Shown here: positions 1-64,000 of the stretch, one piece after another
How positions within the stretch are numbered: position 1 is the first letter of the stretch
Layout: every line of letters starts with the position of its first letter
Assembly: GCA_947053455.1 (NCBI GenBank)
Contig: CAMRSV010000001.1
Span: 177,010 to 241,009 of the forward strand
Direction of reading: 5' to 3'
DNA from: an uncultured Alphaproteobacteria bacterium
GTDB lineage: Bacteria; Pseudomonadota; Alphaproteobacteria; Rs-D84
DNA: 64,000 nt
Notes under the pieces: generated by a model
Seen by the model: only the letters and a program-made list of their open reading frames with translations
Database searches by the model: none
What the model was told of the DNA's origin: nothing
Position numbers and translations under genes: made by a program

Positions 1-1778
1 CACCCCATTCGTTTTGCGGCGGTAATCAGTTGTTGGTTGATGCCGCAACATGGAAAAGCCTGGAAATAGACGCGCCCATAAACGATGGTGGCGCATGTCT
101 GATTGATGTGTTGGATTTAACACGTACGGCGGCGGGCGGGCGCAAACTGCGTTCTTATTTGCGTATGCTGTCATCCGACCCTGATGAAATTCGCCGCCGT
201 CAAGAGCATATTGGCCACCTGTTGCTGAACCGTGATATTGCGGGCATGGCTTCGGTTACATTGTCGCGTTTGCCCGATGTGGGACGCAGTTTGACAAGAC
301 TATTGACGGGGCGTGGCGCACCGCGCGATTTGCGGCAGGTGGCGCGCTTTGTCACAGAATTGCCGAATGCAAAGATAATGGGTATGCGTTTGGACGACGG
401 CTTTATCGCACGTTTTAGCGAGATGAACACGCACGATGGGCTTGGTGCGGAATTAAATTCCGCCTTGTCCGATGAAATGCCGACATTTTTTCGTGATGGC
501 GGGGTAATTCGCGACGGATTTGACGCATCACTGGATCATATGCGACGCTTGGCTCATGGGGCCAAGGAAACTATTGCCACAATGCAGGCGGAATATGCCG
601 CGGCAACTGGGGTTTCAACCCTTAAAATTAAATATAATAATATCCTGGGGTATTTTATAGAGGTGCCAAGTGCCCGTGCGGACACGTTAATGGCGCCGGA
701 CGCGGGATTTATCCACCGTCAAACAATGGCGAACAATATGCGTTTTACAACGCCGCGCCTGATTGATTTGGACAATGACGTGCGCAGCGCCGCGGAAAGA
801 GCCGCCGGTATAGAATCCGAAATTATCGCCGCCTTTATTGATAAGATACGTGCGTGCGCGGACGATTTGCTGGGGGCGGCGGATTTGCTGGCCGATGTTG
901 ATGTATGGTGCGCATTGGCCGAATGTGCGGCGCAGTATGAATGGGTACGTCCGACAATAACAGATAACAACGAATTTGATGTTATCGGCGGCCGGCATCC
1001 GGTTATTGAATGGGTTCTGCGCCCGCGCGGTGACAACTTTGTTAAAAATGACTGCAATTTAAATGAAATGCCGATTGCATTATTGACCGGGCCGAACATG
1101 GCCGGTAAATCCACATACCTGCGCCAGAATGCGTTGATTGTGGTTTTGATGCATTTGGGGTCTTTTGTACCGGCCGCGCGCGCCACAATTGGAATTTGTG
1201 ACCAATTGTTTAGCCGTGTTGGCGCATCGGACAATTTGGCGGCGGGTCAATCAACGTTTATGGTTGAAATGAGTGAAACCGCCAACATTCTGCGACGTGC
1301 AACGGATAAATCATTTATTATCTTTGATGAAATTGGCCGCGGTACCGCCACATATGACGGAATGGCAATTGCACAGGCGGTGTTGGAATTCTTGAACGAA
1401 ATGCGTCCGCGTACGCTGTTTGCAACCCATTACCATGAATTAACGGCATTGGCCGGTATGGGGCCGGGTAAACTGAATAGCGTTACGTGTCTGACGATTG
1501 ATGTGCGTGAACACAACAATGAAATCATTTTCATGCATAAAATAATACCGGGCGTTGCCAGCCGTTCTTATGGAATCCAGGTTGCAAAAATGGCCGGCAT
1601 GCCGGAGGCTGTTGTTGCGCGCGCACAACATGTCCTTGATTGTTTAGAGGCCGATAGCATATGCGCCCCGGCGCCCGATTTTGGCACGAAAAACCCGGTA
1701 AAAGCCGGCACGCGCACCACAAAAAATCCACATATTGCGGATAATAAACCCACCGCGCAATTGGATTTGTTCGGATAA
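1..1778 (+). CDS. mutS: DNA mismatch repair protein MutS, C-terminal ~580 aa; the 5' end lies upstream of the window
   Basis: The translation contains the MutS ATPase Walker A LLTGPNMAGKSTYLRQ and the conserved FATHYHELT and STFMVEMSE motifs. The ORF runs open to the window edge. Confidence 0.92.
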   Translation, partial: PHSFCGGNQLLVDAATWKSLEIDAPINDGGACLIDVLDLTRTAAGGRKLRSYLRMLSSDPDEIRRRQEHIGHLLLNRDIAGMASVTLSRLPDVGRSLTRLLTGRGAPRDLRQVARFVTELPNAKIMGMRLDDGFIARFSEMNTHDGLGAELNSALSDEMPTFFRDGGVIRDGFDASLDHMRRLAHGAKETIATMQAEYAAATGVSTLKIKYNNILGYFIEVPSARADTLMAPDAGFIHRQTMANNMRFTTPRLIDLDNDVRSAAERAAGIESEIIAAFIDKIRACADDLLGAADLLADVDVWCALAECAAQYEWVRPTITDNNEFDVIGGRHPVIEWVLRPRGDNFVKNDCNLNEMPIALLTGPNMAGKSTYLRQNALIVVLMHLGSFVPAARATIGICDQLFSRVGASDNLAAGQSTFMVEMSETANILRRATDKSFIIFDEIGRGTATYDGMAIAQAVLEFLNEMRPRTLFATHYHELTALAGMGPGKLNSVTCLTIDVREHNNEIIFMHKIIPGVASRSYGIQVAKMAGMPEAVVARAQHVLDCLEADSICAPAPDFGTKNPVKAGTRTTKNPHIADNKPTAQLDLFG

Positions 1779-1788
1779 AGGCAATAAA

Positions 1789-2667
1789 GTGGTGGCGGCA
1801 GGCGTATTCGTTTTGCTTGATAAGCCCGCGGGCATATTCAGTCGCACGGCGGGTGGCCGCGTGGCGCGTCTGATTGGCATTAAAAAATTTGGGCATATCG
1901 GCACACTTGACCCAATGGCGTCGGGTGTGCTGCCAATTGCGATTGGTGACGCCACAAAAATGATTCCCTTTGTAGAAGATACGGCGCCAGATGTCAAAGA
2001 ATACCTGTTTGGGGTTCAGTTTGGATTTGAAACCGATACGTTGGATATAACGGGTCGTGTAGTGCGTCGCAATGATATTATTCCGACCGCGGACGCAGTT
2101 CGCGGTGTATTGGCGGATTTTATCGGTGATTTAAATCAAATTCCGCCCGTATATAGCGCGGTGCATATCGCCGGACGCCGGGCATATGAATTGGCGCGCC
2201 GAGGTGACACGCCCGATATGCCGGCGCGGCGTGTGCGTATTGATGCGCTGGATTTGCTGGGGGTGGATGGCGCGTCGTTTCAATTTCGCATGCGGTGCGC
2301 GCGCGGGACATATGTACGTGCGGTTGCGCGTGATATTGCGGCAAAACTTGGCACAATGGCCACAGTTGACATGATACGTCGGACGATGACAAACGGTTTT
2401 TCGATAAAAAACGCCGTAAAACTTGATTTTCTGGAAAATCTGGTTAATAATGGGGGCGACATCGGGGCATACCTGATGGGAATGGATTTCGGACTGGGGG
2501 ACATTCCGGTCTTGAATCTGGACGACAATGCGGCCGAATTTTATAGAAACGGTGGCTTTGTTGATATGGCGGTGGCGGCCGGCCGGTATCGCGTGTATTC
2601 GGGTAATATATTTATCGGAATTGGCGTGGTTGACGGTGGTGTGTTGCGGCCAAAACGAACAATTTAA
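1789..2667 (+). CDS. truB: tRNA pseudouridine(55) synthase TruB
   Basis: The GHIGTLDPMASGVLPIAIGDATK catalytic-Asp motif is present. The most likely start is GTG at 1789, which has an AAGG ribosome-binding site and avoids overlap with mutS. The ORF track starts it at 1735. Confidence 0.88.
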   Translation: MVAAGVFVLLDKPAGIFSRTAGGRVARLIGIKKFGHIGTLDPMASGVLPIAIGDATKMIPFVEDTAPDVKEYLFGVQFGFETDTLDITGRVVRRNDIIPTADAVRGVLADFIGDLNQIPPVYSAVHIAGRRAYELARRGDTPDMPARRVRIDALDLLGVDGASFQFRMRCARGTYVRAVARDIAAKLGTMATVDMIRRTMTNGFSIKNAVKLDFLENLVNNGGDIGAYLMGMDFGLGDIPVLNLDDNAAEFYRNGGFVDMAVAAGRYRVYSGNIFIGIGVVDGGVLRPKRTI

Positions 2668-2685
2668 TAAAAAAAAGGAAAACAA

Positions 2686-2958
2686 ATGTCCGTTACAAAA
2701 GAAAAAAAGTCGGAATTGATTAAAGAATACAAAACGACCGAGGTTGATAATGGCGGTTCTGCTGCGTCCCAGGTTGCGGTTTTGACCGAACGTATTCGCA
2801 ATTTGACCGAACATATGAAGGCCAATCACAAGGATCAGCATTCAAAACGTGGGTTGTTGCTGATGGTTAACCGTCGCAAAAAACTGCTGGCGTATATCAA
2901 GAGAAAGAATGCAGCCGACTACGAAGAACTGATTAAAAAATTGGGTCTGCGTAAATAA
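2686..2958 (+). CDS. rpsO: 30S ribosomal protein S15
   Basis: The 90-aa product has the typical S15 sequence ([36 protein letters not shown]). It follows truB, as in the conserved truB-rpsO arrangement. Confidence 0.95.
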
Positions 2959-2960
2959 TA

Positions 2961-2985
2961 AAATCCCCCGAATGGGGGATTTTTC
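2961..2985. terminator. Rho-independent terminator, bidirectional, after rpsO and the XRE gene
   Basis: The hairpin ATCCCCCGAATGGGGGAT is flanked by an A-run and a T-run. Confidence 0.8.
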
Positions 2986-3310
2986 ACTGCAACGCAGGAT
3001 TTGGCGCCTTATCAAATTTTTGTACTTTCTTCTGCAGGTCAATTACCTTGGTGTGCATATAACGCCATTGACGCGCCATATGATGATAATCCACCTGCAT
3101 CGCACGCGTATGCATCATCATCAACCCCATCGCAAATATCGTTTCCAATATATGCTTTGGAATCTCAACCTCGCCATTTTCAAATAGGGTTAGTTCTTCA
3201 CGGGTTATTTTTAGCATGCGCGCCGTATCATCGTGCAGCATTGATATGCTCTTGCGCGCATATTTTAATGCCTGTCCGATTTGCCATGCCTTCATTGTTA
3301 ATGCAGTCAT
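2984..3310 (-). CDS. XRE/Cro-C1-type helix-turn-helix transcriptional regulator
   Basis: The N-terminal HTH reads QIGQALKYARKSISMLHDDTARMLKITREELTLFENGE. The protein is 108 aa and stands alone on the minus strand. Confidence 0.7.
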   Translation of the reverse strand: MTALTMKAWQIGQALKYARKSISMLHDDTARMLKITREELTLFENGEVEIPKHILETIFAMGLMMMHTRAMQVDYHHMARQWRYMHTKVIDLQKKVQKFDKAPNPALQ

Positions 3311-3375
3311 TTTTTACTCCATGTTTTTGATTAAACAAAACCGTTTGGAAAAACCAAACGGCTGGAGGCTAGAAA

Positions 3376-3388
3376 CTATGTAGCATAG
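3376..3388. promoter_or_regulatory. Perfect palindrome CTATGtagCATAG, a candidate operator of the adjacent XRE regulator
   Basis: The 13-bp dyad symmetry lies about 70 bp upstream of the XRE start codon (minus strand). Confidence 0.4.
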
Positions 3389-3512
3389 TGTTGCTTATTC
3401 AATATATTCGCAACCCTCCAACCAATGGAGTAATGTTTTAAGTCATTTCTGACTGCTACCAAGGTTTTCTAGACCCTGCGCCGGTTTCCCTTTGCGGTAT
3501 GAATTATAGCAT

Positions 3513-3547
3513 ATAAAAATCCCCATGCAAATTTAATTTGCACGGGG
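3513..3547 (-). terminator. Rho-independent terminator downstream of the BamB-like gene
   Basis: The hairpin CCCCATGCAAATTTAATTTGCACGGGG is followed by a T-run on the minus strand. Confidence 0.75.
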
Positions 3548-3568
3548 TGTGATTTATGAAAATATCGG

Positions 3569-4297
3569 CTATTTTATTTCCGTACCGGTTTCGGCGTTAA
3601 ACGTTTGTTTGCCGACTGTGACGATTTTATTTGCGTATTTAACCGCATCCTGCGTCTTTATGGGACGCATCCAGTATGCCGCCCCGTCACTGGTGCGCAA
3701 TGCGTAAAGATTGCCATCCGTCGCCGCGACAAATGCCGCGTCCCCCGCAATTTCAAACGCGTGTGCCGTTCCAATATTTGCACACCATTTTTTTGCACCT
3801 GTTTTTGGATTAATACGACAGAACGCATCCCCCAGGCCGCCTGCATACACTGCGCCGTCAAATACGCGTATCGGGGCAATAATATCCAATACGGATGCGC
3901 CGCCGGTCATATTGCTGGGGCGGTAAATATCGGCAACCCATGCGACATCGCGTGTTTTGCCGTTAACCTTTACCAATTCACCGGTGGTAAGTCCCGCGTA
4001 TATAAATGCATTGTCACAAACAGGGCTTTGCACACTTTTAACGGAATTGCTGGTTGGAAATCCACTAAAGATCTTTTTATCGCCGCGCCAGATGACATTT
4101 GACGCGTCCTGCCGGTATGGGCAGTCGGTGTTTATTGACTTTGTCGCGTCGTGTGGTAGATTTTCAATTTCCTGATTTAGGATTTTTACGCGTCCCGCGT
4201 CAAAAATATCGGTGCGAATTCCCGGTAAAATCGGGTCATGTTTGGCGCATCCCGTGACGGTTAATGCACACAATGCGAACAATATTGATTTACGCAT
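3569..4297 (-). CDS. PQQ-repeat beta-propeller lipoprotein, BamB-like but short
   Basis: It has a lipoprotein signal (LTVTGC) and PQQ-like repeats (DGAVYAGGLGDAFCRINPKTGAKKW, DGNLYALRTSDGAAYW). It lies downstream of a YfgM-like gene, as in the yfgM-bamB-der operon. At 242 aa it is shorter than canonical BamB. Confidence 0.6.
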   Translation of the reverse strand: MRKSILFALCALTVTGCAKHDPILPGIRTDIFDAGRVKILNQEIENLPHDATKSINTDCPYRQDASNVIWRGDKKIFSGFPTSNSVKSVQSPVCDNAFIYAGLTTGELVKVNGKTRDVAWVADIYRPSNMTGGASVLDIIAPIRVFDGAVYAGGLGDAFCRINPKTGAKKWCANIGTAHAFEIAGDAAFVAATDGNLYALRTSDGAAYWMRPIKTQDAVKYANKIVTVGKQTFNAETGTEIK

Positions 4298-4324
4298 GTT
4301 TTATTCCGTTTGTTTTTGGTTTCT

Positions 4325-4984
4325 TTAACGTAATGCCTCGGCCGTACCCTTGATTGAGGCGGGTGCGTCGGCGTCTGTGATTATTTTATCCAGCCATTTG
4401 TTGGCGTTTGCCCGGTCGCCCCCGGCCAGGTATTTTTGCGCCACAATTAAGCGTCCTGTAAAATAAAACGGTGATTTTTTTGTGTTCAAATCCGACAGGT
4501 ATTCTTCCATTTCAGCAGCTGTCATGTCGTCGCCGCGCATTGCCGCGATATGCAACCGCGCCAGGTCGCGAAAATCACGTGTGTTTCCCGAATTGGCCAG
4601 TTTTTCAAGTTTTTCCATATCACCATCTAGCAGATATGATTGAAACAGCGCCAAATCCGCCGTTGCGCCCGATGTGTTTTCGCCAATTGCCGCCAATGCC
4701 GGCGCATCCACGGACAGCAGGGCTGCTTCGTAATTTTGGGCAGTGGCGATTTTTTGTGCGCGGTGTGTGCGCAAGCCGATTTGAACTGCCACGGCCACAA
4801 TCAATAGCGCAATCGCCGCCCCAGCCAGATACCGACCATATTTCTTGATAAACGCCATTGTCTTTTCGTTATTAACATCTTCCCATACTTCGCGGTACAG
4901 TGCGTCTTCGGCGTATTCTTCGCGTGTTTTCTTGTGCGGTTTTTGTGCTTTTACGTTTTTATTTCGTTCCAGAATCGTTGCCAT
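4325..4984 (-). CDS. YfgM-like membrane-anchored TPR protein (ancillary SecYEG translocon subunit family)
   Basis: It has an N-terminal TM helix followed by a TPR-like domain and sits upstream of the BamB-like gene. The start at 4984 has an AGGAGA ribosome-binding site. The track ORF extends to 5077. Confidence 0.55.
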   Translation of the reverse strand: MATILERNKNVKAQKPHKKTREEYAEDALYREVWEDVNNEKTMAFIKKYGRYLAGAAIALLIVAVAVQIGLRTHRAQKIATAQNYEAALLSVDAPALAAIGENTSGATADLALFQSYLLDGDMEKLEKLANSGNTRDFRDLARLHIAAMRGDDMTAAEMEEYLSDLNTKKSPFYFTGRLIVAQKYLAGGDRANANKWLDKIITDADAPASIKGTAEALR

Positions 4985-5038
4985 GGAAAATTCTCCTGTG
5001 CTTGATAATTGATATTTTATTGCTATACTATAAAAGTT

Positions 5039-5947
5039 ATGAAAAAGCAAATCAAGAACGCTTTGCCGGTTGCCCAAAATAGTTTGCCCGCGGTGGGGGC
5101 GGTGGGCGCGGATGCGTCGTTGGCGCGCTATATCCAGACTATTCAGAAATTTCCAATCTTAACCGCCGAAGAGGAATATGAATACGCCAGCCAATGGGTA
5201 AAAAATCAGGATAAAATCGCGGCTGAAAAATTGGTGGCAAGTCACCTGCGGCTGGTTGTATCCGTGGCGTATGATTTTAAAAATTATGGAATACCGGTCA
5301 CTGATTTGATTGCCAGCGGGAATATGGGGCTGATGCAGGCGCTACAGAAATTTGACCCAGAAAAGGGGTTCCGTTTTTCCACATACGCCATGTTCTGGAT
5401 TCGCGCCGAAATTTATGAAACCATATTGAATAATTGGTCGATTGTTAAAATCGGTACGTCCGCAAATCAAAAGCGTGTGTTCTTTAACCTGTCGCGGGCA
5501 AAGCGTGCGTTGGGGATTATGGATGCGAACCTGTCGGATGAGCAGGCGCGGCAAATTGCCGAATATCTGGACGTGCCGGAAAACGATGTCCGTCGTATGG
5601 CGACGCGCGTTGGCGCACGCGATGTGTCGTTGAACGCGCCCATGCACAGTGATGACGGCGTCGCCCGTGACATATTATCTAATTTGCCCGATTCCCACAC
5701 CAATATAGAAGAAATGGCAGAGAACATGGAATTTCGCCGCCGTGGGTATGATTTGCTGCGTCGGCATTTGGCGGATTTGCCGCCGCGCGACCGTGAAATT
5801 TTAACCGCGCGACGCCTGACCGAGCCTGTTTCGACACTAGAATCACTGGCCCAGAAATACGGTATTTCGCGTGAACGGGTACGCCAGATAGAAGAACGCG
5901 CATACACAAAACTGCGTGACGTAATATTAAAAGAAACCCAAGGTTGA
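5039..5947 (+). CDS. rpoH: RNA polymerase sigma-32 (heat-shock) factor RpoH
   Basis: Sigma-70 regions 2 and 4 are present, as is the RpoH-box-like segment QKRVFFNLSRAKR. The start is ATG at 5039. Confidence 0.88.
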   Translation: MKKQIKNALPVAQNSLPAVGAVGADASLARYIQTIQKFPILTAEEEYEYASQWVKNQDKIAAEKLVASHLRLVVSVAYDFKNYGIPVTDLIASGNMGLMQALQKFDPEKGFRFSTYAMFWIRAEIYETILNNWSIVKIGTSANQKRVFFNLSRAKRALGIMDANLSDEQARQIAEYLDVPENDVRRMATRVGARDVSLNAPMHSDDGVARDILSNLPDSHTNIEEMAENMEFRRRGYDLLRRHLADLPPRDREILTARRLTEPVSTLESLAQKYGISRERVRQIEERAYTKLRDVILKETQG

Positions 5948-5950
5948 TAT

Positions 5951-6970
5951 ATGAAAGCCAATATATGTTTTATGGCCGCCCTTTTTGCGGCGTACGCGGT
6001 GCCTGCCAATGCAATTGAGTTTGAAACGGGGCGCGCAAGTCTGCGAATATCCGGATATGGCACGGCGGGCATGATTGAACCGGATTTTGATAAGCCGGAT
6101 TTTATTGGCGATTTTCGCGCACGCGCGCAATTTGATTACCGTGTGACAAACGCATATTCCTTTGGCGCCGTGTATTCAATTGATGCGGCGGCATTGGATG
6201 AAGACCGCCCCCTGCGCGAGGCGTTCGGTTTCTTTGACGCACGCGGTGTTGCACGCATGGAAGTGGGGGTTATGGATTCTATTGCACGAAAGCTTGGGTT
6301 GGGGCTGCCGGATGTTGGTGGGCTGCGCGTTAATGATAAGCCACTTTTTTATAAAAAAATTCACGCCGACGGTCCTGTTATTGCAGATACTATTCTGACC
6401 ACTGGGCGGCGGGCATTGCGCCTTAATTTGGCCAGTGCGCAAATGGGCGCCATGCAGGGCGGTGTATCGTTCGCAGGGGGAACGGATGATTTTGATTATG
6501 CGGTGGACATGGGGCTTAAAATAAAAAGTTCGGCCGGCAAGACAAAGACGGCGTTTTCGTTCGCTGCGTCTTTTATGGAACGTCCCGACAATTACCGCAC
6601 GGACAATTACACCTCGCGTATTACTGCCGATTGGCGCGCCCAAGCGTCTGTTGGAATGAACCTGCAGTACAACAGTTGGGTTTGGGGGCTGAACGGGCGT
6701 GCGATATATGATAAAAAACCTGTTGGACGCGCCGCGGATGGATTGGCACTGGGTACCGGGGTCAGTTATGATATTTTGAATTACAGTGTATCATTATCTT
6801 ATATCTTTTCTGATACCGGGATTTGGCACAAAGACGCGCCCGATTACACAGACCATACGGTTGTCGCATCTTTTAGATATAAATACAGTGAAAATGTGGA
6901 CGGATGGATGTCAATCGGTATGACGACCGAAACGCCGTTTGTTGCGGCCGGAATGCGGATAGCGTTTTGA
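5951..6970 (+). CDS. Outer-membrane beta-barrel porin-like protein
   Basis: It has a signal peptide ending ANA|IE, alternating amphipathic strands and a C-terminal aromatic Phe (AAGMRIAF), which is typical of outer-membrane beta-barrel proteins. Confidence 0.65.
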   Translation: MKANICFMAALFAAYAVPANAIEFETGRASLRISGYGTAGMIEPDFDKPDFIGDFRARAQFDYRVTNAYSFGAVYSIDAAALDEDRPLREAFGFFDARGVARMEVGVMDSIARKLGLGLPDVGGLRVNDKPLFYKKIHADGPVIADTILTTGRRALRLNLASAQMGAMQGGVSFAGGTDDFDYAVDMGLKIKSSAGKTKTAFSFAASFMERPDNYRTDNYTSRITADWRAQASVGMNLQYNSWVWGLNGRAIYDKKPVGRAADGLALGTGVSYDILNYSVSLSYIFSDTGIWHKDAPDYTDHTVVASFRYKYSENVDGWMSIGMTTETPFVAAGMRIAF

Positions 6971-6985
6971 TACGCATACATAATT

Positions 6986-7017
6986 AAAAATCCCCGTTTC
7001 CGGGGATTTTGTTTTTT
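6986..7017. terminator. Bidirectional rho-independent terminator between the porin gene and the TPR gene
   Basis: The hairpin AAAATCCCCGTTTCCGGGGATTTT is followed by a T-run. Confidence 0.8.
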
Positions 7018-8005
7018 AGTTTAATTCTGAAATCAATCCTTCTAAACGTTCAACTGTTTCCGTATCATTTAGTGCGGTTGCAATTGTTCGTGCGGATTCC
7101 AAATCACTACGGGCGGCGGCGATGTTACCCAATTGCAGGTTCAATGCCGCAGATTTTTCAAAATAGCCCATTGCGCGTGCGGATTGCGCCTCACGTGCGT
7201 CCATTGTTGCAGTGCCCTGGATTTGTTCGGAAATAACGCGTACGGCTGATTCATAGTCACTGATTGCGGCCGCATAGTTACCAAGGGCGGTGTATGCCTC
7301 GGCACGTTCTGCATAAACCGACGGGTTAACAACGCCGTCTGGTCGTGCCAACGAATTTGTATAATCGGCAACCGCGCCATCCCAGTTCTTTAGCCACAGG
7401 TTTAATTGACCACGTTTTGCATACAGGTCGCGCAGTTGCAGTATGCTGTCCGGGTTTGATGCGACCGATGCCAGTGCGTTGTTTATATCGTTCAATGCAG
7501 CGTTATAGTCTTCTAATCTGGTGTTTAGTAACGCACGATCATAATATGCAACGCCATTGGTTGCATCGTTTTCAATCGCTGTGTTAAAGTCGTTTAACGC
7601 CGCACGGTAATTGCCCGATTGCATGTATATTTCACCACGCAGTATATATGCGTCGTTTGTTGCATTATTTGCCTCAATCGCGGTGGTAAGTTCCGCAATC
7701 GCGCCATCCAAATCCCCGTTTAGCATTTTCGATTTGCCAGAATTATAATAGTCGTTGCCCTGCATCAGGGTTTCTTCTGCAACGGGTGCATTTGTTTTTG
7801 TTAAAACGCCATGGCTGCGTCCCAGAATATAGAACGTTGCCGCGATAAAGAACAAAATTATAAACCAATATATATAAATCGACAGCGACCATGGGTTAAA
7901 GCATGGTTTGGCGGATTTGCATGGTGCCACGACCGGTTTTGCAGCCTGCGTCTTGGGGGCGCCACGTTTTGCCTTTGAATTTTTGGCTGTGGTATTTTTT
8001 TTCAT
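7016..8005 (-). CDS. Membrane-anchored tetratricopeptide-repeat protein
   Basis: It has a Lys-rich N-terminus, one TM helix and multiple TPR units (AYYDRALLNTRLEDYNAALNDINNAL and similar). Confidence 0.65.
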   Translation of the reverse strand: MKKNTTAKNSKAKRGAPKTQAAKPVVAPCKSAKPCFNPWSLSIYIYWFIILFFIAATFYILGRSHGVLTKTNAPVAEETLMQGNDYYNSGKSKMLNGDLDGAIAELTTAIEANNATNDAYILRGEIYMQSGNYRAALNDFNTAIENDATNGVAYYDRALLNTRLEDYNAALNDINNALASVASNPDSILQLRDLYAKRGQLNLWLKNWDGAVADYTNSLARPDGVVNPSVYAERAEAYTALGNYAAAISDYESAVRVISEQIQGTATMDAREAQSARAMGYFEKSAALNLQLGNIAAARSDLESARTIATALNDTETVERLEGLISELN

Positions 8006-8034
8006 AATAAAAACTCCCTTCCTTGAAATTAATA

Positions 8035-8730
8035 TTAGTGGGTTTTTAGTATTGCGTCAATATCTTTCTGTGGAATGCGGCGAATTTGTCCGGGGGCTAA
8101 ATCGCCAATTTCAATGTTGCCAAATGACACCCGGTGCAGTTTCTTTACCGGTGCACCCGCCGCGCGCAAGGCAATGCGGATTTCATTCTTTTTCCCTTCG
8201 GTTACGGTCACGCGCAAATCACCGTTTTTCATTATGGATATTTTCATGGGCTTGTATTTTATTCCATCAACCGTTATACCGCGCCGAACCAAATCCAAAT
8301 TTGACGTGTCGCCCCCAACGCGCGCAATATATGTTCGCGGTATTTCGGATGTTGGCAACGTTAGACGTCGTGCCGCGTCCCCGCTATTGGTCAACAGAAT
8401 CAGTCCCGTTGTTTTGAAATCCAGTCGTCCGATGTATTTCAAATGTCGGTATTTTTCAGGTATGACGTCATATATGGTTGGCCGCCCCATCGGGTCACGC
8501 GTTGTTGTCATTGTGTTTATTGGTTTGTTGAACGCAAATATTTCAATGTTTTTCGCGCGCCGTATTTCACGTCCGTCGACAAATACATGTGCCGTGTCGT
8601 CGACTAAAAATGCGGGCGTCGTGATGGTGACGCCGCCCACCGAAACGCGGCCGTCCGCTATCATTTGTTCGGCGCCGCGCCGTGATGCAACGCCGGCGTC
8701 TGCGATAAATTTTGCAATTCTTATATTCAT
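8035..8730 (-). CDS. Pseudouridine synthase, RsuA/RluB family (S4 domain plus catalytic domain)
   Basis: An S4 RNA-binding N-terminus (IAKFIADAGVASRRGAEQMIADGRVSV) is followed by the catalytic Asp motif IGRLDFKTTGLILLTNSGD. Confidence 0.8.
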   Translation of the reverse strand: MNIRIAKFIADAGVASRRGAEQMIADGRVSVGGVTITTPAFLVDDTAHVFVDGREIRRAKNIEIFAFNKPINTMTTTRDPMGRPTIYDVIPEKYRHLKYIGRLDFKTTGLILLTNSGDAARRLTLPTSEIPRTYIARVGGDTSNLDLVRRGITVDGIKYKPMKISIMKNGDLRVTVTEGKKNEIRIALRAAGAPVKKLHRVSFGNIEIGDLAPGQIRRIPQKDIDAILKTH

Positions 8731-9380
8731 TTGTTTATTTTCATTATAGCTACCGCCGCCGCCAGTTCCGCGCGCAGTATTGTGCGCCCCAGTGACATGC
8801 CCTGGGCGTGCGCCGCGTCCAATGCGGCAAATTCTGCATCGGAAAAACCGCCCTCGGGTCCGACAAGAATTGAATTTGCATTGATATTTGCCGTTAAATC
8901 GCGCCCGTACGCGGCGCGTTCGTCCGCAAATGCAAGTCGTGATAAATCCAAATCTGCAAATTTTACCGGTTGTGCTATTTCCGGTACGCTGTTTCTGTTT
9001 GATTGTTCGGCGGCCTCAATCGCGATTTTTTTCATGCGATTCCAGTTTATGTGGTGCGCGGTTGTGCGTTCTGTTATTACGGGGACAAATCGCGCCGTGC
9101 CCATTTGCGTTGCCATATTTATCAAATCATCGGTCTTTTTTATCGGTGCAAAATAAAGCGTTGCATGTCCCGACGGGTCGGTGTGCGTCGTTTGTGCCCC
9201 TATAATAAAGCGCCGCCCGTCGGCAGAAAGCACCGCGTTAAATTCACGCCCCGCCCCAAACGCCAGAAAGTTGTCAGTTCGCATAACGCGCCGCAGGTAG
9301 TGCGCCGCATCATCACCGGCCGGCAATTCCATGTTTTCATGCAAATCGTTTCCGATAAAGATACGTGGAATATTTTTCAT
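8727..9380 (-). CDS. rsmE: 16S rRNA (uracil1498-N3)-methyltransferase RsmE
   Basis: The RsmE/SPOUT C-terminal motif ILVGPEGGFS is present. The gene overlaps the preceding pseudouridine synthase gene by 4 nt. Confidence 0.8.
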   Translation of the reverse strand: MKNIPRIFIGNDLHENMELPAGDDAAHYLRRVMRTDNFLAFGAGREFNAVLSADGRRFIIGAQTTHTDPSGHATLYFAPIKKTDDLINMATQMGTARFVPVITERTTAHHINWNRMKKIAIEAAEQSNRNSVPEIAQPVKFADLDLSRLAFADERAAYGRDLTANINANSILVGPEGGFSDAEFAALDAAHAQGMSLGRTILRAELAAAVAIMKINK

Positions 9381-9438
9381 AATATTTTTTTAATTCCTGA
9401 TTTATAATTGGCTTTTTTTCTGATATAATCATAACACA

Positions 9439-11661
9439 ATGCCAGACAAGTTCAAGATTTTATCCGCCGGTGGAAAGGGCAAGGGCCTGAATATATTCAA
9501 GTCCAGCGCATATAAGGAACACGAACGTGTCCCAATGGCGCGCGAGTTCTGGATGCTGCGCTGGGCGATTGGGATATGGATTGCGTGCGCGTTGGCATTC
9601 GGATTTTCATTTGTGGCAGAGCATATCTGGCGCTATGGTTGGTCGCCGGCCACGGCACATTGGACAAAAATTTATCTGACAAATATGCTGATGACGGGCG
9701 GCTTGTCCGTCGTGGCGGAAATTCCCGCGTGGATTATGCGTTCCGTAATGCGAACTGATATGATGTGTATGGCGCCACTGATACCGATTGTTGCGTATTA
9801 TTTCATGTCGGACGGCGAATTGACCAAGGAGTTTAACCCCAACGCCAAGGACAAGTTTGAAGAAAAAACATCGCGCAAGGCGAACAAGGAAGATATTGAA
9901 AAAATGGGTCTGCTGAATGGGTTCATGATGGTTTTGGGGTATTTCAAGAAAAAGCCGCTGATGTTCAATGAATGTCTGTCGACGTTATGCGTGGCACCCC
10001 CCGGAACCGGTAAGACACAGGGTGTCGTTTTGCCGACTATTTTTGACACGACCGATGTTTCAATGATTATCAATGACCCGAAACCGGAATTGAAACAAAA
10101 ATCATCAGCATATCGTGCGTCAATCGGACCGACGTTTATCATGAATTGGGCGGGGCAAGATGACCCGGCGCGCGGAATATATTACCCATCGTGGAACCCG
10201 TTGTCGCCTGAACACGTCCCGTTTAATACAGAACAACGCGATTTGTACATTGATTCCATGTGCAAGGTGTTAATTCCGGACAACACTTCTTCATCAGCTG
10301 ACCCGCACTGGACTATTTCTGGTCGTGCGGCACTGTCTGGTATGGTGCAGTTCATTGTTTCCAAGGTAGAACGTGCCAAGGCGGACGACTATTTTTACGC
10401 ACGCATTCAATCCGGCGAATTTAACGCCGAAGATGCGGCGGTTCTTTCCGATTATTATTTATCAATGATGAATGACCCGAACGCATATGCGGCAAGTGCG
10501 CTGCTGGCGCGTGGGGAACTAAATGCGGCCAACTATGTCCATGTTGGTACTTGGGAAAATATTCCTGATGCGTGGGTTGGTCGCGAGGCGTCGCTTTCCA
10601 TGATTTTGGACTGGTTAAACGCGTCACAGATTGCCATTGCCCAGAATTTAGAGGAACGCCGTCGCCAAGGTGACCAGATGGTTATGATGGCCGATCCGAT
10701 GAAAGATTTGCTGCAAGGCGCAGTGGAAGAGGCGCGCCGCTATGCGTATGCGCATCGATCAATTTTGGAACTGACCCAGTTGGCGAACACCCCGGACAAG
10801 GAACGCGGCTCTATTTTGTCCACCGCAATGGCCGGGTTGTCGATATTCCGTAATGCGGCGGTTAAAAACCGCACCAGCCATTCGGATTTTCATTTTGCAG
10901 ATTTGCGTGGCATGATTGACCCGCGTGATGGCAAGATGAAACCGGTGACGGTCTATTTATCGATAAACATGGTTGATGCCCAGGCATTGAATCCAATTAC
11001 GGGTATATTTATCGAACTGATGTCAAATTTCCTGTTGGCAAATATTCCAAATCAGGTCGGGGCGAATGGCGAAAAAATGGGGCCATATCCTGTGTTGTTC
11101 GTGTTGGATGAAATGCCGAAAATGCAAAAACTTGAGGCTGTGATTCAAGGTCCAGACCTTGGGCGTGGACAATCGATTTCATATCTGATAATCGGCCAGG
11201 ATTTGCACCAGATTGCTGAAAAATATGGTAATGATGCGGCGGCAACTATCATTTCAACAACCGCGGCAAAAATTGTTCTGCGCCAAAATGACCCGGACAC
11301 CGCCACAAGATTTTCGAACATGATGGGCGAAAAGATGGAGAAAAAGAAAGAAAAGGGTCCCGACGGCAAGGAAGTTGAGGTGACAAAGAAAGAATTGCTG
11401 TTTACGCCTATGGACATTATGCGCCTGGATAAGAAAAAACAATTGGTTATATATCAGGGATGGTATCACCGACCGATTGAGGCCGACCATCAACCGGCAT
11501 GGCAGGATTCGCGTTTGTCCGGCTATATGGCCATGGGCGAGGCAGCGCCGCTGCCGGAATTTTTGATACCGTCGCATCATGCGATATTGGGTTATACGGG
11601 CACACCGCGCATTTATAATCCCATGACAGAAGAAATACGCGAACTTGCCCCATTGAAATAA
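9439..11661 (+). CDS. Type IV secretion or conjugative coupling protein (TraG/VirD4/TrwB family ATPase)
   Basis: It has two N-terminal TM helices, the Walker A LCVAPPGTGKTQGVVLPTIF, the Walker B VLFVLDEMPKM and the C-terminal TraG-D signature (YLIIGQDLHQIAEKYG, RQNDPDTATRFSNMMGEK). No other T4SS genes are in the window. Confidence 0.8.
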   Translation: MPDKFKILSAGGKGKGLNIFKSSAYKEHERVPMAREFWMLRWAIGIWIACALAFGFSFVAEHIWRYGWSPATAHWTKIYLTNMLMTGGLSVVAEIPAWIMRSVMRTDMMCMAPLIPIVAYYFMSDGELTKEFNPNAKDKFEEKTSRKANKEDIEKMGLLNGFMMVLGYFKKKPLMFNECLSTLCVAPPGTGKTQGVVLPTIFDTTDVSMIINDPKPELKQKSSAYRASIGPTFIMNWAGQDDPARGIYYPSWNPLSPEHVPFNTEQRDLYIDSMCKVLIPDNTSSSADPHWTISGRAALSGMVQFIVSKVERAKADDYFYARIQSGEFNAEDAAVLSDYYLSMMNDPNAYAASALLARGELNAANYVHVGTWENIPDAWVGREASLSMILDWLNASQIAIAQNLEERRRQGDQMVMMADPMKDLLQGAVEEARRYAYAHRSILELTQLANTPDKERGSILSTAMAGLSIFRNAAVKNRTSHSDFHFADLRGMIDPRDGKMKPVTVYLSINMVDAQALNPITGIFIELMSNFLLANIPNQVGANGEKMGPYPVLFVLDEMPKMQKLEAVIQGPDLGRGQSISYLIIGQDLHQIAEKYGNDAAATIISTTAAKIVLRQNDPDTATRFSNMMGEKMEKKKEKGPDGKEVEVTKKELLFTPMDIMRLDKKKQLVIYQGWYHRPIEADHQPAWQDSRLSGYMAMGEAAPLPEFLIPSHHAILGYTGTPRIYNPMTEEIRELAPLK

Positions 11662-11680
11662 TTAAAAATAAGCCGCCATT

Positions 11681-11986
11681 TTATAAATTAGGCACGCAAA
11701 TAATTGTCGCCATAAACACAATTATACATAATGATAATATATGCCCCGCCCAATGCAGGTAAGATGTGTATGGGTCGGCATAATTTTGTTGCATCATTCG
11801 GACAAAGAATCTGAAATGATTATCGCGGGCGCGCCGGTCGCTAAAATCCACCGAATATTTTTCGCCATCAATAAAGTTAAAAATAATTTGATATTTTGGA
11901 TTGGCGCCGTATATATTTTTACAATAAATAACGCATTTTGATACCCGCATTGTCCAATTATGCTGAAAAAGCCATTGTTTGGTCAT
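11681..11986 (-). CDS. Hypothetical small protein in an AT-rich stretch
   Basis: This is an ORF with a C-terminal hydrophobic segment in a region of about 35% GC. The longer track ORF (to 12145) would run across the repeat module, so the internal Met at 11986 was chosen. The evidence is weak. Confidence 0.3.
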   Translation of the reverse strand: MTKQWLFQHNWTMRVSKCVIYCKNIYGANPKYQIIFNFIDGEKYSVDFSDRRARDNHFRFFVRMMQQNYADPYTSYLHWAGHILSLCIIVFMATIICVPNL

Positions 11987-12018
11987 CTGCCCATCGCTTT
12001 GTTGAATATAAGAACAAA

Positions 12019-12123
12019 GACCGTCAGCAAGATGACGGTCGGGGTGTTGATAAATCAAACAACTAGTGATCCCGTTGCTTTCGACTTTCGCCTGTTGTAT
12101 GGCAACGGCACCCCGACCATTTA
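12019..12123. repeat. Partial copy of the GGTCGGGGTG repeat module
   Basis: GGTCGGGGTG at 12037-12046 and its reverse complement CACCCCGACCAT at 12109-12120 flank a 62-bp core. An extra hairpin GACCGTCagcaagatGACGGTC is also present. The architecture matches modules inside the repeats at 19228-19323 and 30972-31047. Confidence 0.6.
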
Positions 12124-12413
12124 AGATCAGGGATATTAACGACAATAACCATAGGAGCGTTATGCTAAAGCGTCCGGTTATGCCGAGTTGTTTGGGCTTA
12201 TCAAGGCCCCGAACACCGGATCCCGCCGATGTTCAATTTCACTATATCAGGAAAAAATGATATTTGCAACAAATTCCGGGCATTTATCGCAAATTCGCCA
12301 CCGCGACCGGCATGTTTCCACATGCCTATTTGCTTGTTTGCCCCCCCCCTTTGTTCGGGGGTTCTTCGTCCCTATATTAAAAATTAAAACCGACACAAGG
12401 TCGGCTTGAATTT

Positions 12414-12490
12414 TGGTAGCGGGAGAGGGACTTGAACCCCCGACACGTGGAGTATGATTCCACTGCTCTAACCAGCTGAGCTACCCCGCC
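12414..12490 (-). tRNA. tRNA-Met (anticodon CAT; possibly the initiator or lysidine-Ile isoacceptor)
   Basis: A cloverleaf was folded by eye. The anticodon arm is GTGGA-ATCATAC-TCCAC, the T-loop is GGTTCAAGTCC and the 3' end is CCA. A hairpin with a T-run follows downstream. Confidence 0.75.
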
Positions 12491-12763
12491 AATGCACCGC
12501 ATTATAACAGACATTTTTTTAAATGCAAGAAACAATTCGTTTGATTTTGCGACCCACCCCGGTTATTATTAATTTGACGTCGGGTATTCCGGCGTTGGGA
12601 TTCAACACCCATTGTATGCGCGTCTTGGCGGACGTTAAATGCTCCTGCAAGTGGCAGGAGTGCGATGCCATATATTGAAAACATCGCGCTATTGCGCATA
12701 CGATAGTGTTGAAACTCCTGCCGTTTTATTTAAAACGGCTTTAATTATTTCAACACAAGGAGT

Positions 12764-13684
12764 ATGCAAATGTACAAACATTGGAAATTTCGCGAACAGG
12801 TCGCGAAAACAGCATCAATATTTTTTAGGTCGAAGATAAAGCGCAGATATGTGCGCGATAAAATAAGATTTCATGATTTTATCCAATCTGTTGGTGTGCA
12901 GGATGTGCCTTTGAAAAAGTATGCAAGGCCAATCGATATCGCGTTCTGTTTTGATGGGCGGGGTGCAAATCTGGCCGCGGTGGCGGTGCGATCGCTGGTT
13001 GATGCGGCGGCGGGGCTTTGCAATTATGCAGTATATTGCGTTGTTGACGATACTGTAACCGCTGCGCAGAAACGCACGATTGAGAAAATGGTGGCGCATA
13101 CCGATTCCACGATGACTTTTTTGCCGGCAAATCATGATTTTGACGCGGCGCGCCGCGCCGGATGGCCGGTTTCAATATGGTATCGAATGATGCTGCCGAA
13201 ATTGCTGCCAGATGTCGAGAAAATAATTTATGCGGATATTGATACAATATTTTTTCGTGATTTGGTGGAACTTGCGAGGATTGACATGGGTAAGAACCTG
13301 GTCGCGGGTGTGCCTGCGCATGGGAACAAATATATGAATTCAGGCTTTCTGGTTTTGAATTTGCAGCAAATTCGCGCGGAAAAACTTTATGAAAAATGGG
13401 TTGGGGTTGCGCAAATTAAAAACTATCGCCATCCAGATCAGGATTTGTTGAATTTTACCACACGTGGCCGTGCAATTTATTTGCCCCTGCGGTATAATTT
13501 TCAGACATATATGGGACGCCGGGTATTCAAACTATATTCTACCCGTGAATTAGAGGATTTACGTCATAACCTGGTCGTTATGCATTATTCAAATTGGATT
13601 AAGCCGTGGAGTGCCCAGGGACAGCGCCCCGTGTTTTCCGAATATTGGTGGGATGTGGCAAAAAAGACCGGACTGTATAAGTAA
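12764..13684 (+). CDS. Glycosyltransferase family 8 (LPS alpha-1,2/1,3-glycosyltransferase-like, RfaJ/WaaJ-type)
   Basis: GT8 signatures are present. These are the DxD motif YADIDTIFF, NSGFLVLNL and the C-terminal HYSNWIKPW (the H-x-x-G/N-x-x-KPW motif). Confidence 0.75.
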   Translation: MQMYKHWKFREQVAKTASIFFRSKIKRRYVRDKIRFHDFIQSVGVQDVPLKKYARPIDIAFCFDGRGANLAAVAVRSLVDAAAGLCNYAVYCVVDDTVTAAQKRTIEKMVAHTDSTMTFLPANHDFDAARRAGWPVSIWYRMMLPKLLPDVEKIIYADIDTIFFRDLVELARIDMGKNLVAGVPAHGNKYMNSGFLVLNLQQIRAEKLYEKWVGVAQIKNYRHPDQDLLNFTTRGRAIYLPLRYNFQTYMGRRVFKLYSTRELEDLRHNLVVMHYSNWIKPWSAQGQRPVFSEYWWDVAKKTGLYK

Positions 13685-13776
13685 TATACAGTCCAGGATT
13701 TTGTTCATATAATTAATTATTGTGTTGTTTAATGAATGTTGTTGCATTATTTAGTGTTATGTTATATATTTTTCGT

Positions 13777-14343
13777 ATGAAAAAAATCGTGGCAATTTTG
13801 GGTGGTTTAGTATGTGTGGTGTGTGTAGTCCCGGCGCATGCGTTTAACCCGTTTATGGGTGAAAATGAAAACCAGATTGCCGTAAATATAGGCCAGGGCG
13901 TAAACAGCGGATTCATTATTCCGCCACCTGAACAATTTGTGCCGTTTTATATGTTGCCGAATATTCAATATTCCCAGCCCACAACGTTTTTCAAGTTGCC
14001 CGCGCGCCAGTCGTTGAATTTTGGTGAAACGGTTGGTATGGCGAAAAAATACGGCTGGGATTGGCCGGATTATTCAATCCCTATGATTTTTGCGTCGGGT
14101 GACGTGGCGCTGCTGTATGGGTGCAATTGGTACCTGTCTGCAGGTGCGGGTGTGGGGCTGCAGGCAAAACAGAATGAACGCCTGGGGGCGAAATTATTGT
14201 TCCAGTTCAAATTGATTGCCGGATACAGATTTACCAAACATTGGGGCGGTGAATTTTTTATTCAACACTTTTCCAATGCCAATACGGCTGATGAAAATAA
14301 TTCCTATGCCTTTTATGGTCTGGGGGTGACGTACAGTTTTTAA
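13777..14343 (+). CDS. pagL: Outer-membrane lipid A 3-O-deacylase, PagL-like
   Basis: It has a signal peptide and is about 170 aa mature, ending in a C-terminal Phe. The His/Ser motif HFSNAN matches the PagL HxSNG active-site region. Confidence 0.55.
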   Translation: MKKIVAILGGLVCVVCVVPAHAFNPFMGENENQIAVNIGQGVNSGFIIPPPEQFVPFYMLPNIQYSQPTTFFKLPARQSLNFGETVGMAKKYGWDWPDYSIPMIFASGDVALLYGCNWYLSAGAGVGLQAKQNERLGAKLLFQFKLIAGYRFTKHWGGEFFIQHFSNANTADENNSYAFYGLGVTYSF

Positions 14344-14345
14344 TA

Positions 14346-15005
14346 TTAAGCAGTCTTGTCGTGTGCGGTGCAAATTCCGACAACGGGGCATGACGCACAT
14401 TGTGGGCGCAGTGCTTTGCAAGTATAGCGGCCATGGAGAACCATTACGTGATTTACCATTGCATGATATTTTTTTGGAATGATTTGCAGTAATTTTTCCT
14501 CTACCTTTTCAGGCGTATTGGCATCAACCCCAACCCAGCCGTACCGGTGCGCGTTGCGGAATACGTGTGTGTCGACCCCGATATTCGGCATTCCCCACAT
14601 AACGTTCATAATAACATTTGCGGTCTTTTGCCCAATGCCCGGCAGTTTCATTAGTTGTTCGCGGTCATGATATTTTTTCGGAAATTTGTAGTCCGTTTCA
14701 TTTGCACCGTCTTCATTCATCAATTGCGCCGAAAGTCTCATAATACTGCGCGCCTTGTTGTTAAAAAACGATATGACACGAATATACTCTTTTAATCCGT
14801 CTTCCCCCAGCGCCAGCATTTTTGCGGGTGTGGGCGCGACGCGGAATAGGGCGGGCGTCACCTCATTCACCTTTTTATCGGTTGCCTGGGCGGACAAAAT
14901 CACTGCCACTGCGAACGTGAATTCGTTCGTGGAATAGAGTTCGGACCGAATATTCATATCAACTGTTTTGGGTACGGCCTTAAAATACTGCTCTGGTGTC
15001 ATCAT
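14346..15005 (-). CDS. nth: Endonuclease III (DNA glycosylase/AP lyase)
   Basis: The HhH-GPD motif LPGIGQKTANVIMNVMWGMPNIGVDTHVFR is present, as is the C-terminal 4Fe-4S cluster C-x6-C-x2-C-x5-C. Confidence 0.92.
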   Translation of the reverse strand: MMTPEQYFKAVPKTVDMNIRSELYSTNEFTFAVAVILSAQATDKKVNEVTPALFRVAPTPAKMLALGEDGLKEYIRVISFFNNKARSIMRLSAQLMNEDGANETDYKFPKKYHDREQLMKLPGIGQKTANVIMNVMWGMPNIGVDTHVFRNAHRYGWVGVDANTPEKVEEKLLQIIPKKYHAMVNHVMVLHGRYTCKALRPQCASCPVVGICTAHDKTA

Positions 15006-15008
15006 GGG

Positions 15009-15398
15009 TTACCACCGTGTCGGGATTTCAAAATTCGGTTTTTTATGCAATTCGTCGCCAACTTTTTTATCACACAGTGCTGGGCACCCCGATTCACACA
15101 ATGTATTTGCGTCCACCGCGTTCGCCGCCTGGAATTCCAGGTGGTTTACTGATTCAAGGTCCCAGAATGTCGCTTTGCGCGTGTCATCGGAAATAAAACA
15201 TAGACACTTTGCAAAATATCCGATGATTTTATCGTTCTTGTTGTAAATTGGTTCCGCATCACGGCATCCATAGGATATTTCATATTTGTGTGCCGTGTTT
15301 TGCGGATTTGACATGCGTTTTATATCGCTGCCAAGTCCCATATAGAACCCCAGCATCGCCGTAGTACAGAGTATCAAAATCCAAATTATTTTTTTCAT
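15009..15398 (-). CDS. Hypothetical secreted Cys-containing protein
   Basis: It has a signal peptide (MKKIIWILILCTTAMLG), 8 Cys residues and no recognisable family. Confidence 0.4.
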   Translation of the reverse strand: MKKIIWILILCTTAMLGFYMGLGSDIKRMSNPQNTAHKYEISYGCRDAEPIYNKNDKIIGYFAKCLCFISDDTRKATFWDLESVNHLEFQAANAVDANTLCESGCPALCDKKVGDELHKKPNFEIPTRW

Positions 15399-15415
15399 GT
15401 ATTTTGTTTTCTCCT

Positions 15416-18400
15416 TTATGCCTTTTGCAGACAGATTGCAAACTTGTGACCTTCAATCACGGTGTCAAAATCCGCGGCGTCGCCCGCATTCATATCAACA
15501 ATTAATGCGTCGCGCATGATGCGTTCGCGATGATTTTCTAACGCCGCCGATAAATCTGCATCCGCCGCGTATGTCAGTTTTATTCGGTCAGACACATCAA
15601 GGCCGGCGGCCTTTCGTGTGTCCTGGATAAAGCGCAGCGCATCGTTTGCCAACCCTTCGGCCGCAAGTTCCGACGTGACGGTCGTATCAATCACAATCGC
15701 CGCCGTATTGTCAGGCAGAGCCGCGCCCGTAATCCCCGCTTTTACCGTCAGGCGGTTTTCAAATTCATCCGAATTTAATTCGTGTCCCGCCGCCGTCAGT
15801 TTATCACCATGGATTTCATATTTGCCGCTTTTTACCGCTGGTATGATTTCTTTTAGTGCACCACCGAGCCTGGCGCCGATTTTCGGCGTAATCAGGTATA
15901 CGAACGCATCTGCAACAGATGTGGCATCCGGGGTGAATTCAACTGTCTTGACGTTCAGTTCATCGCGTATAATGTCCGCATATGCCGACAAATCTGCGCC
16001 CGCCACCGTGATGCGCGACAACGGCAACCGATTGCGCAGTTTATAGTTTTCGCGCAACTGTTTCCCAACCGACACAACCGATTGCACCCGGCGCATGTCG
16101 GTTACAATTTGCGTGTCTGTACCGCAGTGGCCTGGGAAATCGGTTAGATGAACACTGGCTCCACCCGTTAGATTTCGATAAATGTATTCCGAGATAAACG
16201 GTGCAAATGGCGCCATCAGGCGGCACAATGTTACCAGTACATGATGTAATACGTTGAATGCCGTCTGTTCTTCGTCCCAGAAACGCGCGCGCCCGCGGCG
16301 GATGTACCAGTTGTTTAAGATATCCAGGAAGCGGACAAACGCGTTAACGGCGGCGTCTGGCTTGTATTCATCCAAAACGGCGCCAACCGTTGCGGTCAAT
16401 TCGTCTAATTCGGCCAAAATATATTTATCCAGCGGATTAGATGACGATGTGTCATTCGTTGCGACAACCGTGCCCGCATTGGCATAGAGTGTAAAGAAAT
16501 GATACGCGTTCCACAGCGGTGTTAAAATCGTTTTTGCGGTTTCATTAAATACCTTGCCTTCCTTGTCCACGGGGACGGGTTCGGCCTTCATAAAATTAGA
16601 CCCCAGGATAAATAGGCGTATCGCATCCGCGCCGAATTGTTCAATCTGGGTTTCGGGGTTTACAAAGTTTTTCAGCGATTTTGAAAACTTCTTTTTGTTT
16701 TCATCAACCACCATGCCGTTTGCAGATACGGTTTTGAACGCCGGCTTGTCCCACATCGCGGTGGCCAGCACCATTAGCGCATAAAACCATCCGCGGGTTT
16801 GATCCTGGCCCTCGATAATATAGTCGGCGGGGAAAGTCGCGGCAAAGCGGTCGGCATTTTCAAACGGATAGTGCAGGGATGCCCACGGCATAGAACCAGA
16901 TTCCACCCAGCAATCCAATACGTCCGGTATGCGTTCCCAACCGTCTTTTTTCAATGCGTCCAGTGTCGGTCGGTGCAAATCTTGTATCTTTACGCCAAAA
17001 AAGTCCTCTAGTTCCTGGATTGAACCGAACACTTTGTATTCGCCGTCGCGTGTCCAAATCGGCAGCGGGGTTCCCCAAAAACGATTGCGCGAAATAGACC
17101 ATGGGCGTGCGTTTTCAATCCATGTGCGGAACCGTTCACCGGCCGATGTCCAGTTGACCTTTGCATTATTGGCCAGCAGTTTGTCCTTGATTTTCGGCAC
17201 ATCGATATACCATGAATCCGTGGCGCGGTAAATCAGTTTTTCCTTTGACCGGTCGCCGTACGGGTAAGAGTGCTTGTACTGTTCCTTTTTAACCAGGTGC
17301 CCCGTGTTTTTCAGGTGTTCGATGATTTTTGGGCCGGCTGCAAATATGTTTTCGCCCGCAAAATCACGCACCGTTTCATCAAAGTTGCCGTAGTTGTCGA
17401 CATTTAATAATACCGGGAATTTCGGGTCCTGTGCCTTGGCCGCCCAGAAGTCGTCCGCCCCATATGCCGGCGCAATATGCACGATGCCGGTACCGTCACT
17501 GTCGGAAACATAGTCGGCCGGAATTACCCGATACAGCAATCCCGTTTCGTTTTCATAATAATCAAACAGTGGCTTGTACCGCATCCCGACCAAATCTGCG
17601 CCGGTTATACTGCCCACTTTTTCGGCGTTTGCAAATTGCTTTTCATATGCCGCAACGCGCGTTTCGGCCACGATATAAATCGCGCCATCGCTATCGCGCA
17701 TGCGCACGTATTTCATGGCGGGGTTTACGGCCAATGCAGAATTTGCCGGCAGTGTCCACGGCGTTGTCGTCCATGCGATTATGCGTTCGCCATTTTCTAG
17801 TTCGAACCACACCGTTACCGCGTCATCAATGACATCACGGTAATCCTGTGACGCCTCGGAATTAGAAACAACGGTGCCGTTGACCCAGTCGAACGGGTTC
17901 ACCGAATAATCTTTGTACAGCAATCCCTTTTCATATAATGACTTAAGCGTCCAGAGCATGGATTCCATATAGTTTTTATCCATGGTTTTGTAACCATACC
18001 CGTCGCCGATGTCGACCCAACGACCCATGCGGCGAATAAATTTTTCCCATTCGGTCGTGTATGTCATAACATCACGCCGGCATGCATCACAGAACGCGGC
18101 AATCCCGTCGTCAGAGACAATATCCTTGGCGGATTTGCCCAGTTTTTTTTCAACGCTGTTTTCGGCGGGCAACCCGTGACAATCCCAGCCCAGTTCGCGC
18201 CGCACGTGACGGCCGCGCATCGTTTGATAACGGCAAACCATGTCTTTGACCGCGGAAACGCCCAAATGTCCCCAATGCGGCAGACCGTTTCCAAACGGTG
18301 GCCCGTCATAGAAAGAAAACGGTTCGCCCATTTTGGTTTTGTTCAAACTTTTGTGGAATGTATCGTCATTTTTCCAAAATTCCAATATTTCGCGTTCGAT

Positions 18401-18448
18401 TGCCGGAAAGTCCGCGCGTGGGTCTGTCTTTGGGTATGCCATTTTCAT
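15416..18448 (-). CDS. ileS: Isoleucyl-tRNA synthetase, type 2 (eukaryote-like)
   Basis: The HIGH-region reads PFGNGLPHWGH and the KMSKS motif reads KFSKSLKN. There is no C-terminal Zn-finger extension of the bacterial type; the 1010-aa architecture is typical of type-2 IleS. Confidence 0.93.
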   Translation of the reverse strand: MKMAYPKTDPRADFPAIEREILEFWKNDDTFHKSLNKTKMGEPFSFYDGPPFGNGLPHWGHLGVSAVKDMVCRYQTMRGRHVRRELGWDCHGLPAENSVEKKLGKSAKDIVSDDGIAAFCDACRRDVMTYTTEWEKFIRRMGRWVDIGDGYGYKTMDKNYMESMLWTLKSLYEKGLLYKDYSVNPFDWVNGTVVSNSEASQDYRDVIDDAVTVWFELENGERIIAWTTTPWTLPANSALAVNPAMKYVRMRDSDGAIYIVAETRVAAYEKQFANAEKVGSITGADLVGMRYKPLFDYYENETGLLYRVIPADYVSDSDGTGIVHIAPAYGADDFWAAKAQDPKFPVLLNVDNYGNFDETVRDFAGENIFAAGPKIIEHLKNTGHLVKKEQYKHSYPYGDRSKEKLIYRATDSWYIDVPKIKDKLLANNAKVNWTSAGERFRTWIENARPWSISRNRFWGTPLPIWTRDGEYKVFGSIQELEDFFGVKIQDLHRPTLDALKKDGWERIPDVLDCWVESGSMPWASLHYPFENADRFAATFPADYIIEGQDQTRGWFYALMVLATAMWDKPAFKTVSANGMVVDENKKKFSKSLKNFVNPETQIEQFGADAIRLFILGSNFMKAEPVPVDKEGKVFNETAKTILTPLWNAYHFFTLYANAGTVVATNDTSSSNPLDKYILAELDELTATVGAVLDEYKPDAAVNAFVRFLDILNNWYIRRGRARFWDEEQTAFNVLHHVLVTLCRLMAPFAPFISEYIYRNLTGGASVHLTDFPGHCGTDTQIVTDMRRVQSVVSVGKQLRENYKLRNRLPLSRITVAGADLSAYADIIRDELNVKTVEFTPDATSVADAFVYLITPKIGARLGGALKEIIPAVKSGKYEIHGDKLTAAGHELNSDEFENRLTVKAGITGAALPDNTAAIVIDTTVTSELAAEGLANDALRFIQDTRKAAGLDVSDRIKLTYAADADLSAALENHRERIMRDALIVDMNAGDAADFDTVIEGHKFAICLQKA

Positions 18449-18562
18449 TTCCTTTGTGTATTATTATAAAAAATGGGCGCCATATGCGCTCCGGACCACC
18501 GCCAAAGCGCAGTGCCGAATTATTTTATAATAATTATTGTTGCCTGATTCATAGTTAAAATC

Positions 18563-18638
18563 TGGTGCCGGTGATAGGACTTGAACCTACGACCCCCTCA
18601 TTACGAATGAGATGCTCTACCAACTGAGCTACACCGGC
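18563..18638 (-). tRNA. tRNA-Thr (anticodon CGT)
   Basis: The cloverleaf is GCCGGTG...TCTCA-TTCGTAA-TGAGG...GGTTCAAGTCC...CACCGGC-A-CCA. Confidence 0.85.
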
Positions 18639-18745
18639 GTTGCCGCAATCATAATATATGTTTTTAAAAAATTCCAGAATAAAATAAATTTTTTTGGGAT
18701 TTGTTTCGCCTGTTGATGTGGTTTTAATTTTGTTATATTCGCCAC

Positions 18746-19072
18746 ATGTATGATTTTTTGATAAATTACGGACTGGTTACAATAAAACTGATTATGGCAA
18801 TCGGGGTGGCGGTGATATACCTGCGATTTTTCAATGCTGCGGCGCAAATTGAACCAAACGGCGATTTAACTATTGTACGCAAGGGCGCCAAAAAGTATTC
18901 GGTTGTAATTATTGATAACGGGGATGTGGATGCGGACGCATTGGTGGAAATCGGGCGTGGTGAAAAATGGCTGATGCGGGAACTAAAGAAAAAGAAAATA
19001 AAGAACATGGATGAGGTGCTGCTGGCACAGTGGCATAATAACCGCCTGCAGATAATAAAAAAAGAAGGATGA
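18746..19072 (+). CDS. Hypothetical small membrane protein
   Basis: It has an N-terminal TM helix and a charged Lys-rich C-terminus. No family was assigned. Confidence 0.35.
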   Translation: MYDFLINYGLVTIKLIMAIGVAVIYLRFFNAAAQIEPNGDLTIVRKGAKKYSVVIIDNGDVDADALVEIGRGEKWLMRELKKKKIKNMDEVLLAQWHNNRLQIIKKEG

Positions 19073-19080
19073 GGCGGAAT

Positions 19081-19442
19081 AAACAAATGGTCGGCAATCA
19101 TTTTTTTTTCATGTTTGGGAGATGAGAAATAAGATGCCGACCATAAAGTATGTTGATGACACTAAACATATTTCGGAATATTATCCCGCCACCAACATAA
19201 AAAGATAAGACCACCAAAAAAAATCAGATGGTCGGGGTGTTTAGAAAATCGCACAAACTCGACCCCGTTGGATTTTTGAGGGGTTGCCCCCACTATTGCA
19301 TATTCCAACGGCACCCCGACCATTATAAGGTACATAGGGCTTAAACGGTGCAAACGCACCATCATGGATATTCCGATGCGATTCGCACCGAGTTTGTGAG
19401 AGGCTTTCTAACGGCCCCGAATCCAATATCCCTATTGAATTC
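19081..19442 (+). repeat. Composite intergenic repeat, copy A (nested inverted-repeat modules)
   Basis: About 130 bp at the left end (19087-19215) are near-identical to the reverse complement of 31064-31192. Inside it, ATGGTCGGCA (19087-96) and TGCCGACCAT (19135-44) flank 38 bp. ATGGTCGGGGTG (19228-39) and CACCCCGACCAT (19312-23) flank a 72-bp variable core. The conserved blocks GGTGCAAACGCACCATCATGGATATTCCGATGCGATTCGCACCGA and GGCCCCGAATCCAATATCCCTATT are shared with copy B. Confidence 0.8.
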
Positions 19443-19507
19443 AAATATATTATACAATATTTGAATAAAAACACAAGAAAAAACACCGACATTGTCGGTG
19501 TTTTGTA

Positions 19508-20896
19508 TTATTTTTCTTCATTCTTTGGCTTTTGTCGGGCATTTTTTTCCGACGCCCCAGACAGGTATGATTCCAACCAATGATTATCGAATTTCAGGGT
19601 TTTTACATCTTTGTTCTGTAACAATTTTTGTTGCAGTGGGATGGTGGTTTTCACCCCTTCTATCACAAATTCATCCAGCGCACGCGTCGCACGCATAATA
19701 CACGCCGGGCGATTTTGCGCATGTACGACCAGTTTTGCAATCATTGAATCATATGTCGGCGGAATCGTGTATCCGGTGTAAACCGCACTATCCACACGAA
19801 CGCCCATACCACCCGACGGCGCGTACTGCGTTATCGTGCCGGGATTTGGTATGAATGTTTCCGGGTCTTCGGCGTTGATGCGAAATTCAATCGCATGACC
19901 ATTGGCAACAACATTTGACTGGGTATATCCCAACTGTTCGCCGGCAGCAATGCGTATTTGTTCGCGCACCAAATCAACACCGTATACCATTTCGGTGACA
20001 GGGTGTTCCACTTGAAGTCTAGTGTTCATTTCTAGGAAATAAAACTTACCGTCTTCAAACATGAATTCAAACGTACCGGCGTTGGTATAACCCATTTTTT
20101 TCGCCGCCTTTTTACAGATTTCAATCATGTCGTCACGCTGTTTCTGCGTCAAGATTGCCGCCGGGCATTCTTCCATCACTTTCTGGTTCTTGCGCTGCAG
20201 CGAGCAGTCGCGTTCCCCAAATATGACCACATGCCCGTGCTGGTCGCCCAACACTTGAAACTCAATATGCCGCGGATGCAGTAATAGTTTTTCCATATAC
20301 AACGTGTCATCGCCGAAACCGGATTTTGCCTCGTTCTTTGTAATCTGGAATGCGGCCGCCATTTCATCGGCGCACATTACCGGGCGAATTCCGCGCCCGC
20401 CACCACCGGCCGCCGCCTTTAACATGACGGGGTAACCGATTTTTTCGGCGCATTCGTACGCCTCTTCCAATGTGGCGACCGCACCATCAGAACCCGGCAC
20501 TACCGGCAAACCGCATTCAATCGCGGTGCGTTTGGCATTAACCTTGTCCCCCATTTTGACAATCATGTCGGCGCTGGGGCCAATCCATATCATGCCATGC
20601 TGTTCCACCTTGCGCGCAAAATCGGCACGTTCGGACAAAAATCCGTAACCGGGATGAATCGCGTCCGCATTCGTTAGTAGCGCCGCCGTCAATATGGCCG
20701 ATTCATTTAAATATGAATCTTTGGATGGTCCCGGCCCGATACAGACCGATTCGTCCGCCAATTGGACGTGCATTGCATTTTTATCGACCGTTGAATATAC
20801 GGCAACTGTGCGAATTCCCATATCACGGCACGCCCGAATAATGCGCAGTGCAATTTCGCCACGGTTCGCAATTAAAACTTTTTTAATCTGTGACAT
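19508..20896 (-). CDS. accC: Acetyl-CoA carboxylase, biotin carboxylase subunit
   Basis: The ATP-grasp biotin carboxylase sequence is conserved along its full length ([23 protein letters not shown] ...). Confidence 0.95.
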
Positions 20897-20898
20897 TT

Positions 20899-21345
20899 TT
20901 ATTCAATTACAATCAATGGTTGATCAAATTCAACCGCCTGGCCGTCGGTGACCAAGATTTCCTTGACCACGCCGTCTTTATCGGCCTTAATCGGGTTGAA
21001 TGTTTTCATGGCTTCGACCAGGGCGACCGTATCGCCGACCTTAATCGATGCGCCGACTGTTGTAAATGCCTTGGCACCTGGTTCCGGGGACAAGTATGCC
21101 ACACCAACCATTGGCGATTTCAGGACATGGCCGCTAACCATTTTAGGAGCCGGTTCACTATTAGTTTTTTTCGCCGTGTCGGAAATCGGGAAACTTGGCA
21201 TCGCAACCGTGGCGGCCGCCTGCTTTGACAGGTGAATGTGTTTACGATATACACCGAACAAAAACTGGCGTTCCAGTTCCAGTTCCGTAATACCCATTTC
21301 GTCCATTATTTTGGACATGGATTCTACATTTGCACGAAATGACAT
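20899..21345 (-). CDS. accB: Acetyl-CoA carboxylase, biotin carboxyl carrier protein
   Basis: The C-terminal biotinyl domain has the [12 protein letters not shown] biotinylation motif. The start at 21345 has a ribosome-binding site. The track ORF is longer. Confidence 0.88.
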
Positions 21346-21416
21346 AATTTTTATTCCTTCTGTTATATTGGTACACTTTATTTTCTGTCCAGATTTTACC
21401 ACATTCGTACCCATTG

Positions 21417-21671
21417 TCAAGGGACAGGGTCATATCCGAACCCACCACCAGGTCTGCAACGCATTATTCGTCGCAGTCCCATTATCACACCGCGCACCGC
21501 ACCGTATCGTTCAATAGACTGGCGCGCGTATTCGCTGCAACTGGGGGTAAAACGGCATGCACACCGTCCACCGATGACGGGTGAAATCACCATCTGGTAA
21601 AACTTAATCGCATGTATTGCAATGCGCTGGGAAAAATTATTAATTTTGCACATCCGGTTTCGACGCGTCAT
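21417..21671 (-). CDS. yidD: Membrane protein insertion efficiency factor YidD
   Basis: The conserved YidD sequence is present ([37 protein letters not shown]). Confidence 0.9.
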
Positions 21672-22008
21672 ATGTTTTGCTGATATAGTGCAACGCCTTT
21701 CTCATGGCGTTGCGGCCATCAGACCGACTAGCCTCCAAAATTGCCCGTCTGGCAATAATTATATAATCCAGTTCGGGGCGCATTTGCTTTTCATTAAAAC
21801 GCAACCAGTCCCGCAACATACGCTTTGCCCGGTTACGATGCACCGCCAGTTTGAATGTGCGCTTTGTTACAATCAATCCATAGCGTGCGTCATCTGCAAA
21901 CTTGGCCGATTTGGCCCGTATCAAAAAAAACTGGCTGCGCGCGGTCGGGTCGTTTTCCGCCGCGGCAAAATCCTTATGATTCTTTATTGTATCTCGCATA
22001 ATGCGCAT
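21640..22008 (-). CDS. rnpA: Ribonuclease P protein component
   Basis: The basic RnpA fold signature is present (FLIRAKSAKFADDARYGLIVTKRTFKLAVHRNRAKRMLRD). The gene overlaps yidD. No rpmH is seen upstream. Confidence 0.85.
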   Translation of the reverse strand: MRIMRDTIKNHKDFAAAENDPTARSQFFLIRAKSAKFADDARYGLIVTKRTFKLAVHRNRAKRMLRDWLRFNEKQMRPELDYIIIARRAILEASRSDGRNAMRKALHYISKTYDASKPDVQN

Positions 22009-22121
22009 ATAATATCACAATATGAGACAAATCAAATAAAAAAGAGCATTTTTTTAGTTTGTCGCCTTGATTTTTTTTGCGCAAAGATTTATAGTGCAAA
22101 AAAGCAATTCACAACAATTAA

Positions 22122-23183
<1,062 letters not shown>

Positions 23184-23191
23184 ATATAACC

Positions 23192-23215
23192 AATGCCCCG
23201 AAAGGGGCATTTTTA
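23192..23215 (+). terminator. Rho-independent terminator after mreB
   Basis: The hairpin ATGCCCCGAAAGGGGCAT is followed by TTTT. Confidence 0.8.
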
Positions 23216-23266
23216 CTATTGCATTCCTAAAATTCTTTGATATAATCATGTGGCTTTGAAAGAAAT

Positions 23267-23335
23267 GGGTGGTTAGTTCAGTTGGTCAGCCGCGTTACGT
23301 TGACATCGTAATGTTGTTGGTTCCCTGGATAATAT
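23267..23335 (+). pseudogene. Degenerate tRNA-Val-like fragment (pseudo-tRNA)
   Basis: The 5' acceptor GGGTGGT and an anticodon arm identical to the downstream tRNA-Val (GTTACGTTGACATCGTAA) are present. The D arm and T arm are mutated and no complementary 3' acceptor strand or CCA is present. Confidence 0.5.
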
Positions 23336-23354
23336 CACTAAAGCAAAAAGTTTT

Positions 23355-23431
23355 GGGTGGTTAGCTCAGTTGGTTAGAGCGTTACGTTGACATCGTAAAG
23401 GTCGTTGGTTCGAGTCCAATACCACCCACCA
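23355..23431 (+). tRNA. tRNA-Val (anticodon GAC)
   Basis: The cloverleaf is GGGTGGT...TTACG-TTGACAT-CGTAA...GGTTCGAGTCC...ACCACCC-A-CCA. Confidence 0.88.
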
Positions 23432-23546
23432 CGATTTTAACTGGAAATAAAAATGCGAATGCACAAATAATTTTAATCAAATTTCAACGGGATTCTTTGG
23501 ACGCCCCGTTGGCGTCCATTTATTTTTACCAAAGGGCACGCAAATC

Positions 23547-25553
23547 ATGGCAAACGAAAATTCTAAAAAATATCTGATTACATCCGCACTGCCGTATGTG
23601 AACGGCGAACTGCATCTGGGGCATTTGGTGGGCTGCTGGCTGCCCAGTGACGTATATGCCCGTTTTTGCCGTGCACGCGGGCGCGATGTGCTATATATAT
23701 GCGGGGCGGACGAACATGGAACACCGGCCGTCGTAGGTGCCGCAAAAGAAGGAATTCCCGTTATCGAATACAATAACAAGTATTATGAAAAGCACCTGCG
23801 GGCGGTGCGCGACTTTAATTTATCGTTTGATTTATATGGCCGTACCCATACGGATTTTCAAGAAAAACTGATTCATCAGTTGTTTTCGCAATTGGATGCC
23901 CAGGGTCTGATTGAAGAACGCGAAACAATTCAACCATTTTCCATTGATGACAACATGTTCCTGGCCGACCGTCAAGTACTGGGGACATGTCCAAAGTGCG
24001 GATTTGAAAATGCGCGCGGCGATCAGTGTGATAAATGTGGTGCCACGTATGAAGTGGATGAATTGCTCTCACCGCGCAGCGCAATATCTGGTGGCACAAA
24101 TATTGAAATGCGCCCGACCAAAAATCTGTTCTTTCTGGCGTCCAAGATAGAAGATGACTGGCGTGAATGGTTGAAAACACATGCGCCAAAATGGTCAAAG
24201 ACCGCAAGTGCAATTGCGGCCGGATGGGCGAACGAAGGTTTGCATGACACATCCATCACGCGTGATTTGCCGTGGGGCATACCGGTAAACAAACCAGGCT
24301 ATGAAAACAAAGTCTTTTATGTATGGTTCGACGCGCCCTGGGGATATGTTTCCATTTCACAGGCGGCGCGGGAAAACTGGGCAGACTGGTGGAAAAATCC
24401 GGACACGCATTACGCACAGTTTATGGGCAAGGATAATGTAAAATTCCATGCGGTATTCTTTCCGCAGCAGCAGTTGGCCATGCACGACGGTTGGAAAACG
24501 GTTGATATGCTTAAATCCATGAACTTTTTGAATTTCGAAGGCGGCAAATTCTCCAAGTCAGAAAAGCGCGGAATATTTCTAGATGCGGCGATTGATGTTG
24601 CCCCCAGCGACGCGTGGCGTTATGCGCTGCTGGCGTCGGCGCCGGAAACCGACGACACTGATTTCACTATCGCCCGATTTGCCGATATTGTTAACAAGGA
24701 TTTGAACGGCATGCTGGGTAATTTTGTGTCGCGTGTATGCAAACTGACCGACAAGAATTTTGGAAACGCGGTGCCTGCACATGCGGCACCCGACACAGGT
24801 TTGACCCGGCAAATCAATGAAAAACTCTTGGAATTGACGGCGGCACTTGATGCATGTGAATTTCGTATCGCAATTGTCGCATTGCGGGGACTCTTCGCAA
24901 TTGGCAACGAATATATGACAAAAATGGAACCATGGGCGCTGGTTAAAAACGGTGACATGTCTGCGGCGGGGGCGGCGCTAAATGAATGTTTTCAATTAAT
25001 TGACCTGTATGCCCGTGTATCATCCCCATTTATTCCAACAGCCGCCGATAAAATGCGTGACGTATTCACAGAACGCCATGAATTGACATGGCCAGAATCG
25101 TATGAACGCCGTATCGCAGACGGTGAAAAATTTACCGTACCAGAAAACCTGTTTCAACGCATTGACGATGCGCGTGTTGGGGAACTGACCGAACGGTTCG
25201 CCCCCCAAAAAGACGATGCACCGAAACTTCGCGTTGCAAAAATTATCGCGATTGAAAATCATCCCTCGCGCAGTGATTTACATGTACTGCGCATAGACGA
25301 TGGTGTGCATAACGATATTCAAATCGTATGTGCGGCCCCAAATGTCAGGGCAGATATGATATGCGTACTGGCACCAGTCGGCGCACGCATTGCAAATGCC
25401 AAGAAGCCAATTGCACAACGCACGGTTGCGGGTGTTGAATCATACGGAATGCTGTGCGGGGCGCCTGAACTGGGGCTGAACGGGAATCCGGACGAAATCT
25501 TGGCGCTGCCTGGGGACATGAATGTAGGCACGGAATATGTATTGACAAAATAA
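23547..25553 (+). CDS. metG: Methionyl-tRNA synthetase with C-terminal tRNA-binding (EMAP/Trbp111-like) domain
   Basis: The HIGH-region reads PYVNGELHLGH. A Zn knuckle CPKCG...CDKCG is present. The KMSKS motif reads KFSKS and there is a C-terminal OB-fold tRNA-binding domain. Confidence 0.95.
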   Translation: MANENSKKYLITSALPYVNGELHLGHLVGCWLPSDVYARFCRARGRDVLYICGADEHGTPAVVGAAKEGIPVIEYNNKYYEKHLRAVRDFNLSFDLYGRTHTDFQEKLIHQLFSQLDAQGLIEERETIQPFSIDDNMFLADRQVLGTCPKCGFENARGDQCDKCGATYEVDELLSPRSAISGGTNIEMRPTKNLFFLASKIEDDWREWLKTHAPKWSKTASAIAAGWANEGLHDTSITRDLPWGIPVNKPGYENKVFYVWFDAPWGYVSISQAARENWADWWKNPDTHYAQFMGKDNVKFHAVFFPQQQLAMHDGWKTVDMLKSMNFLNFEGGKFSKSEKRGIFLDAAIDVAPSDAWRYALLASAPETDDTDFTIARFADIVNKDLNGMLGNFVSRVCKLTDKNFGNAVPAHAAPDTGLTRQINEKLLELTAALDACEFRIAIVALRGLFAIGNEYMTKMEPWALVKNGDMSAAGAALNECFQLIDLYARVSSPFIPTAADKMRDVFTERHELTWPESYERRIADGEKFTVPENLFQRIDDARVGELTERFAPQKDDAPKLRVAKIIAIENHPSRSDLHVLRIDDGVHNDIQIVCAAPNVRADMICVLAPVGARIANAKKPIAQRTVAGVESYGMLCGAPELGLNGNPDEILALPGDMNVGTEYVLTK

Positions 25554-25655
25554 AAAATGTCAATTATTTGCTTGCCAAATAAAATATTCATGATAGACTG
25601 ACAAGCTGATTAAGGGGCAGCCCTATTTTTCGCCCCACAACAAAAAGAATATATA

Positions 25656-25997
25656 ATGAGTAAAAAATTTAGTAAAGAAACAATGAGTATAAAAATCGTC
25701 TGTGCAGAGTCACAGGCGGATGCAAAGTTAGAAAAATATATACTAAACGACGTGTACGAGTGCAAAAAATGTAAAAATTTTTATTCCTGCGAATTGGCTG
25801 GCGGCAATTGCCCGTGCAGTTTTTCAGAAGAAATCGTCCGCGCTGGTATAAATTGCGGCCGCGAATTTGTCGGATGGTCTGCATCCGTGCGCAATGTTTT
25901 CGGAACAAACCGTGTTCTGAATATATATTCGCCGGCTAATCTTATCATACTGCGCAACACGATTGAAAAGGTGAAACAAAAATATAATGCAAGATAA
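25656..25997 (+). CDS. Hypothetical small Cys-rich protein
   Basis: This 113-aa protein has CxxC pairs (CKKCKNFYSC, CPCS) that could bind metal. No family was assigned. Confidence 0.4.
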   Translation: MSKKFSKETMSIKIVCAESQADAKLEKYILNDVYECKKCKNFYSCELAGGNCPCSFSEEIVRAGINCGREFVGWSASVRNVFGTNRVLNIYSPANLIILRNTIEKVKQKYNAR

Positions 25998-26541
25998 TGT
26001 CGGCGCGATGCGTCTGGTTTTAGTGTCATGTTGCGCGCCATGCAGCGCAGGCGCCATACGCCAATTGCATGATGGGGTGATTCCAGGCATTTCGGACTTT
26101 ATCGTTTTGTTTTTTAATCCAAATATTTATCCGGCCGCCGAATATCAGAAACGCCTGGCCGAACAGATAAGATATTGCGATATACTGGGCGTAAAATATG
26201 CCATCGGCGAATATAATCATGACGCATGGCGCGCGGCGGTGCGCGGCCTTGAAGGGGCACCCGAACGCGGTGCGCGGTGCGCGGCATGCTTTAAATTCCG
26301 GTTTTGCTATGCACGTGAATTTGCGAAAAAAAACGGTTACAACGCTATCGCCAGCGTTCTGGGTGTATCGCGCCACAAAGACCAGTCACAGGTTGACGAT
26401 GCGGCGCGCAATGCATGTGATGGGGAAATTGAATATTTACCGATAAAATGGGACGAAAATTTGCGACAACAAATTGGCCGCGCGTCTGACTTTTACCGGC
26501 AAAATTACTGCGGGTGTGAATTTTCCATTCGTAAAATTTAG
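25987..26541 (+). CDS. queH: Epoxyqueuosine reductase QueH (DUF208)
   Basis: The conserved LHSCCAPCS-type motif (VLVSCCAPCS) and a C-terminal Cys cluster (CGCEFS) are present. Confidence 0.75.
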   Translation: MQDNVGAMRLVLVSCCAPCSAGAIRQLHDGVIPGISDFIVLFFNPNIYPAAEYQKRLAEQIRYCDILGVKYAIGEYNHDAWRAAVRGLEGAPERGARCAACFKFRFCYAREFAKKNGYNAIASVLGVSRHKDQSQVDDAARNACDGEIEYLPIKWDENLRQQIGRASDFYRQNYCGCEFSIRKI

Positions 26542-26542
26542 A

Positions 26543-26572
26543 AAAAAACCGCCGTTAATCGGCGGTTTTATT
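26543..26572. terminator. Bidirectional terminator between queH and the minus-strand hypothetical gene
   Basis: The hairpin AAACCGCCGTTAATCGGCGGTTT is flanked by A-runs and T-runs. Confidence 0.75.
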
Positions 26573-27407
26573 ATCGCGTAATAAATAGTTCGTTCGCATT
26601 GTTTATCGCACGGCGCAATGCGTCGTGTTTTGCAAATATCGCACGTTCGGACAATGATTTAACACAAACACCGTCACCGGATAATAATGCATCCAATGCA
26701 TCGCGATTCCATGCGCCTTTATATTTAGCGCCAACTTTTTCAACCAGCCGCGCATCCGCATTTGGCGCACTGTCAACTTCCATATAAACCTGTTTGTATC
26801 GCAGGCCGTTTTGCATTATACGGTATTGCTGGCTAACCGGCATATATGCAAATGTCCCAAGAGATACAAATCCATGCTCACAATGGTCGGGAAAATATTT
26901 GTGAATATTCAGAAAACTGTCATCACTTAAAAGTTTTGGCTGCTTTATTTGCATTATGCTGCATATTTTATCAACCATTTCCTGCGTCAGGGGCGCGTCC
27001 ATACCGCACCCGTCGACATTGTAATTTAAAGTCATCATCGGCAGCAGTGGTGAAAAACCGTTTCCAAAATCCACAATCAGGGAATTGTCCGCAACACCAT
27101 TTGCCATATTATTATAGGCACTTGCAAAGCGGTGTGCATAATAAAAACTGCGGTACGGCACGGCGATTTTATCAACCACCCATGCAGTAAACTTTGGATT
27201 TTTCAAGGCTAATAACGCCCGACCTACGCGCCCCAGATAACGCTTGTAACATGGCATTTGAAATAGCGACATTAACGCACCGTTCCATTCATGAACAAAG
27301 TCAATCGTATACATGGGCATATTCGGCATCAGCTGCCAATATTTTTGTAATCCACCTTCTAGCCCTAATGCGCACGTTAACATTATATCCATCGATTTTT
27401 GATTCAT
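26571..27407 (-). CDS. Hypothetical protein; there is a weak hint of a SAM-methyltransferase-like motif I
   Basis: This is a 278-aa ORF with good coding appearance. IVDFGNGFS resembles a Rossmann motif I, but no confident family was assigned. Confidence 0.45.
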   Translation of the reverse strand: MNQKSMDIMLTCALGLEGGLQKYWQLMPNMPMYTIDFVHEWNGALMSLFQMPCYKRYLGRVGRALLALKNPKFTAWVVDKIAVPYRSFYYAHRFASAYNNMANGVADNSLIVDFGNGFSPLLPMMTLNYNVDGCGMDAPLTQEMVDKICSIMQIKQPKLLSDDSFLNIHKYFPDHCEHGFVSLGTFAYMPVSQQYRIMQNGLRYKQVYMEVDSAPNADARLVEKVGAKYKGAWNRDALDALLSGDGVCVKSLSERAIFAKHDALRRAINNANELFITR

Positions 27408-27532
27408 TATAAATTTTCCTTTTTTATTCAGATATAAATTCTATACAAACAATTGTGTTTTGTCAACATAATATCAAAATATTTGCGATATGATAAATTC
27501 CCGTCTATAATTGCATAGTTAAAGGAGTCTTT

Positions 27533-28408
27533 ATGTCATCAATTTTAGTTTTCCCGGGTCAAGGTTCGCAATCAGTCGGCATGGCACGTGAATTATATGA
27601 AACAAATCCTGCGGCGCGTGCCGTGTTCGAAGAAGTTGACGACGCGTTGAATCAAAAACTGTCGGACATTATATTCAACGGCCCGATGGAGGATTTAACA
27701 CTAACCGCAAATGTTCAGCCGGCAATCATGGCGGTATCAATTGCAATGATGCGTGCGGGCAATGTTAAGCTTACCCCGTATGTCGCGGGACATTCGTTGG
27801 GGGAATACACGGCGCTGTGCGCGGCGGGTGCACTGTCACTGCGCGATACGGCAAAACTTCTGCGATTGCGCGGGGACGCGATGCAGCGCGCGGCGCCGGT
27901 TGGCGCGGGGCTGACCGCGGTTGTTCTGGGGCTGGAAATTGACGCGGTCCGTGAAATATGTGATGCCGCCGGGTGCGACGTTGCAAATGACAATTCCCCG
28001 GGTCAAGTTGTAATATCGGGTCCGCGCGATGCGGTTGAACGTGCGATGCAATTTGCCAAAGACGCCGGCGCGAAACGCGCGTTGCCGTTGGCGTTGTCGG
28101 TGCCGGTTCATTGCCGTATGCAGAGTCCGGCCGCCGACGAGATGCGCGCCGCATTGGAAAGCACGGAAATAAAGCGCCCAGTCGCCAAACTAATTTCGAA
28201 CAAAACGGCCGCCCCAATGGATGACCCGGACGAGATAAAAGATGCCTTGGTCTATCAAATGACGCATGGCGTACGCTGGCGTGAAAGTGTTATGGCAATG
28301 AAAGATTTGGGAATAACAGAAACCATCGAAGTTGGACCGGGTGCGGTTTTAACGGGACTTACCGGGCGCATTTGTCCGGACATGACATCTAAAAAATTGG
28401 AGATATAA
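27533..28408 (+). CDS. fabD: Malonyl CoA-ACP transacylase
   Basis: FPGQGSQSVGM and the active-site motif GHSLGEYTALCAAG are present. Confidence 0.93.
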   Translation: MSSILVFPGQGSQSVGMARELYETNPAARAVFEEVDDALNQKLSDIIFNGPMEDLTLTANVQPAIMAVSIAMMRAGNVKLTPYVAGHSLGEYTALCAAGALSLRDTAKLLRLRGDAMQRAAPVGAGLTAVVLGLEIDAVREICDAAGCDVANDNSPGQVVISGPRDAVERAMQFAKDAGAKRALPLALSVPVHCRMQSPAADEMRAALESTEIKRPVAKLISNKTAAPMDDPDEIKDALVYQMTHGVRWRESVMAMKDLGITETIEVGPGAVLTGLTGRICPDMTSKKLEI

Positions 28409-28409
28409 A

Positions 28410-29138
28410 ATGTTTGATTTAAAAGATAGAGTTGTTTTGATTACGGGCGCAACCGGCGGCATTGGCGGTGCAATTGCAAAAAAGATGAAGGAAGCCGGCG
28501 CGACCGTCGTTGTGTCGGGTCGCAATACGGCGAAACTGGAATCCGAATTCGGTGACGAATTTATCAAGATTCCGGCGGATTTGTCGGCGGATGGCGCGGC
28601 GGTGGAACTGGTCATGAACACGATTGAGGCGGCCGGCAAAATCGACATCGTCGTCAACAATGCCGGTATTACAAAAGATGGCCTGGTCATGCGCATGACC
28701 GACGAACAGTTCGATGATGTTATTAACACAAACCTGCGCAGCACGTTTAAGATTTGCCGCGCGTGCATCATGCCGATGATGAAGAACCGCTTTGGCCGTA
28801 TTATCAACATGGCATCAATTATCGGCGTTATCGGTGGCCCAGGCCAGGCGAACTATGCCGCATCTAAGGGCGGAATGATTGCAATGACAAAATCCATCGC
28901 GGCCGAGGTTGCATCCCGCGGAATCACCGCGAACTGTATCGCACCGGGATTTATCAAAACCCCGATGACAGACGTTTTGCCAGATGAGTTAAAGGCGGCA
29001 TACCTGGCGCAAATCCCGGCGGGTCGTTTTGGCGAACCGGATGACATCGCGAACGCGTGCGTATTCTTGGCGTCAAACGAGGCATCATACATCAACGGTC
29101 AAACATTGAATGTAAACGGCGGTATGGGACGCTTTTAA
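28410..29138 (+). CDS. fabG: 3-oxoacyl-ACP reductase
   Basis: The SDR motifs TGATGGIGGAIA, NNAGI and YAASKGG are present. The gene directly follows fabD. Confidence 0.93.
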   Translation: MFDLKDRVVLITGATGGIGGAIAKKMKEAGATVVVSGRNTAKLESEFGDEFIKIPADLSADGAAVELVMNTIEAAGKIDIVVNNAGITKDGLVMRMTDEQFDDVINTNLRSTFKICRACIMPMMKNRFGRIINMASIIGVIGGPGQANYAASKGGMIAMTKSIAAEVASRGITANCIAPGFIKTPMTDVLPDELKAAYLAQIPAGRFGEPDDIANACVFLASNEASYINGQTLNVNGGMGRF

Positions 29139-29150
29139 TCGGCGGATGAA

Positions 29151-30794
29151 ATGACGGAATTTGATGTAATCGTTATCGGTGGCGGTCACGCCGGGGTTGA
29201 GGCGGCCGCCGCATCCGCGCGACGCGGGGCGCGGACGCTGCTGCTGACACAAATGGTGTCTGATTTGGGGGCAATGTCGTGCAACCCCAGTATCGGCGGC
29301 CCTGGCAAATCCCAAATGGTTGCGGAAATTGATGCGCTGGGGGGCGTGATGGGTCGCGCGGCGGATGCAAGCGGGATTCATTTTCGCATGCTGAACGCGA
29401 CGCACGGCGCGGCAACGCGCGCGCTGCGCGCACAGATTGACCGCGGATTATATCATGACGCGGTGATTAAAATATTAAATGAATATGAAAATTTAACCAT
29501 CGTTTTTGAAACAGTCGATCATTTGGATTTGATACACAAAACCGTCAATAATAAATATTTGGCGCGCGCAATTGTGATTACGACCGGGACGTTTTTGGGG
29601 GGGCTTGTCACACGCGGTGCGGAAAAAATTCCGTCGGGTCGCCTGATGGACAATGGCGAATATCAGGCGCCAGATACAAATATATCGGCGGTTCTGCGGG
29701 ACGCAGGGTTTGACATAATGCGCCTTAAAACCGGGACACCCGCACGCATATATCGGCACAGCATTGATTTTTCCGTCTGTGAAACCCAACCCGCGGACAA
29801 TCCGCATGACTGGTTCCACGGTTGTGACACAGACAATAATTTTGACGCATTGTGCTATATCACGCATACGACGACCGAAACACATAACATTATTCGTGAT
29901 AACATTAAAAACGCGCCCATGTATAATGGCGACATTCGCGGCACCGGCCCCAGATATTGCCCAAGCCTGGAAGACAAGGTAATGCGTTTCCCCGACCACA
30001 CATCCCACCATGTGTTTTTAGAGCCCGAGGGCCTAAACAGTGACCTGATATATCCGAACGGCATATCGACCAGTTTTGGCGCAGATATTCAGGACGCATG
30101 GATTCGCACAATTCCGGGTTTGGAAAATGCGGTTGTTGCGCGGTACGGATACGCAATTGAATATGATGCGATTGATGCGCGCGCGCTGCGTGCGACATTG
30201 GAATCCAAGGCGATGCCGGGTGTATTCTTTGCGGGACAAATAAACGGCACATCAGGATATGAAGAAGCCGCCGCCCAAGGCATAGTTGCCGGCGCGAATG
30301 CCGCAGCCACGGCAATCGGGTTGGGTGCCCTGGAACTGGACCGGACGTGCGCCATGATTGGCGTTATGATTGACGACATAACGACAATGGGCGTGGACGA
30401 ACCGTACAGAATGTTTTCGTCGCGCGCGGAATACCGGTTGCATCTGCGGGCGGATAACGCGATTGCGCGCCTGGGGGACGCGGCGGTGGAACTGGGGCTG
30501 TTAAGTGCGACCGCCCGTGACGAAATATATGCACGCCGTGCCGCGCAGATTGCTGAAAACGATAAATTTTACGCGGGCTACATTGAACGCAACGCCCGCG
30601 AAATTGCGGCATACCGGCGCGACATGGAATTAAAGATTCCGGCAAATATTGATTACACAAAAATGCCGGGATTAACGGGTGAATTGGTGGAAAAATTAAA
30701 CCGAGTGCGCCCGGAAAACATTGCGGCTCTGTCGCGCATACCGGGCATGACGCCGGCGGGGATAATGGTTGTTTTGCGCGCGGTAAAGCGTTGA
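29151..30794 (+). CDS. mnmG: tRNA uridine 5-carboxymethylaminomethyl modification enzyme MnmG (GidA), short form
   Basis: The FAD motif reads [29 protein letters not shown] and the MnmG C-terminal helical domain ending in [10 protein letters not shown] are present. At 547 aa it lacks about 70 residues of the linker seen in E. coli MnmG. Confidence 0.88.
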
Positions 30795-30849
30795 TGCGCC
30801 CGCACAATTTTTCCTATCTTTTTTCGTTTTAATAATGTATAATTCATTT

Positions 30850-31192
30850 GAATCTAATAGGGATATTGGATTCGGGGCCTTTACAAGCCTAAAAAAACAC
30901 GAGTCGGTGCGAATCGCATCGGAATATCCATGATGGTGCGTTTGCACCGAATAAACCCATGTACCATATTTATGGTCGGGGTGCGCTGTGAATATGTTGA
31001 ATATCGGCGGGTCAGTACTCGTGTAATGATTTGTAAACACCCCGACCGCCTTATTTTTGGTGGTCTTATCTTTTTATGTTGGTGGCGGGATAATATTCCG
31101 AAATATGTTTAGTGTCATCAACATACTTTATGGTCGGCATCTTATTTCTCATCTCCCAAACATGAAAAAAAATGATTGCCGACCATTTTTTA
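30850..31192 (-). repeat. Composite intergenic repeat, copy B (inverted relative to copy A)
   Basis: The reverse complement matches copy A at both conserved ends and in the central conserved blocks. The modules are ATGGTCGGGGTG (30972-83) with CACCCCGACC (31038-47) flanking a different 54-bp core, and ATGGTCGGCA (31130-39) with TGCCGACCAT (31177-86). Confidence 0.8.
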
Positions 31193-31195
31193 CCA

Positions 31196-31222
31196 TAATA
31201 AAAACGCCCCGAACGGGGCGCT
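31196..31222 (-). terminator. Rho-independent terminator after der
   Basis: The hairpin GCCCCGAACGGGGC is followed by a T-run on the minus strand. Confidence 0.7.
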
Positions 31223-31246
31223 TCATCTAAACACAAGGATTGCGTA

Positions 31247-32581
31247 TCAATCAAATGGATTATCCGCCTTTTCATACTCAATTACAATAGGTAGGTGTTC
31301 CCATTTTAACGCCGTTGCAATCCCGCGACGCAAATACCGCGTGTATGATTCCGGAATATCCGACGCACCGCCAACATTTAACGTTATGCGCATCGGGTGA
31401 CGTCCGGTCTGGCGCGCAAATTTTATCTTCATCGGCCGCTTTAACCGCGACATCGGAGGTTGGCGTGCCTCTATCAACTTTTGAACAATGCGGTTAATCA
31501 GACTGGTTGGAACCGTTGCCATTGAAATATCCCACTGCTCGTAAATACGGCGAAACATGTTTTGAACGCCCGTGCCGGTTTCCGCCGAAATCGCCAAAAT
31601 CATCGGCTTTATAATCTGATGAAATGAATTGGCAAACTGATGTTTTAGTTTCAGCAGTTTTTCATCCCGCATCTCGTCCGGTACCAAATCCCATTTGTTT
31701 AGCGCCACGCACAAAATCTTCCCCGCATCATATACACGCGCCGCAATCCCCAGTGCCTGGTTTTCAATATTACGCGTCGCGTCCACCATTAAAATGACAA
31801 CATCGGCCTTCTCTATCGCGTCCAGCGACTTTAACGCAGACAATGTTTCAACATCGTCCGTTACACCCGCCTTGCGACGGAGCCCCGCCGTATCCATCAA
31901 AACAATATCGCGACCGTAAAACTTGGTCGGTATCTTTACCGTGTCGCGCGTGATGCCCGGCGCGTCCATAACTATCTGTCTTTTTTCACCCAAAACGCGG
32001 TTTACAAATGTTGATTTTCCGACATTCGGTTGCCCCAAAACCGCGATTTTTAATCGCGTGTCACGCGGGGGCACGTGGGCCGTTTCATTTGCCGCATCGC
32101 CCGCAATTTTATCCACAAAATCATAAATTGCATCAAATCCGGTCTTGTGTTCCGCCGACAACATGTTCGGCGCACCAAAGCCCAATTTATAAAAATCATG
32201 CACATCCGCCATTCGCCGCACCGATTCGGATTTATTCACCAGCAGTAATACCGGCGCACGCGTTTTACGCCGAACCAGGCGTGCCCAATCTAAATCTTCG
32301 CCGGTTACCCCCACACGCCCGTCAACCACAAACAAAACCGCGTCCGCCCGTTCAATTGCGGCAATCGCCATATCGGTCGAATCGTGTGCAATTCCGGTCT
32401 TTGCGTTTTCCAGTCCCGCCGTATCAAACACGCGGTATGGCCGGTCGCGAAACACGCCCGCGTTTGTATCGCGCGTGACGCCGGGTCGGTCATGAACCAG
32501 CGCATCACGCGTCCCGGTCAATGCGTTAAACAATGTTGATTTGCCGGTGTTGGGTCGGCCTGCAATTGTTATGTTTATCAT
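31247..32581 (-). CDS. der: Ribosome-associated GTPase Der (EngA)
   Basis: It has tandem GTPase domains (GRPNTGKSTLFN and GQPNVGKSTFVN) and a C-terminal KH-like domain. Confidence 0.93.
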   Translation of the reverse strand: MINITIAGRPNTGKSTLFNALTGTRDALVHDRPGVTRDTNAGVFRDRPYRVFDTAGLENAKTGIAHDSTDMAIAAIERADAVLFVVDGRVGVTGEDLDWARLVRRKTRAPVLLLVNKSESVRRMADVHDFYKLGFGAPNMLSAEHKTGFDAIYDFVDKIAGDAANETAHVPPRDTRLKIAVLGQPNVGKSTFVNRVLGEKRQIVMDAPGITRDTVKIPTKFYGRDIVLMDTAGLRRKAGVTDDVETLSALKSLDAIEKADVVILMVDATRNIENQALGIAARVYDAGKILCVALNKWDLVPDEMRDEKLLKLKHQFANSFHQIIKPMILAISAETGTGVQNMFRRIYEQWDISMATVPTSLINRIVQKLIEARQPPMSRLKRPMKIKFARQTGRHPMRITLNVGGASDIPESYTRYLRRGIATALKWEHLPIVIEYEKADNPFD

Positions 32582-32653
32582 GATTTTTCCATTGATTTTT
32601 TTTAATTATAAAGCAAAAATATAAATAATCAAATCAAAGCAAAAGGCACCACC

Positions 32654-33250
32654 ATGAAGAAAAAAATTATTGGCATATTTTCCCACCTGCGCGACGTTAT
32701 TATAAAACCGAAACGGTACTTTACCAAAATCGTCGCCGATGGCAATCTGGAAGAATCCATGATGAAGGCGTTTATATACGGCCTGCTGGGTGGATTGTCG
32801 GTTTTAGCAATACGTTTAATTGGTGGTGCAACAATTACACTCAGCGCGGTATTCGCGGCAATTATAGTCGTGCCCGTTCTGGCGGTGGCGCTGTTGTTTC
32901 TGATGGGCGGACTGATGATGCTGGTATCGGAAATAACTGGCGGCGAACGCGACTGGGAAATCGCGATTAAGGGCTTGGCGTCCGTATTCTTTGTATACCC
33001 AGTGATTTTGATACTAAATTCTCTAGCCTTTAATTGTCCCAGCATGTGGATAATCAGCATTCTGGTCGACGCATATATATTATTCTTGTTCTATAACATA
33101 TCACTGTACTGCATGCGGGGCAAAAAATCGAACGTTATCATTGTAATCGGTATTCTTGCATTGTTCATGATAACAGTTTACGCCAGTGATTATCGCATGG
33201 GCTGGTTCTATCTAAAGAACACGGGCGCAGCGTTGGCATGCCTGATGTAA
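32654..33250 (+). CDS. Yip1-domain integral membrane protein
   Basis: It has about five TM helices and the conserved N-terminal Yip1-like segment (IIKPKRYFTKI). Confidence 0.55.
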   Translation: MKKKIIGIFSHLRDVIIKPKRYFTKIVADGNLEESMMKAFIYGLLGGLSVLAIRLIGGATITLSAVFAAIIVVPVLAVALLFLMGGLMMLVSEITGGERDWEIAIKGLASVFFVYPVILILNSLAFNCPSMWIISILVDAYILFLFYNISLYCMRGKKSNVIIVIGILALFMITVYASDYRMGWFYLKNTGAALACLM

Positions 33251-33265
33251 TTTAATTGCAAGTAA

Positions 33266-33296
33266 AACAAAACCGGCATCGCCGGTTTTGTTTTTA
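33266..33296 (+). terminator. Rho-independent terminator after the Yip1 gene
   Basis: The hairpin AAAACCGGCATCGCCGGTTTT is followed by a T-run. Confidence 0.8.
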
Positions 33297-33447
33297 TTAA
33301 ATCATTTGCAAACGGGCAAATATGATTTATAATGACGGATGCGAAGGGGAAATTGTTCATTCTTGCATTTTTTTAGGCATGTCCCGAATGCAAAAACGAA
33401 TAATTTTTCTTCGCATAGATGTTAACTTTATAAAAATGGAGAAAAAT

Positions 33448-35616
33448 ATGTTGTTTGGTTTATTCAACAAAGACGACAAAACACACCTGAACAACCCGAT
33501 TGCGGTTGAAATTCCCTATGGCGATGAAACCCTGCGCCTGGAAACCGGTCGCATGGCAAAGCAGGCAAATGGCGCCGTTTTGGCAACAATGGGCGGTACA
33601 ATGGTTCTGGCAACTGTATGCGCGGAAAAGACCGCCGTCGAAGGTCAGGATTTCTTCCCCTTAACCGTTGATTATCAGGAAAAGTTCGCGTCCGCCGGCC
33701 GCATCCCAGGCTCGCGCGACCGCCGCGAGGGCAAGGCATCAACCGCCGAAACACTGACGGCGCGCTTGATTGATCGCCCGATACGTCCGTTGTTCCCGGA
33801 AACATTTAAAAACAAGGTTCAAATTATCGCCCAAGTGTTTTCTTATGACAAAAAGAATCAGCCGGACATCCTGGCTATGATTGCGTCAAGTGCGGCATTG
33901 GCACTGTCCGGTGTTCCGTTCCAGGGTCCCATTGGTGCGGCACGCGTCAGCTATGTTGATGGGCAATACGTTCTTAACCCGTCTAAAAAGGTTGTAGATG
34001 ATTCCGAAATGGATTTGGTTGTTGCCGCAACCAAAGACGGCGTTTTAATGGTTGAATCTGAAATCGGCGAACTGGATGAAAAAACAACGCTGGGCGCGGT
34101 AAAATTTGGCTTTGACGCACAGCAGGCTGTTATTGCGGCGATTAATGAACTGGCCTTGAACGCGGGCAAAGAACGCTGGGCCACACCAGAACTGGCGCCG
34201 GAATACATTGAAATGCAGGCCAAATTTGAATCGTTTGCCGGCGAGATTGAAGGCGCCCTGCAGATAAAGGAAAAACTGGTTCGTTTGGACACATTGGCTG
34301 AAATTCATGCCAAGGCCAAGGCCGAAATCCCAGAAATGTTCCCGGAAACGACTTTTGCGGCGTCCACGCTTGAATCATGGGCGGACGAAATCGTTGAAAA
34401 TATCACGGCGCGCATTATGCGTGGAAACATTCTGGCGGGTAAACCCCGTATCGACGGCCGCGACAATAAAACAGTTCGCCCGATTGAAATCGAACTGGGC
34501 ATTTTGCCGCGCGCACATGGTTCGGCCCTGTTCACACGTGGCGAAACGCAGGCACTGGTGTCACTGACACTGGGTGGCGGCAAAGACGCACTGCCGTTGG
34601 AATCGCTGGACGGCACCGAAGAACGCGACTTTATCCTGAACTATAATTTCCCGGGTTATTCTGTTGGCGAATGCAAGGGCTTAAAATCCCCGTCACGTCG
34701 CGAACTGGGACATGGTAATCTGGCGTGGCGCGCACTGCACCCGATGATTCCAACCCGCGCGGAATTTGATTACGTAATTCGTATCGTGTCAGATATTTTG
34801 GAATCCAATGGTTCTTCGTCCATGGCGACGACATGCGGCGCAACACTGGCCATGATGGATGGTGGCGTTCCGTTAAAGCGTCCGGTGGCCGGTATCGCAA
34901 TGGGATTGATTAAAGAGGGCGACGACTATGCCATCTTGACCGACATCTTGGGTGACGAAGACCACCTGGGTGATATGGACTTCAAGGTAACCGGTACTGA
35001 CAAGGGTATTACCGCCCTGCAGATGGATATTAAAATCACATCAATCACGTTCGAAATCATGGAAAAGGCATTGGCACAGGCAAAAGACGGCCGTATGCAC
35101 ATCCTGGGCAAGATTGAAAAAGCCATCAAGGCGCCGCGTGACAAAGTGTCCGAATTCGCGCCCCAGACATACACAATCAAAATCCACCCGGACAAGGTTC
35201 GTGAAGTCATTGGCAAGGGCGGCAGTGTGATTCAGGCGCTAACGCGTGAAACGAACACCAACATCGACCTGGCGGATGATGGCACGGTTAAAATCATGGC
35301 AGTTGCCAAGGAAGACGCTGATGAAGCCATCCGTCGCATCAAGGAAATTGTTGCAGAACCAGAGGTTGGCGTTATCTATCCGGGTGTTGTTTCCGGGATT
35401 AAGGATTTCGGTCTGTTTGTGAAAATCATGAACGGTTTTGAATCCATGGTTCATATTTCGGAAATCACCGGCGAAAGAATCGCAAAAATCGAAGACACCA
35501 AGATTAAAGAGGGTGACAAGGTATTTGTAAAATATCTGGGCGCGGACAAACGCGGCAAAACCCGTATGTCTATGGTTGGTATCGATCAGAAAACAGGCGC
35601 TGAAATTGCCAAATAA
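33448..35616 (+). CDS. pnp: Polynucleotide phosphorylase (polyribonucleotide nucleotidyltransferase)
   Basis: Two RNase PH domains, a KH domain and an S1 domain are present. The start at 33448 has a GGAG ribosome-binding site. The ORF-track start at 33322 is too far upstream. Confidence 0.93.
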   Translation: MLFGLFNKDDKTHLNNPIAVEIPYGDETLRLETGRMAKQANGAVLATMGGTMVLATVCAEKTAVEGQDFFPLTVDYQEKFASAGRIPGSRDRREGKASTAETLTARLIDRPIRPLFPETFKNKVQIIAQVFSYDKKNQPDILAMIASSAALALSGVPFQGPIGAARVSYVDGQYVLNPSKKVVDDSEMDLVVAATKDGVLMVESEIGELDEKTTLGAVKFGFDAQQAVIAAINELALNAGKERWATPELAPEYIEMQAKFESFAGEIEGALQIKEKLVRLDTLAEIHAKAKAEIPEMFPETTFAASTLESWADEIVENITARIMRGNILAGKPRIDGRDNKTVRPIEIELGILPRAHGSALFTRGETQALVSLTLGGGKDALPLESLDGTEERDFILNYNFPGYSVGECKGLKSPSRRELGHGNLAWRALHPMIPTRAEFDYVIRIVSDILESNGSSSMATTCGATLAMMDGGVPLKRPVAGIAMGLIKEGDDYAILTDILGDEDHLGDMDFKVTGTDKGITALQMDIKITSITFEIMEKALAQAKDGRMHILGKIEKAIKAPRDKVSEFAPQTYTIKIHPDKVREVIGKGGSVIQALTRETNTNIDLADDGTVKIMAVAKEDADEAIRRIKEIVAEPEVGVIYPGVVSGIKDFGLFVKIMNGFESMVHISEITGERIAKIEDTKIKEGDKVFVKYLGADKRGKTRMSMVGIDQKTGAEIAK

Positions 35617-35683
35617 TAATCACGGCGCCCCGCTTGGGGCGCCAATTATAAATTAAACTTCATATAAGCCAGAGGAAATAAAA

Positions 35684-35983
35684 ATGGATATGGAAACACT
35701 GATGGCCCAGGCAGCCGAGTTGCAAAACAAAGTCGCAAATGCCCAAGAAGAATTGGCAAAAACCACGGTAAAGGGTATAGCGAACGCCGGCGCATGCATT
35801 GTTGAAATGACGGGTAAATATGACCTGGTGAACATTACACTGCGCGAAGATGCATTGTCGGGCGGTGCGGCGGCGGTATCTGAAATAGTAGCCGATGCAT
35901 TCCGCGATGCAAAGGCCAAGGCCGACGCGGTTATCGACCGCGTAATGGGCGATGCCACGGCCGGAATGCCGATGCCAATGTAA
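35684..35983 (+). CDS. ybaB: Nucleoid-associated protein YbaB/EbfC
   Basis: The 99-aa product matches the YbaB family (AGACIVEMTGKYDLVNITLRED, AFRDAKAKADAV, C-terminal GMPMPM). Confidence 0.85.
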   Translation: MDMETLMAQAAELQNKVANAQEELAKTTVKGIANAGACIVEMTGKYDLVNITLREDALSGGAAAVSEIVADAFRDAKAKADAVIDRVMGDATAGMPMPM

Positions 35984-36068
35984 CAAATTGATAAAATGTA
36001 ACCGCTTAAGAGCGGTTACGCGTATCCATATTTTATATAGAGCAAAAAATATACAGGGCATAAGAATC

Positions 36069-37904
36069 ATGTGGTTATCAAAACGAATCAAGCACGATAT
36101 AGATTCCAGCAAGATTATATCACTTGATGTGTTTGACACATTGTTGTCGCGTCGTTTCATGCATCCATATGATGTATTCGGCTTTATTGAACAAGTATGT
36201 CAATGTCCCGGATTCAAGGATGCGCGTATTGTGGCAGAATATAATGCCCGGCAAAAATATAAAAAAGATGTCAATCTGGATGAGATTTATAATGTAATAT
36301 CGGTACAATATGCGCATTTAAAATCTTTTGAATTGGCAACCGAAATGAACTGTATGTATGCAAATCCAATCGGATATGAAATATTGCAATACGCCAAGAA
36401 AGCGGGAAAAGATGTAATTTGTACATCGGATACTTATTTTTCAAAAGATTTTATAATCGGTGCCCTGGCAAAGAACGGAATCATTAACCTGCCGGTAAAC
36501 ACTGATAATATTTTTGTTAGCAACGAACATAACGCCAGAAAATCCGACGGTTTGTTATTTGACTGCGTCATCAACACAACCGGCGTTTTGCCGAGAGATA
36601 TTGTCCATTTTGGCGACAGTCAACACTCGGACTATGTCATGCCACGCAAACGCGGAATGCGCGCCCACAAAATCCCATATGTAATCAAAGAGTTTTCCGC
36701 AGCCACAGAAAACAAAAAATTTGTTAACCTATATGCGGAATTAAACAATAATCCGTTGACAAGTTTATTTGTGGGAATGTATGCCAAACAATGGTGGTGT
36801 TCCAAGCACACAGGCCGGAAATTAGATTTTTGGTATTCTGTGGGTTATGCCATTATTGCCCCGTTTATTTACGGGTATACACAGTTTATCCGGCAAAATC
36901 TGCCGACCGAAACACCATGTGATTTATTGTTTGTTGCCCGTGATGGATTTTTGCTAAAAAAATGTTTTGACGCATTTAATTCAAACTGTGACATTAATAC
37001 ACATTATGTTTATGCCCCCAGACTGGTAAAAATACTGGGCGATTTAGATTACAGCAATAAATCGGAATACCTAGATATAATAATAAACTATTATTCAAAC
37101 ATAAATGGCACATTTAAGCGCGCGTTTGAAAACAAGACAATCGATTTTCGGGAAAAACAACAATTATTCACAGATAAACAAAACCTTATTGCGCCCCAGG
37201 CCAGGGAACTAAAATCACGATATATAGAGTATGCAAAGACAATAAAATTACATTCCGACAATGTTATGATGGTTGATTTGGCAAGCAGCGTCATGTCTTC
37301 GCAGCGAATACTTAACGATGTGTTGCCCCAACCGATAAAATATGGTTTTTATTTGGGTACAAATGGTGATTTGCCATACCGGGCGTATATGGACAGACAT
37401 GAAAATCAAACTCTTGATATGGGGCCTATTTATGAATTACTGGTATCTTCGCCCGAATTCCCAATCAAAGATTTTTCGGACAAACGGCCTGTATATAACG
37501 AAGACAATCTTTTAGAAAAACATGATAAACAGTTGTTCATCAAATCAATGGACGGTGTTTTGGATTATATCCAGGATTTAAAAAACAGCGGACTTTGCGG
37601 CCAATTTCATACATTACCCATGAAAGTTTTTGCAAAGTATCAGAACAATTTTTGGCGTTTGTTGTCACGTGTTGATTTGAAACAGTTGCAACAGGCAAAC
37701 TGGGCTTATGACGCCCTAAACAACAATCATGCAAACATGTACCAGTATTATCGTGCCACCGTTGCACGAAAATCCGAGGGCGCATTCAAAAAATCACTTT
37801 ATAGGTTTCGCGGTTCTTTTTTGAAATTTATTATAAATCTTGTTCCGGTCAAAAGGTGGCGGCATGCCATGCGGCGGCATTGTTTTAGTAATCGCAATGT
37901 CTGA
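36069..37904 (+). CDS. Large HAD-superfamily hydrolase fusion protein (N-terminal HAD phosphatase-like domain plus about 400-aa unknown domain)
   Basis: HAD motif I reads ISLDVFDTLL (DxDxT). Candidate motifs II (ICTSDT) and IV (HFGDSQHSD) are present. The C-terminal two thirds match no recognised family. Confidence 0.55.
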   Translation: MWLSKRIKHDIDSSKIISLDVFDTLLSRRFMHPYDVFGFIEQVCQCPGFKDARIVAEYNARQKYKKDVNLDEIYNVISVQYAHLKSFELATEMNCMYANPIGYEILQYAKKAGKDVICTSDTYFSKDFIIGALAKNGIINLPVNTDNIFVSNEHNARKSDGLLFDCVINTTGVLPRDIVHFGDSQHSDYVMPRKRGMRAHKIPYVIKEFSAATENKKFVNLYAELNNNPLTSLFVGMYAKQWWCSKHTGRKLDFWYSVGYAIIAPFIYGYTQFIRQNLPTETPCDLLFVARDGFLLKKCFDAFNSNCDINTHYVYAPRLVKILGDLDYSNKSEYLDIIINYYSNINGTFKRAFENKTIDFREKQQLFTDKQNLIAPQARELKSRYIEYAKTIKLHSDNVMMVDLASSVMSSQRILNDVLPQPIKYGFYLGTNGDLPYRAYMDRHENQTLDMGPIYELLVSSPEFPIKDFSDKRPVYNEDNLLEKHDKQLFIKSMDGVLDYIQDLKNSGLCGQFHTLPMKVFAKYQNNFWRLLSRVDLKQLQQANWAYDALNNNHANMYQYYRATVARKSEGAFKKSLYRFRGSFLKFIINLVPVKRWRHAMRRHCFSNRNV

Positions 37905-37965
37905 ATATATGCGGCGCGGCAAGCCACGCAATAAAATCCGGCAAATCATGAACAAAGGATAGCAA

Positions 37966-38628
37966 ATGAAATTTTTGCAAAAAAAACTATCATCAAACAG
38001 AAAACACGTACGCGTTCTGCTATTTGGAATAAGAGTTTTTAGTTACAAGGCAAAGAACACCGCTGAAAATGTCGTTGGCAACGGAAATGTTGTACAATTA
38101 CCCAAGAATTCCATGATTACTGTTTATATTCGCGGCAATAACAATCGCGTGATTGTCGAAGAGACTACGCACAACCCAGGATTTGCCATAACCCTTTTCG
38201 CCGGGACAGAACCGGTGAACAATTGTACCGTGCATATTGGAAAAAATTTTAGTGTTGGATCCGGCGAAATCCGCATATGCGAAGACAACACGATAGTTGA
38301 AATCGGCGACGATTGTATGTTTAGTGACGATATCAAGCTTTTCGCATCGGATACACACACAATACTGCGGGACGGAAAAGTTTCAAACATTGGCAAACAT
38401 ATTAAAATCGGCAACCATGTATGGTTGGGGCATGGGGCGACGGTGTTGAAAAACACAACAATCCCAGATAACAGTATAGTGGGCGCACGTTCTGTTGTCG
38501 TGGGTATGATACGCGAAAACGGGTCGATTATTGCCGGAAATCCTGCGCGCGTTATTCGCGATGGTGTAAATTGGGACAGACGCTGTCCGAAACAATATAT
38601 GGCGCAAGAGGACGTATCGGCCAATTAA
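37966..38628 (+). CDS. Hexapeptide-repeat (left-handed beta-helix) acyl/acetyltransferase
   Basis: Hexapeptide repeats are present (IGNHVWLGHGATVLKNTTIPDNSIVGARSVV). This is typical of polysaccharide O-acetyltransferases. Confidence 0.75.
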   Translation: MKFLQKKLSSNRKHVRVLLFGIRVFSYKAKNTAENVVGNGNVVQLPKNSMITVYIRGNNNRVIVEETTHNPGFAITLFAGTEPVNNCTVHIGKNFSVGSGEIRICEDNTIVEIGDDCMFSDDIKLFASDTHTILRDGKVSNIGKHIKIGNHVWLGHGATVLKNTTIPDNSIVGARSVVVGMIRENGSIIAGNPARVIRDGVNWDRRCPKQYMAQEDVSAN

Positions 38629-38900
38629 ACCGTTATTTCGGTAAATAATCACAATTAATATACATCGAATGCGACAGGGTCTTTCAACATTATATGAGCT
38701 ATAAGCGTTCGGTTATATCGTGGATTTTCTGCATTGTTCTGCCGAACCATGGCGCAAAGGCGATTACAGAATACTCCAAACAGTCCTAAATTTGTGTTTT
38801 CGGGACAAAATTTCATATAACAAACAACAAAAATTTGGGACTATCCATTTGTCCCCGATTTTCGGGCTGTTTAATACATTTTCGGGTGGGAATTCTTACA

Positions 38901-38974
38901 TGGTGCCCTAAGCAAGAATCGGACTTGCGACTCGTCCTTACCAAGGACGTGTTTTACCACTAGACTATTAGGGC
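38901..38974 (-). tRNA. tRNA-Thr (anticodon GGT)
   Basis: The cloverleaf is GCCCTAA...CGTCC-TTGGTAA-GGACG...GCAAG-TCCGATT-CTTGC...TTAGGGC-A-CCA. There is one C·A mismatch in the D stem. Confidence 0.7.
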
Positions 38975-39022
38975 GATTTCAATACCGCCAATTATAAGGA
39001 AGATTCACCAAAAATCAAGGAT

Positions 39023-39049
39023 AAAAAACGCCTTATTGGGCGTTTTTTA
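39023..39049. terminator. Bidirectional terminator at the 3' end of ung
   Basis: The hairpin AACGCCTTATTGGGCGTT is flanked by A-runs and T-runs. Confidence 0.7.
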
Positions 39050-39050
39050 T

Positions 39051-39713
39051 TTACCATTCAATCGGTGTTTTACCATGCGCGATTAAATATTCGTTCGCGC
39101 GCGAAAAATGATGATTTCCAAAAAATCCCCGGTGGGCAGATAACGGTGATGGATGCACCGATTTTAAAATCAGATTTTTATTCGCATCCACAAATTCCGC
39201 CTTGCGCTGGGCGTATGAGCCCCATAACATATACACGATATTATCGCGAGCCGAGACGGCTCGGATTACGGCGTCTGTAAATTGTTCCCATCCGCGTCCG
39301 GTGTGCGATGCTGCGGCATGCGCGCGCACCGTCAGCGTCGCGTTCAGCAGCAATACCCCCTGGCGTGCCCAATGTGTTAATTCCCCATTTGTCACAGATT
39401 TACGCCCCAGGTCACTTTCTATTTCCTTGTAAATATTGACGAGTGATGGCGGCACAGGCGTCGGCGGCAATACTGAAAAGCAAAGTCCATGTGCCTGACC
39501 CGGTTCGTGATATGGATCCTGGCCGATTATGACGACCTTTACATCATCTAGGGGGCATAAATCAAACGCGGCAAATATATTTTTTGGGGCCGGAAAGACG
39601 GGGCGTCCCGACATATATTCCGCGCGTACAAAATCGGTAAGTTTTATAAAATAATCTTTATCAAACTCCGCCGCCAGCGCATTTTTCCAGGATTCTTCGA
39701 TTTTTACGTTCAT
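39051..39713 (-). CDS. ung: Uracil-DNA glycosylase (family 1)
   Basis: The VIIGQDPYHEPGQAHGLCFSV motif is present, as is the C-terminal HPSPLSA motif. Confidence 0.93.
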   Translation of the reverse strand: MNVKIEESWKNALAAEFDKDYFIKLTDFVRAEYMSGRPVFPAPKNIFAAFDLCPLDDVKVVIIGQDPYHEPGQAHGLCFSVLPPTPVPPSLVNIYKEIESDLGRKSVTNGELTHWARQGVLLLNATLTVRAHAAASHTGRGWEQFTDAVIRAVSARDNIVYMLWGSYAQRKAEFVDANKNLILKSVHPSPLSAHRGFFGNHHFSRANEYLIAHGKTPIEW

Positions 39714-39726
39714 GAGCGTTTCCTTG

Positions 39727-40374
39727 TCAAATCTTAATTAATCCTGTTTGGCATGCTTTCCACAAAACAACATCAATATATCCGCGGGGCAATTTTGTTT
39801 GCGCACATAGGGCTACGAACATATCGTCGCATGCACGTTTTACCGCCGCGTCCAGTTTTCCGTTGTCTATTTTACCGCGCAGCGTATCGTCACCCGCAAA
39901 GCACACACCAAGCCTTTGAATCCATATGTCGTATTTTACAACATCTTCACCCAGATTTCGCGCCAAATGGTTTGCGGTAATCTTTCCGATATGCGGCAGT
40001 TTTGAGAGATATTCGACGCGCGCATCCGTATCCGTTAATTCATAATATGCGTGACACAAATCCGCACGTGACGCCCAAATTTTACAAATTGCATTTATTT
40101 TGTTTTTATTGTTAAACAGTGCAATCAATTGGTCGAAATTTGCGCCATGCATATTAATGCATTCCATTATTTTGGCATGAATTTTCTTGGCCGTTTTCTG
40201 GGAAAATCCCCCGGCCAAAATAACGTATGAGCAGGCATTGGCGAATTCGTCGGGGGTGCACACGTGGTGCGCCGACAGATTTTGCTTAATTTCATCAAAC
40301 GTCTGTGCATCGGAATCCATTCCCATTTCGCGAATGCGCGTATCCAGCCCATTAAACCAATCCGCCGTGAACAT
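39727..40374 (-). CDS. HhH-GPD superfamily DNA glycosylase-like protein (MagIII/AlkA-like)
   Basis: An HhH motif and a putative catalytic Asp (KLPHIGKITANHLARNLGEDVVKYDIWIQRL) align with the Nth pattern LPGIGxKTAN...D(T/I)H. The gene is adjacent to ung. Confidence 0.5.
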   Translation of the reverse strand: MFTADWFNGLDTRIREMGMDSDAQTFDEIKQNLSAHHVCTPDEFANACSYVILAGGFSQKTAKKIHAKIMECINMHGANFDQLIALFNNKNKINAICKIWASRADLCHAYYELTDTDARVEYLSKLPHIGKITANHLARNLGEDVVKYDIWIQRLGVCFAGDDTLRGKIDNGKLDAAVKRACDDMFVALCAQTKLPRGYIDVVLWKACQTGLIKI

Positions 40375-40383
40375 TTATATCCC

Positions 40384-42822
<2,439 letters not shown>

Positions 42823-42858
42823 TTATGGTATAATTATCAAGAAAAAAGGATAAAAAAC

Positions 42859-43167
42859 ATGGCAAATTCACAAGCGCCAAAATATACCAAGGCGGACTTT
42901 CTAAATTACAAGAAATTGGCCGAAAAACTGGGCGCCGATCCGATAGAAGTGTATGAAGTGATGCGTCGCCACTGGAAGGCGAGTACGCCAATAAAATATA
43001 CCGTCAACGGTCGCAATGCAGTTAGTCAAATGATTGTTATGAATACCAACCGTAAATCGGTTGGACGCACATCTAGAACATCGACAACAAATAAAAATGC
43101 ACTGCTTTTGCATCCAATGGGATTTGGTGTATTTGTAGAGATGCTTAAATCAACAAAAAGGAAATAA
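42859..43167 (+). CDS. Hypothetical basic protein, paralog A (possible Rha/ORF6N-like DNA-binding motif)
   Basis: The N-terminal KADFLNYKKLAEKLGADPIEVYEVMRRH resembles the LAxxLG...V helix-turn-helix signature of the phage Rha/ORF6N/KilA-N regulators. It is a tandem paralog of the next gene. Confidence 0.45.
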   Translation: MANSQAPKYTKADFLNYKKLAEKLGADPIEVYEVMRRHWKASTPIKYTVNGRNAVSQMIVMNTNRKSVGRTSRTSTTNKNALLLHPMGFGVFVEMLKSTKRK

Positions 43168-43168
43168 C

Positions 43169-43453
43169 ATGATAGTAGAAGGTGAAAGAAAATTTACAAA
43201 AGCCGACTATTTAAATTATAAAAAGCTGGCGGAAAAACTGGGCGCCGACCCAAAAGAAGTATATCAAACAATGTTGCGACATTACAAAATGCGCACGCCG
43301 ATTGAATATGAATCAAACGGGATTAAGGTAAAAAATTTTATGATTGTAAGGGCAGTGGGTAAATCTACAATATCTCATCGAAATACTATTGTATTACATC
43401 CGTATGCATTCACTAAATTTAAGGAAGTATTCACAAAAGGAAATACAAAATGA
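43169..43453 (+). CDS. Hypothetical basic protein, paralog B
   Basis: It shows clear sequence similarity to 42859-43167 (KADYLNYKKLAEKLGADPKEVYQTMLRHYKMRTPIEY). It starts 2 nt after the paralog A stop. Confidence 0.45.
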   Translation: MIVEGERKFTKADYLNYKKLAEKLGADPKEVYQTMLRHYKMRTPIEYESNGIKVKNFMIVRAVGKSTISHRNTIVLHPYAFTKFKEVFTKGNTK

Positions 43454-44019
43454 AATTTAAACTGCTGTATTTCGGGGATATTTTAATAAATCCTAAAAAA
43501 CGTGCGCAGCACATATCAGATATTCGGATGCAATTTCATCCGCAACTTAAAAAACTGTTGGAACATAGACCTTGGGACAATATGACCCAATACATGTTGC
43601 CGAACGCGACGAAAAGCCCGATTACAACCCGTCATGTTGGCGGAATTGACTGGAACCCGATTATAACGCCGAATTTGAAATTGTTGGCGGAACTGGATAT
43701 TCAAATGATGCATCCGGAAATCATTGGGGTGCCGCATTCAGATATAGATAATCGTCTAAAAACGCTATTTGATGGGCTGCGTGCGCCGCAAAACGAACAT
43801 GAAATTGGTGAAAATACGCCCCGTGACATCGGACCAATTTACACGCTGCTTGATGATGACCACCTGGTAACAAAAACAACGATAAATACCAGCCATCTGT
43901 TATCGTCCGACATATTTGCACAATGTCGTCCCAATTCCCCTGATTCCGTATTTGTGATGATTGACGTAAATGTACGCGTCGCCGAAGGAACGTTGGAAAA
44001 TCTGCCGTTTATGATATAA
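43450..44019 (+). CDS. Hypothetical 189-aa protein, third gene of a compact operon
   Basis: It overlaps the upstream gene by 4 nt (ATGA). No family was recognised. A terminator follows. Confidence 0.45.
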   Translation: MKFKLLYFGDILINPKKRAQHISDIRMQFHPQLKKLLEHRPWDNMTQYMLPNATKSPITTRHVGGIDWNPIITPNLKLLAELDIQMMHPEIIGVPHSDIDNRLKTLFDGLRAPQNEHEIGENTPRDIGPIYTLLDDDHLVTKTTINTSHLLSSDIFAQCRPNSPDSVFVMIDVNVRVAEGTLENLPFMI

Positions 44020-44050
44020 AAACGCCCGTTTGGGCGTTTTTACTTTTTTA
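44018..44050. terminator. Bidirectional terminator between the three-gene operon and macB
   Basis: The hairpin AAAACGCCCGTTTGGGCGTTTT is flanked by A-runs and T-runs. Confidence 0.8.
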
Positions 44051-44057
44051 TACCGGT

Positions 44058-45275
44058 TTATTCGTACCGCAGACTGTCAATTGGGTTTAATTTTGCCGCC
44101 TTTAGCGCGGGGAACACACCGGATGCAAGCCCTACAACAACCGCGACTGTAACTGACACCATTACCGGCCAAATACTAAACGGCACATTATATCCCAGCA
44201 CAAGACGCCCAATTCCCTGGGACAGCCCGACCCCAATCAGCAATCCTGCCATTGAACCGATAAATGAAATCAGTATAGATTCAGACAGAAATTGAATTAT
44301 AATCTGACGTTCGCGCGCACCAATTGCCTTGCGGATACCGATTTCGCGCGTGCGTTCTGCAACCGATACCAGCATCATATTCATAATGCCGATTGCACCA
44401 ACCAGCAAGGACACCGCTGCGATCGCAATCAGCAGCAGTTTAAGGTAACCCGTTACGGTGTTCATTGTTTCCATTATTTGTTTCATATCCATGATTTGAA
44501 AATCGTCTACTGCGTCGTCCTTTAACTTGTGCCGGTCACGCAGCAGTGCGGTAATCTGTTCAATCGCCAGCGTGTTGTCCGCATCGGGATAAAGTTTTAG
44601 TGCAATCATACTGACCGCGTTGGGAAAACGGCTGCCCTGTAGACGTTTTTTTAGTGTGGTTATGGGAATTATCACAATGTCGTCCTGGCTGCCCATGGCG
44701 GAATCGCCCTTGGCCTTGGTTACGCCTATGATTACAAACGGCGTGTTTTGAACGCGGATAATTTCGCCAACCGGATTTGTAGACATGCCTAATTCTTCGG
44801 CTGTTTTCGGGCCGATTATGGCATATGTGGATGCGTTTCGGACGGCGGATTGGTCAAAGAATGTTCCGTATTCAATTTCAATATTTTGAACAATTGTATA
44901 ATCTGGATACACGCCAACCATGGATGACGCCCAGTTCTTGTTTCCATAAATAATTTGTGCTGCGCTGTTTTGAACGGGGGTCACCGCCATAACATCGGGC
45001 AGTTTTGCAATAAATTCCGCATCCTGTATCGTCAATGTTTGGCGGTTTCCGGTACGTACACCGGCACTTTGTGCAGCGCCGGCACGTATCATAATTGTAT
45101 TTGTACCCAGTGATGAAAACTGGTCGGTAATCTGCTTTTGCACGGTTTCACCGACCGCCACCATTATAACCACGGCCATAACGCCAATAACAATGCCCAG
45201 CACCGTTAAAAACGACCGCATTTTATTTCCACTGACCGACAGCCAGGATTCTTTTAATATGTCGCCCAAAGTCAT
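44058..45275 (-). CDS. macB: ABC transporter permease, MacB/FtsX family
   Basis: The N-terminal MacB periplasmic domain and a C-terminal FtsX four-TM domain are present. Confidence 0.88.
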   Translation of the reverse strand: MTLGDILKESWLSVSGNKMRSFLTVLGIVIGVMAVVIMVAVGETVQKQITDQFSSLGTNTIMIRAGAAQSAGVRTGNRQTLTIQDAEFIAKLPDVMAVTPVQNSAAQIIYGNKNWASSMVGVYPDYTIVQNIEIEYGTFFDQSAVRNASTYAIIGPKTAEELGMSTNPVGEIIRVQNTPFVIIGVTKAKGDSAMGSQDDIVIIPITTLKKRLQGSRFPNAVSMIALKLYPDADNTLAIEQITALLRDRHKLKDDAVDDFQIMDMKQIMETMNTVTGYLKLLLIAIAAVSLLVGAIGIMNMMLVSVAERTREIGIRKAIGARERQIIIQFLSESILISFIGSMAGLLIGVGLSQGIGRLVLGYNVPFSIWPVMVSVTVAVVVGLASGVFPALKAAKLNPIDSLRYE

Positions 45276-46009
45276 TTTTGCCCCCGTTCCAAAACACGTT
45301 CATCACGCGGGATTGACCCGTCATAATTTATCCGTCCGTCGCGGATATGTATCAGGCGACTTGCGTATTTTGCGATGTCGAATTCATGGGTTATCATGAC
45401 AATTGTGATGCCCATGTCGCGATTTAGCTGTTTTAAAAATGTCAGTATTTCATGACCCATTTTACTGTCCAGTGCACCGGTCGGTTCGTCCGCCAAAATC
45501 AGTTTTGGGTCGCCCGCCAATGCGCGCGCGATTGCGACACGCTGTTTCATGCCGCCGGACAATTGGTTCGGCAGATATGATTCAAACTTTTCAAGTCCGA
45601 CCCGCCGCAGCATTTCACGTGCACGTCGCACACGTTCGTCCATGGGCAGGCCGCGGTACATTAACGGCAACATTACGTTGTCTAGAACGCTGCGCTTTGA
45701 TAGTAGGTTGAACTGCTGGAACACGAATCCGATATACTCGTTTCTAATCACGGCCAGTTCGTCTGGCGTCATGTTGGCAATGTCGCGGCCATATAGTTCA
45801 TAAGTGCCACTGGTCGGTGTGTCCAGTGCGCCAATAATGTTCATGCATGTAGACTTTCCAGAACCCGACGGCCCCATGATTGCGACAAATTCGCCGGCGT
45901 GCACCTTGAATGTTATATCAAACAAAACCTGCTGTTGGCCGCCCATTTCCAGCGGGAAACTTTTGCAGATTTTATCCATTGAAATAACTATGTCCTGTGA
46001 TTTTGGCAT
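45272..46009 (-). CDS. ABC transporter ATP-binding protein (MacB/LolD-type ATPase)
   Basis: The Walker A reads GPSGSGKST, the ABC signature reads [15 protein letters not shown] and the Walker B reads [11 protein letters not shown]. The start was chosen at MPKSQ. Confidence 0.9.
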
Positions 46010-46025
46010 AATTTTTCCGTGTTTT

Positions 46026-47246
46026 CTAACGCGGGCCAGCGCCCATCGGGTTACCTGTACGTGATTTGTTATTATTGGTTGCACCTGTTGCGCCAACGCG
46101 TCCGGTTATTATTTTGTCGCCGTCGCGAATGTCGTCGGAAATTATTTCCGTTTCCGTCGCCGTTACCAAACCTTTTTGATACGGAACAAAGATAATATCA
46201 TTTTGTCCCGCGCGTTCAATCGCCAGATGTGTTTTTGGTGTTGCCGCACCCGGATTTTCGGTTATATTAGTAAATGTCCGCACCAGAAACGCGGAATTTG
46301 GTGCCTTGTATACGTCTTCTTTTTCTGATACGACAATCGTCACGAACGCGGTCATGCCCGGCATCAGTGACAAGTCCGAATTGTCCACGTCAATTACAAC
46401 CGTGTAAACAACGACGTTTGACGTTGTTGTTGGTGACAATCTTATCTGACGGACAACACCGTTAAATGTTTGTAGCGGATATGCGTCAACCGTGAATGTG
46501 ACGGGCTGGTTGTCCTTGATTACGCCAATATCTGCCTCTGATACGGCGGTTTCAATCTGCATTTTGGACAAGTCTTCGGCAATTTCGAACAAATCCGGCG
46601 TCTGGAAAGATGCGGCAACGGTTTGCCCATTATCAACCTTGCGCGAAATAACGGTACCGTCAACGGGCGACGTAATTGTCGCATACCCCAGATTGGTCAT
46701 TGCGCGTTCATATTGCGACTGCATGCGCAGAACGGATTGTTCCGCCTGTTCATACGTGGTTTGCGATTGTTCCATTTCCGCACGTGAAATAAATCCTTCT
46801 GCGTACAATGCTTTGTTGCGTTCATATTCGCTTTTTGCATAGTTGCGCTGGGACTCGGCACTGACCAAGGATGCCTTTGCTTCGTCCACCGACGCCTGCA
46901 GAACAGATGGTTCAATGGTAAGCAAGATATCGCCTTTTTTCACCTTGGAATTGTAATCCACAAACAGGCCGTTTATGGTGCCGGACACCTGGGAACCGAC
47001 GCTGACGGTGTTTACGGGCATTATTTCACCAGTGGCACTTACCACCTGACGCATGTCGCCGCGTGTGATTTTTACAGTCGAAAATTCTGATTTTTCCTTA
47101 TCTTCGCCGCCGCTAAATATCATTACAATCGCAACAATAACGGCGATTATTAAAAATAGCCATTTTTTGCGCCATATCCATTTGAACATGCGACGAATAA
47201 ACGACGGGCGAACCGTTGTCGTGTCAGTGGTTTTATTGTTCTTCAT
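46026..47246 (-). CDS. macA: HlyD/MacA-family periplasmic adaptor (membrane fusion) protein
   Basis: It has an N-terminal TM anchor, a coiled-coil hairpin and the beta-barrel and membrane-proximal domains of efflux adaptors. Confidence 0.85.
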   Translation of the reverse strand: MKNNKTTDTTTVRPSFIRRMFKWIWRKKWLFLIIAVIVAIVMIFSGGEDKEKSEFSTVKITRGDMRQVVSATGEIMPVNTVSVGSQVSGTINGLFVDYNSKVKKGDILLTIEPSVLQASVDEAKASLVSAESQRNYAKSEYERNKALYAEGFISRAEMEQSQTTYEQAEQSVLRMQSQYERAMTNLGYATITSPVDGTVISRKVDNGQTVAASFQTPDLFEIAEDLSKMQIETAVSEADIGVIKDNQPVTFTVDAYPLQTFNGVVRQIRLSPTTTSNVVVYTVVIDVDNSDLSLMPGMTAFVTIVVSEKEDVYKAPNSAFLVRTFTNITENPGAATPKTHLAIERAGQNDIIFVPYQKGLVTATETEIISDDIRDGDKIITGRVGATGATNNNKSRTGNPMGAGPR

Positions 47247-48573
47247 TCTCTATCTCCCGTGGTTCTGTAAGTCCTATGCGTATATCGCCTATGGCCAGGG
47301 CGACCGCCGCGCGTTTTGTAAATAAATCATATTTGGCGGCATTGTTTTGTTTCTGGGCGTCGACCAGTTCAGACTGCGCCGTCTGCCAATCAAGCATGGT
47401 GGCGCGGCCAACCTTGTACATACCGGCGGTTACGCGTTCGCTTTCTGTTGCGGATTTCAGCAGCGTTTCAGTTTGCTTTAAAACAGTTTGCGCTGTTTTA
47501 TAGTTTTGGTACGCTGTAAATATGTCCAAACTTGCGTTATCTTGGGCATATTTTTCTTGTTCTATTGCGCGTTCATAGTTCGCCTGCGCGGTGCGCACAT
47601 TATACATGTTCGCAAAGCCAGCAAATATCGGCATTGATGCGCGGATGCCGATGCTGCCGCTGACCTTATCGTTGCCGGCGTTAAAGCTTTCCGATGGCGT
47701 GTCGTTCCAAGAAACGCTGCCCGATGCGGATATGCTGGGCAAATTCGACAGGAACGATGAATTTCGCCGGTGCCATGCGGCATCCTTGTTTGCGGTCGCG
47801 CGCAGTAAATCCGGACGTGATGATTGCGCCATTTGAATCAGTTCGTCTACACTCTGCACCTCGGCTGCGCCACCAAATTCGGACGGCATGTCGGCGATTT
47901 CTATTTCCTGATTTGCTGGGAACGACAATTTAGACAGCAAGGTGCCCTTTGCGATTTCGCGGTTGTTTTTTGCACGTTCCAGTTCCAGTTCGCGACTGGC
48001 CAAGGTGGTGTCGGCCTTTAATACATCTGCCTTGGCGACCGAGCCCGCACGGAATTTTTTATCGGCCGTATCTTTGGCCGTTTTTGCAACAGTGCGAAGT
48101 GCGGTGGCAGACTTAACATCCGCATCCGCATTCAACAGATTGTAATATGCCCCGATAATGCCATAGACATAATTTTGAACGGTTTCATCATAGTCAAAAC
48201 CCGTCGCCCGCCAAACGGCCGCCAATTGATTCAGGTCGGATAAACGTTTTCCAAAATCGAATATCAAATAAGACGCGGATAGCGATGCACCTGTCGACCA
48301 TTCGCCCCACTTTTCATTGCGATAAGGCAGTGACGCCGATGCCGATGCATCAACCCGCGGCAGATAATTTGCATAACCCGCATTTTTGGAAAAGCGTGCG
48401 GCCTCGTACGATAAATATGCTGATGCGGTCTGTGGATTACGGCACAGTCCCAGATTTACAATTTCAGGTAATTTTAATTTCCCCGCTGGCACGGTCATAC
48501 GCGTTGCACAATCATCCGTTGCCGCAAATGCAACCCCTGGTATTGCACACAGCAATATCAATAACTTTTTCAT
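47233..48573 (-). CDS. tolC: TolC-family outer membrane efflux protein
   Basis: It has a signal peptide (MKKLLILLCAIPGVAFA) and two repeated alpha-helical/beta-barrel halves typical of TolC. Confidence 0.85.
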   Translation of the reverse strand: MKKLLILLCAIPGVAFAATDDCATRMTVPAGKLKLPEIVNLGLCRNPQTASAYLSYEAARFSKNAGYANYLPRVDASASASLPYRNEKWGEWSTGASLSASYLIFDFGKRLSDLNQLAAVWRATGFDYDETVQNYVYGIIGAYYNLLNADADVKSATALRTVAKTAKDTADKKFRAGSVAKADVLKADTTLASRELELERAKNNREIAKGTLLSKLSFPANQEIEIADMPSEFGGAAEVQSVDELIQMAQSSRPDLLRATANKDAAWHRRNSSFLSNLPSISASGSVSWNDTPSESFNAGNDKVSGSIGIRASMPIFAGFANMYNVRTAQANYERAIEQEKYAQDNASLDIFTAYQNYKTAQTVLKQTETLLKSATESERVTAGMYKVGRATMLDWQTAQSELVDAQKQNNAAKYDLFTKRAAVALAIGDIRIGLTEPREIENEEQ

Positions 48574-48674
48574 AAATCCCTCTCTACCCATGAAAATCAA
48601 TTTATGGACTTATTATACAATTTTTATGTTGAATTACAATTTTTTTTTGCCTAATATGCGTGTGCAAAAGCAAA

Positions 48675-48748
48675 GGCCTGGTGGCAGAGTGGTTATGCAG
48701 AGGACTGCAAATCCTTGTATGCCGGTTCGATTCCGACCCAGGCCTCCA
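48675..48748 (+). tRNA. tRNA-Cys (anticodon GCA)
   Basis: The cloverleaf is GGCCTGG...GAGGA-CTGCAAA-TCCTT...GGTTCGATTCC...CCAGGCC-T-CCA. Confidence 0.88.
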
Positions 48749-48752
48749 AAAA

Positions 48753-48780
48753 TTAACCGCCCAAATAGGGCGGTTTTTAT
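48753..48780. terminator. Bidirectional terminator after tRNA-Cys and the sspB-like gene
   Basis: The hairpin AACCGCCCAAATAGGGCGGTT is followed by a T-run. Confidence 0.8.
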
Positions 48781-49244
48781 TATTTGTTTCTGTTTTTTCT
48801 AAATTCGTCCAACGATACAACGCGACCTGTGTCTGCGGTTGCCTGTTCATCCAAGGGCAATTCCATATCGTTGTCGGCCGCGGGCGTTGCCGCGCTGCGC
48901 GGATGGAATGACAGCATGAAATCAACAGATGGATCCTTGAATTCAACCAAGGCCGAAAATGGCACGCGAATAAAAAAGGGTCTGCCGTCAAATGTTAATT
49001 GAACACCAAATTCCTTGTCCGACACATTAAGATTATTATAAGAATACTGCAACACGATTGTCATTATGTCCGGATAGCGCATCCGTAAAAAATCCGGCAA
49101 TACCACGCCCGGTGCACGTGTTTTGAACGTTATAAAGAAATGCGTCCCGTCCCCCAATCCGTTAAACTGGGCGTGTGTTAGTGCATCCTTTACGACAGAT
49201 TTTAATGCGTTGTCCAATAATGCCTGGTAATCAATCTTGCTCAT
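48780..49244 (-). CDS. sspB: ClpXP adaptor SspB homologue (alphaproteobacterial SspB-alpha type)
   Basis: Conserved blocks are present (HFFITFKTRAPGVVLPDFLRMRYPDIMTIVLQ ... RVPFSALVEFKDPSVDF). It also has an acidic C-terminal tail with a ClpX-binding-like end. Confidence 0.75.
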   Translation of the reverse strand: MSKIDYQALLDNALKSVVKDALTHAQFNGLGDGTHFFITFKTRAPGVVLPDFLRMRYPDIMTIVLQYSYNNLNVSDKEFGVQLTFDGRPFFIRVPFSALVEFKDPSVDFMLSFHPRSAATPAADNDMELPLDEQATADTGRVVSLDEFRKNRNK

Positions 49245-50334
49245 TTCCGTCCGTTTTATTTTGAATAACTATATTACTTATTTCCCCATCGTTGCAAGCA
49301 ACAAATGCCGCGTCATTTACATCTGAAAATGCGTTCGCGTCCAATCCCGTGGCCCATACCTGGGCGCGTGCCGCAGCAAACGCGCGAAACATACGGTGCC
49401 GTGCGTCCGGATCCAGGTGGGCGGCCGCCTCGTCCAGCAGGATTATCGGTCGCCGCCCCGTTTTTTCATAAACCAATCGTGCATGCGCCATAATCATGTC
49501 TATCAAAACACTTTTCTGCTGACCTGTGCTGGTTAGTGCCGCCGGCAAGTCAAGCTTTTCATTAAAGACGCCAAAATCGGATTTGTGCGAGCCGTCCAAA
49601 ATCATTTTGTCACCCAATAATTCACGCGCCCCGTGCAGGTATTCCAGATATGCGCGTTCTGCGTCCCCAGGTGTCATTCCAGAAATTAGGTTGGATTCAA
49701 TCATTCCCGCAACAGACATAGCCGCGCCGGATAGAAAATAATTAATTTCCCCAGCATATTGAACGCGCGCAGCGGCAACCGCAACCGCAACTGATGCGAT
49801 TTGCATATCCAACGCGTCTGTCCAGCGTGCATCCCGCCCCGATTTTAATGCAAACGCCCGTTCCGACAGCAGTTTTGTAAGACGCGCCACGCGTCCGGCA
49901 TGCGTTGCGTCAAAGCCTGATACTAATCGGTCGAAGAACGCACGACGTTCCCCCGCGCCATCAACGAAAATTCTGTCTTCGCGGGGGGTAATCCAAACCA
50001 TTGGCAATTGCGCGACCAATTGCGACAATGGGGCCGTATCCCCGTCAATTCGTGCGCGTCGGTTTGCGTCGCCCGCGGTGTATGTTATCGAAATTTCCGT
50101 GTCATCGGACAATGTTGCAAATATCGAAAATCCGCCGCAACCGTTAAATCGTGCAATGTCTGTCATGGGGGCGCCACGCATTCCACGGTCACCGGATAAC
50201 ATGGACAACGCCTCTAGCACGGCGGTCTTGCCGGCGCCGTTGGGGCCAGTGATTATAATGTTGCGCCGGCCGGCCGTTTTTATACGGCACATTTCATGAT
50301 TTCTAAAATCGGTCAGCGTCAAAGTTTCAATCAT
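49231..50334 (-). CDS. recF: DNA replication and repair protein RecF
   Basis: The Walker A reads ITGPNGAGKTAVLEAL, the SMC-like signature is present and the Walker B reads ILLDEAAAHLD. The start is at MIETLTL. Confidence 0.9.
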   Translation of the reverse strand: MIETLTLTDFRNHEMCRIKTAGRRNIIITGPNGAGKTAVLEALSMLSGDRGMRGAPMTDIARFNGCGGFSIFATLSDDTEISITYTAGDANRRARIDGDTAPLSQLVAQLPMVWITPREDRIFVDGAGERRAFFDRLVSGFDATHAGRVARLTKLLSERAFALKSGRDARWTDALDMQIASVAVAVAAARVQYAGEINYFLSGAAMSVAGMIESNLISGMTPGDAERAYLEYLHGARELLGDKMILDGSHKSDFGVFNEKLDLPAALTSTGQQKSVLIDMIMAHARLVYEKTGRRPIILLDEAAAHLDPDARHRMFRAFAAARAQVWATGLDANAFSDVNDAAFVACNDGEISNIVIQNKTDGNEQD

Positions 50335-50652
50335 GCCCGGATAATACAATTATATCGGAAAAAATACAAGTCCCCCATGGTGTGATTTTTTTATTCTTTG
50401 CAAAAAATTGCGGCCATGTTATAATCTTGATGTTGGCGGGTGTTTCGCCGACGGGGTGTGAGAACCTCACTTAAGCGTCGTAATTGTAATTGGCGCAGTG
50501 CGCCTTTATTTATGCGATGAAAAGCTCCTGACCACTGGGTCAGGAGGGTCGCTGAATATAAAAATACGCGGCACAATACTTAAGATTGTTCTCAACCTCC
50601 TGACCACTGAATTTCGGTGGTTTTTTGTTAAGCACAAAGAAAGAAGGGGCCT

Positions 50653-51240
50653 ATGAAATCTTTATGCTTTTGTGCGTTTGCGGCGACATCTGCCATTTAT
50701 ATGCAAATCGCAAACGCAGCGATGAGTACATGTATGCAAAGCTTTGCATGTAGTGTGGGTAATTGCACTGTTTTAAACAGAGCTTCACTTAATTGTATTT
50801 CATACCATACGACGTATTATGAACCATATGGTGGTATTGAGAGTTGCGAGATATGTGAATCAGGGTATGCGCGGACAGAACGTTCTTTACAATTGGCGAC
50901 CGCATGTACCGCGACATATTATACCTGCGAAGAAATCTGTAACGGTTGCACAAATTGCGTCAGTGATACATCGTATAGTACCGTCGCCACCGGTTATGAA
51001 TTGATGGTAAAGCGGCAATGTTATTGTAATACGTGCAGTGAAACATATCTATTTCGTTGCGCCGCCGGATATTGGGGCAAGAGTACCAACGGAACATCCG
51101 GATGCAAGAAATGTCCAACGCCCGGCGTGTCGCCTGCGGGCGCGACAAGTGCCACACAATGCTATGTGGCGGCCGGCGTAAAAATGAACGATACAACCGG
51201 CGTTTATGAATTTACATCTGCGTGTTATAATTCAAATTAA
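50653..51240 (+). CDS. Secreted, extremely cysteine-rich protein of unknown function
   Basis: It has a signal peptide (MKSLCFCAFAATSAIYMQIANA) and about 28 Cys in 195 aa with repeated C-x-x-C and CxC spacing. No bacterial family was recognised. Confidence 0.55.
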   Translation: MKSLCFCAFAATSAIYMQIANAAMSTCMQSFACSVGNCTVLNRASLNCISYHTTYYEPYGGIESCEICESGYARTERSLQLATACTATYYTCEEICNGCTNCVSDTSYSTVATGYELMVKRQCYCNTCSETYLFRCAAGYWGKSTNGTSGCKKCPTPGVSPAGATSATQCYVAAGVKMNDTTGVYEFTSACYNSN

Positions 51241-51247
51241 ATAAAAG

Positions 51248-51275
51248 AACACCGCCCGAATGGGCGGTGTTCGGT
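51248..51275. terminator. Bidirectional terminator between the Cys-rich gene and the OmpA-family gene
   Basis: The hairpin GAACACCGCCCGAATGGGCGGTGTTC is present, with a T-run on the minus strand. Confidence 0.75.
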
Positions 51276-51279
51276 GTGA

Positions 51280-51927
51280 TTATTTGTTCGGAATAATCTT
51301 TATTTCAACCCGTCGGTTCTGGGCGCGACCGGCGGCCGTGCTGTTTGATGCAATCGGGTTAGAGACGCCCATGCCGATTACTTCAAATCGTGATGCCTTG
51401 ACCCCTTGACCCTGCAGGTAGGCAGCTACCGCCTGCGCACGGCTTTGCGACAAGGACTGGTTGTATTCAATCGTACCTGTGTTGTCGGTAAATCCCGATA
51501 CCATCACGGTTGAATTACTGTATTTTTTCAAAACCTTGGCCACGGAATTCAGCGTTGCATAGAAAGATGCATTTATATCTGCGGAATCTGTCTTGAACGT
51601 GATGTTGCCCGGCATAATCAGGCGAATGCTGTCGCTGTCGCGGACAACGCCAACGCCGGTTGATGCCAATTCCTGGCGCAGTTCGGCTTCCTGTGTGTCC
51701 AGATAATATCCGGTACCACCGCCAACCGCCGCCCCGGCAAGTCCCCCGATGATTGCACCGGTGCCACTTTTCTTGGCCACCAATGCACCCGTCGCCGCGC
51801 CGGTTGCCGCACCGATTGCGGTGCCCCATACAGCCTTGGACGTTTGGGTTTCGCCGGTATATGGATTAACCGTCGTGCATGCCGCTAGCATACCTGTCAT
51901 CGCCATTGCAATTGCGATTTTTTTCAT
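51280..51927 (-). CDS. OmpA-family lipoprotein with glycine-zipper segment (YiaD/Pal-like)
   Basis: It has a lipobox (LAACTT) and a Gly-zipper (GAATGALVAKKSGTGAIIGGLAGAAVGGG). The C-terminal OmpA peptidoglycan-binding domain reads FTDNTGTIEYNQSLSQSRAQAV...NRRVEI. Confidence 0.8.
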   Translation of the reverse strand: MKKIAIAMAMTGMLAACTTVNPYTGETQTSKAVWGTAIGAATGAATGALVAKKSGTGAIIGGLAGAAVGGGTGYYLDTQEAELRQELASTGVGVVRDSDSIRLIMPGNITFKTDSADINASFYATLNSVAKVLKKYSNSTVMVSGFTDNTGTIEYNQSLSQSRAQAVAAYLQGQGVKASRFEVIGMGVSNPIASNSTAAGRAQNRRVEIKIIPNK

Positions 51928-52017
51928 GAATTTTCTCCTTCCTTAAAACGGTATAATTTTAACTTATTTTTATAAAAACACAAAAAGTATTTAACCGCCA
52001 TGCGGCGGTTGAATTTC

Positions 52018-52094
52018 TGGTGGGTGTTGAGGGACTCAAACCCCCGACCCTCTCGGTGTAAACGAGATGCTCTAATCAACTGAGCTAAACACCC
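52018..52094 (-). tRNA. tRNA-Val (anticodon TAC)
   Basis: The cloverleaf is GGGTGTT...TCTCG-TTTACAC-CGAGA...GGTTTGAGTCC...AACACCC-A-CCA. Confidence 0.88.
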
Positions 52095-52149
52095 AAGACC
52101 AGCGAATAATAGATTATATTTTTAGCCATGTCCAGTGTTTTTTATCTGT

Positions 52150-52587
52150 TTATGCATCACGCGGTTGCATAATTGCAGAAAATGTCGCTTCTGCCACCTT
52201 GCGACCACCGACCATTGCGATGCCCTGGAACTTATACATGCGCATTTTACTCATCAGCAGTTCCACGTGCAGTTCCAGTACATCACCAGGTTTTACCATA
52301 TGGGAAAACTTTACCTTGTCTATTGTTGTAAAGTACCCCAACGTTTTGCCATCCGTTGCCCCCATTGCATTCAGTGCGATAAAGCACGCGGTTTGAGCCA
52401 ATGCCTCAACCTGCAGTACGCCGGGCATAATCGGACAGTCTGGGAAATGCCCCGCACACCAGAATTCGTTGTCGCGGACATAATGAATGCCGATGCCGCT
52501 GGTTTCGTTAAATTCCCTAATTTCATCTATCAAGCGCATGTCACCGCGATGCGGTATTATTTTTTCAATGCCATTTGCGTCTACCAT
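52150..52587 (-). CDS. fabZ: 3-hydroxyacyl-ACP dehydratase FabZ
   Basis: The hot-dog fold reads LPHRGDMRLIDEI...HFPDCPIMPGVLQVEALAQ. It lies downstream of lpxD, as in the conserved cluster. Confidence 0.9.
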   Translation of the reverse strand: MVDANGIEKIIPHRGDMRLIDEIREFNETSGIGIHYVRDNEFWCAGHFPDCPIMPGVLQVEALAQTACFIALNAMGATDGKTLGYFTTIDKVKFSHMVKPGDVLELHVELLMSKMRMYKFQGIAMVGGRKVAEATFSAIMQPRDA

Positions 52588-52601
52588 TTGCAAATCTCCT
52601 T

Positions 52602-53645
52602 TTATCCCTTTACCTGTTTCTTTAACCACGCGTAGTGGCGCATAAATTCCATCCCCGGACCGGCCGGATATCCCATGTGCGTTTCACCATCAGGTACGTT
52701 GCGGAAAACCCCGCTGTTGGCGCCGACCGATGCGTCGTTGCCGATTTTTACACCGTTCGCAAGTCCAACATGCCCGCCGAGCAACACTCGGTCGCCAATA
52801 ACACATCCGCCCGCAATTCCGACGCCCGCCGCCAGAAAACATTCGTTGCCGACAACAACACCGTGCGCAATCTGACATAGGTTGTCTATTTTTGTACCAC
52901 TGCCGATTGTTGTATCCGTCATTGCACCGCGGTCAATGCATGTATTTGCCCCCACCGATACGCGGTCACCCAACACAACACGACCAACGTGTGGAATAAA
53001 TACGTTGTGTCCATCTTGGCGGGTATAGCCGAAGCCATCTTTGCCGATTACTGCGTTGGCATTGATAACACATTCTGCGCCAATGGTTGCGTTTTCAATA
53101 TGCGCGCCGGTCTGTACGATTGTGCCGCGTCCAATTGTAACATTTTTTCCGATATATGCACCGGGGTAAATCTTTACGTCGGGTTCAATAACCGCGCCGC
53201 GTTCAATTGTTGCATATTGTCCTACATAGACCGTCTTTTTATCGCGAAAGAACACGCCGCGCGCGACAGTTGCTTTTCCGCTTATGCCAAAACGCGGTGG
53301 TTCACGGTATATTTCACCCAATATTTTAACGATATTTCCGCGCGGACTGTCTGTTATCAGCAGTGTTGCGCCATTTGGGGCGTTTTTAACCTGTTCCGGT
53401 TGAATTAAAATTACAGTTGCGCGTGTGTTTTTTAATACCTCTATTGGCAGTATTTTAAAAGCCGCACTGTTTCGTTCGGTTGAATAAAATGCCAGTTGTC
53501 CAGGCTTTGCATCCGCAATCGGTGCAACGCCCTTGACAGGGGCATTTGCGTCACCGCGCAGTTCAAGTCCAAATTTTTCCGCCAATGCACCCGCCGTTGT
53601 GGCATTAGCGCGTGGCGTCATCAAAGATTGTATTATTTTTAACAT
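52602..53645 (-). CDS. lpxD: UDP-3-O-(3-hydroxyacyl)glucosamine N-acyltransferase LpxD
   Basis: An N-terminal LpxD domain is followed by extensive hexapeptide repeats. It has the skp-lpxD-fabZ context. The exact start is uncertain. Confidence 0.88.
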   Translation of the reverse strand: MLKIIQSLMTPRANATTAGALAEKFGLELRGDANAPVKGVAPIADAKPGQLAFYSTERNSAAFKILPIEVLKNTRATVILIQPEQVKNAPNGATLLITDSPRGNIVKILGEIYREPPRFGISGKATVARGVFFRDKKTVYVGQYATIERGAVIEPDVKIYPGAYIGKNVTIGRGTIVQTGAHIENATIGAECVINANAVIGKDGFGYTRQDGHNVFIPHVGRVVLGDRVSVGANTCIDRGAMTDTTIGSGTKIDNLCQIAHGVVVGNECFLAAGVGIAGGCVIGDRVLLGGHVGLANGVKIGNDASVGANSGVFRNVPDGETHMGYPAGPGMEFMRHYAWLKKQVKG

Positions 53646-53682
53646 GTTCAAATTATATCTGAAAAAGTTCAAAGTTCAACGA

Positions 53683-53712
53683 TAAAAAAAATCCCCCGTT
53701 TGGGGGATTAAT
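53683..53712 (-). terminator. Rho-independent terminator after skp, upstream of lpxD
   Basis: The hairpin ATCCCCCAAACGGGGGAT is followed by a T-run on the minus strand. Confidence 0.65.
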
Positions 53713-54384
53713 TTAGAAACCTTTCGGTTTTTCCATTTTTACAGTGGAAACTTTTTTATTAAGTGCACTTACCACTTCATTCGTTATGTCCAGATTCTGA
53801 ACATTTTTACCCATACGTGCAAAGCGACCATCAATTACCAGTGACAGGTTTTTCTTTGCAATGACACCTTCAATAATGGGATCTAGATGCTTTTCTTGAA
53901 TTTCGTTCAGCGCCTTTTGGAAAGATACCTCGATGCTCTGTGCGCGTTCGGTCAGTTCGCGTTGCAACTGTGTTACGCGGTTTTGATAATCAACAACGCG
54001 GCGCTGCAATGCTTCGCGGGACAAAACATCTTGGGATTTTTCGATTTCCGCCTTTTCTTTTTCTAGCGCCTTTTGTTCCTTGGTCAGTTCATCGCGCAGT
54101 TTTGTTTCATATGCTTCTTTTTGTTTACGCAAATCCTGCAAGGCTTTTGCCTCTGTTTGAATTGCATCCATACGTATCACTGCCATGCGCAGGTCGGCCC
54201 CGCTTGCCGCGTCGGCATTAACCTCGGTCAGGGATGATTCAACAGATGCCCCACTGCGTGAAGATTGCGATACCGCCCAAACGCCCAATGCAGCGATGAT
54301 AACCACCACAGCCGCGATTATGCCACCACGTGCATATTTCTTTGCCGCCGGATTTACATTTTTTGTGTTTGCCATTATTTCCAT
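53713..54384 (-). CDS. skp: Periplasmic chaperone Skp (OmpH family)
   Basis: It has a signal anchor, a long coiled-coil region and the OmpH C-terminal block (LSLVIDGRFARMG). It lies upstream of lpxD. Confidence 0.75.
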   Translation of the reverse strand: MEIMANTKNVNPAAKKYARGGIIAAVVVIIAALGVWAVSQSSRSGASVESSLTEVNADAASGADLRMAVIRMDAIQTEAKALQDLRKQKEAYETKLRDELTKEQKALEKEKAEIEKSQDVLSREALQRRVVDYQNRVTQLQRELTERAQSIEVSFQKALNEIQEKHLDPIIEGVIAKKNLSLVIDGRFARMGKNVQNLDITNEVVSALNKKVSTVKMEKPKGF

Positions 54385-54456
54385 CCTTTCTTTGTTGTGT
54401 TATAATAAAACTATACCAATAAATTGTTTCCCGTCAAATGGAAAGTTCGCCAAAAT

Positions 54457-55140
54457 TTATCGTGCGGGTGCAATCCGTAATTCAACACGCCGATTGGTAA
54501 GGCGGCCAATGTCATCCTGGGCGGCGATGGGACGCGCGGCGCCACGCGCGGCGATAAACATGCGTGCGGGTGTAATCCCGTGCGTGGCAAAAAACACGGC
54601 AATGCGCTGTGCCATATCCAGCGAAAGTGCGCCCGCCGCCTTTTGGTCGCGCATAGCGTCCGTGTAGCCCGCGATTTCAATGAATGTTGCGTCGTATTTT
54701 TTTAATATTTTTGCAATTATGTCCAAAGTGTTTGCGCCGGTGGCGGAAACCTCGGCTACGTTAAGTTCCATTATTGCATCGCGAACCAGTATAACGACGA
54801 CGTCTGTTCCGGCGCGCTGAACTGAAATGCCCGGTTTGCGCAACCCATCATAAAGCGCGTATTCCAAATTCGCCATGTACTTTAATGTAACTGCGTTATC
54901 GTTGGCAATCTTGTCCCCGTATTCGGTGGCAGCGTTCGTGTTCGCAATGTTTGTAACAATTTTTCCACCCGCCCCGAGATAAACCGGCCGCTTTGCAACG
55001 CGTGCCATTTCTGTCATGTCTGTAAAACTGGCCCCGGCTAGATGTTGCGGCCATGTTTGACGCGGCGGTGTACGGTATTGCGTGCATGCCGAAACGGCTG
55101 CAATCAAAAGAACCCGACAAGATAAATTAAACCAGCGCAT
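54457..55140 (-). CDS. OmpA/MotB-family lipoprotein
   Basis: It has a lipobox (AAVSAC). The C-terminal OmpA-like domain reads EIAGYTDAMRDQKAAGALSLDMAQRIAVF...NRRVELRI. Confidence 0.7.
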   Translation of the reverse strand: MRWFNLSCRVLLIAAVSACTQYRTPPRQTWPQHLAGASFTDMTEMARVAKRPVYLGAGGKIVTNIANTNAATEYGDKIANDNAVTLKYMANLEYALYDGLRKPGISVQRAGTDVVVILVRDAIMELNVAEVSATGANTLDIIAKILKKYDATFIEIAGYTDAMRDQKAAGALSLDMAQRIAVFFATHGITPARMFIAARGAARPIAAQDDIGRLTNRRVELRIAPAR

Positions 55141-55605
55141 TTATTTTACGATAAATGAAATCTCGTTTGTTTTTGTTTCAAAGCAATGTGATGCGGCCTC
55201 GTTCTCAAAACCGTTCACGCGCAGTGATGATACCCATTTTGGCACGGCCGTCGTGAAATATGCGCAGTCACTCTCGCTTAAGCCGACAAGTGTTATTTCA
55301 AATGATTTGCCGTCAACCGCAGATATTATCGACCATGCGTTTGTACCCAATGGTGCCGCGCCATTTTGTACCGCGTCTGACCCGGACTTTATCAGATAGT
55401 CAATCGACACGCCGTCATAAGAACCGCCTGTCTCCATCAGCATTTTTACGTCATTTGCGATTTCTTCAAGACGCGAAGATGCAATTTGACGACGCGTTGT
55501 ATTTTTTACCGTTTCATACATCTTGTATGCGCCCAATATCATCATGCCCGATATTGCAAGGACACCGACCACTTCTATTAAAGAACGCCCGCATTCTGAT
55601 TTCAT
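55141..55605 (-). CDS. Type IV pilin/pseudopilin-like protein (prepilin-type N-terminal signal)
   Basis: The N-terminus MKSECG|RSLIEVVGVLAISGMMILGAY has Gly at -1, Glu at +5 and a hydrophobic helix, which is the class III signal pattern. It abuts the OmpA-like gene and lies downstream of dnaX. Confidence 0.6.
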   Translation of the reverse strand: MKSECGRSLIEVVGVLAISGMMILGAYKMYETVKNTTRRQIASSRLEEIANDVKMLMETGGSYDGVSIDYLIKSGSDAVQNGAAPLGTNAWSIISAVDGKSFEITLVGLSESDCAYFTTAVPKWVSSLRVNGFENEAASHCFETKTNEISFIVK

Positions 55606-55620
55606 TTTTTGCCCCGTATT

Positions 55621-57195
55621 TTATTTTCCGACACTTATAATTTGTGCATCTTCAAACAGACTCATCGCGCTGGACACCATCGGGTCGGCCTCTAACTCGG
55701 CACGGTTTTGTTCGGTGATTGTTTGGGTGTTTTCCGATTTTTCTGCGCGCACTAGATGCCATGCGTGGCCTGTTTTTTCCAACAACCATTTAGCCAGTTT
55801 TGATGCAAAATCCGCATCGTTTGCACGATCGAAATATTTTATTTCGCCGTCTGAAAATTCCACAATCTCTATATTGCTGCTGTAATAGGAATAGAGCAGG
55901 ATTTCCTTTGCCGCCTGCAGTTTCGCGGCAAGTTCCGCGCCAGATGAAATCGTAACTGTTTCAGGTGTGCCCTTTGCCGATTCCGGATTTTTTGTATTCT
56001 CGCATGTGTCCGGTGTTTCGCGTGGTGTGGTTGTACGCGGTGCGGCTGTTGCGCCTTCGCGGCGTAATATTTCAGGCACCGACGGCAAATCCGCAATGTG
56101 CATCAATCGCACAACCAACATGTCAAAGCATTGCTTTTGATTCCCGGTTGCCTGCATTTCAGGTACGGCCGCAACCATAACCTGCCATATTCGCGACAGT
56201 GTATTAAGCGTTACATGGGAATTGATTTCGCGAATCTTATCGCGTTGATCTGCGGTGTACGGCGACGCATCGGCGTCGCCGGCCCGCAACGCCGGATGCA
56301 TACGTGTCGCCCAGTGTGTCCATTCCATCATATCGGTAAGCAACATTGCCAAATCCGCGCCGTTGTTATAAATTTGATCAACTTTGTTCAGCGCCGCCGC
56401 CGCGTCGCCGGACAGCAGCGTTTTCATCAGGTCGACAACCACGCCACGATCCGCGCGTTTTAGCATGTCAAGCACAGCGTTTTCATCAACCTTGCCGCCT
56501 GTTTGTGCGATTGCCTGATCCAACAATGACAATCCGTCACGAACCGAGCCATCCGCCGCCCGTGCCAGTAATTCGTTCGCCGCATCCGACAGTTCTATTT
56601 TTTCTTGTTCCGCAATCCATTTGAAATGTTTTTTTAATGTTTCAACTGGAACACGAACTAGGTCGAAACGCTGGCATCTGGACAGAATGGTTACCGGAAC
56701 CTTTCTTATTTCTGTTGTCGCCAGAATGAATATTACGTGGGCTGGTGGTTCCTCTAATGTTTTTAGCAGGGCGTTGAATGCACTGGTCGATAACATGTGG
56801 ACTTCGTCGATTATATAAACCTTGTACCGGCCATTTGTCGGGCGGTACTGCGCCGCGTCAAGAATATCGCGCATATTGTCAACGCCCGTGTGGGACGCGG
56901 CGTCGATTTCCATTACGTCAATATGTTGGCCACTGGCGATTGCGCGACAATTTTCGCATACGCCGCACGGTGTGGCCGTTGCCCGGTCGCCCGACAGGCA
57001 GTTTAACGCCTTGGCCAGGATTCGCGCAGTACTGGTTTTTCCGGTGCCGCGAATGCCGGTAAATATATATGCGTGTGCAATGCGCGATGTGTTTATCGCA
57101 GTCGTCAGGGTTTTGACCAGAACATCCTGGCCGATAAGGGATTGAAAATCTTGGCTGCGGTATTTTCGGGCCAAAACAGTGTAATTGCTATCCAT
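55621..57195 (-). CDS. dnaX: DNA polymerase III subunit gamma/tau
   Basis: An AAA+ clamp-loader module (GIRGTGKTSTARILAKALNC) and a Zn module (CGVCENC) are present. At 524 aa it is shorter than the E. coli tau subunit. Confidence 0.92.
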   Translation of the reverse strand: MDSNYTVLARKYRSQDFQSLIGQDVLVKTLTTAINTSRIAHAYIFTGIRGTGKTSTARILAKALNCLSGDRATATPCGVCENCRAIASGQHIDVMEIDAASHTGVDNMRDILDAAQYRPTNGRYKVYIIDEVHMLSTSAFNALLKTLEEPPAHVIFILATTEIRKVPVTILSRCQRFDLVRVPVETLKKHFKWIAEQEKIELSDAANELLARAADGSVRDGLSLLDQAIAQTGGKVDENAVLDMLKRADRGVVVDLMKTLLSGDAAAALNKVDQIYNNGADLAMLLTDMMEWTHWATRMHPALRAGDADASPYTADQRDKIREINSHVTLNTLSRIWQVMVAAVPEMQATGNQKQCFDMLVVRLMHIADLPSVPEILRREGATAAPRTTTPRETPDTCENTKNPESAKGTPETVTISSGAELAAKLQAAKEILLYSYYSSNIEIVEFSDGEIKYFDRANDADFASKLAKWLLEKTGHAWHLVRAEKSENTQTITEQNRAELEADPMVSSAMSLFEDAQIISVGK

Positions 57196-57274
57196 GCTTG
57201 AAACTTCCTTTGCCCACAGGATAGCAAACCCCTGTTAAATTTCAACAATTAAAAAGATTAAATCTGGCGATGTT

Positions 57275-57562
57275 TTATTTCAGGTTTTCAACGAATTCCG
57301 GGAACGGTTCTTCTTCGTCTGCGGCATCAACCGGTTGTTCTGCGATTGGTGTTTTGTCGGCCGGCGTGCGTGTCGAATCAATCTTTCCCTGTTCGCTGCT
57401 GACCATGCGGCCATAATGTTCGGCCGACTGCAGCAGGCGTTCGCGGTCAATTTCATCCGCGGTTTGACGTGCCTGGTCAATAAGTTGTTTGCGTTTTTGG
57501 CGCCATTTGTGACACCGCTGAATCATCATCCCGACAGAGGATTGGTTTTTTTTGTTTTGCAT
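57275..57562 (-). CDS. DUF4167-like small basic protein conserved in alphaproteobacteria
   Basis: It has an Arg/Lys-rich N-terminus and the LLQSAEHYGRM block, which resembles the DUF4167 motif YLQHAEHYFR. The C-terminus is acidic. Confidence 0.45.
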   Translation of the reverse strand: MQNKKNQSSVGMMIQRCHKWRQKRKQLIDQARQTADEIDRERLLQSAEHYGRMVSSEQGKIDSTRTPADKTPIAEQPVDAADEEEPFPEFVENLK

Positions 57563-57709
57563 GTTTTTTCTTTGTTAACAGGAAATATATTTAATGCCGG
57601 ATTATACCGCCATCGTTTCTTTAACAGTCGCAATAATAGTTTATCGGAAAACCAATTGCAATATTTTTTTTCAATTGCTATTCTACAAATATGTAGGAGG
57701 GAAGCCATA

Positions 57710-59068
57710 TTGCATTATTCGCGTGGGAATTTTTTATTGCAGGCGCTGCTGGCATTGTCGGTGGTGTTTGCAATTGTGCCGTTTCTGACGATGCGAATGA
57801 CCAACAGTGCATCCGATGCAAAAATGTTTTCCGCCACGCAACAGGCGAATGTGGCAGCCACAGCCGCACGAATTTTTATCCGTGAAAACGCAAAAAATAT
57901 TCCGTACGATACCGTTGTTGTTGCAGGTGACGAGTTTGGTGATTTGTTGGAACCTTATGGATTGCCATTGGGGTTTGTACCGCGGACAAGTCTGGGACAG
58001 AATATCGCGCTTGTCATCGAAAACGACAATGGCGAAATTTCTGCACATTTGGAATTGACGGGTGGGAATTTAAGTCGGCTTGCGAGAGCCGAACTGGCGC
58101 GGCGCATTGGTTTTTATGCGGTGCCGACGGCAGATGGCGTTAATGTTGGAATTGCGCTGGAGAATATGTATTCAGATATTGTGCGTCGTAATGAACCAGA
58201 TGTCGACAATAACGAATTTTTAACCAATTTGGACATGGGGGGATTTGTGTTTGAGGACGCCGGCCGTGTTTTTGCCGCCCGCGGTGATTTTGAAACGGGC
58301 GTGTTTGACACATTAGCGGTGACCGGCGTAGAAAACGGCCGAAAAATAAGAAATACAATTAATCGGATGGCCGCAACAAAAACAGTTTTCCAAAGTAAAA
58401 CCGGCGAGGCTGCACTATCTTTGACGCGTGGCACCCTAAATGCAGCCACAGTCGGGGCACGTACGGTTTCAAAATTTGGCGATACGGGCAATTTTACCGG
58501 GCGGGTGGCATCGGTCTATGATTTTTCAATGACGGCCGGGCGTACCAGTTTTTCCGGACCAAAAGATTGGAAAGTGCGCGGAAATATGATTGCGGACAAA
58601 ATAAACTTTTCCGTCGATAGAATAGATATATCATCATCTATAAATGCTGCCCGTGGCCAGGATGTTTACATATACACCGACGAATTGGAATACAGCGCCC
58701 GCAGCGGTATAGAGGCGTCTTATTTGGCGGTGTCAAATATCACGTTGCGCGACCAGACGTCAGATGCGTTGCTGCGCGGGGAAGATGGTGCGGTCGTGAT
58801 TGACATACGTCCGGCCGATGTGTCTGTTTTGCCGGATGTTTTGCTCGATTCCATAGACAATGGTTCTTTTAAAATTATTTCGCGCCCATCGGCCGATGAT
58901 GGTAAAACCGTTGACTGTAAAAGTATTATTTCCGCAATTGGCGGTGTGGTATATAATCAAAAATCGCTGGCGCAGAATATAATATGCCAGTATGTATTTT
59001 GGCAGCGTTTGGAACAAAGAATAGATATTAAACAATGCTTGATGGCCGGCGGGACAAATTGTGACTAG
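57710..59068 (+). CDS. Large pilin-like/pseudopilin-like protein, paralog 1 (prepilin-type N-terminus)
   Basis: It has a TTG start with an AGGAGGG ribosome-binding site. The N-terminus (M)HYSRG|NFLLQALLALSVVFAIVPF is followed by about 420 aa with no family assigned. It shares the L-x-M-GG-x block (NLDMGGFVFEDAGRVF) with the next two genes. Confidence 0.5.
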   Translation: MHYSRGNFLLQALLALSVVFAIVPFLTMRMTNSASDAKMFSATQQANVAATAARIFIRENAKNIPYDTVVVAGDEFGDLLEPYGLPLGFVPRTSLGQNIALVIENDNGEISAHLELTGGNLSRLARAELARRIGFYAVPTADGVNVGIALENMYSDIVRRNEPDVDNNEFLTNLDMGGFVFEDAGRVFAARGDFETGVFDTLAVTGVENGRKIRNTINRMAATKTVFQSKTGEAALSLTRGTLNAATVGARTVSKFGDTGNFTGRVASVYDFSMTAGRTSFSGPKDWKVRGNMIADKINFSVDRIDISSSINAARGQDVYIYTDELEYSARSGIEASYLAVSNITLRDQTSDALLRGEDGAVVIDIRPADVSVLPDVLLDSIDNGSFKIISRPSADDGKTVDCKSIISAIGGVVYNQKSLAQNIICQYVFWQRLEQRIDIKQCLMAGGTNCD

Positions 59069-60266
59069 AACGACGATTTTTTTCAATGAAACACTTGGCG
59101 CCAGCATGCTGGAGGTGATTCTTGCGCTGGCGATTGTGGCTGTGGCATCACCCTTTGTATACAATAAAATAATACAGACGAACCATGATATTGAAAACAT
59201 GGTGCGTGCCCGTGATATTGCCGCGTTGCGCAGTCCTGTCTTGAATTTTGTTCGTATAAACCAGGACAAGTGGCCCGAAACAGCCCAGATTAAACTGTCG
59301 GATGCGGAATTGGATGAAATATCTGACACTGCCACGGCGGCGTTTGTTGACAAGTATTCTGTCCGTGGGGCGGCCGTGGCGGATGTTTATATTTCGTTTG
59401 ATGCGGAAAATCCGGTTCGTGCAAACCGTATTGTGCGCTATATCGGTGCTGATGCGGCTGTTGTTGGTGACGACGGCGTGGCGTATTCCGACACGTGGGC
59501 GGTGGCGGCTCCTGATTTTAAGACTGGAAACATTATATACAGAATATCGCGTGCGACTGCGGATGACGACAAGACAAAATATTTGCATCGCGCATCGTCT
59601 GGCGATGACGGCCTTAACATCATGATGCGTGATTTGCGAATGGGTGGATATAATGTATTGAATGTTGGACGGGTTGTGGCGTCATCCGCCAAGGTGGGCG
59701 ATGTGTCAACGTATTTTGTGGCCTCTGATGATGTTATGGCGAACAATGCCTATTTTTCAAATGGCGCAAATATGGATGGTTCAAATGTTTCGGTCGGCGA
59801 AATGCAGGTTTCGGGTGATATAACCGGCTTTAGAAATATTTATGCAGACAATTTGAACGGTGGCGCATTTACAACACGGGGGCGTGTTATTGCAGATCGT
59901 GCAACAGTGACAAATTCAGTTAACGTTGGCGGAAATTTTTCTTTGAAATCAAGCACTACGCGTACAATTAGCGGTTTTACCACCATAGAGGCGCATTCGG
60001 TTGCGACGCCATATATTTCAGTGGAAGAAATGACTTTTATTGAAAAGGTGGGACTTACCGTGTCTGGGGAATTGATGGTATCGACAACGCCGCCATTAAA
60101 GATAGGCAGCTGGGTCTTTCCGTCAACCAGCGCGCCGCGCTTTGCTGATTTTTCATTATCACGCGCCGAGATTCCAGATACGCCCACCACAGACGAGTTT
60201 GATATATTGTTTCACGCCGGATGGCGTGCATATAATCCAGATAATCTAGAGGGGACGCAACTATGA
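59061..60266 (+). CDS. Large pilin-like/pseudopilin-like protein, paralog 2
   Basis: It has a GTG start overlapping the upstream stop. The N-terminus NETLG|ASMLEVILALAIVAVASPFV has Gly at -1 and Glu at +5. It carries the shared block DLRMGGYNVLNVGRVV. Confidence 0.55.
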   Translation: MTRTTIFFNETLGASMLEVILALAIVAVASPFVYNKIIQTNHDIENMVRARDIAALRSPVLNFVRINQDKWPETAQIKLSDAELDEISDTATAAFVDKYSVRGAAVADVYISFDAENPVRANRIVRYIGADAAVVGDDGVAYSDTWAVAAPDFKTGNIIYRISRATADDDKTKYLHRASSGDDGLNIMMRDLRMGGYNVLNVGRVVASSAKVGDVSTYFVASDDVMANNAYFSNGANMDGSNVSVGEMQVSGDITGFRNIYADNLNGGAFTTRGRVIADRATVTNSVNVGGNFSLKSSTTRTISGFTTIEAHSVATPYISVEEMTFIEKVGLTVSGELMVSTTPPLKIGSWVFPSTSAPRFADFSLSRAEIPDTPTTDEFDILFHAGWRAYNPDNLEGTQL

Positions 60267-61585
60267 AAAAAGCGCGCACCATGTTTTCCATGACAGGTTG
60301 CAAAACCTCGCAACGTGGCAGTATGTTGGTTGAAATGCTGCTGTCGGTGGCGTTGGCGGCAATAATTATTCCATTTGTTTTCAGGTATCAGCATAACGTA
60401 ATTGCCCGCGCAAAAAATATTGAGGTCGCACAGCGAATGGAAACGGTTCAAACTGCGCTGGAACGGTATATTGTCGAAAATCGTGCCTCTTTGCTAAATA
60501 CAGTTGGGCGTAATATAACGCGTGTTCAGCTTGCCGATTTGGTGCCCTATGGTCTGCCGGAAGATATATTGAATTCATCGGCCGAATATCAATTGCGTAT
60601 TTTGAAATCAAATGATGTTGGCACTCAGTCAACCCTACAGGGGGTGGTTGTAATGTCCGATGCCAATATCACGCCGCTGCGCACGCGTGAAATTGTAATG
60701 ATGGGCGGAAATAATATGGGATTTATTGAGGGGCGGCATGCATATGGTGCATTTGGCGCATGGCGTTCAGATACGGTTGACCTGGGACTCGGCGGCGCCC
60801 AGGGCATTGTGGGTTCAACCGGTGTTAATCGCGATAACGCGCTGTATTTATGGCGTGTACCGTCAAATGACGCGGACGATGCGACAATGATGTCGGCGTT
60901 AAATCTGGGTGGCCATGATATAGAAAACGCCAGTTTCTTTGATGTTTCCAATGTTAATTTTAGCGAAAATATGCATTCGGGGACACTTGTTGCGTCCAAT
61001 ATTATTTTTCAAAATCGCACGACAATAGACACCACGTTTGAAACAAAATCGGCGCGCGTGGCGGGTGCATTGTCGGCTGATTCGCGCACAATGGAAATTT
61101 CAGGGGCGCTAAAGTTGGATGATTTGGGAAAGTTTTCTAGTTTTTCGGTCGAAGATTTGTGGGTCGGCAATCTATCTCTTTCGGGGCTGACGGTAAACAG
61201 TGATGAAGATGTCGCGAACTTGAAAATAAATCAGACCTTGGATATGACCGGGGGGCGGATAAGCGCGCTGTACGCAACCGTTGGTTTTTCCGGTTCGATA
61301 ACACCGCGTCTGGTTGTAACTAACCTTATTGAAGATTCAATTAACCCGGAATATTTTTGGGATGCAGACTGGCGCGCGGCACATTTTTTTGATGTGTCTT
61401 TTCCGAATCTGAACGATATGGCGACCCGCGCCGTAGCCCGCGAAGGTGATAAATCCACCGCATCATCGCAGTTGTTCGGTGCGGTTGTTGCAAACAAAAA
61501 TGCAACCGCGGCGGATTTTATGAACGCATTGTTAGAAATTGAATCACGCGTTCGTGCGAAATATCGCCTGTTGAATTTGGAATAA
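60263..61585 (+). CDS. Large pilin-like/pseudopilin-like protein, paralog 3
   Basis: The N-terminus QRG|SMLVEMLLSVALAAIIIPFV has Gly at -1 and Glu at +5 and is clearly similar to paralog 2. It carries the shared block ALNLGGHDIENASFF. It overlaps the upstream gene by 4 nt. Confidence 0.55.
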   Translation: MKKARTMFSMTGCKTSQRGSMLVEMLLSVALAAIIIPFVFRYQHNVIARAKNIEVAQRMETVQTALERYIVENRASLLNTVGRNITRVQLADLVPYGLPEDILNSSAEYQLRILKSNDVGTQSTLQGVVVMSDANITPLRTREIVMMGGNNMGFIEGRHAYGAFGAWRSDTVDLGLGGAQGIVGSTGVNRDNALYLWRVPSNDADDATMMSALNLGGHDIENASFFDVSNVNFSENMHSGTLVASNIIFQNRTTIDTTFETKSARVAGALSADSRTMEISGALKLDDLGKFSSFSVEDLWVGNLSLSGLTVNSDEDVANLKINQTLDMTGGRISALYATVGFSGSITPRLVVTNLIEDSINPEYFWDADWRAAHFFDVSFPNLNDMATRAVAREGDKSTASSQLFGAVVANKNATAADFMNALLEIESRVRAKYRLLNLE

Positions 61586-61605
61586 TTTGTGGTATAAGTG
61601 AAGAT

Positions 61606-62121
61606 ATGAAAATAAAATGTGACTTTTGCAAGACGGAATATGCGCTGGATAAAGTTCAGGGGGGCGCCGTCAAATGCGCGGTTTGTGGCCATGTGTGGAA
61701 CGTAACGGTGCCCGCACGGCGTAATGCGTTTTTGACATTTGTTGCGGCGTTGTGCGCGCTGCTATCGGCGATTGTATTTGCGGTCGCGGTGGTCGCGTCG
61801 CATCATTCGGATGCGCGGGATGTGCGGCCGTTGGTGGCACGTGTTTCACAAATTCGCACAACGACAGATGACGCGGGGGTTGCCCACCTGACGGTTGACG
61901 GCGCGATTGTTAACCAGTCTGATGATATATATGGCGTCCCGGATTTGATAATTGTTTCACGGGACAAGAACGGAAATGAAATCGCGCGACAAAAATTTAT
62001 GCCGTCGGCAACGCTGCTGTCGCCGGGGGCGGTGGCGCCGTTTTCCCATACACTTGCGGCGCCTGCTGTGGGTGTTCACCGGGTGACGATTGAAATGCCG
62101 GACATAGGGGGGATGATATGA
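61606..62121 (+). CDS. MJ0042-type zinc-ribbon membrane protein (DUF3426-like architecture)
   Basis: An N-terminal Zn ribbon CDFC...CAVCGH is followed by one TM helix and a periplasmic beta-rich domain. Confidence 0.5.
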   Translation: MKIKCDFCKTEYALDKVQGGAVKCAVCGHVWNVTVPARRNAFLTFVAALCALLSAIVFAVAVVASHHSDARDVRPLVARVSQIRTTTDDAGVAHLTVDGAIVNQSDDIYGVPDLIIVSRDKNGNEIARQKFMPSATLLSPGAVAPFSHTLAAPAVGVHRVTIEMPDIGGMI

Positions 62122-62582
62122 AGCGCTTTGGCCTGTTATTGTTTTATGTGTTTTTCTGCGCTGCCCACGCCGCAGATGAGAAGCCCGTTGTCCGCCGTGT
62201 CAGTATTTTTTCCACCAGCACCGACTGGGAGGCTGTGACAGGTCTGCAATTGTCGGAATACAAGGGAAAATTTATAACAGATTCAAAACTGGTTGGTAAT
62301 AAGGGACTAGTTTTATATTATCTGGACGGGTTTCCGTGCTATGGCCTGGGCGAGGGGGTGCGTGTCTGGATTGACCCAAAGGGTCGTGCCGACAATGATT
62401 TAAGGATAGTATGTCTGCGTCCGCCAAAGGAGATAAATTTTGCATGGCGCAATATGGCAAACGATGGTGTGCAACGGGCGACGACGGGGCTTTTGCGGTG
62501 TCCAGTATCAGACGATGGTCGTGATTTAACAATTGATTTGAAAAAATGTGCCAAGGGTCCTGATTGGCCGGAATATGAATAG
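62118..62582 (+). CDS. Hypothetical secreted protein
   Basis: It has a signal peptide (MKRFGLLLFYVFFCAAHA). It overlaps the upstream gene by 4 nt. No family was assigned. Confidence 0.45.
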   Translation: MKRFGLLLFYVFFCAAHAADEKPVVRRVSIFSTSTDWEAVTGLQLSEYKGKFITDSKLVGNKGLVLYYLDGFPCYGLGEGVRVWIDPKGRADNDLRIVCLRPPKEINFAWRNMANDGVQRATTGLLRCPVSDDGRDLTIDLKKCAKGPDWPEYE

Positions 62583-62596
62583 ATGGGATTTTTAAA

Positions 62597-63550
62597 ATGC
62601 GGCGTGAATTTATTGTGACGGATGGTGATGCGGGTATACGCTTGGATAAGTTTCTATCGGCGCAAATGCCGGAATTTTCACGCAGTGAAATCCAAAAGTT
62701 TAAAGTTTCACAAGGCGATGTGCCGGTCAAAATGTCGACGCGTATTCGTGCAGGTGACGTGTTCTGTGTTGATGTGGTAACGGTTGCGTCCGATGTGGCG
62801 TCGGATAATGTTTCATCGGATTTCGATTTGGATATTTTGTTCGAAGACGATGACATAATTGTCGTAAACAAACCGCGTGGTGTTGTAATGTACCCATCGG
62901 CCGGGAACAAAACCGGGACACTGGTTCAAAATATTTTGGCGCATACAAATTTGTCTGCGCTTGGCGGGGCGACGCGCCCGGGTGTGGTTCACAGATTGGA
63001 TAAAGATACCAGTGGCGTCATGGTTTTTGCAAAATCCGACGCGGCATACCGCAATCTGGTAAAAATATTTTCCACGCACGATTTAACGCGTAAATATATA
63101 GCATTTGCATGGCATGTCCCAAATTGGACAGAGGCCGACATAACCGGAAACATCGCCCGTTCGTCACGTAATCGCCAGAAAATGAGTATGGTAAAATCCG
63201 GGGGCAAGCCCGCCCAGACATCTGTCGCCGTAATGAATGCGTGGCCGCGTGCGGGTGTTACTGAATTTAGATGCACACTTTTTACCGGGCGTACACACCA
63301 GATTCGCGTTCACTTGTCGGCGCATGGGTTCCCGGTGCTGTGTGACCCACTCTATGGGCGCGGCGCGGGGAATTTGGGCAGTGTTCGCGACCCGGATTTA
63401 CTGGAATTTCTAAAAACACACAATGGCCAAATGCTGCATGCCGAGGTGTTAGAGTTTACTCATCCCACGACCGGCGTGCAAATGCGCTTCAAATCGCATT
63501 TACCAGATGATATGGCAGAACTAAAATGCATACTGGACGATATTGGTTAA
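62597..63550 (+). CDS. rluD: 23S rRNA pseudouridine synthase, RluD family
   Basis: An S4-like N-terminus is followed by the catalytic motif HRLDKDTSGVMVFAKS and the RluA-family C-terminal blocks. Confidence 0.88.
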   Translation: MRREFIVTDGDAGIRLDKFLSAQMPEFSRSEIQKFKVSQGDVPVKMSTRIRAGDVFCVDVVTVASDVASDNVSSDFDLDILFEDDDIIVVNKPRGVVMYPSAGNKTGTLVQNILAHTNLSALGGATRPGVVHRLDKDTSGVMVFAKSDAAYRNLVKIFSTHDLTRKYIAFAWHVPNWTEADITGNIARSSRNRQKMSMVKSGGKPAQTSVAVMNAWPRAGVTEFRCTLFTGRTHQIRVHLSAHGFPVLCDPLYGRGAGNLGSVRDPDLLEFLKTHNGQMLHAEVLEFTHPTTGVQMRFKSHLPDDMAELKCILDDIG

Positions 63551-63631
63551 TTTGAATCAAATTCTGTTATTATTTATTTGTCTGAATTTAATTTTATGAT
63601 ATAATAAAGTAATAATAATGGAGTGAGTCTA

Positions 63632-64000
63632 ATGCATTTGTTTACAAAATCGGTTGGTTTTTTGGCTGTTTTGGGGCTGTTTCCTGCGGCGTTTGCGGTA
63701 ACGGCACGCCCCAGCATGGTAACGACCGCCGGCGCACGTTTGCCGACAATGGCGTCACGTTTGCCGACGACTACAACCACTACCACCACATCCAGTTTAT
63801 TAAGTGATATTGAGTGCATTGACTCATACACCCAATGCATCAAGGGCGTGGACGCCTGCGATAGTGATTTTAGCGAATGCACAAACAAGGTATTGTTCCA
63901 CGCCAAGATGCCGCAGTGTATCAGCACACTGGCACAGTGCAGCGCAGCGGGTATTTCTTCGCTGTTTGGAACAAATTCTGTCCCGTCATTGTCGGCGGTT
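63632..64000 (+). CDS. Secreted Thr-run and Cys-rich protein, N-terminal part; the ORF continues past the window end
   Basis: The start has a GGAG ribosome-binding site. It has a signal peptide (MHLFTKSVGFLAVLGLFPAAFA), then a run of 8 Thr, then a Cys-rich region (CIDSYTQCIKGVDACDSDFSECTNK). No stop codon occurs before position 64000. Confidence 0.4.
   Translation, partial: MHLFTKSVGFLAVLGLFPAAFAVTARPSMVTTAGARLPTMASRLPTTTTTTTTSSLLSDIECIDSYTQCIKGVDACDSDFSECTNKVLFHAKMPQCISTLAQCSAAGISSLFGTNSVPSLSAV

Follow-up and report, generated by a model that had tools for sequence, protein, structure and literature searches.

Does an isolated gene for a type IV coupling protein (T4CP), followed by a small AT-rich ORF, a repeat and a tRNA-Met gene, represent the remnant of an integrative or conjugative element, as a preliminary description of this DNA had proposed, or is it a working gene of the chromosome in which it lies? 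We addressed this question for a 64-kb stretch of alphaproteobacterial DNA (hereafter the window, meaning the whole 64 000 nt analysed) by profile, structure and homology searches, and by comparison with ~95 loci whose flanks amount to 1.8 Mb.

Identity and predicted fold of the coupling protein

The T4CP gene and its recognisable elements are as follows:

9401..9429, + strand: promoter-like site, TTTATA-17-TATAAT with TG, putative and from a consensus scan only; it ends 10 nt before the T4CP start codon
9439..11661, + strand: T4CP gene, 740 aa, VirD4/TraG/TrwB family, with an N-terminal membrane anchor, a nucleotide-binding domain and an enlarged all-alpha domain
9562..9618, + strand: codons of TM helix 1, residues 42-60, Kyte-Doolittle mean 2.0 over 19 residues
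9994..10017, + strand: Walker A, APPGTGKT, residues 186-193; G189 and K192 do not vary across an alignment of 12 sequences of 31-83 % identity
11095..11112, + strand: Walker B, LFVLDE, residues 553-558 (VLFVLDE, 552-558); D557 is invariant in the same alignment

The 740-aa ORF scored 162.1 bits against Pfam profile PF02534 (cut-off 20.1), 72.8 against PF12696 (22) and 66 against PF10412 (20.5). The ORF and both Walker motifs, together with NDPDTATRF at residue 617, are all present, as the preliminary description of a type IV coupling protein had stated. Its claim of two TM helices held in part: residues 42-60 form one strong segment, whereas the second hydrophobic segment, at residues ~107-124 by hydropathy, is weaker. 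In the AF2 model (pLDDT 77.5) N-terminal helices were placed at residues 23-66 and 112-132. Using Foldseek, the best PDB match of this model was Cagbeta (8dol, E 2e-17), which was also the sole PDB sequence match of the protein, and TrwB was recovered as well (1e9s/1gl7, E ~1e-12 to 1e-11, TM-score to target 0.70-0.76); the predicted fold matches those of TrwB from R388 and Cagbeta from H. pylori. The protein is therefore a T4CP by its profile score, N-terminal TM anchor, RecA-like nucleotide-binding domain with intact Walker A and B motifs, and all-alpha domain with a TrwB-like modelled fold; the family trait that is missing, as judged from the main ORFs of the window and the 1.8 Mb of flanks, is genetic association with a type IV secretion system (T4SS) and/or a relaxase.

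When compared with the curated NCBIfam orthologue groups for T4CPs (VirD4, IncP TraG, Ti TraG, F-type TraD and CD1115), the protein fell below the cut-off in all, with the best score for conju_CD1115 (136.5 vs 250 bits), and lower ones for IncP TraG (108 vs 674), VirD4 (94 vs 728 and 68 vs 681) and TraD (44 vs 521). On these scores it falls in none of the named groups and, because of its two VirD4 values, does not count as a VirD4 orthologue by the equivalog test. As regards a defence system, PADLOC returned only a weak P-loop match (mad8, 25.6 bits) and PHROGs none. A DotL-like affinity considered for distant relatives of 770-820 aa was rejected, as the PDB sequence search matched only Cagbeta.

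Conservation and genomic context in Candidatus Enterousia

The source organism is a Candidatus Enterousia, of the order Rs-D84, gut Alphaproteobacteria with genomes of <1 Mb. For Rs-D84/Enterousia genomes of this size, obligate dependence on a partner has been predicted, with a coding density of 81-94 % and no accumulation of pseudogenes (PMC12306168). The genus is a widespread uncultured gut lineage, occurring in ruminants, horses, chickens and termites as well as in people of non-industrial populations. The T4CP matched more than 1500 database clusters, the top 120 being at least 77 % identical. Among species-representative genomes its subfamily had 457 confirmed matches, which cover essentially every Candidatus Enterousia sampled; the best 80 of these 457 were gut or rumen MAGs, and those among them with a genus name were all Candidatus Enterousia.

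To the left of the T4CP gene lie the following genes:

7016..8005: TPR gene
8035..8730: rsuA-like gene
8727..9380, - strand: rsmE (16S rRNA methyltransferase, Pfam PF04452), the divergent neighbour of the T4CP gene

Some 80 species-level genomes supplied ~88 Enterousia-type loci with the T4CP, at 66-83 % identity, and the ORF was full length in every such locus that holds the whole gene. The divergent intergenic region that separates it from rsmE is 58 bp in the window, and rsmE is the -1 gene in ~86 of the ~88 loci; together with the rsuA-like and TPR genes it makes up an invariant left flank, whereas the right flank takes at least eight arrangements. Median identity to the window was 74 % for the T4CP, compared with 63 % for RsmE, 59 % for RsuA, 66 % for TPR, 55 % for a BamB-like protein and 76 % for a sigma factor. 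The T4CP showed higher conservation than RsmE, RsuA, TPR and BamB-like in each of the 44-75 paired comparisons and, by these medians, is conserved on a par with the sigma factor. A check of GC and codon usage, proposed in the preliminary description for the whole region, set apart only the 101-aa ORF described below as compositionally foreign: the T4CP gene, with a GC of 0.487 and a GC3 of 0.545 (window means, 0.480 and 0.495), has the codon use of the window.

Thus, the T4CP gene is a single-copy, vertically inherited gene of Candidatus Enterousia. Vertical inheritance had been named beforehand as the outcome that would speak against a mobile origin, and it makes the gene core rather than mobile; furthermore, a chromosomal gene so highly conserved in such tiny genomes is not the leftover of a mobile element. 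We put the probability that it is a functional core gene, and not a mobile relic, at about 0.9. Two genes that follow the T4CP in 37 species, c10 and c11, were considered as T4SS lipoproteins and rejected; c11 is LpoB (TIGR02722, 118.6 bits vs 110.55) and c10 has no family match, so both were treated as housekeeping neighbours. Further neighbouring clusters considered as T4SS candidates were discarded as putative ThrRS, PheRS, YidC, KefB and PPDK, judged from their sequences alone.

A small RNA module beside tRNA-Met

To the right of the T4CP gene, the following features were annotated:

11681..11986, - strand: low-GC ORF, 101 aa, putative coding sequence and putative cargo downstream of sRNA-Xcc1
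12010..12040, - strand: terminator-like hairpin with T-run, putative and from a consensus scan only, overlapping the sRNA-Xcc1 3' end
12029..12118, - strand: sRNA-Xcc1-family RNA (Rfam RF02221), 55.5 bits vs a gathering score of 53, model positions 1-87 of 87
12387..12407, - strand: terminator-like hairpin directly after the tRNA 3' end, putative, from a consensus scan
12414..12490, - strand: tRNA with anticodon CAT (Met by ARAGORN), its 3' end facing the sRNA-Xcc1/ORF module
12764..13684: GT8 gene (Pfam)
13720..14343: PagL gene (Pfam)

The sRNA-Xcc1 match had an E-value of 3e-7 for the whole window and a small margin over the gathering score. GGTCGGGGTG and CACCCCGACC form an inverted repeat (12037-12046 and 12111-12120), and what had been described as a GGTCGGGGTG repeat module does contain that repeat, but as the closing stem of this RNA. 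Similarly, the AT-rich small ORF does have a low GC content (GC 0.363 and GC3 0.382, >2 sd below the genes of the window), but is best read as 101 aa on the minus strand, the form in which it is also called as a gene in locus L002. A longer frame of 154 aa was rejected, since a 7-bp deletion interrupts it in a conspecific strain; the 101-aa ORF differed by few substitutions in the same-species strain comparison. Its product has a C-terminal hydrophobic helix (TM from residue 83 by hydropathy); no family was found for it in Pfam, NCBIfam, PADLOC or PHROG, and no homologue in a database of 5.8 billion proteins. Related copies of the RNA occur in two other loci (L067, 6151-6236; L045, 606-695). 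In L067 it again lies beside the same tRNA with a different downstream ORF, and in another Enterousia species it precedes a different ORF of 97 aa.

A full-length sRNA-Xcc1 directly upstream of a same-strand, small and compositionally foreign ORF resembles the arrangement of a Xanthomonas integron cassette (sRNA-Xcc1 with symE) and of APSE phages (sRNA-Xcc1 with an ORF6N protein), where the RNA is likewise upstream of a small ORF. In contrast to these, the Enterousia ORF is without homologue, being neither SymE nor ORF6N, and the RNA neighbours a tRNA in a reduced alphaproteobacterial chromosome rather than being part of a recognised integron. The RNA and the 101-aa ORF are a separate small variable module, which would have been brought next to the T4CP gene by a rearrangement in the window's species.

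A decayed integrative conjugative or mobilisable element, inserted at the tRNA-Met 3' end and comprising T4CP, AT-rich ORF and repeat, would agree with several of these observations: the tRNA points its 3' end at the region, the 101-aa ORF has a foreign composition, sRNA-Xcc1 is usually found on integron cassettes, phages and islands, and T4CPs are typical of conjugative elements. The GT8 and PagL genes described beyond the tRNA were confirmed. The T4CP, however, is linked to rsmE and not to the tRNA, as the tRNA/T4CP junction is found in the window's species only, and in L067 the block of sRNA-Xcc1, tRNA-Met and PagL lies on the opposite side of the TPR-RsuA-RsmE genes. A direct-repeat copy of the tRNA 3' end had been suggested as the mark of such an insertion, yet the 26-nt 3' end of the tRNA matches nowhere else in the 64 kb, even when up to 3 mismatches are allowed, and a direct-repeat scan of 7000-14500 gave no relevant repeat; the att-site hypothesis was rejected on these grounds. 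No integrase or recombinase family was detected by Pfam among the window ORFs scanned, nor any MobA/MobL relaxase homologue in the window or flanks. Rather than being patchy in presence and foreign in composition, the T4CP gene is full length and syntenic with rsmE across the ~88 loci, has the composition of core genes, and is conserved above its housekeeping neighbours, all of which contradicts an element remnant and leaves it a very improbable explanation. A relic of another kind, functionless since the loss of its T4SS and with decay still to come, would account for the absence of partner genes from the window and flanks, but is hardly credible for an ORF that is intact in some 80 species-level genomes, with ATPase motifs invariant down to ~31 % identity, conservation exceeding that of four neighbouring genes, and retention in genomes of <1 Mb that do not accumulate pseudogenes. 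The retained or domesticated coupling ATPase that the preliminary description had held in reserve is the option that the evidence supports. The idea of a tRNA hot spot may apply to the sRNA-Xcc1 and ORF module, not to the T4CP. As a lesson for mobile-element prediction, an isolated T4CP beside a tRNA does not on its own point to the remnant of an integrative conjugative element.

Ancestry in VirB/D4 systems and search for partner genes

The closest relatives of the T4CP that have secretion genes are VirD4/TraG proteins of MPF-T systems, namely those of an Erythrobacter aureus plasmid (NZ_CP031358), a Sphingosinicella plasmid (NZ_CP035502) and two metagenomic loci (P0130 and P0131), which have the same domain order (TM anchor, Walker A, all-alpha domain, Walker B, TraG-D_C). 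Identity to the Enterousia protein is 33-39 % for these nearest ones, with P0130 at 39 % over 602 aa, and P0131 and the two Sphingomonadales plasmid proteins at 33-36 %. Their genes sit directly after VirB8-B11 or VirB2-B11, and the plasmid loci also carry a MobA/MobL relaxase. Because these relatives end full VirB operons, sequence comparison traces the Enterousia T4CP back to VirD4 in a transfer system of the VirB/D4 (MPF-T) type. Whereas the MPF-T genes form the ends of VirB2-B11 operons that are carried, along with a relaxase, by plasmids or elements, the Enterousia gene stands alone beside chromosomal rsmE. Its deeper relatives, down to ~31 % identity, stand alone too; six distant orphan loci (L011, L012, L094, L095, L100 and L101) are also chromosomal and without VirB genes. 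RvhD4 of the Rickettsiales rvh T4SS, to which the preliminary description had drawn a parallel, is likewise a vertically inherited T4CP in the reduced genome of a host-dependent alphaproteobacterium. Rickettsiales virD4, however, stays in a virB8-9-10-11-D4 operon, and the Enterousia T4CP has no adjacent VirB gene in any of the ~95 loci.

When the main ORFs of the window were surveyed with Pfam, they proved to be housekeeping genes only, with no VirB/Trb gene and no relaxase, which bears out the earlier observation that no T4SS gene lies nearby. Additionally, tblastn detected no VirB or relaxase homologue in the 1.8 Mb of flanks from ~95 loci. The adjacency of virB11 and virD4, present in every VirB-linked relative, is kept in none of these loci, the six deep orphan lineages included. 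As the flanks sample ~380 of ~900 gene families, or ~40 % of the Enterousia repertoire, this absence of VirB genes and relaxase is one of linkage rather than genome-wide, and the rest of the genome may hold VirB4/B6/B8-10 in dispersed form or another class of T4SS. With VirB11 of the closest VirB-linked relative as query, matches ranged from 92 % down to 39 % identity and included no abundant gut lineage at >=39 % in this word-prefiltered search, which misses sequences below ~39 %; none of the matching clusters agreed with the Enterousia T4CP clusters in its contig-length fingerprint. The open-access Rs-D84 genome paper and the published descriptions of Enterousia genomes that were consulted do not mention a T4SS or this T4CP gene, which is silence and not absence.

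An insertion in the all-alpha domain

The helical region of the T4CP, residues 289-478, holds an extra segment:

10375..10545, + strand: 57-residue insertion in the all-alpha domain, residues 313-369, with the motif A-x-A-(N/D)-D-Y-F ... YY..M ... N-Y-V-x-V-G-T-W

This insertion, modelled by AF2 with a pLDDT of ~89-93, is strongly conserved and is carried by all orphan members, the Enterousia protein included, whereas it is missing from the VirB-linked P0130 and from the Erythrobacter and Sphingosinicella plasmid proteins. It serves as the signature of the orphan T4CP subfamily. One VirB-linked protein, P0131, has a divergent form of it, so the insertion is not proof of a new function; furthermore, in a rough NJ tree the orphan members did not all fall into a single clade.

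Possible function of the coupling ATPase

The oligomeric state, ATPase activity, substrate and partner apparatus of the T4CP can be predicted by analogy with its family. The N-terminal helices would anchor the protein in the inner membrane, where it would form a ring like those of TrwB and Cagbeta; the all-alpha domain with its insertion would bind a macromolecular substrate, protein or DNA, and ATP would be used to hand this substrate to, or push it across, the envelope. The T4CP has been domesticated: it no longer belongs to, or lies beside, a mobile element or a VirB operon. We adopt, as an even bet, the reading that it does its work without the linked VirB machinery of its ancestors, through some other kind of channel or through a highly divergent one whose genes lie elsewhere.

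T4CPs are known only as partners of a T4SS channel, and in the Rickettsiales and other reduced-genome, host-dependent Alphaproteobacteria T4SS genes are dispersed. A complete T4SS, VirB-type (rvh-like) or other, might accordingly be scattered in the Enterousia genome, with the 740-aa protein as the only T4CP through which effectors or DNA reach a partner or host cell. Such a canonical role is consistent with the VirB linkage of all close relatives of known context, with the predicted dependence of Enterousia on partner cells (PMC12306168), and with a gene repertoire of which ~40 % was sampled. It is less easily reconciled with the absence of virB11-virD4 adjacency from all of the ~95 loci, the lack of an abundant VirB11 lineage within reach of the search described above, and a genome paper that reports no T4SS. 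On balance, we consider it a real possibility at rather less than even odds.

A wider reading is that Alphaproteobacteria have domesticated a whole VirD4-derived coupling ATPase subfamily, recognisable by the 57-residue insertion, as a membrane translocase of the core genome that stands alone and can now dispense with a VirB channel. We advance this tentatively and regard it as rather unlikely in this full form; if it is true, the T4CP could be the inner-membrane motor of a new route of macromolecule export or import in obligately partner-dependent gut bacteria. A T4CP this conserved in a genome of <1 Mb is very likely central to the dealings of the cell with its partner, and the gene and its diagnostic motif provide a handle on whether Enterousia inject or exchange macromolecules, as well as on T4CP function outside the classical T4SS.

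We found no paper on orphan T4CPs in reduced genomes, or on pairs of pentapeptide-repeat proteins and T4CPs. In the deeper branches of the subfamily, the T4CP shows translational coupling to a pentapeptide-repeat (DNA-mimic-like) protein whose C-terminal tail is basic and which could be a substrate or regulator of the ATPase there; in Enterousia, tblastn detected no such partner in the flanks or window. Together with this protein, genes for type IV filaments, which recur near the T4CP in Enterousia and its relatives, offer hints as to its partners: a pilin gene lies directly upstream of it in L011 and a prepilin peptidase gene directly downstream in L095, and PilB/PilC-like genes are found near it in L054.

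Identity and ancestry of the coupling protein

The 740 aa protein matched all three type IV coupling protein (T4CP) families of Pfam (PF02534, at 162 bits, PF12696 and PF10412). The sequence motifs quoted for it in the preliminary description were confirmed, as was the overall observation made there, namely a T4CP gene together with a tRNA gene, then GT8 and PagL genes, and no VirB or Trb gene nearby. The features concerned are as follows.

9439–11661 (+), T4CP gene, 740 aa (ORF call and Pfam)
11986–11681 (−), ORF of 101 aa, starting 42 nt downstream of sRNA-Xcc1
12029–12118 (−), sRNA-Xcc1, full-length Rfam match (55.5 bits; gathering score 53)
12414–12490 (−), tRNA with anticodon CAT, followed by GT8 and PagL genes (Pfam)

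When scored against NCBIfam, the protein fell far below the curated cut-offs of all named T4CP orthologue groups, the best match being the CD1115 family (136 bits against a cut-off of 250), whilst the VirD4 models gave 94 (cut-off 728) and 68 (cut-off 681). An AlphaFold2 model (pLDDT 77.5, pTM 0.68) had H. pylori Cagβ as its best structural match in the PDB (E-value 2 × 10−17) and also matched TrwB of R388 (E-value about 1 × 10−12, TM-score to target 0.70–0.76); a PDB search with the sequence alone returned only Cagβ. The Pfam matches, the scores below cut-off and the shared fold therefore identify this protein as a true, albeit divergent, T4CP. The best promoter-like site for the gene, within 9401–9439, ends just 10 nt upstream of the ATG, and by this consensus match the mRNA would be leaderless or nearly so.

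Within a plasmid collection, the nearest relatives were just 33–36 % identical; they were found on megaplasmids of Sphingomonadales, at the end of complete VirB2–B11 operons accompanied by a MobA/MobL relaxase. A representative library of 1.84 billion proteins yielded 4127 matches, amongst which the closest relative that is not an orphan (an orphan being a T4CP without VirB genes nearby) was P0130, 39 % identical over 602 residues and preceded by VirB4 ... VirB8–VirB9–VirB10–VirB11; a second such relative, P0131, is preceded by VirB8–B11. These operon contexts show descent from an MPF-T VirB/D4 system.

A core gene with a variable right flank

The preliminary description had proposed that the T4CP is the remnant of an integrative or conjugative element at tRNA-Met. 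ORFs were called and clustered across all fetched loci to compare synteny, and the T4CP ORF was full length in ∼88 Enterousia-type loci wherever the whole gene was included. The left flank was constant in these loci (a TPR protein, an RsuA-like protein, RsmE on the opposite strand, then T4CP), and the right flank took at least eight arrangements, including lipoprotein plus LpoB (37 loci), IF2–NusA (∼10), a porin-like protein plus sigma factor (eight) and several others. The junction of T4CP, small ORF, tRNA and GT8/PagL was confined to the window's own species (L001–L005), and in L067, a locus from another Enterousia species, the sRNA-Xcc1/tRNA-Met/PagL block lies left of the TPR gene, across the conserved TPR–RsuA–RsmE triplet from T4CP. 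The T4CP–tRNA adjacency therefore arose by a lineage-specific rearrangement.

Further evidence came from composition and conservation. The direct repeat that would mark an att pair was looked for, and the tRNA 3′ end proved to occur only once in the window. Nor was a foreign composition borne out: T4CP has a GC of 0.487 and a GC3 of 0.545, compared with averages of 0.480 and 0.495 for the window's genes, and its codon-usage divergence is among the lowest of the window's genes. Its median cross-species identity to the window protein (74 %) exceeds that of its neighbours in every paired comparison (RsmE 63 %, RsuA 59 %, TPR 66 %, BamB-like 55 %) and matches that of the sigma factor (76 %), with only Der (80 %) higher, and no change is seen in its Walker A or Walker B residues among relatives down to 31 % identity. 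By a Pfam survey, the main ORFs of the 64 kb window are housekeeping genes only (MutS, TruB, S15, sigma factor, IleRS, MetRS, MreB, GidA, Der, PNPase, GyrB, RecF, DnaX, LpxD, a MacAB–TolC set and others), with no VirB/Trb gene, relaxase or integrase amongst them. Synteny, composition and conservation, together with the invariant Walker residues, therefore exclude an element remnant for T4CP, by the very criterion of vertical inheritance that the preliminary description had set. An inactive relic is likewise ruled out by the full-length ORFs, the high conservation and the same Walker residues. T4CP is thus a core, strongly constrained gene of a bacterium whose genome is minimal, which supports, and sharpens, the fallback suggestion of a domesticated coupling ATPase.

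In L015 (12256–14277) and 36 other Enterousia loci, a 400–430 aa lipoprotein without known family follows T4CP after 0–35 bp on the same strand, and LpoB (TIGR02722, above cut-off) comes next in these 37 loci; the order T4CP–lipoprotein–LpoB is probably ancestral and was lost in the window's species. Elsewhere in the window (35952–38628), a 2 kb low-GC stretch adjoins tRNA-Thr (38901–38974). It holds a 650 aa ORF without Pfam family, whose GC of 0.383 is more than 2 SD under that of the window's genes, and a hexapeptide-repeat transferase. Both are unique among the fetched loci, and the stretch may have been acquired as a small islet for surface modification.

An sRNA-Xcc1 module beside the tRNA

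The repeat module reported next to the tRNA does exist, its nature being that of an inverted repeat that forms the closing stem of the sRNA-Xcc1 match. A promoter-like site precedes this RNA, and a terminator-like hairpin overlaps its 3′ end. The 101 aa ORF has a GC of 0.363, its predicted product carries a hydrophobic helix at the C-terminus, and a large protein database yielded no homologue; a longer frame of 154 aa passes through sRNA-Xcc1 and is broken by a 7 bp deletion in strain L002. The most widespread integron cassette of Xanthomonas carries sRNA-Xcc1 in front of symE (bioRxiv 10.1101/2025.06.18.660453), and in APSE phages the RNA lies upstream of an ORF6N protein (bioRxiv 10.1101/2020.03.17.996009). 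sRNA-Xcc1-like copies ∼75 % identical to that of the window occur in other Enterousia species (L067, 6151–6236; L045, 606–695), the former adjoining the orthologous tRNA-Met upstream of a different ORF of 97 aa. The RNA and its ORF look like a small, variable RNA-plus-cargo module at the tRNA, independent of T4CP; the suggestion that this tRNA is an integration hot spot may hold for the module only, and not for T4CP.

Distribution in Candidatus Enterousia and beyond

An identical T4CP is encoded in GCA_964017585.1, on a contig of 362 kb, as well as on several contigs from metagenomes. Scanning one genome per species gave at least 457 confirmed matches, the best 80 of which (66–81 % identical) came from gut, rumen or faecal MAGs, many named Candidatus Enterousia. 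This genus is Alphaproteobacteria incertae sedis in the NCBI taxonomy and is assigned to the GTDB order Rs-D84 by Begmatov et al. (2025; PMC12306168), who report genomes of about 0.75–1.0 Mb that are without respiration and without amino-acid, nucleotide or lipid synthesis pathways, and who predict life in obligate dependence on a partner. That paper makes no mention of a T4SS or of the T4CP gene.

No VirB genes were found near six more distant relatives, of chromosomal location and about 31–50 % identity: P0123 (locus L011), P0124 (L012/13), P0129 (L094), P0132 (L100), P0133 (L095) and P0168 (L101). All six share with the window protein an insertion of 57 residues in the all-alpha domain (window residues 313–369) relative to P0130 and the proteins of the plasmids, and this insertion is strongly conserved (A-x-A-N/D-D-Y-F ... 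Y-Y ... N-Y-x-x-x-G-T/S-W) and modelled with high confidence by AlphaFold2. The Enterousia T4CP belongs to an orphan T4CP subfamily of VirB/D4 descent that is undescribed, no paper on it being found in the literature searched. The VirB8–B11-linked P0131 (1169 aa; L102, 4578–8087, and L103, 1055–4564) has a divergent version of the insertion, which suggests that the insertion is older than the orphan state; Pfam also gives P0131 a weak intein-domain match (Hom_end_hint).

In the deeper orphan lineages, a pentapeptide-repeat gene lies beside T4CP at the following loci.

L094, 8772–10001
L100, 9006–9998
L101, 225–1439
L095, 2–436, probably the same pair, the upstream gene being cut there

In the first three, the reading frame of this protein (330–409 aa) stops at the T4CP start or overlaps it. 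The protein has its repeats in two blocks, plus a long, charged tail whose basic C-terminal end is rich in K/R. No such gene was found in the Enterousia flanks, nor was the gene pair found in the literature searched.

Possible partners

We weighed whether a canonical T4SS is dispersed elsewhere in the Enterousia genome. When VirB2–B11 and MobA of both plasmids were compared by tblastn with 1.8 Mb of flanking DNA, covering about 380 gene families, only T4CPs and two trivial P-loop matches were returned. VirB11 from the nearest relative with VirB linkage was also used as a query against the large protein database, a search that reaches ≥ 39 % identity, with more divergent VirB11s, VirB11-less T4SSs and other T4SS classes lying beyond. 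Its 120 best matches (92 % down to 39 % identical) came from Holosporales, Dongiaceae, Telmatospirillum and similar taxa, with small member and contig counts, and no longest-contig value among them coincided with that of an Enterousia T4CP cluster (832583, 697490, 666891, 651111 and others). Enterousia T4CPs occupy more than 1500 clusters in the same database, and a co-inherited VirB11 at ≥ 39 % identity should therefore have crowded this list. Given both results, we regard a dispersed canonical T4SS as a tentative possibility, and favour a VirB-independent or non-canonical partner, with a probability of about one half.

Type IV pili are not reported in the published description of Rs-D84. Type IV filament genes were seen near several T4CPs of the orphan kind. 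In one Enterousia species (L054, 16660–21368), a 545 aa GspE/PilB-like ATPase and a 375 aa GspF/PilC-like protein are encoded 5–9 kb downstream of T4CP; a prepilin peptidase lies directly downstream in L095 (2690–3394) and 9 kb upstream in L100 (483–1220), and a pilin-like gene 43 bp upstream in L011 (9503–9958). Their proximity may be functionally meaningful or, in genomes this compact, may have arisen by chance. Within the window, a 154 aa pilin-like ORF (55141–55605, −) has a weak NCBIfam match to a prepilin-peptidase-dependent protein. On the opposite side of dnaX from it lie three overlapping ORFs without Pfam family (57335–61585, +; 577, 401 and 440 aa). Their N-termini resemble type IV prepilin leaders (G↓ASMLEV..., G↓SMLVEM... 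and G↓NFLLQA...), a hydrophobic helix comes next, and by these features the three have the look of giant pilins or pseudopilins.

Follow-up and report, generated by a model that had tools for sequence, protein, structure and literature searches.

The window, meaning the whole 64-kb stretch of DNA that was analysed, contains three copies (A, B and C) of one structured non-coding RNA unit. The repeats are real: a profile HMM finds exactly three copies in the 64 kb (E = 1.6e-47, 5e-41 and 4e-37), far beyond chance. Copy A extends over 19081-19456 on the minus strand, copy B over 30836-31191 on the plus strand and copy C over 12010-12269 on the minus strand. The initial annotation had noted displaced housekeeping genes beside these repeats; the displacement is irrelevant, and the units merely lie between genes, on the downstream side of accC and mnmG. 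Copy B is matched, with 78% identity, by a homologue (L081) at the same mnmG-downstream locus in another species, the single comparison of this kind that is possible.

Layout of the three copies

All three units share one order: from a sigma-70 promoter they run through hairpin H1, a 5' decoy formed by b1 and a1, the P4 domain and a three-way junction to an intrinsic terminator, T1, which overlaps the junction helix P1 with its 5' arm. The features are as follows.

Copy A
19449..19456, minus strand: extended -10 box TGTATAAT (called from the sequence only; conserved in A, B and L081)
19419..19442, minus strand: hairpin H1 with a GGGA loop (RNAalifold pairs)
19389..19418, minus strand: 5' decoy, H2 with b1 (GUUAGAAAG) in its loop and the a1 linker (CACAAACUCG), complementary to its own a'/b'
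19346..19391, minus strand: P4 domain, outer stem CGGUGC/GCACCG
19230..19321, minus strand: sRNA-Xcc1-like three-way junction (RF02221, 31.5 bits, E = 0.0016 in a local search)
19312-19321 paired with 19230-19239, minus strand: junction helix P1
19265-19311, minus strand: junction P2/P2b
19252-19261, minus strand: a'
19239-19248, minus strand: b'
19199..19233, minus strand: terminator T1 (GACCAUC...GGUGGUC and U tract; hairpin of -8.6 kcal/mol, 7 U in the next 9 nt), its 5' arm sharing GACC with the P1 3' strand
19150..19198, minus strand: arm hairpin P5 (AUGUUGGUGGC.../...GUCAUCAACAU; MFE fold)
19081..19144, minus strand: second terminator T2 (AUGGUCGGCA, ~40-nt loop, UGCCGACCAU, U tract; MFE hairpin, U tract read from the sequence)

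Copy B
30836..30843, plus strand: extended -10 box TGTATAAT (from the sequence)
30850-30873, plus strand: H1
30874-30889, plus strand: decoy H2/b1 (UUUACAAG)
30897-30904, plus strand: a1 (ACACGAGU)
30904..30949, plus strand: P4 domain, identical to that of copy A
30974..31047, plus strand: sRNA-Xcc1-like three-way junction without P2b (RF02221, 24.0 bits, E = 0.098; aligns with the family)
31017-31024, plus strand: a'
31030-31038, plus strand: b'
31044..31075, plus strand: terminator T1 (terminator scan; -11.7 kcal/mol, 7 U in the next 9 nt)
31076..31191, plus strand: arm, made of P5 (31076-31124) and T2 (31130-31191)

Copy C
12241..12269, minus strand: promoter TTGCAA-17-TATAGT with TG (promoter scan)
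12211-12234, minus strand: H1
12194-12210, minus strand: H2/b1
12186-12194, minus strand: a1
12140-12185, minus strand: P4
12127-12132, minus strand: anti-P1 segment CCCUGA (MFE fold)
12037..12118, minus strand: sRNA-Xcc1 three-way junction (RF02221, 55.5 bits)
12010..12040, minus strand: terminator T1 (terminator scan; 8 pairs at 12040-12019)
11681..11986, minus strand: candidate cargo ORF of ~101 aa with a hydrophobic C-terminus (ORF list), positioned as in most related loci

The cargo ORF of copy C has no NCBIfam or Pfam match, and a symE-like cargo at this place was rejected on that ground. Copies A and B have no ORF and carry the structured 3' arm (P5 and terminator T2) in its place. Copy C adjoins a VirD4-like gene and a tRNA.

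Much of what had been reported for these repeats is reproduced. Copies A and B are inverted relative to each other and align over ~390 nt (19081 to ~19467 against ~30826 to 31192). Their shared arm of ~130 bp corresponds to 19085-19223, which is essentially 100% identical between the two (an inverted-repeat search gives 122 nt at 99%); the 45-bp block is a stretch of 46 nt (19346-19391), identical in A and B, which constitutes the P4 domain, and the 24-bp block, also identical, overlaps H1. Both copies lie where they had been placed, but the unit reaches further, to the promoter, with the -10 box at 19449-19456 in A and 30836-30843 in B. The perfect inverted repeats of 10-12 bp, ATGGTCGGCA/TGCCGACCAT and GGTCGGGGTG/CACCCCGACC, are present, except that the GGGGTG repeat does not reach 12 bp in B, where it spans 10 bp (GCGGTCGGGGTG on the far arm), as it does in C. 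Only five GGTCGG...CCGACC modules in the 64 kb belong to the repeat, and two further such pairs near 45.1-45.6 kb have different ends.

Other parts of the initial annotation have to be corrected. The cores, said to differ completely, can all be aligned and all match the same Rfam model, RF02221 (55.5, 31.5 and 24.0 bits for C, A and B); their lengths of 72 and 54 nt differ because the distal P2b hairpin is present or absent and because the loops vary. The supposedly partial third module is the full-length, divergent copy C of the whole unit (12009-12253 by HMM). In structural terms, the inverted-repeat modules are P1 and T2, the conserved blocks are H1 and P4, and the variable core is P2 with the a'/b' address.

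Relatives and their downstream genes

The search for copies beyond the window, which the initial annotation had proposed, was productive: ~41 further copies exist in gut "Candidatus Enterousia"-like genomes, with several copies per genome. Most of these relatives lie directly upstream of genes for secreted proteins, methylases, HTH proteins or relaxases, the cargoes including an EcoRI-type methylase, HsdM, an XRE HTH protein and a Mob_Pre relaxase. Among 51 leader occurrences surveyed, the majority have an ORF on the same strand that begins no more than ~200 nt from the junction, and with a cut-off of 260 nt the count is 36; paralogous loci are numerous (19 share one cargo family) and inflate this apparent association between leader and gene. 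A downstream ORF is absent in A, B and four relatives (L010, L030, L069 and L070).

A single metagenome scan for further copies of the arm with TTTATGTTGGTGGN{25,45}CAACATACTTT matched only an unrelated coding sequence. The possibility of a tRNA-derived element was also considered and rejected. P1 (CGGGGUG/CACCCCG and ACC) equals a common acceptor end of tRNA-Pro, and the genome scan returned ~60 tRNA-Pro genes from Chloroflexi, Patescibacteria and Acidobacteria, together with a few actinobacterial coding sequences, all of them false positives for the family; none of the six tRNAs of the window is a tRNA-Pro.

Conservation of structure

The family alignment comprises 44 members, namely A, B, C and 41 non-redundant homologues from Enterousia-like MAGs. 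RNAalifold reveals double changes in 18 of 33 pairs, and its pairs are strand-specific, with 113 G-U against 14 A-C. For 43 of the 44 members, folding is more stable on the sense strand than on its complement, and folding z-scores are close to -5. Many double changes fall in the H1 pairs (alignment columns 42-47/52-60), the outer stem of P4 covaries to CGGCAC/GUGCCG in 5-7 loci, and P2 accumulates 69 double-change cells against 20 +/- 4 in shuffles, six of its eight pairs being affected. P1 is 100% paired yet invariant in this set because the search pattern fixed it, so that covariation lends almost no support to P1 pairing here; exceptions are confined to L099 and to the members from Rfam and E. 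coli. P3 is 86% paired with little covariation, and its local hairpin is weakly supported. The three-way junction P1/P2/P3 with a single-stranded J3/1 is present in the family, and with regard to the RF02221 gathering score of 53 bits, copy C stands above, and A and B below.

Pairs of -35 and -10 boxes equivalent to the A/B promoter occur in ~44 homologous loci. With compensatory changes, strand-specific pairing, and a promoter and terminators on the sense strand, the initial suggestion of a family of structured sRNA genes was essentially right. The 3' arm behaves similarly in L081, where P5 shows eight one-sided changes of G-U/G-C type that keep pairing and where T2, previously described as the GGCA inverted repeat, shows a compensatory U-A to C-G change. 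A coding role of the arm was rejected: its small sense ORF (39/57 aa) is frameshifted between A and B by an A8/A9 run, a 24-aa antisense ORF is truncated in L081, and the L081 substitutions keep pairing, not coding. Permissive Rfam scans of three regions for known families resembling the 5' domain gave noise only.

Each copy pairs with its own decoy

The address sequences are different in every copy, and their complementarity is retained: a'/b' is complementary to the decoy of the same copy in all 44 members examined, and two extra copies that lack the search pattern likewise keep this pairing. Perfect complementarity between a1 and a' extends over a mean of 8.5 nt in cognate and 4.2 nt in non-cognate combinations, while the mean energy of the decoy/antisense duplex is -24.0 +/- 2.4 kcal/mol against -12.1 +/- 3.5. 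The best duplex partner is the cognate one in 39 of 40 cases.

Within the window, the addresses of A, B and C are mutually orthogonal as judged by duplex energies. The decoy of copy A forms a duplex of -30.4 kcal/mol with its own antisense and of -12.6 (B) and -10.8 (C) with the others; the corresponding values are -22.4 kcal/mol against -15.2 and -7.2 for copy B, and -24.2 against -15.8 and -11.0 for copy C. These data also bear on the notion of cassette-like variable cores. The cores are homologous, and their variable parts co-vary with a1/b1, which lie outside the module; a swapped cassette would not co-vary in this way, and the notion is not supported.

A terminator overlapping the junction helix

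In 36 of the 44 members, a T1 hairpin starts at GACC, the four bases that end the 3' strand of P1, and is followed by at least five U. The MFE fold lacks P1 in all 39 related leaders and in A, B and C, and it contains the full T1 in 36 of the 39. Forcing P1 costs 10.6 kcal/mol on average and abolishes T1 in most members, so that T1 and the alternative conserved helix P1 are predicted to be mutually exclusive. The anti-P1 duplex has a mean energy of -13.0 kcal/mol against -8.8 for shuffled sequence. T1 probably gates whatever lies downstream.

Our main reading, to which we attach a probability of roughly 0.6, is that the unit is a non-coding RNA of ~250-390 nt, running from promoter to terminator, which would be a divergent relative of the phage C4 and sRNA-Xcc1 antisense RNAs, each copy serving as the transcription unit for an RNA of this type with decoy-controlled attenuation. 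We infer this attenuation from two folds that the nascent RNA could adopt and that would exclude each other. In the predicted default fold, the decoy would pair with a'/b' and a CCCCGA-like segment with the 5' strand of P1; the 3' strand of P1 would then remain free, T1 would form and transcription would stop (OFF). Were the decoy displaced or removed, P1 could close into the three-way junction and withhold GACC from T1, allowing RNA polymerase to read through into the cargo (ON). The cargo would be an accessory gene in copy C and most relatives, and the 140-nt P5-T2 RNA arm in A and B. Displacement might be achieved in trans by an RNA of the same address, in the manner of short IsrK, or by processing of the RNase P type where P1 begins with GGU, in the manner of C4. 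Since the full leader is never predicted thermodynamically to fold into the three-way junction, the ON state is hypothetical. P1 starts with GGU, followed by G(U/C)CA or ACC, and a putative RNase P site at this GGU is to be taken as a lead only. P4 was considered as an IsrK-like first terminator and rejected, as a U tract follows it in one subgroup only.

A bolder and rather doubtful extension would make the family an RNA-only, address-coded autoregulatory switch, each locus acting on itself. Only an RNA from the same locus, or from an incoming element with the same address, would then displace the cis decoy; the displacing RNA, either the junction after processing or a decoy fragment set free, would shift the terminating fold to the read-through fold.

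Comparison with known RNA systems

The closest counterpart is sRNA-Xcc1 (RF02221), known from an integron cassette of Xanthomonas campestris and also from Stx, APSE, Acinetobacter and Pasteurella phages. Both share the junction, with its P1 closing stem, a P2 bearing an AUACAA-type internal loop and an optional distal hairpin, P3, and a J3/1 of 6-8 nt. Both also lie just upstream, on the same strand, of an accessory or mobile-element gene, which for sRNA-Xcc1 is symE in Xanthomonas and ORF6N, BRO-N, KilA-N or Ant in phages. They differ in the sequence of P1 (GGUCGGGGUG in the window family, GGCCGGGGGG in sRNA-Xcc1), and the window family has a conserved 130-nt 5' domain and a terminator overlapping P1, unlike the RF02221 model. 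The hosts are here uncultured gut Alphaproteobacteria with several copies per genome, in contrast to known sRNA-Xcc1. RACE and Northern data exist only for the Xanthomonas member of sRNA-Xcc1, which is an 88-nt species (PMC2996969).

The phage sRNA-Xcc1 elements examined (79.8 bits) and the isrK/C4 locus contain a1b1, a'b' and a2b2, with four different a-sequences, and the a1b1, a'b', a2b2 layout of the C4/IsrK system of bacteriophage P1 is that of the E. coli and other phage sRNA-Xcc1 elements. The topology of C4 (RF01695, phages P1 and P7) is also the same, with a P1 helix, a P2 hairpin, a P3 hairpin bearing a' and a J3/1 bearing b'. As in C4/IsrK, one upstream promoter would serve for co-transcription and an upstream a1/b1 copy of the target is included in the same transcript; as in C4, specificity resides in short variable sequences and P1 starts with GGU, the RNase P site of C4. 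RNase P releases C4 from a longer transcript by cleaving at a GGW site at the 5' end of P1 (PMC5320573). IsrK exists as two isoforms with alternative structures, the short isoform controlling the folds (PMC4825925). The alphaproteobacterial family differs by its lack of a2b2, which is found in the phage sRNA-Xcc1 and C4 loci examined and is here replaced by a terminator: no a2/b2 covers the ribosome-binding site of the cargo, and instead of occluding that site the units would rely on the intrinsic terminator that overlaps P1. Nor is the cargo an antirepressor as in C4. The C4 (RF01695) and isrK (RF01394) models gave no match in the window at gathering score, or in E-value scans of three regions, and Rfam keeps sRNA-Xcc1 outside the C4 clan.

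The Group 1 C4-like sRNAs of Acinetobacter baumannii, from a different sequence family and phylum, resemble our units in being multi-copy and chromosomal, with an extended 5' region and apparent GGW processing (PMC5320573). Their variation lies mainly in the a' loop, whereas a' and b' both vary here and co-vary with a1/b1, and the passages of that paper drawn on here describe no covariation with a cis decoy or coupling to a terminator for Group 1.

Alternative explanations

The units could instead be stand-alone genes for precursors of trans-acting sRNAs, from which a junction of ~85-100 nt would be excised like C4; its a'/b' loops would repress mRNAs elsewhere or on incoming mobile elements, conferring immunity, while T1 would be a plain gene terminator, the decoy would aid folding or processing, and adjacent ORFs would escape cis regulation. 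We consider this unlikely, though worth serious attention. It accords with the 88-nt sRNA-Xcc1 of Xanthomonas (PMC2996969), with the action of C4 in trans after RNase P processing and with the variable a' of the multi-copy C4-like A. baumannii family (PMC5320573). The six loci without a downstream ORF (A, B, L010, L030, L069 and L070) and the start of P1 in GGU followed by G(U/C)CA, resembling a tRNA end, point in the same direction. On the other hand, the 200 nt downstream contain no cognate-specific complementary a2/b2 site (-13.1 kcal/mol for cognate against -13.5 for non-cognate), and an RNAduplex scan for trans targets inside the window, a weak test, did not discriminate and yielded nothing outstanding. 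A role in cis is favoured by the regular distance and direction in which the units precede ORFs and by the exact sharing of GACC between P1 and T1, although cis and trans roles of the units are not exclusive.

The overlap of P1 and T1 is open to another interpretation. In ON-type transcriptional riboswitches, such as the pbuE adenine riboswitch, an intrinsic terminator takes part of its 5' arm from the 3' strand of the closing helix, and closing of the junction should here prevent termination in the same way. A small molecule, an ion or an RNA-binding protein might then stabilise the P1-closed fold of a riboswitch or protein-dependent attenuator, with the H1 GGGA loop, the P2 internal loop RUAUAU...GAA and the P4 segment GCAUCGUAAUCC as binding nucleotides and the a/b helix as a merely variable structural helix. 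The strong conservation of several single-stranded positions would suit this proposal, which we nonetheless regard as improbable: no Rfam riboswitch model matches, the downstream genes (secreted proteins, methylases, HTH protein, relaxase, phage morons) show no metabolic or evident ligand-like theme, the homologous phage elements work by RNA-RNA pairing at a ribosome-binding site, and the competing element is an intramolecular antisense decoy of copy-specific sequence.

Mobile or recombining DNA elements, whether nested MITEs, attC-like cassette boundaries or invertible promoter segments, are the least credible origin of the repeats. Bacterial MITEs and palindromic repeats (Correia elements, Rickettsia palindromic elements, REP) are likewise short, intergenic, repeated and rich in inverted repeats, and the inverted copies A and B with their 100%-identical arm, the perfect 10-12-bp inverted repeats, the VirD4-like gene and tRNA beside copy C and the often phase-variable kind of the cargo genes could be taken in this sense. 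Such an origin is nevertheless largely refuted, and the MITE-like mini-elements of the initial annotation are not supported. The inverted repeats are internal helices, which covary and whose G-U pairs are valid on one strand only; the units end in promoter and terminator; the A/B alignment ends, when inspected, show no terminal inverted repeats, direct repeats or target-site duplication, and the flanks are unrelated. Copy B is also syntenic with L081 in another species, the units always point the same way with respect to the downstream ORF, reading the sequences by eye revealed no GTTRRRY attC core sites, and a core of 55-70 bp is, to our knowledge, too short for known invertases. The repeat units are neither MITEs nor cassettes.

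Significance

Recognising this odd-looking repeat as a regulatory RNA keeps it from being mislabelled a MITE or cassette. The usual description of sRNA-Xcc1 is that of a trans sRNA associated with virulence; judged by its architecture, this RNA belongs with the C4/IsrK immunity RNAs of phages, which links two Rfam families. In an uncultured clade of animal-gut Alphaproteobacteria, the module appears to have been rewired from translational occlusion to transcription termination, and it has multiplied before many accessory genes, each copy with its own orthogonal address.

If decoy-controlled attenuation is indeed the mechanism, these units would be natural, compact, programmable and mutually orthogonal riboregulators, of interest both for gene control in mobile elements and for the design of synthetic RNA switches. 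Self-addressed switching, if true, would further provide gene-by-gene bistable ON/OFF control of surface-protein paralogues, restriction-modification genes and phage morons, a phase-variation-like outcome without DNA rearrangement, and would give mobile elements a C4-like specificity of immunity towards one another; A and B, having no ORF, would be RNA-only forms of the switch with P5-T2 as their RNA output. A scan of viral sequences found one phage-like contig, in which the leader lies upstream of a lipoprotein gene.

Repeat copies and their Rfam matches

Aligning copy A to the reverse complement of copy B bore out the inverted repeat described in the initial annotation, over about 390 nt and with a mosaic pattern of identity. 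A and B are essentially the same along the arm 19085-19223 (122 nt at 99% in the repeat search of the window) and the 46-nt and 24-nt blocks show no differences, while the segment between the GGTCGGGGTG/CACCCCGACC ends and two short stretches diverge. With a profile search, the window yielded three full copies and no more, each a predicted promoter-to-terminator non-coding RNA unit, or leader:

19199-19464, minus strand: copy A, profile match
30830-31075, plus strand: copy B, profile match
12009-12253, minus strand: copy C, profile match

The third module, previously regarded as partial, is therefore a complete and divergent copy. An Rfam scan matched sRNA-Xcc1 (RF02221) in all three. Copy C alone reaches the gathering score of 53, with 55.5 bits at 12029-12118 on the minus strand in the gathering-threshold scan; local scans gave 31.5 bits for A and 24.0 bits for B, in matching orientation and under that score. 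The C4 (RF01695) and isrK (RF01394) models had no match to the family of the window.

Of the GGTCGG...CCGACC modules in the 64 kb, only five are part of the repeat, with GGGGTG ends in three and GGCA ends in two; the ends are different in two more such pairs near 45.1-45.6 kb. These inverted repeats, for which nested mini-elements had been one of the suggested readings, are real, and their interpretation changes: the GGGGTG pair is helix P1 of a three-way junction and the GGCA pair is the terminator T2 of copies A and B. The enclosed cores, initially described as completely different, align and are homologous, the main difference being a distal P2b hairpin that A and C have and B lacks.

Architecture and structure of the RNA unit

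Comparison of the flanks of every locus, oriented to the RNA-sense strand, revealed that the Rfam motif covers only part of the conserved unit, whose elements are, in order:

1: sigma-70 promoter, predicted from sequence (TTGAAA or TTGACA, 16-17 nt, TAGAAT or TATAAT)
2: hairpin H1, with a GGGA loop
3: hairpin H2
4: variable linker
5: P4 domain, CGGUGC...GCACCG
6: CCCCGA-like segment
7: three-way junction
8: terminator T1, a hairpin and U tract whose 5' arm opens with the GACC closing P1

The extended -10 box of A and B is TGTATAAT, and the 45-bp conserved block of the initial annotation corresponds to the P4 domain. Independent scans recovered the promoter of C and the T1 terminators of C and B.

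With 44 full leaders, RNAalifold supported helices H1, P4, P2 and T1, double changes occurring in 18 of 33 pairs. The outer stem of P4 is changed to CGGCAC/GUGCCG in 5-7 loci, and in P2 double changes affect six of eight pairs of the 44-sequence alignment (69 double-change cells versus 20 ± 4 in shuffles). P1 is invariant among the 44 sequences because the search pattern fixed it, and the local P3 hairpin is weakly supported. G-U outnumbers A-C in the RNAalifold pairs (113 versus 14) and the sense strand folds better than the antisense by 13.4 kcal/mol, in 43 of 44 members; the structure is therefore at the RNA level and on this strand.

A private address in each copy

In every copy, the linker segment a1 is exactly complementary to the P3 loop region a' of the same copy, and the H2 loop segment b1 is complementary to its own J3/1 segment b'. 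The sequences of a1/a' and b1/b', which we call the address, change between copies:

Copy A address: a1 CACAAACUCG, a' CGAGUUUGUG
Copy B address: a1 ACACGAGU, a' ACUCGUGU
Copy C address: a1 CAAACAACU, a' AGUUGUUUG

Cognate a1 and a' share a longest perfect complement of 8.5 nt on average, against 4.2 nt in non-cognate pairs. With RNAduplex, the 5' and 3' segments pair at -24.0 ± 2.4 kcal/mol when cognate versus -12.1 ± 3.5 kcal/mol when not, and the cognate partner is the best one in 39 of 40 cases. A, B and C are mutually orthogonal (-22 to -30 kcal/mol for cognate, -7 to -16 kcal/mol for cross pairs), and two extra copies without the exact search pattern keep the pairing rule. This private pairing explains the mosaic identity of A and B, whose differences lie mainly in b1, a1, a', b', the P2 tip and the T1 loop, with some more in the P4-P1 spacer and promoter flank. 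Such coordinated differences on an identical scaffold do not fit the cassette-like reading of the variable core.

Predicted folding and a possible switch

The minimum free energy fold is common to 39/39 related leaders and to A, B and C: the decoy (b1 and a1) pairs with a' and b', the CCCCGA-like segment pairs with the P1 5' strand, and P1 is open. Full T1 is present in this fold in 36 of the 39 related leaders. Enforced P1 pairing carries an average penalty of 10.6 kcal/mol, and T1 is then mostly lost. Deletion of the 5' domain in silico yields the three-way junction fold. T1 starts exactly at the P1 GACC, followed by at least five U, in 36 of 44 leaders. From these predicted folds we infer two mutually exclusive states, of which the decoy-bound one would lead to transcription termination and the junction-closed one to read-through.

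Relatives in other genomes

A genome search with the P1 ends as pattern returned at least 118 loci, falling into tRNA-Pro genes, a few actinobacterial coding sequences and true elements. Among the matches listed, which do not include the genome of the window itself, 41 non-redundant true elements belong to MAGs of "Candidatus Enterousia" and other Alphaproteobacteria from animal guts, some MAGs having 2-4 copies within this listing alone. The tRNA-Pro genes, from Chloroflexi, Patescibacteria and Acidobacteria (L011, L016, L018 and some 60 further loci), were rejected as family members. They match because a widespread tRNA-Pro acceptor end has the sequence of P1 (CGGGGUG/CACCCCG) and the ACC after it, a likeness that could be fortuitous or reflect mimicry of a tRNA towards RNase P. 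An identical Der protein occurs in ENA and Logan metagenome contigs only, and the single match of the arm pattern in metagenome contigs was an unrelated coding sequence.

What lies downstream of the leaders

In most of 51 surveyed leader occurrences, the junction is followed within about 200 nt by the start of an ORF on the same strand, and 36 meet a 260-nt cut-off. Nineteen of these cargo ORFs form one signal-peptide protein family without Pfam match; the others include an EcoRI-type methylase, HsdM, an XRE HTH protein, a Mob_Pre relaxase and a glycosyltransferase-like protein, and on one IMG/VR phage-like contig a leader precedes a lipoprotein gene. The signal-peptide family (cargo of L005, L009, L012, L013, L014, L017, L035, L036, L062, L064, L071 and L110, among others) is large and paralogous, with a conserved C-terminal motif ...GMYD.V...F.N.G.G.F..G, and each of its genes in Enterousia-like genomes has its own leader upstream.

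Copy C, which precedes an ORF of about 101 aa without family match, lies between a tRNA-Met gene (12414-12490, just upstream of the leader promoter) and a VirD4/TraG-like type IV coupling-protein gene (9439-11661) convergent with that ORF. The region 9439-12490 resembles the border of an integrated conjugative element.

Copies A and B have no ORF: T1 is followed by hairpin P5 and the second terminator T2. The same complete unit, downstream of mnmG as copy B is, is found in another species (L081, 78% identity), where P5 carries eight one-sided changes, all pair-preserving, and T2 one compensatory pair. Small ORFs of this arm were rejected as coding, not being conserved. A second lineage of leaders without ORF (L010, L030, L069, L070) continues past T1 with a roughly 50-nt hairpin of the GGGCGGCGACGA.../...UCGUCAUCGCCC type and a strong terminator distinct from it, an arrangement analogous in architecture to the A/B arm and unrelated in sequence.

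Comparison with phage sRNA-Xcc1, C4 and IsrK

Searching elsewhere with the Rfam consensus revealed strong RF02221 members in E. coli prophages (79.6 and 79.8 bits) and others in phages of Acinetobacter, Pasteurella and E. coli. In each case an ORF6N, BRO-N, KilA-N or Ant gene follows about 40 nt downstream. In these elements, b1 (CUCAAAA) occupies the loop of an upstream hairpin with a1 right behind, a' lies in the P3 loop, b' (UUUUGAG) in J3/1, and a2 adjoins the Shine-Dalgarno sequence. A b2 segment, in a hairpin loop past P1, is present in the members from E. coli and Acinetobacter phages and absent from the Pasteurella element. Four distinct a-sequences (TGCAAAG, GCAAGTAG, TACGAAG, CCAAAAA) are each present three times, as a1, a' and a2. 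L123 (1462-1704 and 2370-2612), L124, L126, L127 and L128 follow the a1b1/a'b'/a2b2 plan of isrK and C4, and L123 carries an isrK-C4-Rha and an Xcc1-ORF6N module in tandem, with identical plan.

The c4 immunity RNA of P1/P7 is described as having three stems and a' and b' loops, RNase P cutting it at a GGW site that marks the 5' end of helix P1 (PMC5320573); in the IsrK system, the long isoform has alternative structures, which are switched by a short isoform (PMC4825925). The phage RF02221 elements share the architecture of both, which suggests that RF02221 belongs with the C4 clan. In Rfam, C4 is assigned to CL00128 and sRNA-Xcc1 to no clan; the literature searched nowhere treats them as one kind, the nearest being an APSE study that merely lists both.

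Like C4/IsrK, the family of the window combines an intramolecular decoy (a1b1) with an antisense junction (a'b'). Unlike these and phage sRNA-Xcc1, it lacks a2b2 and has instead a terminator overlapping P1; pairing with the sequence downstream of its leaders scored -13.1 kcal/mol for cognate versus -13.5 kcal/mol for non-cognate combinations. Its output has probably been rewired to transcription attenuation. The module has multiplied ahead of many accessory genes; its copies in A and B seemingly drive an RNA arm only.

Other observations in the window

A perfect 11-bp hairpin between A and T runs (19480-19504), a predicted bidirectional terminator-like structure, separates accC from the copy A promoter. 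A 47-nt copy (23292-23338) of the 3' half of tRNA-Val (23379-23425; gene 23355-23431), 72% identical and 87 nt upstream of the gene, may be what is left of the attachment site of an integrated element. A 121-nt direct repeat with 72% identity (42879-42999 and 43189-43309) has its copies 310 nt apart.

Follow-up and report, generated by a model that had tools for sequence, protein, structure and literature searches.

Three short genes, here called A, B and C, lie between gyrB and a MacB/ABC/HlyD/OEP operon in a 64,000-nt stretch of the genome of an uncultured alphaproteobacterium (the window). The question arises as to what kind of unit they form. An earlier note on this DNA had described them as an operon that might be a prophage or mobile remnant, or a small regulatory or defence-like module, inserted between core genes. 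We examined separately the layout of the locus, the identity of gene C, and the history of the two small genes upstream of it.

Layout of the A-B-C locus

The three open reading frames, all on the + strand, were recovered where they had been described (Table 1), and Pfam matches to the neighbouring genes confirmed the position between gyrB and the MacB/ABC/HlyD/OEP operon. The stop codon of gene B overlaps the start of gene C (ATGA), and the ribosome-binding site of gene C (AAAGGAAAT) falls within the final codons of gene B. The tight coupling noted earlier therefore stands for this 4-nt overlap, but the gap between A and B is a single nucleotide (c at 43168), not two. Our data support one compact operon: A, B and C are real genes, predicted to be co-transcribed. 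Twelve independent metagenome contigs, from other samples, show the same arrangement of 102-, 94- and 189-aa proteins, which is therefore not an assembly artefact. The flanks have a G+C content of 0.47-0.50, and A and B a lower one of 0.36-0.40. An Rfam scan of the locus gave no match.

Upstream of A, in the 75-bp spacer that separates it from gyrB, two putative promoter elements stand back to back, one for each direction. In 29 loci the sequence catagcaatttatGGTATAATtatcaagaaaaaagg is kept ahead of whichever gene comes first, a small gene or C itself, and a ribosome-binding site, AAAAGGA (about 42845-42851), lies downstream of the putative A-B-C promoter. From these sequences we infer that both elements act as promoters. 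Gene callers give a GyrB of 799 aa; conservation in the other loci compared does not extend to the upstream ATG at 42816, and the true start of gyrB is most likely Met12 at 42783, with a ribosome-binding site (AAAGGAAAAG) just before it. At the other end, between C and the convergent macB, a G+C-rich hairpin (44017-44042) is followed by a T run. This structure had been called a bidirectional terminator; the hairpin and the T run are real, but the tool scored them on the + strand only, and use in both directions is plausible in view of an A run on the 5' side of the hairpin.

Table 1. Features of the A-B-C locus (positions in the window)
Feature	Position	Strand	Details
Putative extended -10 of gyrB	42812..42820	-	TGcTATGTT; promoter scan; block conserved in 29 loci
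-35-like element of putative gyrB promoter	42840-42835	-	TTGATA
Putative extended -10 of A-B-C operon	42826..42834	+	TGgTATAAT; back to back with gyrB promoter
Gene A, first tandem copy of small-protein cassette	42859..43167	+	102 aa, basic, pI 10.4
Direct repeat from tandem duplication, two copies	42879..43309	+	42879-42999 and 43189-43309; 72% identical, 310-nt spacing
Gene B, paralog of A	43169..43453	+	94 aa, basic, pI 9.9
Gene C, divergent RusA-superfamily nuclease-like protein; clade core gene	43450..44019	+	189 aa
Intrinsic-terminator-like hairpin and T run, common to convergent macB	44017..44052	+	11-bp stem, 5 G-C pairs

Gene C and its family

Single-sequence scans of A, B and C against Pfam, PADLOC, PHROGs and NCBIfam gave nothing significant, and the 189-aa protein had been said to match nothing recognisable. 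This last statement does not hold, since structure and profile matches place C, as a divergent member, in the RusA superfamily, whose namesake is a small resolvase described chiefly from phages and cryptic prophages. When an AF2 model of C built from 40 diverse homologues (pLDDT 91, pTM 0.86) was searched against PDB structures, RusA chains were the best matches (2h8c_D, 2h8c_A/B and 1q8r_B), with E-values of 3e-3 to 1e-2, probabilities of 0.90-0.99 and moderate TM scores of 0.46-0.55 on the RusA length; the values for 2h8c_D were 3e-3, 0.99 and 0.55. In BFVD, where the best match had an E-value of 6e-4 and a probability of 1.0, all functionally named proteins among the top 50 were RusA-type resolvases, except one herpesvirus tegument protein. 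A first AF2 model, made from close homologues only (pLDDT 57), had given meaningless Foldseek matches and was replaced by the model from the diverse alignment.

Aligned by hhalign with a seven-sequence RusA profile, the C family gave a probability of 73% and an E-value of 3e-5, and in the comparison of the two active sites SDIDNRLKTLFDGL was paired with RDLDNLQKAAFDAL. The RusA residues D70, D72, N73, K76, D80, D90 and D91 correspond to D98, D100, N101, K104, D108, D136 and D137 of C, a residue-for-residue alignment of the catalytic pattern D-x-D-N-x-x-K-x-x-x-D...DD. We take the catalytic residues of RusA to be Asp70, Asp72, Lys76 and Asp91 (E. coli numbering; cf. the PDB entry title 'RusA D70N'). 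Among 40 sequences 28-59% identical to C, D98, D100, K104, D108 and D137 are invariant. The Pfam RusA family was matched weakly by 24 of 40 members of the C family (best E 0.008) and the next family by 2; matches of the C family to the PHROG RusA families were also weak. A Pfam scan of C itself gave no match at E<=1 and its relatives fall below the RusA gathering score, so that C is to be regarded as a remote superfamily relative and not as a member of PF05866. HMMER profiles of the C family did not find the RusA chains among PDB sequences, and hhalign of the family with the single E. coli RusA sequence aligned a 19-column motif alone (probability 7%).

The order of secondary structures in C is that of RusA (PF05866; E. 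coli DLP12 RusA, PDB 1Q8R and 2H8C). However, C is 60% longer (189 against about 120 aa), the inserts being a helix and beta-hairpin at about 40-76, a loop at 111-129, a helix at 153-159 and a C-terminal helix; and unlike RusA, a phage or prophage gene, C belongs to the chromosomal core, stands alone and is inherited vertically. Judging from the fold and the motif, C most likely acts on particular DNA structures as a Mg2+-dependent nuclease, although it may have a role other than that of a resolvase, or even a non-catalytic one.

The C family comprises more than 5,000 proteins, in 1,900 clusters at 50% identity, and has no Pfam or NCBIfam model. Relatives of C are encoded in 520 GTDB species, and among the 80 best loci gyrB adjoins C in 72, divergently in 67 cases and co-directionally in 5. 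The dN/dS ratio of C is 0.00-0.05, even at a dS of about 0.8. C is thus a core gene of Ca. Enterousia/order Rs-D84, under very strong purifying selection; the genomes of Ca. Enterousia measure 0.75-1.0 Mb (PMC12306168). The wider family, found in Nostoc, Nitrosococcus, Gammaproteobacteria and Nitrospinota, consists of solitary genes in varied contexts, and no conserved partner gene appeared in the contexts of the distant members examined. The Nostoc plasmid also carries a second gene, of 188 aa, which proved unrelated.

An optional and exchanged cassette

The paralogy of A and B is clear (49% identity over 89 residues, E 5e-29), and the KAD(F/Y)LNYKKLAEKLGADP motif that they were said to share is real. 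The likeness of this motif to regulators of the Rha, ORF6N or KilA-N type was not confirmed: with A, B and 23 relatives as queries, no match to these families or to Bro-N was obtained at E<=1 in Pfam and PHROGs (PF09669, PF10543, PF04383, PF02498 and the matching PHROGs). An iterative HMM joins 30 of the 32 ORFs found in the slot into one family, with E-values of 1e-17 to 1e-42. Its members are 84-113 aa long, all have a pI of 9.4-10.4, and the N-terminal motif (Y/F)TKxD(F/Y)L..A.K.G....V..AM is kept across about seven classes. A and B represent a new, lineage-restricted family of basic proteins.

Could A and B be non-functional, either chance ORFs or a translated leader whose exact sequence is irrelevant? 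They match no database family, a word-indexed search returned only 3 homologues, and their sequence divergence is very high. However, the dN/dS ratio of the small genes is 0.25-0.36 in six independent pairs, which indicates that they are real genes, and the conserved length, pI and N-terminal motif, the HMM E-values, and the stability of A and B in 12 conspecific strains also oppose this explanation, which we regard as extremely unlikely.

For a winged-helix or HTH domain, the small family gave only matches below the significance threshold (MarR-family AdcR, E 0.05; GntR-like, 0.22; S25, WH_Rok and YfeC-like), and hhalign of the family with lambda Xis, AlpA and SfII_44 (LexA-type winged-helix) gave no match. 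Designed repeat proteins among the top PDB and Pfam matches of the small-protein profile were discarded as an artefact of summing over repeats. By inference, A and B are probably DNA-binding accessory proteins of C. A tight and specific interaction with C is argued against by the pairing of identical C proteins with unrelated small alleles, and by the absence of the cassette in two thirds of the species.

Of 80 related species loci, 28 have the cassette and 52 lack it, and in about 1.3 Mb of related DNA the small-family HMM finds matches only in the slot between the promoter and C. Its alleles fall into about seven classes, incongruent with relatedness as measured by C. In two pairs of loci (L001/L002 and L036/L040), the C proteins are identical and the small proteins only 30-41% identical; between L001 and L002, dS is 0.107 for C and 2.5 for the small gene. 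The small ORF coincides exactly with a drop in nucleotide identity, sharply bounded, from 90-100% to 30-60%. Among the 12 strains of the window's species, the nucleotide divergence of A and B is about equal to that of C. This ordinary divergence within the species points to exchange, and hypermutation (DGR-like) was rejected as the origin of the small-gene diversity. A and B thus stem from the duplication of a cassette that is optional and freely exchanged. The proposal of an insertion between core genes is supported for A and B, which behave as one, with their presence in a minority of the species, their low G+C content and their exchange as a discrete cassette; that the whole unit is a mobile remnant or a defence module is not supported.

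Function of the operon and comparison with known systems

Several features could nevertheless recall a phage-derived RusA gene left between core genes, together with small regulators of the Rha/ORF6N/KilA-N type. RusA is typically carried by lambdoid phages, the G+C dip over A and B and the patchy distribution of the small genes fit a mobile remnant, and the layout has an analogue in phage SfII, where the 4-nt overlap is between a small winged-helix gene and rusA. However, the earlier note had itself named conserved synteny as grounds for refuting its reading, and this is what we found for C, which is conserved beside gyrB across the order with a dN/dS of at most 0.05. Moreover, the C family accounts for only 17 loci in IMG/VR as against 520 GTDB species, and the small family has neither a match to Rha, ORF6N, KilA-N or Bro nor homology to the SfII small protein. 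No tRNA gene flanks the locus (the nearest are at 38901-38974 and 48675-48748), no integrase was found among the ten neighbouring genes scanned, and there are no inverted repeats at the locus, the sole sizeable direct repeat being the internal A/B duplication, which is not of the att type. Searches by tblastn gave no match for A or C in 50,697 phage records, nor for B in 72,556 plasmid records; C matched just two distant hypothetical proteins (31-32% identical) of plasmids, from Nostoc and Nitrosococcus. A phage remnant is thus largely refuted for C, and we consider it very improbable. A toxin-antitoxin or defence pair, in which C would be the nuclease effector and the small protein an antitoxin, sensor or immunity factor with alleles diversified by an arms race with phages, would account for the 4-nt overlap of the small upstream gene with the nuclease gene, and for the fast evolution and the presence/absence and allele polymorphism of the former. 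In addition, expression of SPP1 G44P, a RusA-like resolvase, is toxic to B. subtilis (PMC3485210), which counts toward a toxin reading of C. Yet C stands without a small gene in 52 of the 80 loci and is solitary in the wider family, it is under extreme purifying selection and syntenic with gyrB, and one and the same C protein can be accompanied by small genes of different classes, which means that there is no co-evolution between them. The charges, basic in the small protein and acidic in C, are opposite to those of most type II pairs. PADLOC-DB gave no match for B, C or 36 relatives of C, and a single chance-level one for A (Cyclase, E 0.008). We find such a pair improbable.

It could also be envisaged that C replaces a lost RuvC, as the sole Holliday-junction resolvase of reduced genomes. 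The RusA fold and active site, the small size of the genomes, the strong purifying selection and the neighbourhood of C, with the DNA-metabolism genes UDG and gyrB and with recF nearby, would all fit. However, one member of the clade with the same gyrB-C synteny (L052) encodes within the same 16 kb both RuvA and a RuvC that is 44.5% identical to that of E. coli, so that C is not simply a RuvC substitute; and the groups with members of the wider C family (Nostoc, Nitrosococcus, Gammaproteobacteria and Nitrospinota) normally possess RuvC. Such a replacement is decidedly improbable.

We therefore favour, as reasonably probable, an operon that combines a core nuclease-like protein of the RusA superfamily, C, with an optional, exchanged A/B cassette acting as its accessory or regulatory partner. 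The operon would be read from the conserved extended -10 promoter, back to back with that of gyrB. C, with its intact D-x-D-N-x-x-K...DD metal-binding site, would cut branched DNA in recombination or replication-fork repair, acting beside RuvABC and not in its place. The cassette protein, small and very basic, with an HTH-like N-terminal half and a variable C-terminal half, probably binds nucleic acid. The cassette occupies exactly the interval from the promoter and ribosome-binding site to the start ATG of C, and translation of C would therefore be coupled to it. The cassette has been gained, lost, duplicated, fused and swapped for very different alleles, gyrB and C remaining nearly unchanged. 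We would guess that the small protein assists or regulates either the nuclease or the promoter region shared by gyrB and C.

C may thus pass from 'hypothetical protein' to a gene with a testable function. That a large, unannotated cellular family has the RusA fold and active site, and that, in genomes of about 0.9 Mb, one of its members belongs to the core and stays with gyrB, suggests that C has a housekeeping role in DNA metabolism that has gone unrecognised. The evolution of the small genes is unusual, about seven very different alleles being exchanged between nearly identical flanks. Allele swapping of this kind is usually linked to immunity or conflict loci. A bolder reading, which we hold to be rather unlikely, is that the small basic proteins are interchangeable specificity or immunity-like subunits under balancing selection, which would direct or gate the RusA-fold nuclease in a two-component DNA-discrimination or surveying system wired to the gyrB promoter. 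If this were true, the solitary C family would represent a new cellular class of the RusA fold with a role distinct from Holliday-junction resolution, and the operon a previously undescribed two-component DNA-surveying system in reduced-genome gut symbionts.

Among known systems that associate a small gene with a larger downstream one, type II toxin-antitoxin pairs resemble the operon in their small upstream gene with a 4-nt overlap, its faster evolution, and the shuffling of partners between loci. In contrast to these pairs, in which obligate pairing and co-evolution are expected, C is a highly conserved core gene that is usually alone, co-evolution is absent, and the polarity of charge is reversed. 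The controller (C) proteins of restriction-modification systems and the lambdoid pair SfII_44/SfII_45 likewise present a small, putative DNA-binding gene upstream of a nuclease gene, overlapping it by a few bases and co-transcribed with it. However, A and B have no sequence homology to controller proteins or to SfII_44 (no HTH_3/Xre or LexA_DNA_bind match, and an empty hhalign result), and the A-B-C operon, unlike a restriction-modification system, carries no methyltransferase gene. Controller proteins, moreover, are not typically optional or hypervariable, as the A/B cassette is. The likeness to controller proteins and to SfII is thus best read as an analogy of layout only.

The operon and its surroundings

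The three plus-strand ORFs A, B and C (table below) lie exactly where the earlier note had placed them, and the ATGA overlap at the B/C junction is confirmed; the gap between A and B, put there at 2 nt, is 1 nt in the sequence. The paralogy of A and B is also borne out (49% identity, E 5e-29), and their tandem duplication is visible in the DNA, with two segments 310 nt apart that are 72% identical. G+C content is 0.36-0.40 over A and B and 0.47-0.50 in the surroundings. Twelve independent metagenome contigs from the window's species show the 102+94+189 arrangement as well. The closest genomes come from uncultured Alphaproteobacteria of the rumen and gut, several of which bear the name Candidatus Enterousia, a genus of the order Rs-D84; genomes of that order measure 0.75-1.0 Mb (PMC12306168).

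By Pfam, gyrB, preceded by a uracil-DNA glycosylase gene, lies on one side of the operon, and a MacB/ABC/HlyD/OEP operon on the other; a G+C-rich hairpin with a T tail stands between C and the convergent macB. A RecF-like gene (SMC_N, E 1e-17) is found about 5 kb from gyrB. As the A-B-C operon, the MacAB-TolC operon and a tRNA-Cys gene intervene, the usual recF-gyrB linkage is broken in the window. Between gyrB and the uracil-DNA glycosylase gene, a 215-aa protein without Pfam match is encoded; its counterparts in the related loci L001-L005 occupy the same position (214-221 aa), and several relatives carry an additional gene of 94-108 aa between gyrB and this counterpart. A 650-aa ORF, also without Pfam match, lies in a low-G+C stretch (0.37-0.40) that may be another acquired or fast-evolving region.

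The longest gyrB ORF starts at 42816. However, that ATG is not conserved in related loci, gene callers give a protein of 799 aa, and a conserved RBS precedes Met12, so that Met12 (42783) is most likely the start. This leaves a gyrB-A spacer of about 75 bp with two predicted back-to-back extended -10 boxes, which, judging from their sequence, would be the promoters of the operon and of gyrB.

Features of the window and of the related loci compared with it
Feature	Position	Strand	Remarks
A	42859-43167	+	102 aa
B	43169-43453	+	94 aa
C	43450-44019	+	189 aa
A/B duplicated segments	42879-42999, 43189-43309
Hairpin	44017-44052
Predicted extended -10 box	42826-42834	+	within catagcaatttatGGTATAATtatcaagaaaaaagg block; RBS follows
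Predicted gyrB promoter element	42820-42812	-	TGcTATGTT, with -35-like TTGATA; suited to gyrB
RecF-like gene	49231-50349	-
215-aa protein	39727-40374	-
650-aa ORF	35952-37904	+
Fused cassette	L018 7390-7998		two copies in one 202-aa ORF
Extended cassette	L056 7577-7999		140 aa, Ala/Lys-rich C-terminal extension
Apparently frameshifted cassette	L054 7620-8004		copy split into two frames
RuvC homologue	L052 538-921		44.5% identical to E. coli protein
RuvA homologue	L052 1695-2081		37% identical to E. coli protein

Gene C, a core gene with a remote RusA-superfamily product

Single-sequence scans of Pfam, PADLOC, PHROGs and NCBIfam gave no match for C, which had been described as matching nothing recognisable. 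Profile, structure-model and active-site comparisons revise that description: C is a remote RusA-superfamily protein whose catalytic constellation is intact. A first search returned 260 homologues, and the 120 of them listed show 71-99% identity at lengths of 187-214 aa, almost always about 189 aa. A family profile run against 1.84 billion cluster representatives retrieved 1,900 relatives at E<=1e-3 (961 of them at E<=1e-10), and a second profile search more than 5,000 proteins, all named ones being 'hypothetical' and none carrying a Pfam domain. A Nostoc plasmid, Gammaproteobacteria and Nitrospinota are among the sources; neither PADLOC nor NCBIfam holds a model for the family.

Across 40 aligned sequences that are 28-59% identical to C, D98, D100, K104, D108 and D137 are among the invariant residues, and N101 and D136 are nearly invariant. 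These conserved residues reproduce the RusA active-site pattern D70, D72, N73, K76, D80, D90, D91, a numbering verified on the E. coli sequence. According to the literature and the title of a PDB entry, 'RusA D70N', the RusA residues are catalytic. Pfam RusA is matched weakly by 24 of the 40 family members and the next family by only 2; RusA families are also among the five PHROG families matched, each weakly and by one or two members only. With a RusA profile of 7 phage and E. coli sequences, hhalign of the family gave a probability of 73% (E 3e-5), aligning strand beta2 and the catalytic helix. When an AlphaFold2 model built on a diverse alignment (pLDDT 91, pTM 0.86) was compared with the PDB by Foldseek, RusA chains took ranks 1, 2, 3 and 5 (prob 0.90-0.99), with TM scores of 0.46-0.55 on RusA length; among the top 50 in BFVD, the functionally named matches were RusA-type resolvases, except for one herpesvirus tegument protein. 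Relative to RusA, C has about 70 extra residues, present as inserts. Because it falls below the Pfam threshold, we do not class it in PF05866; C represents an unannotated and new lineage within a known superfamily.

C is part of the core genome rather than an insertion. Relatives are encoded in 520 GTDB species, the best 80 all from the same alphaproteobacterial clade, and gyrB is the immediate neighbour in 72 of these 80 loci (divergent in 67, co-directional in 5), the adjacency being lost only in the most distant ones (C identity 50-54%). What lies downstream differs: most loci have type IV pilus genes there, the window has MacAB-TolC. For C, dN/dS values are 0.00-0.05; in the comparison of the window with the related locus L011, only 3 residues differ although dS reaches 0.83. 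Distant family members are solitary genes in unrelated contexts. In the clade's termite-gut branch (L075, L078, L079, L080, L084), gyrB and C share a strand, with gyrB upstream, so that an inversion has left the adjacency intact; in L078, an unrelated 246-aa ORF separates them.

An exchangeable small-gene cassette

A word-indexed search with B found only 3 database relatives. In related genomes, the gyrB-C gap measures about 40-80 bp without ORF, about 300-370 bp with a single ORF of 84-113 aa that usually ends in an ATGA overlap, or is larger. An iterative HMM placed 30 of 32 gap ORFs of at least 80 aa in one family, and when every ORF of some 1.3 Mb of related DNA was searched, members turned up in the gyrB-C slot only. 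Of the 80 species loci, 28 have the small gene, and in each of these C is at least 77% identical to that of the window. The proteins are all basic (pI 9.4-10.4) and share the N-terminal motif (Y/F)TKxD(F/Y)L..A.K.G....V..AM, followed by a variable second half with an LHP or LRP element and a short amphipathic segment at the end.

The family has no significant match to any Pfam, PHROG or PDB family. The proposed resemblance to Rha/ORF6N/KilA-N regulators found no counterpart, as Rha, ORF6N, KilA-N and Bro-N are absent from the Pfam and PHROG matches. A winged-helix theme recurs (MarR-family AdcR at E 0.05, GntR-like, S25, WH_Rok), always sub-threshold, and hhalign against lambda Xis, AlpA and the SfII winged-helix protein gave nothing. 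We therefore infer DNA binding by A and B from their charge and sequence pattern. Together they make up a small family that is new and behaves unusually as a cassette.

Change in the small gene is uncoupled from that in its flanks. With C proteins 100% identical, small proteins are only 30% (L001/L002) or 41% (L036/L040) identical, and pairs with 98% identical C have small proteins 21-38% identical. For L001 vs L002, dS is 0.107 and dN 0 in C, against 2.5 and 0.80 in the small gene. Sliding-window nucleotide identity is 90-100% across gyrB and the spacer, 30-60% over the small ORF only, and 98-100% from the ATG of C. About seven allele classes can be distinguished, and how they are distributed does not match relatedness by C. 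Two copies are present in the window and in L011, where the A-like copy is at the opposite position; fused and extended forms also occur, and the split copy of L054 is either a pseudogene or a sequencing error. Within the window's species, nucleotide divergence is 1.3-2.3% for A and B and 2.3-2.5% for C. As these rates are similar, we attribute the diversity to exchange of alleles together with selection that is relaxed or diversifying, and not to targeted hypermutation.

In 29 of 29 loci examined, the first gene, be it a small gene or C, is preceded by the block catagcaatttatGGTATAATtatcaagaaaaaagg; a fixed predicted promoter/RBS on one side and the start codon of C on the other thus frame the cassette exactly. 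Each small gene carries the RBS of the following gene in its final codons (AAAGG...), which probably accounts for the recurrent K-G near the C termini.

Possible roles and a phage parallel

On the best-supported reading, a core RusA-fold nuclease gene, C, is expressed divergently from gyrB; some lineages have an optional and exchangeable gene whose small basic product is translated just ahead of C, and the window genome has two tandem copies of that gene. We propose that C, alongside RuvABC, serves recombination or fork repair as a structure-specific DNA endonuclease, and that A and B are DNA-binding accessory or regulatory proteins. Expression of a RusA-like resolvase is toxic in B. subtilis (PMC3485210), which makes a modulator plausible; against a tight partnership, the small genes do not co-evolve with C and the cassette is often absent.

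A toxin-antitoxin or defence reading of the operon seems less likely to us than this accessory role. The same holds for a prophage remnant, as suggested in the earlier note: the C family is rare in viral contigs (17 IMG/VR loci), is found on only 2 plasmids and in none of 50,697 phage records, and C is syntenic with gyrB. That C stands in for RuvC is also less likely: L052, a related MAG of the clade with the same gyrB-C synteny, encodes RuvC and RuvA within the same 16 kb, so that C is not simply a RuvC replacement; the distance of these two genes from the gyrB-C pair is about 6-7 kb. That A and B are spurious ORFs is likewise less probable, since their dN/dS of 0.25-0.36 points to real genes, under much weaker constraint than C.

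Although homology is not detectable, the cassette-C layout is paralleled in SfII (L114/L119, Shigella phage SfII 32722-33434) and some Stx phages, where the gene of a small LexA-type winged-helix protein overlaps a canonical rusA by 4 nt.

Follow-up and report, generated by a model that had tools for sequence, protein, structure and literature searches.

PilV proteins, minor pilins of 410–460 aa that double as tip adhesins of the IncI/R64 type IVb thin pilus, form the closest characterised family to the proteins analysed here. Two other groups of minor pilins are relevant. TcpB of Vibrio cholerae and CofB of ETEC are type IVb minor pilins that reportedly initiate pilus assembly and form a trimeric tip, while GspK and PilX are minor (pseudo)pilins that lack Glu at position +5 and cap their filaments. 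PilV is an adhesin that chooses target cells, and in TP114 it comprises a 345-aa constant part followed by 69–113 variable residues (PMC9045228). ZitP of Caulobacter crescentus (CC_2215), which combines a zinc ribbon, a transmembrane segment and a DUF3426 domain, is needed for Tad pilus assembly, and pilus biogenesis depends on its DUF3426 part (PMC5182063).

Genomes of Candidatus Enterousia, a gut alphaproteobacterium, and its relatives (order Rs-D84) measure ~0.7–1 Mb and lack most biosynthetic pathways (PMC12306168). Below, we discuss a locus within a 64-kb window (the whole stretch of Candidatus Enterousia DNA that was analysed) that probably carries the genes for the filament subunits of a thin, type IVb-like pilus, with three PilV-like proteins (A, B and C) forming an initiation and tip complex on a filament of a small pilin (S).

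Gene organization and conservation of the locus

The genes of the locus are listed in Table 1. Their coordinates and features, as given in a sequence-only reading of the same DNA, held on re-checking, and independent gene calls on identical public contigs again yield trio products of 452, 401 and 440 aa. Gene A starts with TTG, 8 nt past an AGGAGG. Genes A and B overlap by 8 nt, B and C by 4 nt, and Z and X by 4 nt, with Z beginning 20 nt after C. Gene S lies 15 nt downstream of dnaX and directly abuts the OmpA-family lipoprotein gene downstream of it (0-nt gap), an adjacency that is kept in the loci L001, L090 and L091. Judged by position alone, this lipoprotein is possibly an accessory or anchor protein; no similarity was found between it and the R64-type PilL lipoprotein. 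A promoter and terminator scan gave nothing informative.

Table 1. Genes of the locus and one further gene of the window, with window coordinates
Feature	Position	Strand	Product
Gene A	57710-59068	+	452 aa, PilV-like large minor pilin, first in trio
Gene B	59061-60266	+	401 aa, PilV-like large minor pilin, GTG start
Gene C	60263-61585	+	440 aa, PilV-like large minor pilin
Gene S	55141-55605	-	154 aa, PilS/TcpA-like (type IVb class) pilin, candidate major subunit
Gene Z	61606-62121	+	171 aa, ZitP-like bitopic zinc-ribbon membrane protein
Gene X	62118-62582	+	154 aa, secreted Cys-containing protein, no family match
OmpA-family lipoprotein gene	54457-55140	-	Peptidoglycan-binding lipoprotein; PF00691 E = 3.8e-12; YiaD-like 2.1e-24
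VirD4/TraG gene	9439-11661		Coupling protein

The cluster is surrounded by the housekeeping genes dnaX, lpxD, fabZ and rluD in a very stable synteny, and its position among them is unchanged in at least 80 species. Distant S homologs share the same gene context. Local GC at the cluster (0.47–0.49) equals the window average.

An orthologous, collinear trio is also found in L092 (E = 7e-63 for A and 7e-47 for B) and in L094–L097, while L093 carries a trio with Shufflon_N matches; the trio recurs in unrelated lineages with GC contents of 30, 38 and 64%. In the distant GC 30% loci L095 and L097, Z and X are close to the trio and the order Z-X-RluD is kept.

Prepilin-type signals and paralogy of A, B and C

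All four pilin-like proteins begin with a prepilin-type motif (↓, predicted cleavage site): G↓NFLLQ in A, where it follows a 6-aa leader (MHYSRG), G↓ASMLE in B, G↓SMLVE in C and G↓RSLIE in S. In orthologs from ~80 species of Candidatus Enterousia, position +5 holds Glu in 82/82 C, 72/72 S and 77/79 B proteins and Gln in 76/76 A proteins. Gly-1 and Glu+5 of B, C and S are invariant or near-invariant even in lineages that are ~25–30% identical. Protein A lacks Glu+5 in Enterousia, L094 and L097, but Gln+5 is not universal, since the L092 ortholog has Glu. When all six frames of the window were searched with a regular expression for the signal (G-x4-[EQ] and then 12 or more hydrophobic residues), only four ORFs matched, namely A, B, C and S. 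Because of this result and the conservation of position +5 in orthologs, the prepilin-type signal is beyond chance.

A, B and C are paralogous, though by sequence comparison only remotely so: BLASTP aligns B with C at E = 3e-5 over 243 aa and A with C at E = 5e-7 over 84 N-terminal aa, and A with B at 0.018. Protein A has four Cys close to its C-terminus. The prepilin-type N-termini (Gly-1, Glu or Gln at +5 and a hydrophobic helix), the paralogy of the trio and the type IV pilin-like nature of its members, all proposed in the sequence-only reading, are each supported by these results, the N-termini being kept across ~80 species.

Kinship of the trio to PilV

Profile comparisons show A, B and C to be remote homologs of PilV (Pfam PF04917, Shufflon_N) and ancient collinear paralogs. 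Against the PilV family, hhalign gives probabilities of 95.8% (E = 7.5e-9) for A, 98.0% (E = 1.7e-13) for B and 99.6% for C. With the N-terminal helix trimmed, the values are 90% (E = 1.6e-6), 96.6% (E = 6e-10) and 99.2%, respectively, as against 0.1–0.3% for control families. A profile of the C family, searched against 1.84e9 representative sequences, finds 386 proteins in all, and every one of these family clusters is at present annotated as hypothetical. The matches include P0257, P0270, P0280, P0291 and P0292 (E = 3.5e-13 to 7.8e-10), which Pfam places firmly in PF04917 (E = 3e-25 to 4e-69); an annotated plasmid pilV is 45% identical to P0280. A bridging protein, P0187, is a full-length relative of C (E = 1.9e-68) and bears PF04917, and Shufflon_N is matched by 13 of 63 distant family members. 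A third search for homologs, with the profile of a distant member, yielded no more than two proteins.

The motif LYR..P.LN.M.T.IDMGGN.I.NA is common to the trio and PilV. The internal L-x-(M/L)-GG block that had been noted earlier is real and can now be identified as this PilV signature. The length of ~420 aa, earlier called atypical, turns out to be normal for PilV/Shufflon_N members (410–460 aa; IncK PilV has 411 aa).

Direct family scans are silent: a Shufflon_N HMM scan of A, B and C gives no match even at E ≤ 1, Pfam and NCBIfam scans of the three give no usable match, and precomputed Pfam annotations of the Enterousia orthologs show none. When profiles of the C and PilV families are run against PDB sequences, they find the generic pilin N-terminal helix only (e.g. 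Geobacter PilA-N). We rejected a TadG or GspK identity for A, B and C, as neither Pfam nor NCBIfam gives a T2SSK or TadE (PF07811) match at E ≤ 1; the sole likeness to GspK is the missing Glu+5 of A. Among the tip-protein options raised previously, adhesin-carrying pilins come nearest, whereas the TadG-like and GspK-like ones fall away with no TadE, T2SSK or GSP match at threshold.

A model of gene C's product predicts a pilin head, a β-solenoid and a C-terminal helical region, with a pLDDT of only 55–60 in the β-solenoid part; Foldseek with this model finds nothing significant. A first AF2 model, built from 35 close homologs, reached a pLDDT of 56.7, and its Foldseek matches in the PDB were noise. 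We know of no solved PilV-like structure for comparison. The adhesin-like β-helix fold, modelled at low confidence, is the one hint, an indirect one, of a place in the pilus and an adhesin role.

A PilS/TcpA-like pilin and a ZitP-like membrane protein

Profile comparison also suggests that S is a pilin of the PilS/TcpA class (type IVb), with the window protein itself under the Pfam cut-offs for N_methyl (E = 0.0037; 17.2 bits, cut-off 21.2 bits) and PilS (PF08805; E = 0.026; 15 bits, cut-off 22 bits). Its orthologs match N_methyl in 21/25 cases and PF08805 in 15/25 (best 3.3e-5), hhalign aligns S with IncK PilS at 91.9% probability (E = 6.8e-7) over 135 columns, and a PDB search finds TcpA at E = 0.0033. 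The Cys114-Cys141 pair is invariant in orthologs. Unlike classical type IVb pilins, S has a short leader (6 aa, as in A) and a small mature protein (148 aa), and some sources name its homologs type II secretion protein, GspH or PilE. The sequence-only reading was right to place a small pilin gene near the trio and to call both pilin-like, but overlooked the homology of the trio to PilV and the probable homology of S to PilS.

Z consists of a cytoplasmic MJ0042-type zinc ribbon, one transmembrane segment and a periplasmic DUF3426-like domain, and these predicted domains show it to have the ZitP architecture. It matches Zn_ribbon_4 above the cut-off (E = 8.8e-8; 32.4 bits, cut-off 30.3) and DUF3426 below it (E = 5.6e-4). 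Among Z orthologs, 11/12 match Zn_ribbon_4 and 8/12 match DUF3426 at E ≤ 0.01 (best 2.7e-6). Both Z and ZitP are alphaproteobacterial and share the N-terminal CxxC...CxxC zinc ribbon (PF13717/PF13719), the single transmembrane segment and the periplasmic DUF3426 region, but Z is much shorter (171 aa versus 311 aa), and Caulobacter ZitP has a Tad (type IVc) pilus as its partner, by way of CpaM and CpaC. X, which has no Pfam or NCBIfam match, is found in 82/82 loci and is always paired with Z. A zinc-ribbon membrane protein and a secreted protein do follow the trio as had been described, although the ZitP-like nature of the former had been missed.

Comparison with described minor pilin systems

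The trio and PilV (that of IncI1, IncI2 and IncK plasmids, with R64, R721 and TP114, and also that of PAPI-1 and Salmonella Typhi) both have a class-III signal with Gly-1 and Glu+5, protein A with its Gln at +5 excepted. They are alike in length (400–460 aa), have a PilS-like pilin alongside, and share homologous N-terminal regions of ~200–250 residues that close with the LYR...LN.M.T.IDMGGN.I.NA motif, past which both are rich in β-strands (Bactofilin and FapA solenoid matches in relatives). Their identity is only ~21–23%, under the Pfam threshold. Plasmid PilV is a single gene with shufflon-switched 3′ ends, an Rci recombinase and sfx repeats, whereas Enterousia has three fixed, ancient paralogs with neither recombinase nor repeats. 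The Enterousia C-termini are conserved where those of plasmid PilV vary, and the trio is chromosomal, sits amid housekeeping genes in a reduced genome and lacks adjoining pilL-pilU machinery or tra genes.

A shufflon was rejected, as positions 55000–63700 contain no sfx-like repeat family and no recombinase, the flanks are likewise without them, and the C-termini are conserved across species. Conservation across species is even along the A, B and C proteins, and a hypervariable adhesin tip was rejected on this uniformity, there being no variable receptor-binding end as in plasmid PilV.

TcpB and CofB resemble the trio in being large minor pilins (>400 aa) in which β-rich C-terminal domains come after a pilin domain, and in having a type IVb major pilin as partner (here the candidate S, with its TcpA match). 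They share no detectable sequence similarity with it, the PDB searches having found the generic N-terminal helix only, and they are single genes whose products form homotrimers, where three paralogs would, by analogy, make a heterotrimer. Our model of an initiator and tip complex is borrowed from these proteins. The priming complexes GspI-J-K of type II secretion and FimU-PilVWX of type IVa pili are likewise built from several minor (pseudo)pilins that are co-transcribed and include one member without Glu+5 (here A). There is no homology to T2SSK, GspI or GspJ, however, and the Enterousia members are all large and mutual PilV-type paralogs, with an A ortholog in L092 that keeps Glu+5.

Assembly machinery and alternative explanations

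The sequence-only reading reported no type IV filament machinery in the window, and this is borne out more widely: an ATPase, a platform protein, a prepilin peptidase and a secretin are all absent from the window and from the DNA within 10 kb of the cluster in ~90 loci. IncK PilL-PilU gave no tblastn match in the window and 82 loci, T2SSE and secretin motif expressions found nothing over 1.8 Mb of loci (±10 kb around the cluster), and contigs extending a few kb past the window add non-pilus genes only. One published Rs-D84 genome survey reports type IV pilus genes only in another lineage (PMC12306168), and Holosporales with reduced genomes often have only part of a type IV pilus gene set (PMC9992710).

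These absences and both papers would fit a situation in which A, B, C and S keep a pilin fold but, orphaned, no longer make a filament, the type IV machinery having been lost in these reduced genomes. They would then be anchored in the inner membrane and span the periplasm or envelope, with the helix as a plain signal anchor, perhaps acting with Z in polarity or envelope organization. The stable housekeeping neighbourhood and the even, housekeeping-like conservation, with no diversifying tip, point the same way. We nevertheless consider this unlikely. Gly-1 and Glu+5 stay near-invariant in B, C and S, and it is difficult to see why a charged residue would be kept within a membrane helix if not for pilin–pilin packing and peptidase recognition. 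The small PilS-like S is retained and equally conserved, and the absence of machinery covers only ±10 kb around the cluster. That the genes supply GspK/TadG-like pseudopilins or tip proteins to type II secretion or a Tad (type IVc) pilus, instead of a type IVb pilus, is improbable. This reading would account for A lacking Glu+5 as GspK does, for sub-threshold NCBIfam matches (S to GspJ and PRK10557, a C ortholog to GspG), for S homologs being sometimes named 'type II secretion system protein' or 'GspH family', and for the action of ZitP with a Tad pilus. Against it, the T2SSK, TadE and GSP families all stay under threshold, the weak GSP matches are confined to the generic N-terminal helix, S, whose 154 aa include a disulfide-bonded globular domain, does not resemble Flp, and the profile-profile matches are specific to PilV and PilS/TcpA.

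It is more improbable still that pilS and pilV were left behind from the thin-pilus operon of an integrated IncI-like conjugative element, even though the closest characterised family is plasmid-borne and the window holds a VirD4/TraG coupling protein gene. No recombinase, sfx-like repeats or tra genes are nearby, GC is not locally deviant, and identity to plasmid PilV is low. The unchanged housekeeping position in at least 80 species and the orthologous trios in lineages of such different GC attest to a deep vertical conservation, because of which this origin is largely refuted.

A putative attachment pilus and its significance

For the type IVb-like thin pilus that we favour, we propose that a prepilin peptidase encoded elsewhere would cut A, B, C and S after Gly-1. 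By analogy with the minor pilins above, A, B and C would form a heterotrimer by way of their N-terminal helices; this complex would prime S polymerisation and remain at the tip, with A, lacking Glu+5, on top, as GspK and PilX are. The β-solenoid and the helical region predicted for the C-terminal parts would be exposed there and serve as an adhesive tip of fixed sequence, by which the bacterium attaches to a partner cell or to the surface of a host, and three hard-wired paralogs would replace the PilV variants that IncI plasmids make by DNA inversion. The role of Z and X may be to place or support the apparatus at the envelope, in the way that ZitP serves the Tad pilus of Caulobacter. A more far-reaching version, which we regard as rather doubtful, holds that A-B-C is an ancient, hard-wired heterotrimeric PilV tip module that forms, with Z and X, the cell-attachment organelle of obligately partner-dependent, sub-megabase alphaproteobacteria. 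Its assembly would perhaps be minimal or non-canonical, for example sharing components with the type IV secretion system to which the VirD4/TraG coupling protein of the window belongs, with classical machinery absent from the genomes.

The PilV family and its size are known; what is new is a fixed chromosomal trio without nearby assembly genes, a variant not previously described. It extends the PilV/Shufflon_N family well beyond plasmids to a chromosomal, vertically inherited three-paralog form, which implies that adhesin diversity can be encoded by fixed paralogs instead of DNA inversion. Through kinship with PilV, ~386 hypothetical clusters gain an annotation. Candidatus Enterousia and its Rs-D84 relatives are thought to depend on other cells (PMC12306168). 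The IncI plasmid relatives of the trio are adhesins that choose target cells in the gut, and universally conserved pilus subunits with three PilV-like proteins would be the most obvious candidate for the structure with which these bacteria contact their partners.

A, B and C are PilV-family paralogs

The three tandem large prepilin-like proteins, A, B and C, returned no match when scanned directly against Pfam and NCBIfam. An exhaustive search of 1.84 billion representatives with a C-family profile recovers a small family of 386 clusters, every one starting with a G-x4-E signal, with lengths of ~430, ~500-650 or ~1000-1200 aa. Thirteen of 63 distant family members match Pfam PF04917 (Shufflon_N; best 4e-69), the domain of PilV, the IncI/R64 type IVb minor pilin and tip adhesin. 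The C profile recovers five bona fide PF04917 members (P0257, P0270, P0280, P0291 and P0292; Pfam E = 3e-25 to 4e-69), with E-values of 3.5e-13 to 7.8e-10; one of them, P0280, shares 45 % identity with an annotated plasmid pilV product (‘shufflon system plasmid conjugative transfer pilus tip adhesin’). PF04917 is also present in P0187, a full-length relative of C (E = 1.9e-68). The members of ~1000-1200 aa (P0248, P0258, P0302 and others) share the N-terminal module and carry extra C-terminal regions without Pfam domains.

Profile-profile comparison (hhalign) with a PilV alignment scored 95.8 % for the A family (E = 7.5e-9), 98.0 % for B (E = 1.7e-13) and 99.6 % for C (E = 1e-23) at full length, and 90 %, 96.6 % and 99.2 %, respectively, with the transmembrane helix removed; control families built from the neighboring Z, X and S proteins scored 0.1-0.3 %. 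The A, B and C alignments terminate at the PilV signature LYR..P.LN.M.T.IDMGGN.I.NA, whose counterparts are IVRRNEPDVDNNEFLTNLDMGGFVFEDA in A, YLHRASSGDDGLNIMMRDLRMGGYNVLNV in B and YLWRVPSNDADDATMMSALNLGGHDIENA in C. The L-x-M-GG block reported in the sequence-only reading is this motif. The same reading considered the proteins atypically large, which does not hold: PilV proteins span 410-460 aa (IncK PilV is 411 aa, and TP114 PilV comprises 345 + 69-113 aa; PMC9045228), so family membership accounts for the lengths of A, B and C.

The AlphaFold2 model of C, computed from 48 sequences (pLDDT 71.4), predicts a pilin fold at residues 20-190, with a long alpha-1 helix packed against a sheet (pLDDT 80-93), followed by a series of short strands at residues 200-350 (pLDDT 55-60) and three helices at residues 380-436 (pLDDT 80-89).

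Prepilin signals and the small pilin S

A six-frame regex search of the 64-kb window for the prepilin signal matches exactly four ORFs: A (MHYSRG/NFLLQ), B (...ETLG/ASMLE), C (...SQRG/SMLVE) and the small divergent pilin-like gene S (MKSECG/RSLIE). Position +5 is occupied by Gln in 76/76 orthologs of A and by Glu in 77/79 of B, 82/82 of C and 72/72 of S; Gly-1 and a Pro ~18 residues further on are also kept, although overall ortholog identity drops to ~55 %. Both results agree with the prepilin-type N-termini originally described. A, B and C are PilV-family paralogs that have kept their class-III signals intact and are conserved by vertical descent.

S itself falls under the Pfam cut-offs (N_methyl E = 0.0037, PilS E = 0.026), and its orthologs match N_methyl in 21 of 25 cases and PF08805 (PilS) in 15 of 25. 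Hhalign aligns S with IncK PilS at 91.9 % probability over 135 columns, a PDB search finds TcpA (E = 0.0033) with a match reaching beyond the helix, and two Cys are invariant. On these grounds S appears to be a pilin of the PilS/TcpA class, yet with a short leader and a small size.

Gene neighborhood

Adjacent genes overlap by 8 nt (A/B), 4 nt (B/C) and 4 nt (Z/X), with a gap of 20 nt between C and Z; independent gene calls on identical public contigs yield the same products. Z shows a zinc ribbon above cut-off, a transmembrane segment and DUF3426 (8/12 orthologs), which together make up the architecture of ZitP. In Caulobacter, ZitP acts through CpaM and CpaC in Tad pilus biogenesis, for which its DUF3426 part is required (PMC5182063). 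Z and the secreted protein gene X may be functionally linked to the trio, or their proximity to it may be no more than retained synteny.

Coordinates of the locus, other window features and loci elsewhere
Feature	Sequence	Coordinates	Strand	Remarks
A	window	57710-59068	+	452 aa; TTG start, AGGAGG 8 nt upstream
B	window	59061-60266	+	401 aa; GTG start
C	window	60263-61585	+	440 aa
Z	window	61606-62121	+	171 aa
X	window	62118-62582	+	154 aa
rluD	window	starts 62597	+	
dnaX	window	55621-57195	-	
S	window	55141-55605	-	154 aa; 15 nt after dnaX
OmpA-family lipoprotein	window	54457-55140	-	abuts S; then skp, lpxD, fabZ
Small basic Gln/Lys-rich protein	window	57275-57562	-	divergent from A
Cys-rich secreted protein with Thr run	window	63632-64000	+	1043 aa; runs off window
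Same, complete	L084	11036-14167		
Very Cys-rich secreted protein	window	50653-51240	+	195 aa; no Pfam family
VirD4/TraG-type coupling protein	window	9439-11661	+	740 aa
PagL-like lipid A 3-O-deacylase	window	13720-14343	+	PF09411 E = 1.6e-11
MacB-MacA-TolC efflux or secretion operon	window	44058-48600	-	
GC dip	window	35952-38628		GC 0.38 vs ~0.48 elsewhere
Hexapeptide-repeat acetyltransferase-like ORF	window	37966-38628		within GC dip
Three-gene PilV-like module	L092	374-4587		
Three-gene PilV-like module	L093	3-3477		
Three-gene PilV-like module	L094	6924-11578		
Three-gene PilV-like module	L097	2911-7326		
Lipoprotein	L092	5832-7163	+	443 aa; downstream of trio, after efp

The remaining window genes are housekeeping (mutS, truB, rpoH, ileS, accBC, mreB, metG, fabDG, mnmG, der, pnp, gyrB, macAB-tolC and recF). 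Isolated among them is the coupling protein (PF02534 E = 2.8e-47, with TraG-D_C and TrwB_AAD_bind); its presence implies that this reduced genome encodes a type IV secretion system. The PagL-like deacylase and the MacB-MacA-TolC operon are likewise retained despite the small genome. The GC dip, which also holds a 650-aa ORF without a Pfam match, possibly represents an island for surface modification gained by lateral transfer. The small basic protein has a sub-threshold DUF4167 match and is conserved in 76 loci, with public gene callers starting it later (84 aa). Directly downstream of rluD, the 1043-aa protein, which has no Pfam domain, is found at the equivalent site in the relatives' loci L001, L090 and L091, where its length is 1039-1046 aa, and a second Cys-rich secreted protein of 407 aa follows on the opposite strand.

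Distribution and age of the trio

Homologs of C number more than 1000, none of them named, all in animal-gut alphaproteobacterial MAGs. A scan of species-representative genomes gave 80 loci, many titled Candidatus Enterousia, the closest 89 % identical; in one relative the cluster lies on a 716,531-bp chromosome record. Enterousia belongs to the order Rs-D84, with genomes of ~0.75-1 Mb and a proposed dependence on partner cells (PMC12306168). The order fabZ-lpxD-skp-ompA-S-dnaX / A-B-C-Z-X-rluD is kept throughout the relatives' loci.

Trios also occur in unrelated lineages. L092 (GC 38 % contig) has a collinear trio whose genes are one-to-one orthologs of A, B and C (A-g1 E = 7e-63, B-g2 7e-47, C-g3 6e-52), and L093 (GC 64 %) and the metagenome contigs L094-L097 (GC 30 %) bear trios as well. 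In L095 and L097, 3 kb and ftsEX separate the trio from downstream Z-like, X-like and rluD genes, and the +5 residue of the first gene is Gln in L094 and L097 and Glu in L092. From this spread, the triplication appears to long predate Enterousia. The lipoprotein downstream of the L092 trio, which MacB/FtsX-type ABC genes follow, was considered as a PilN-like secretin lipoprotein and rejected: it has no such similarity and no Pfam or NCBIfam match.

A putative fixed tip complex

The locus combines a PilS-like pilin with three PilV-family paralogs. Type IV filament machinery is absent from the 64-kb window, as first noted, and neither PilL-PilU homologs nor T2SSE, A24 or secretin motifs were found within 10 kb of the cluster in ~90 loci (1.8 Mb in total). 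The main rival reading is that this machinery has been lost and that A, B, C and S fill another envelope role; the invariant Glu+5 speaks against it. We favor a working filament, in which the class-III signals of the four proteins would be processed by a peptidase encoded elsewhere.

A, which lacks Glu+5, is likened to GspK/PilX, and TcpB/CofB tips are trimeric; by analogy, A, B and C could assemble into a heterotrimer that primes the filament and forms its tip, with A at the apex. Neither sfx-like repeats nor a recombinase was found at the cluster, and conservation along A, B and C is flat, leaving no hypervariable end. In the gut, IncI pili select their target cells through the adhesin PilV (PMC9045228), and type IV pili have been proposed as attachment devices in extracellular Rickettsiales. 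The observation of large tandem prepilin-like proteins is itself confirmed, and the locus is a variant of the known PilV-type pilin set, one that would provide a fixed adhesive tip attaching the bacterium to partner or host cells.
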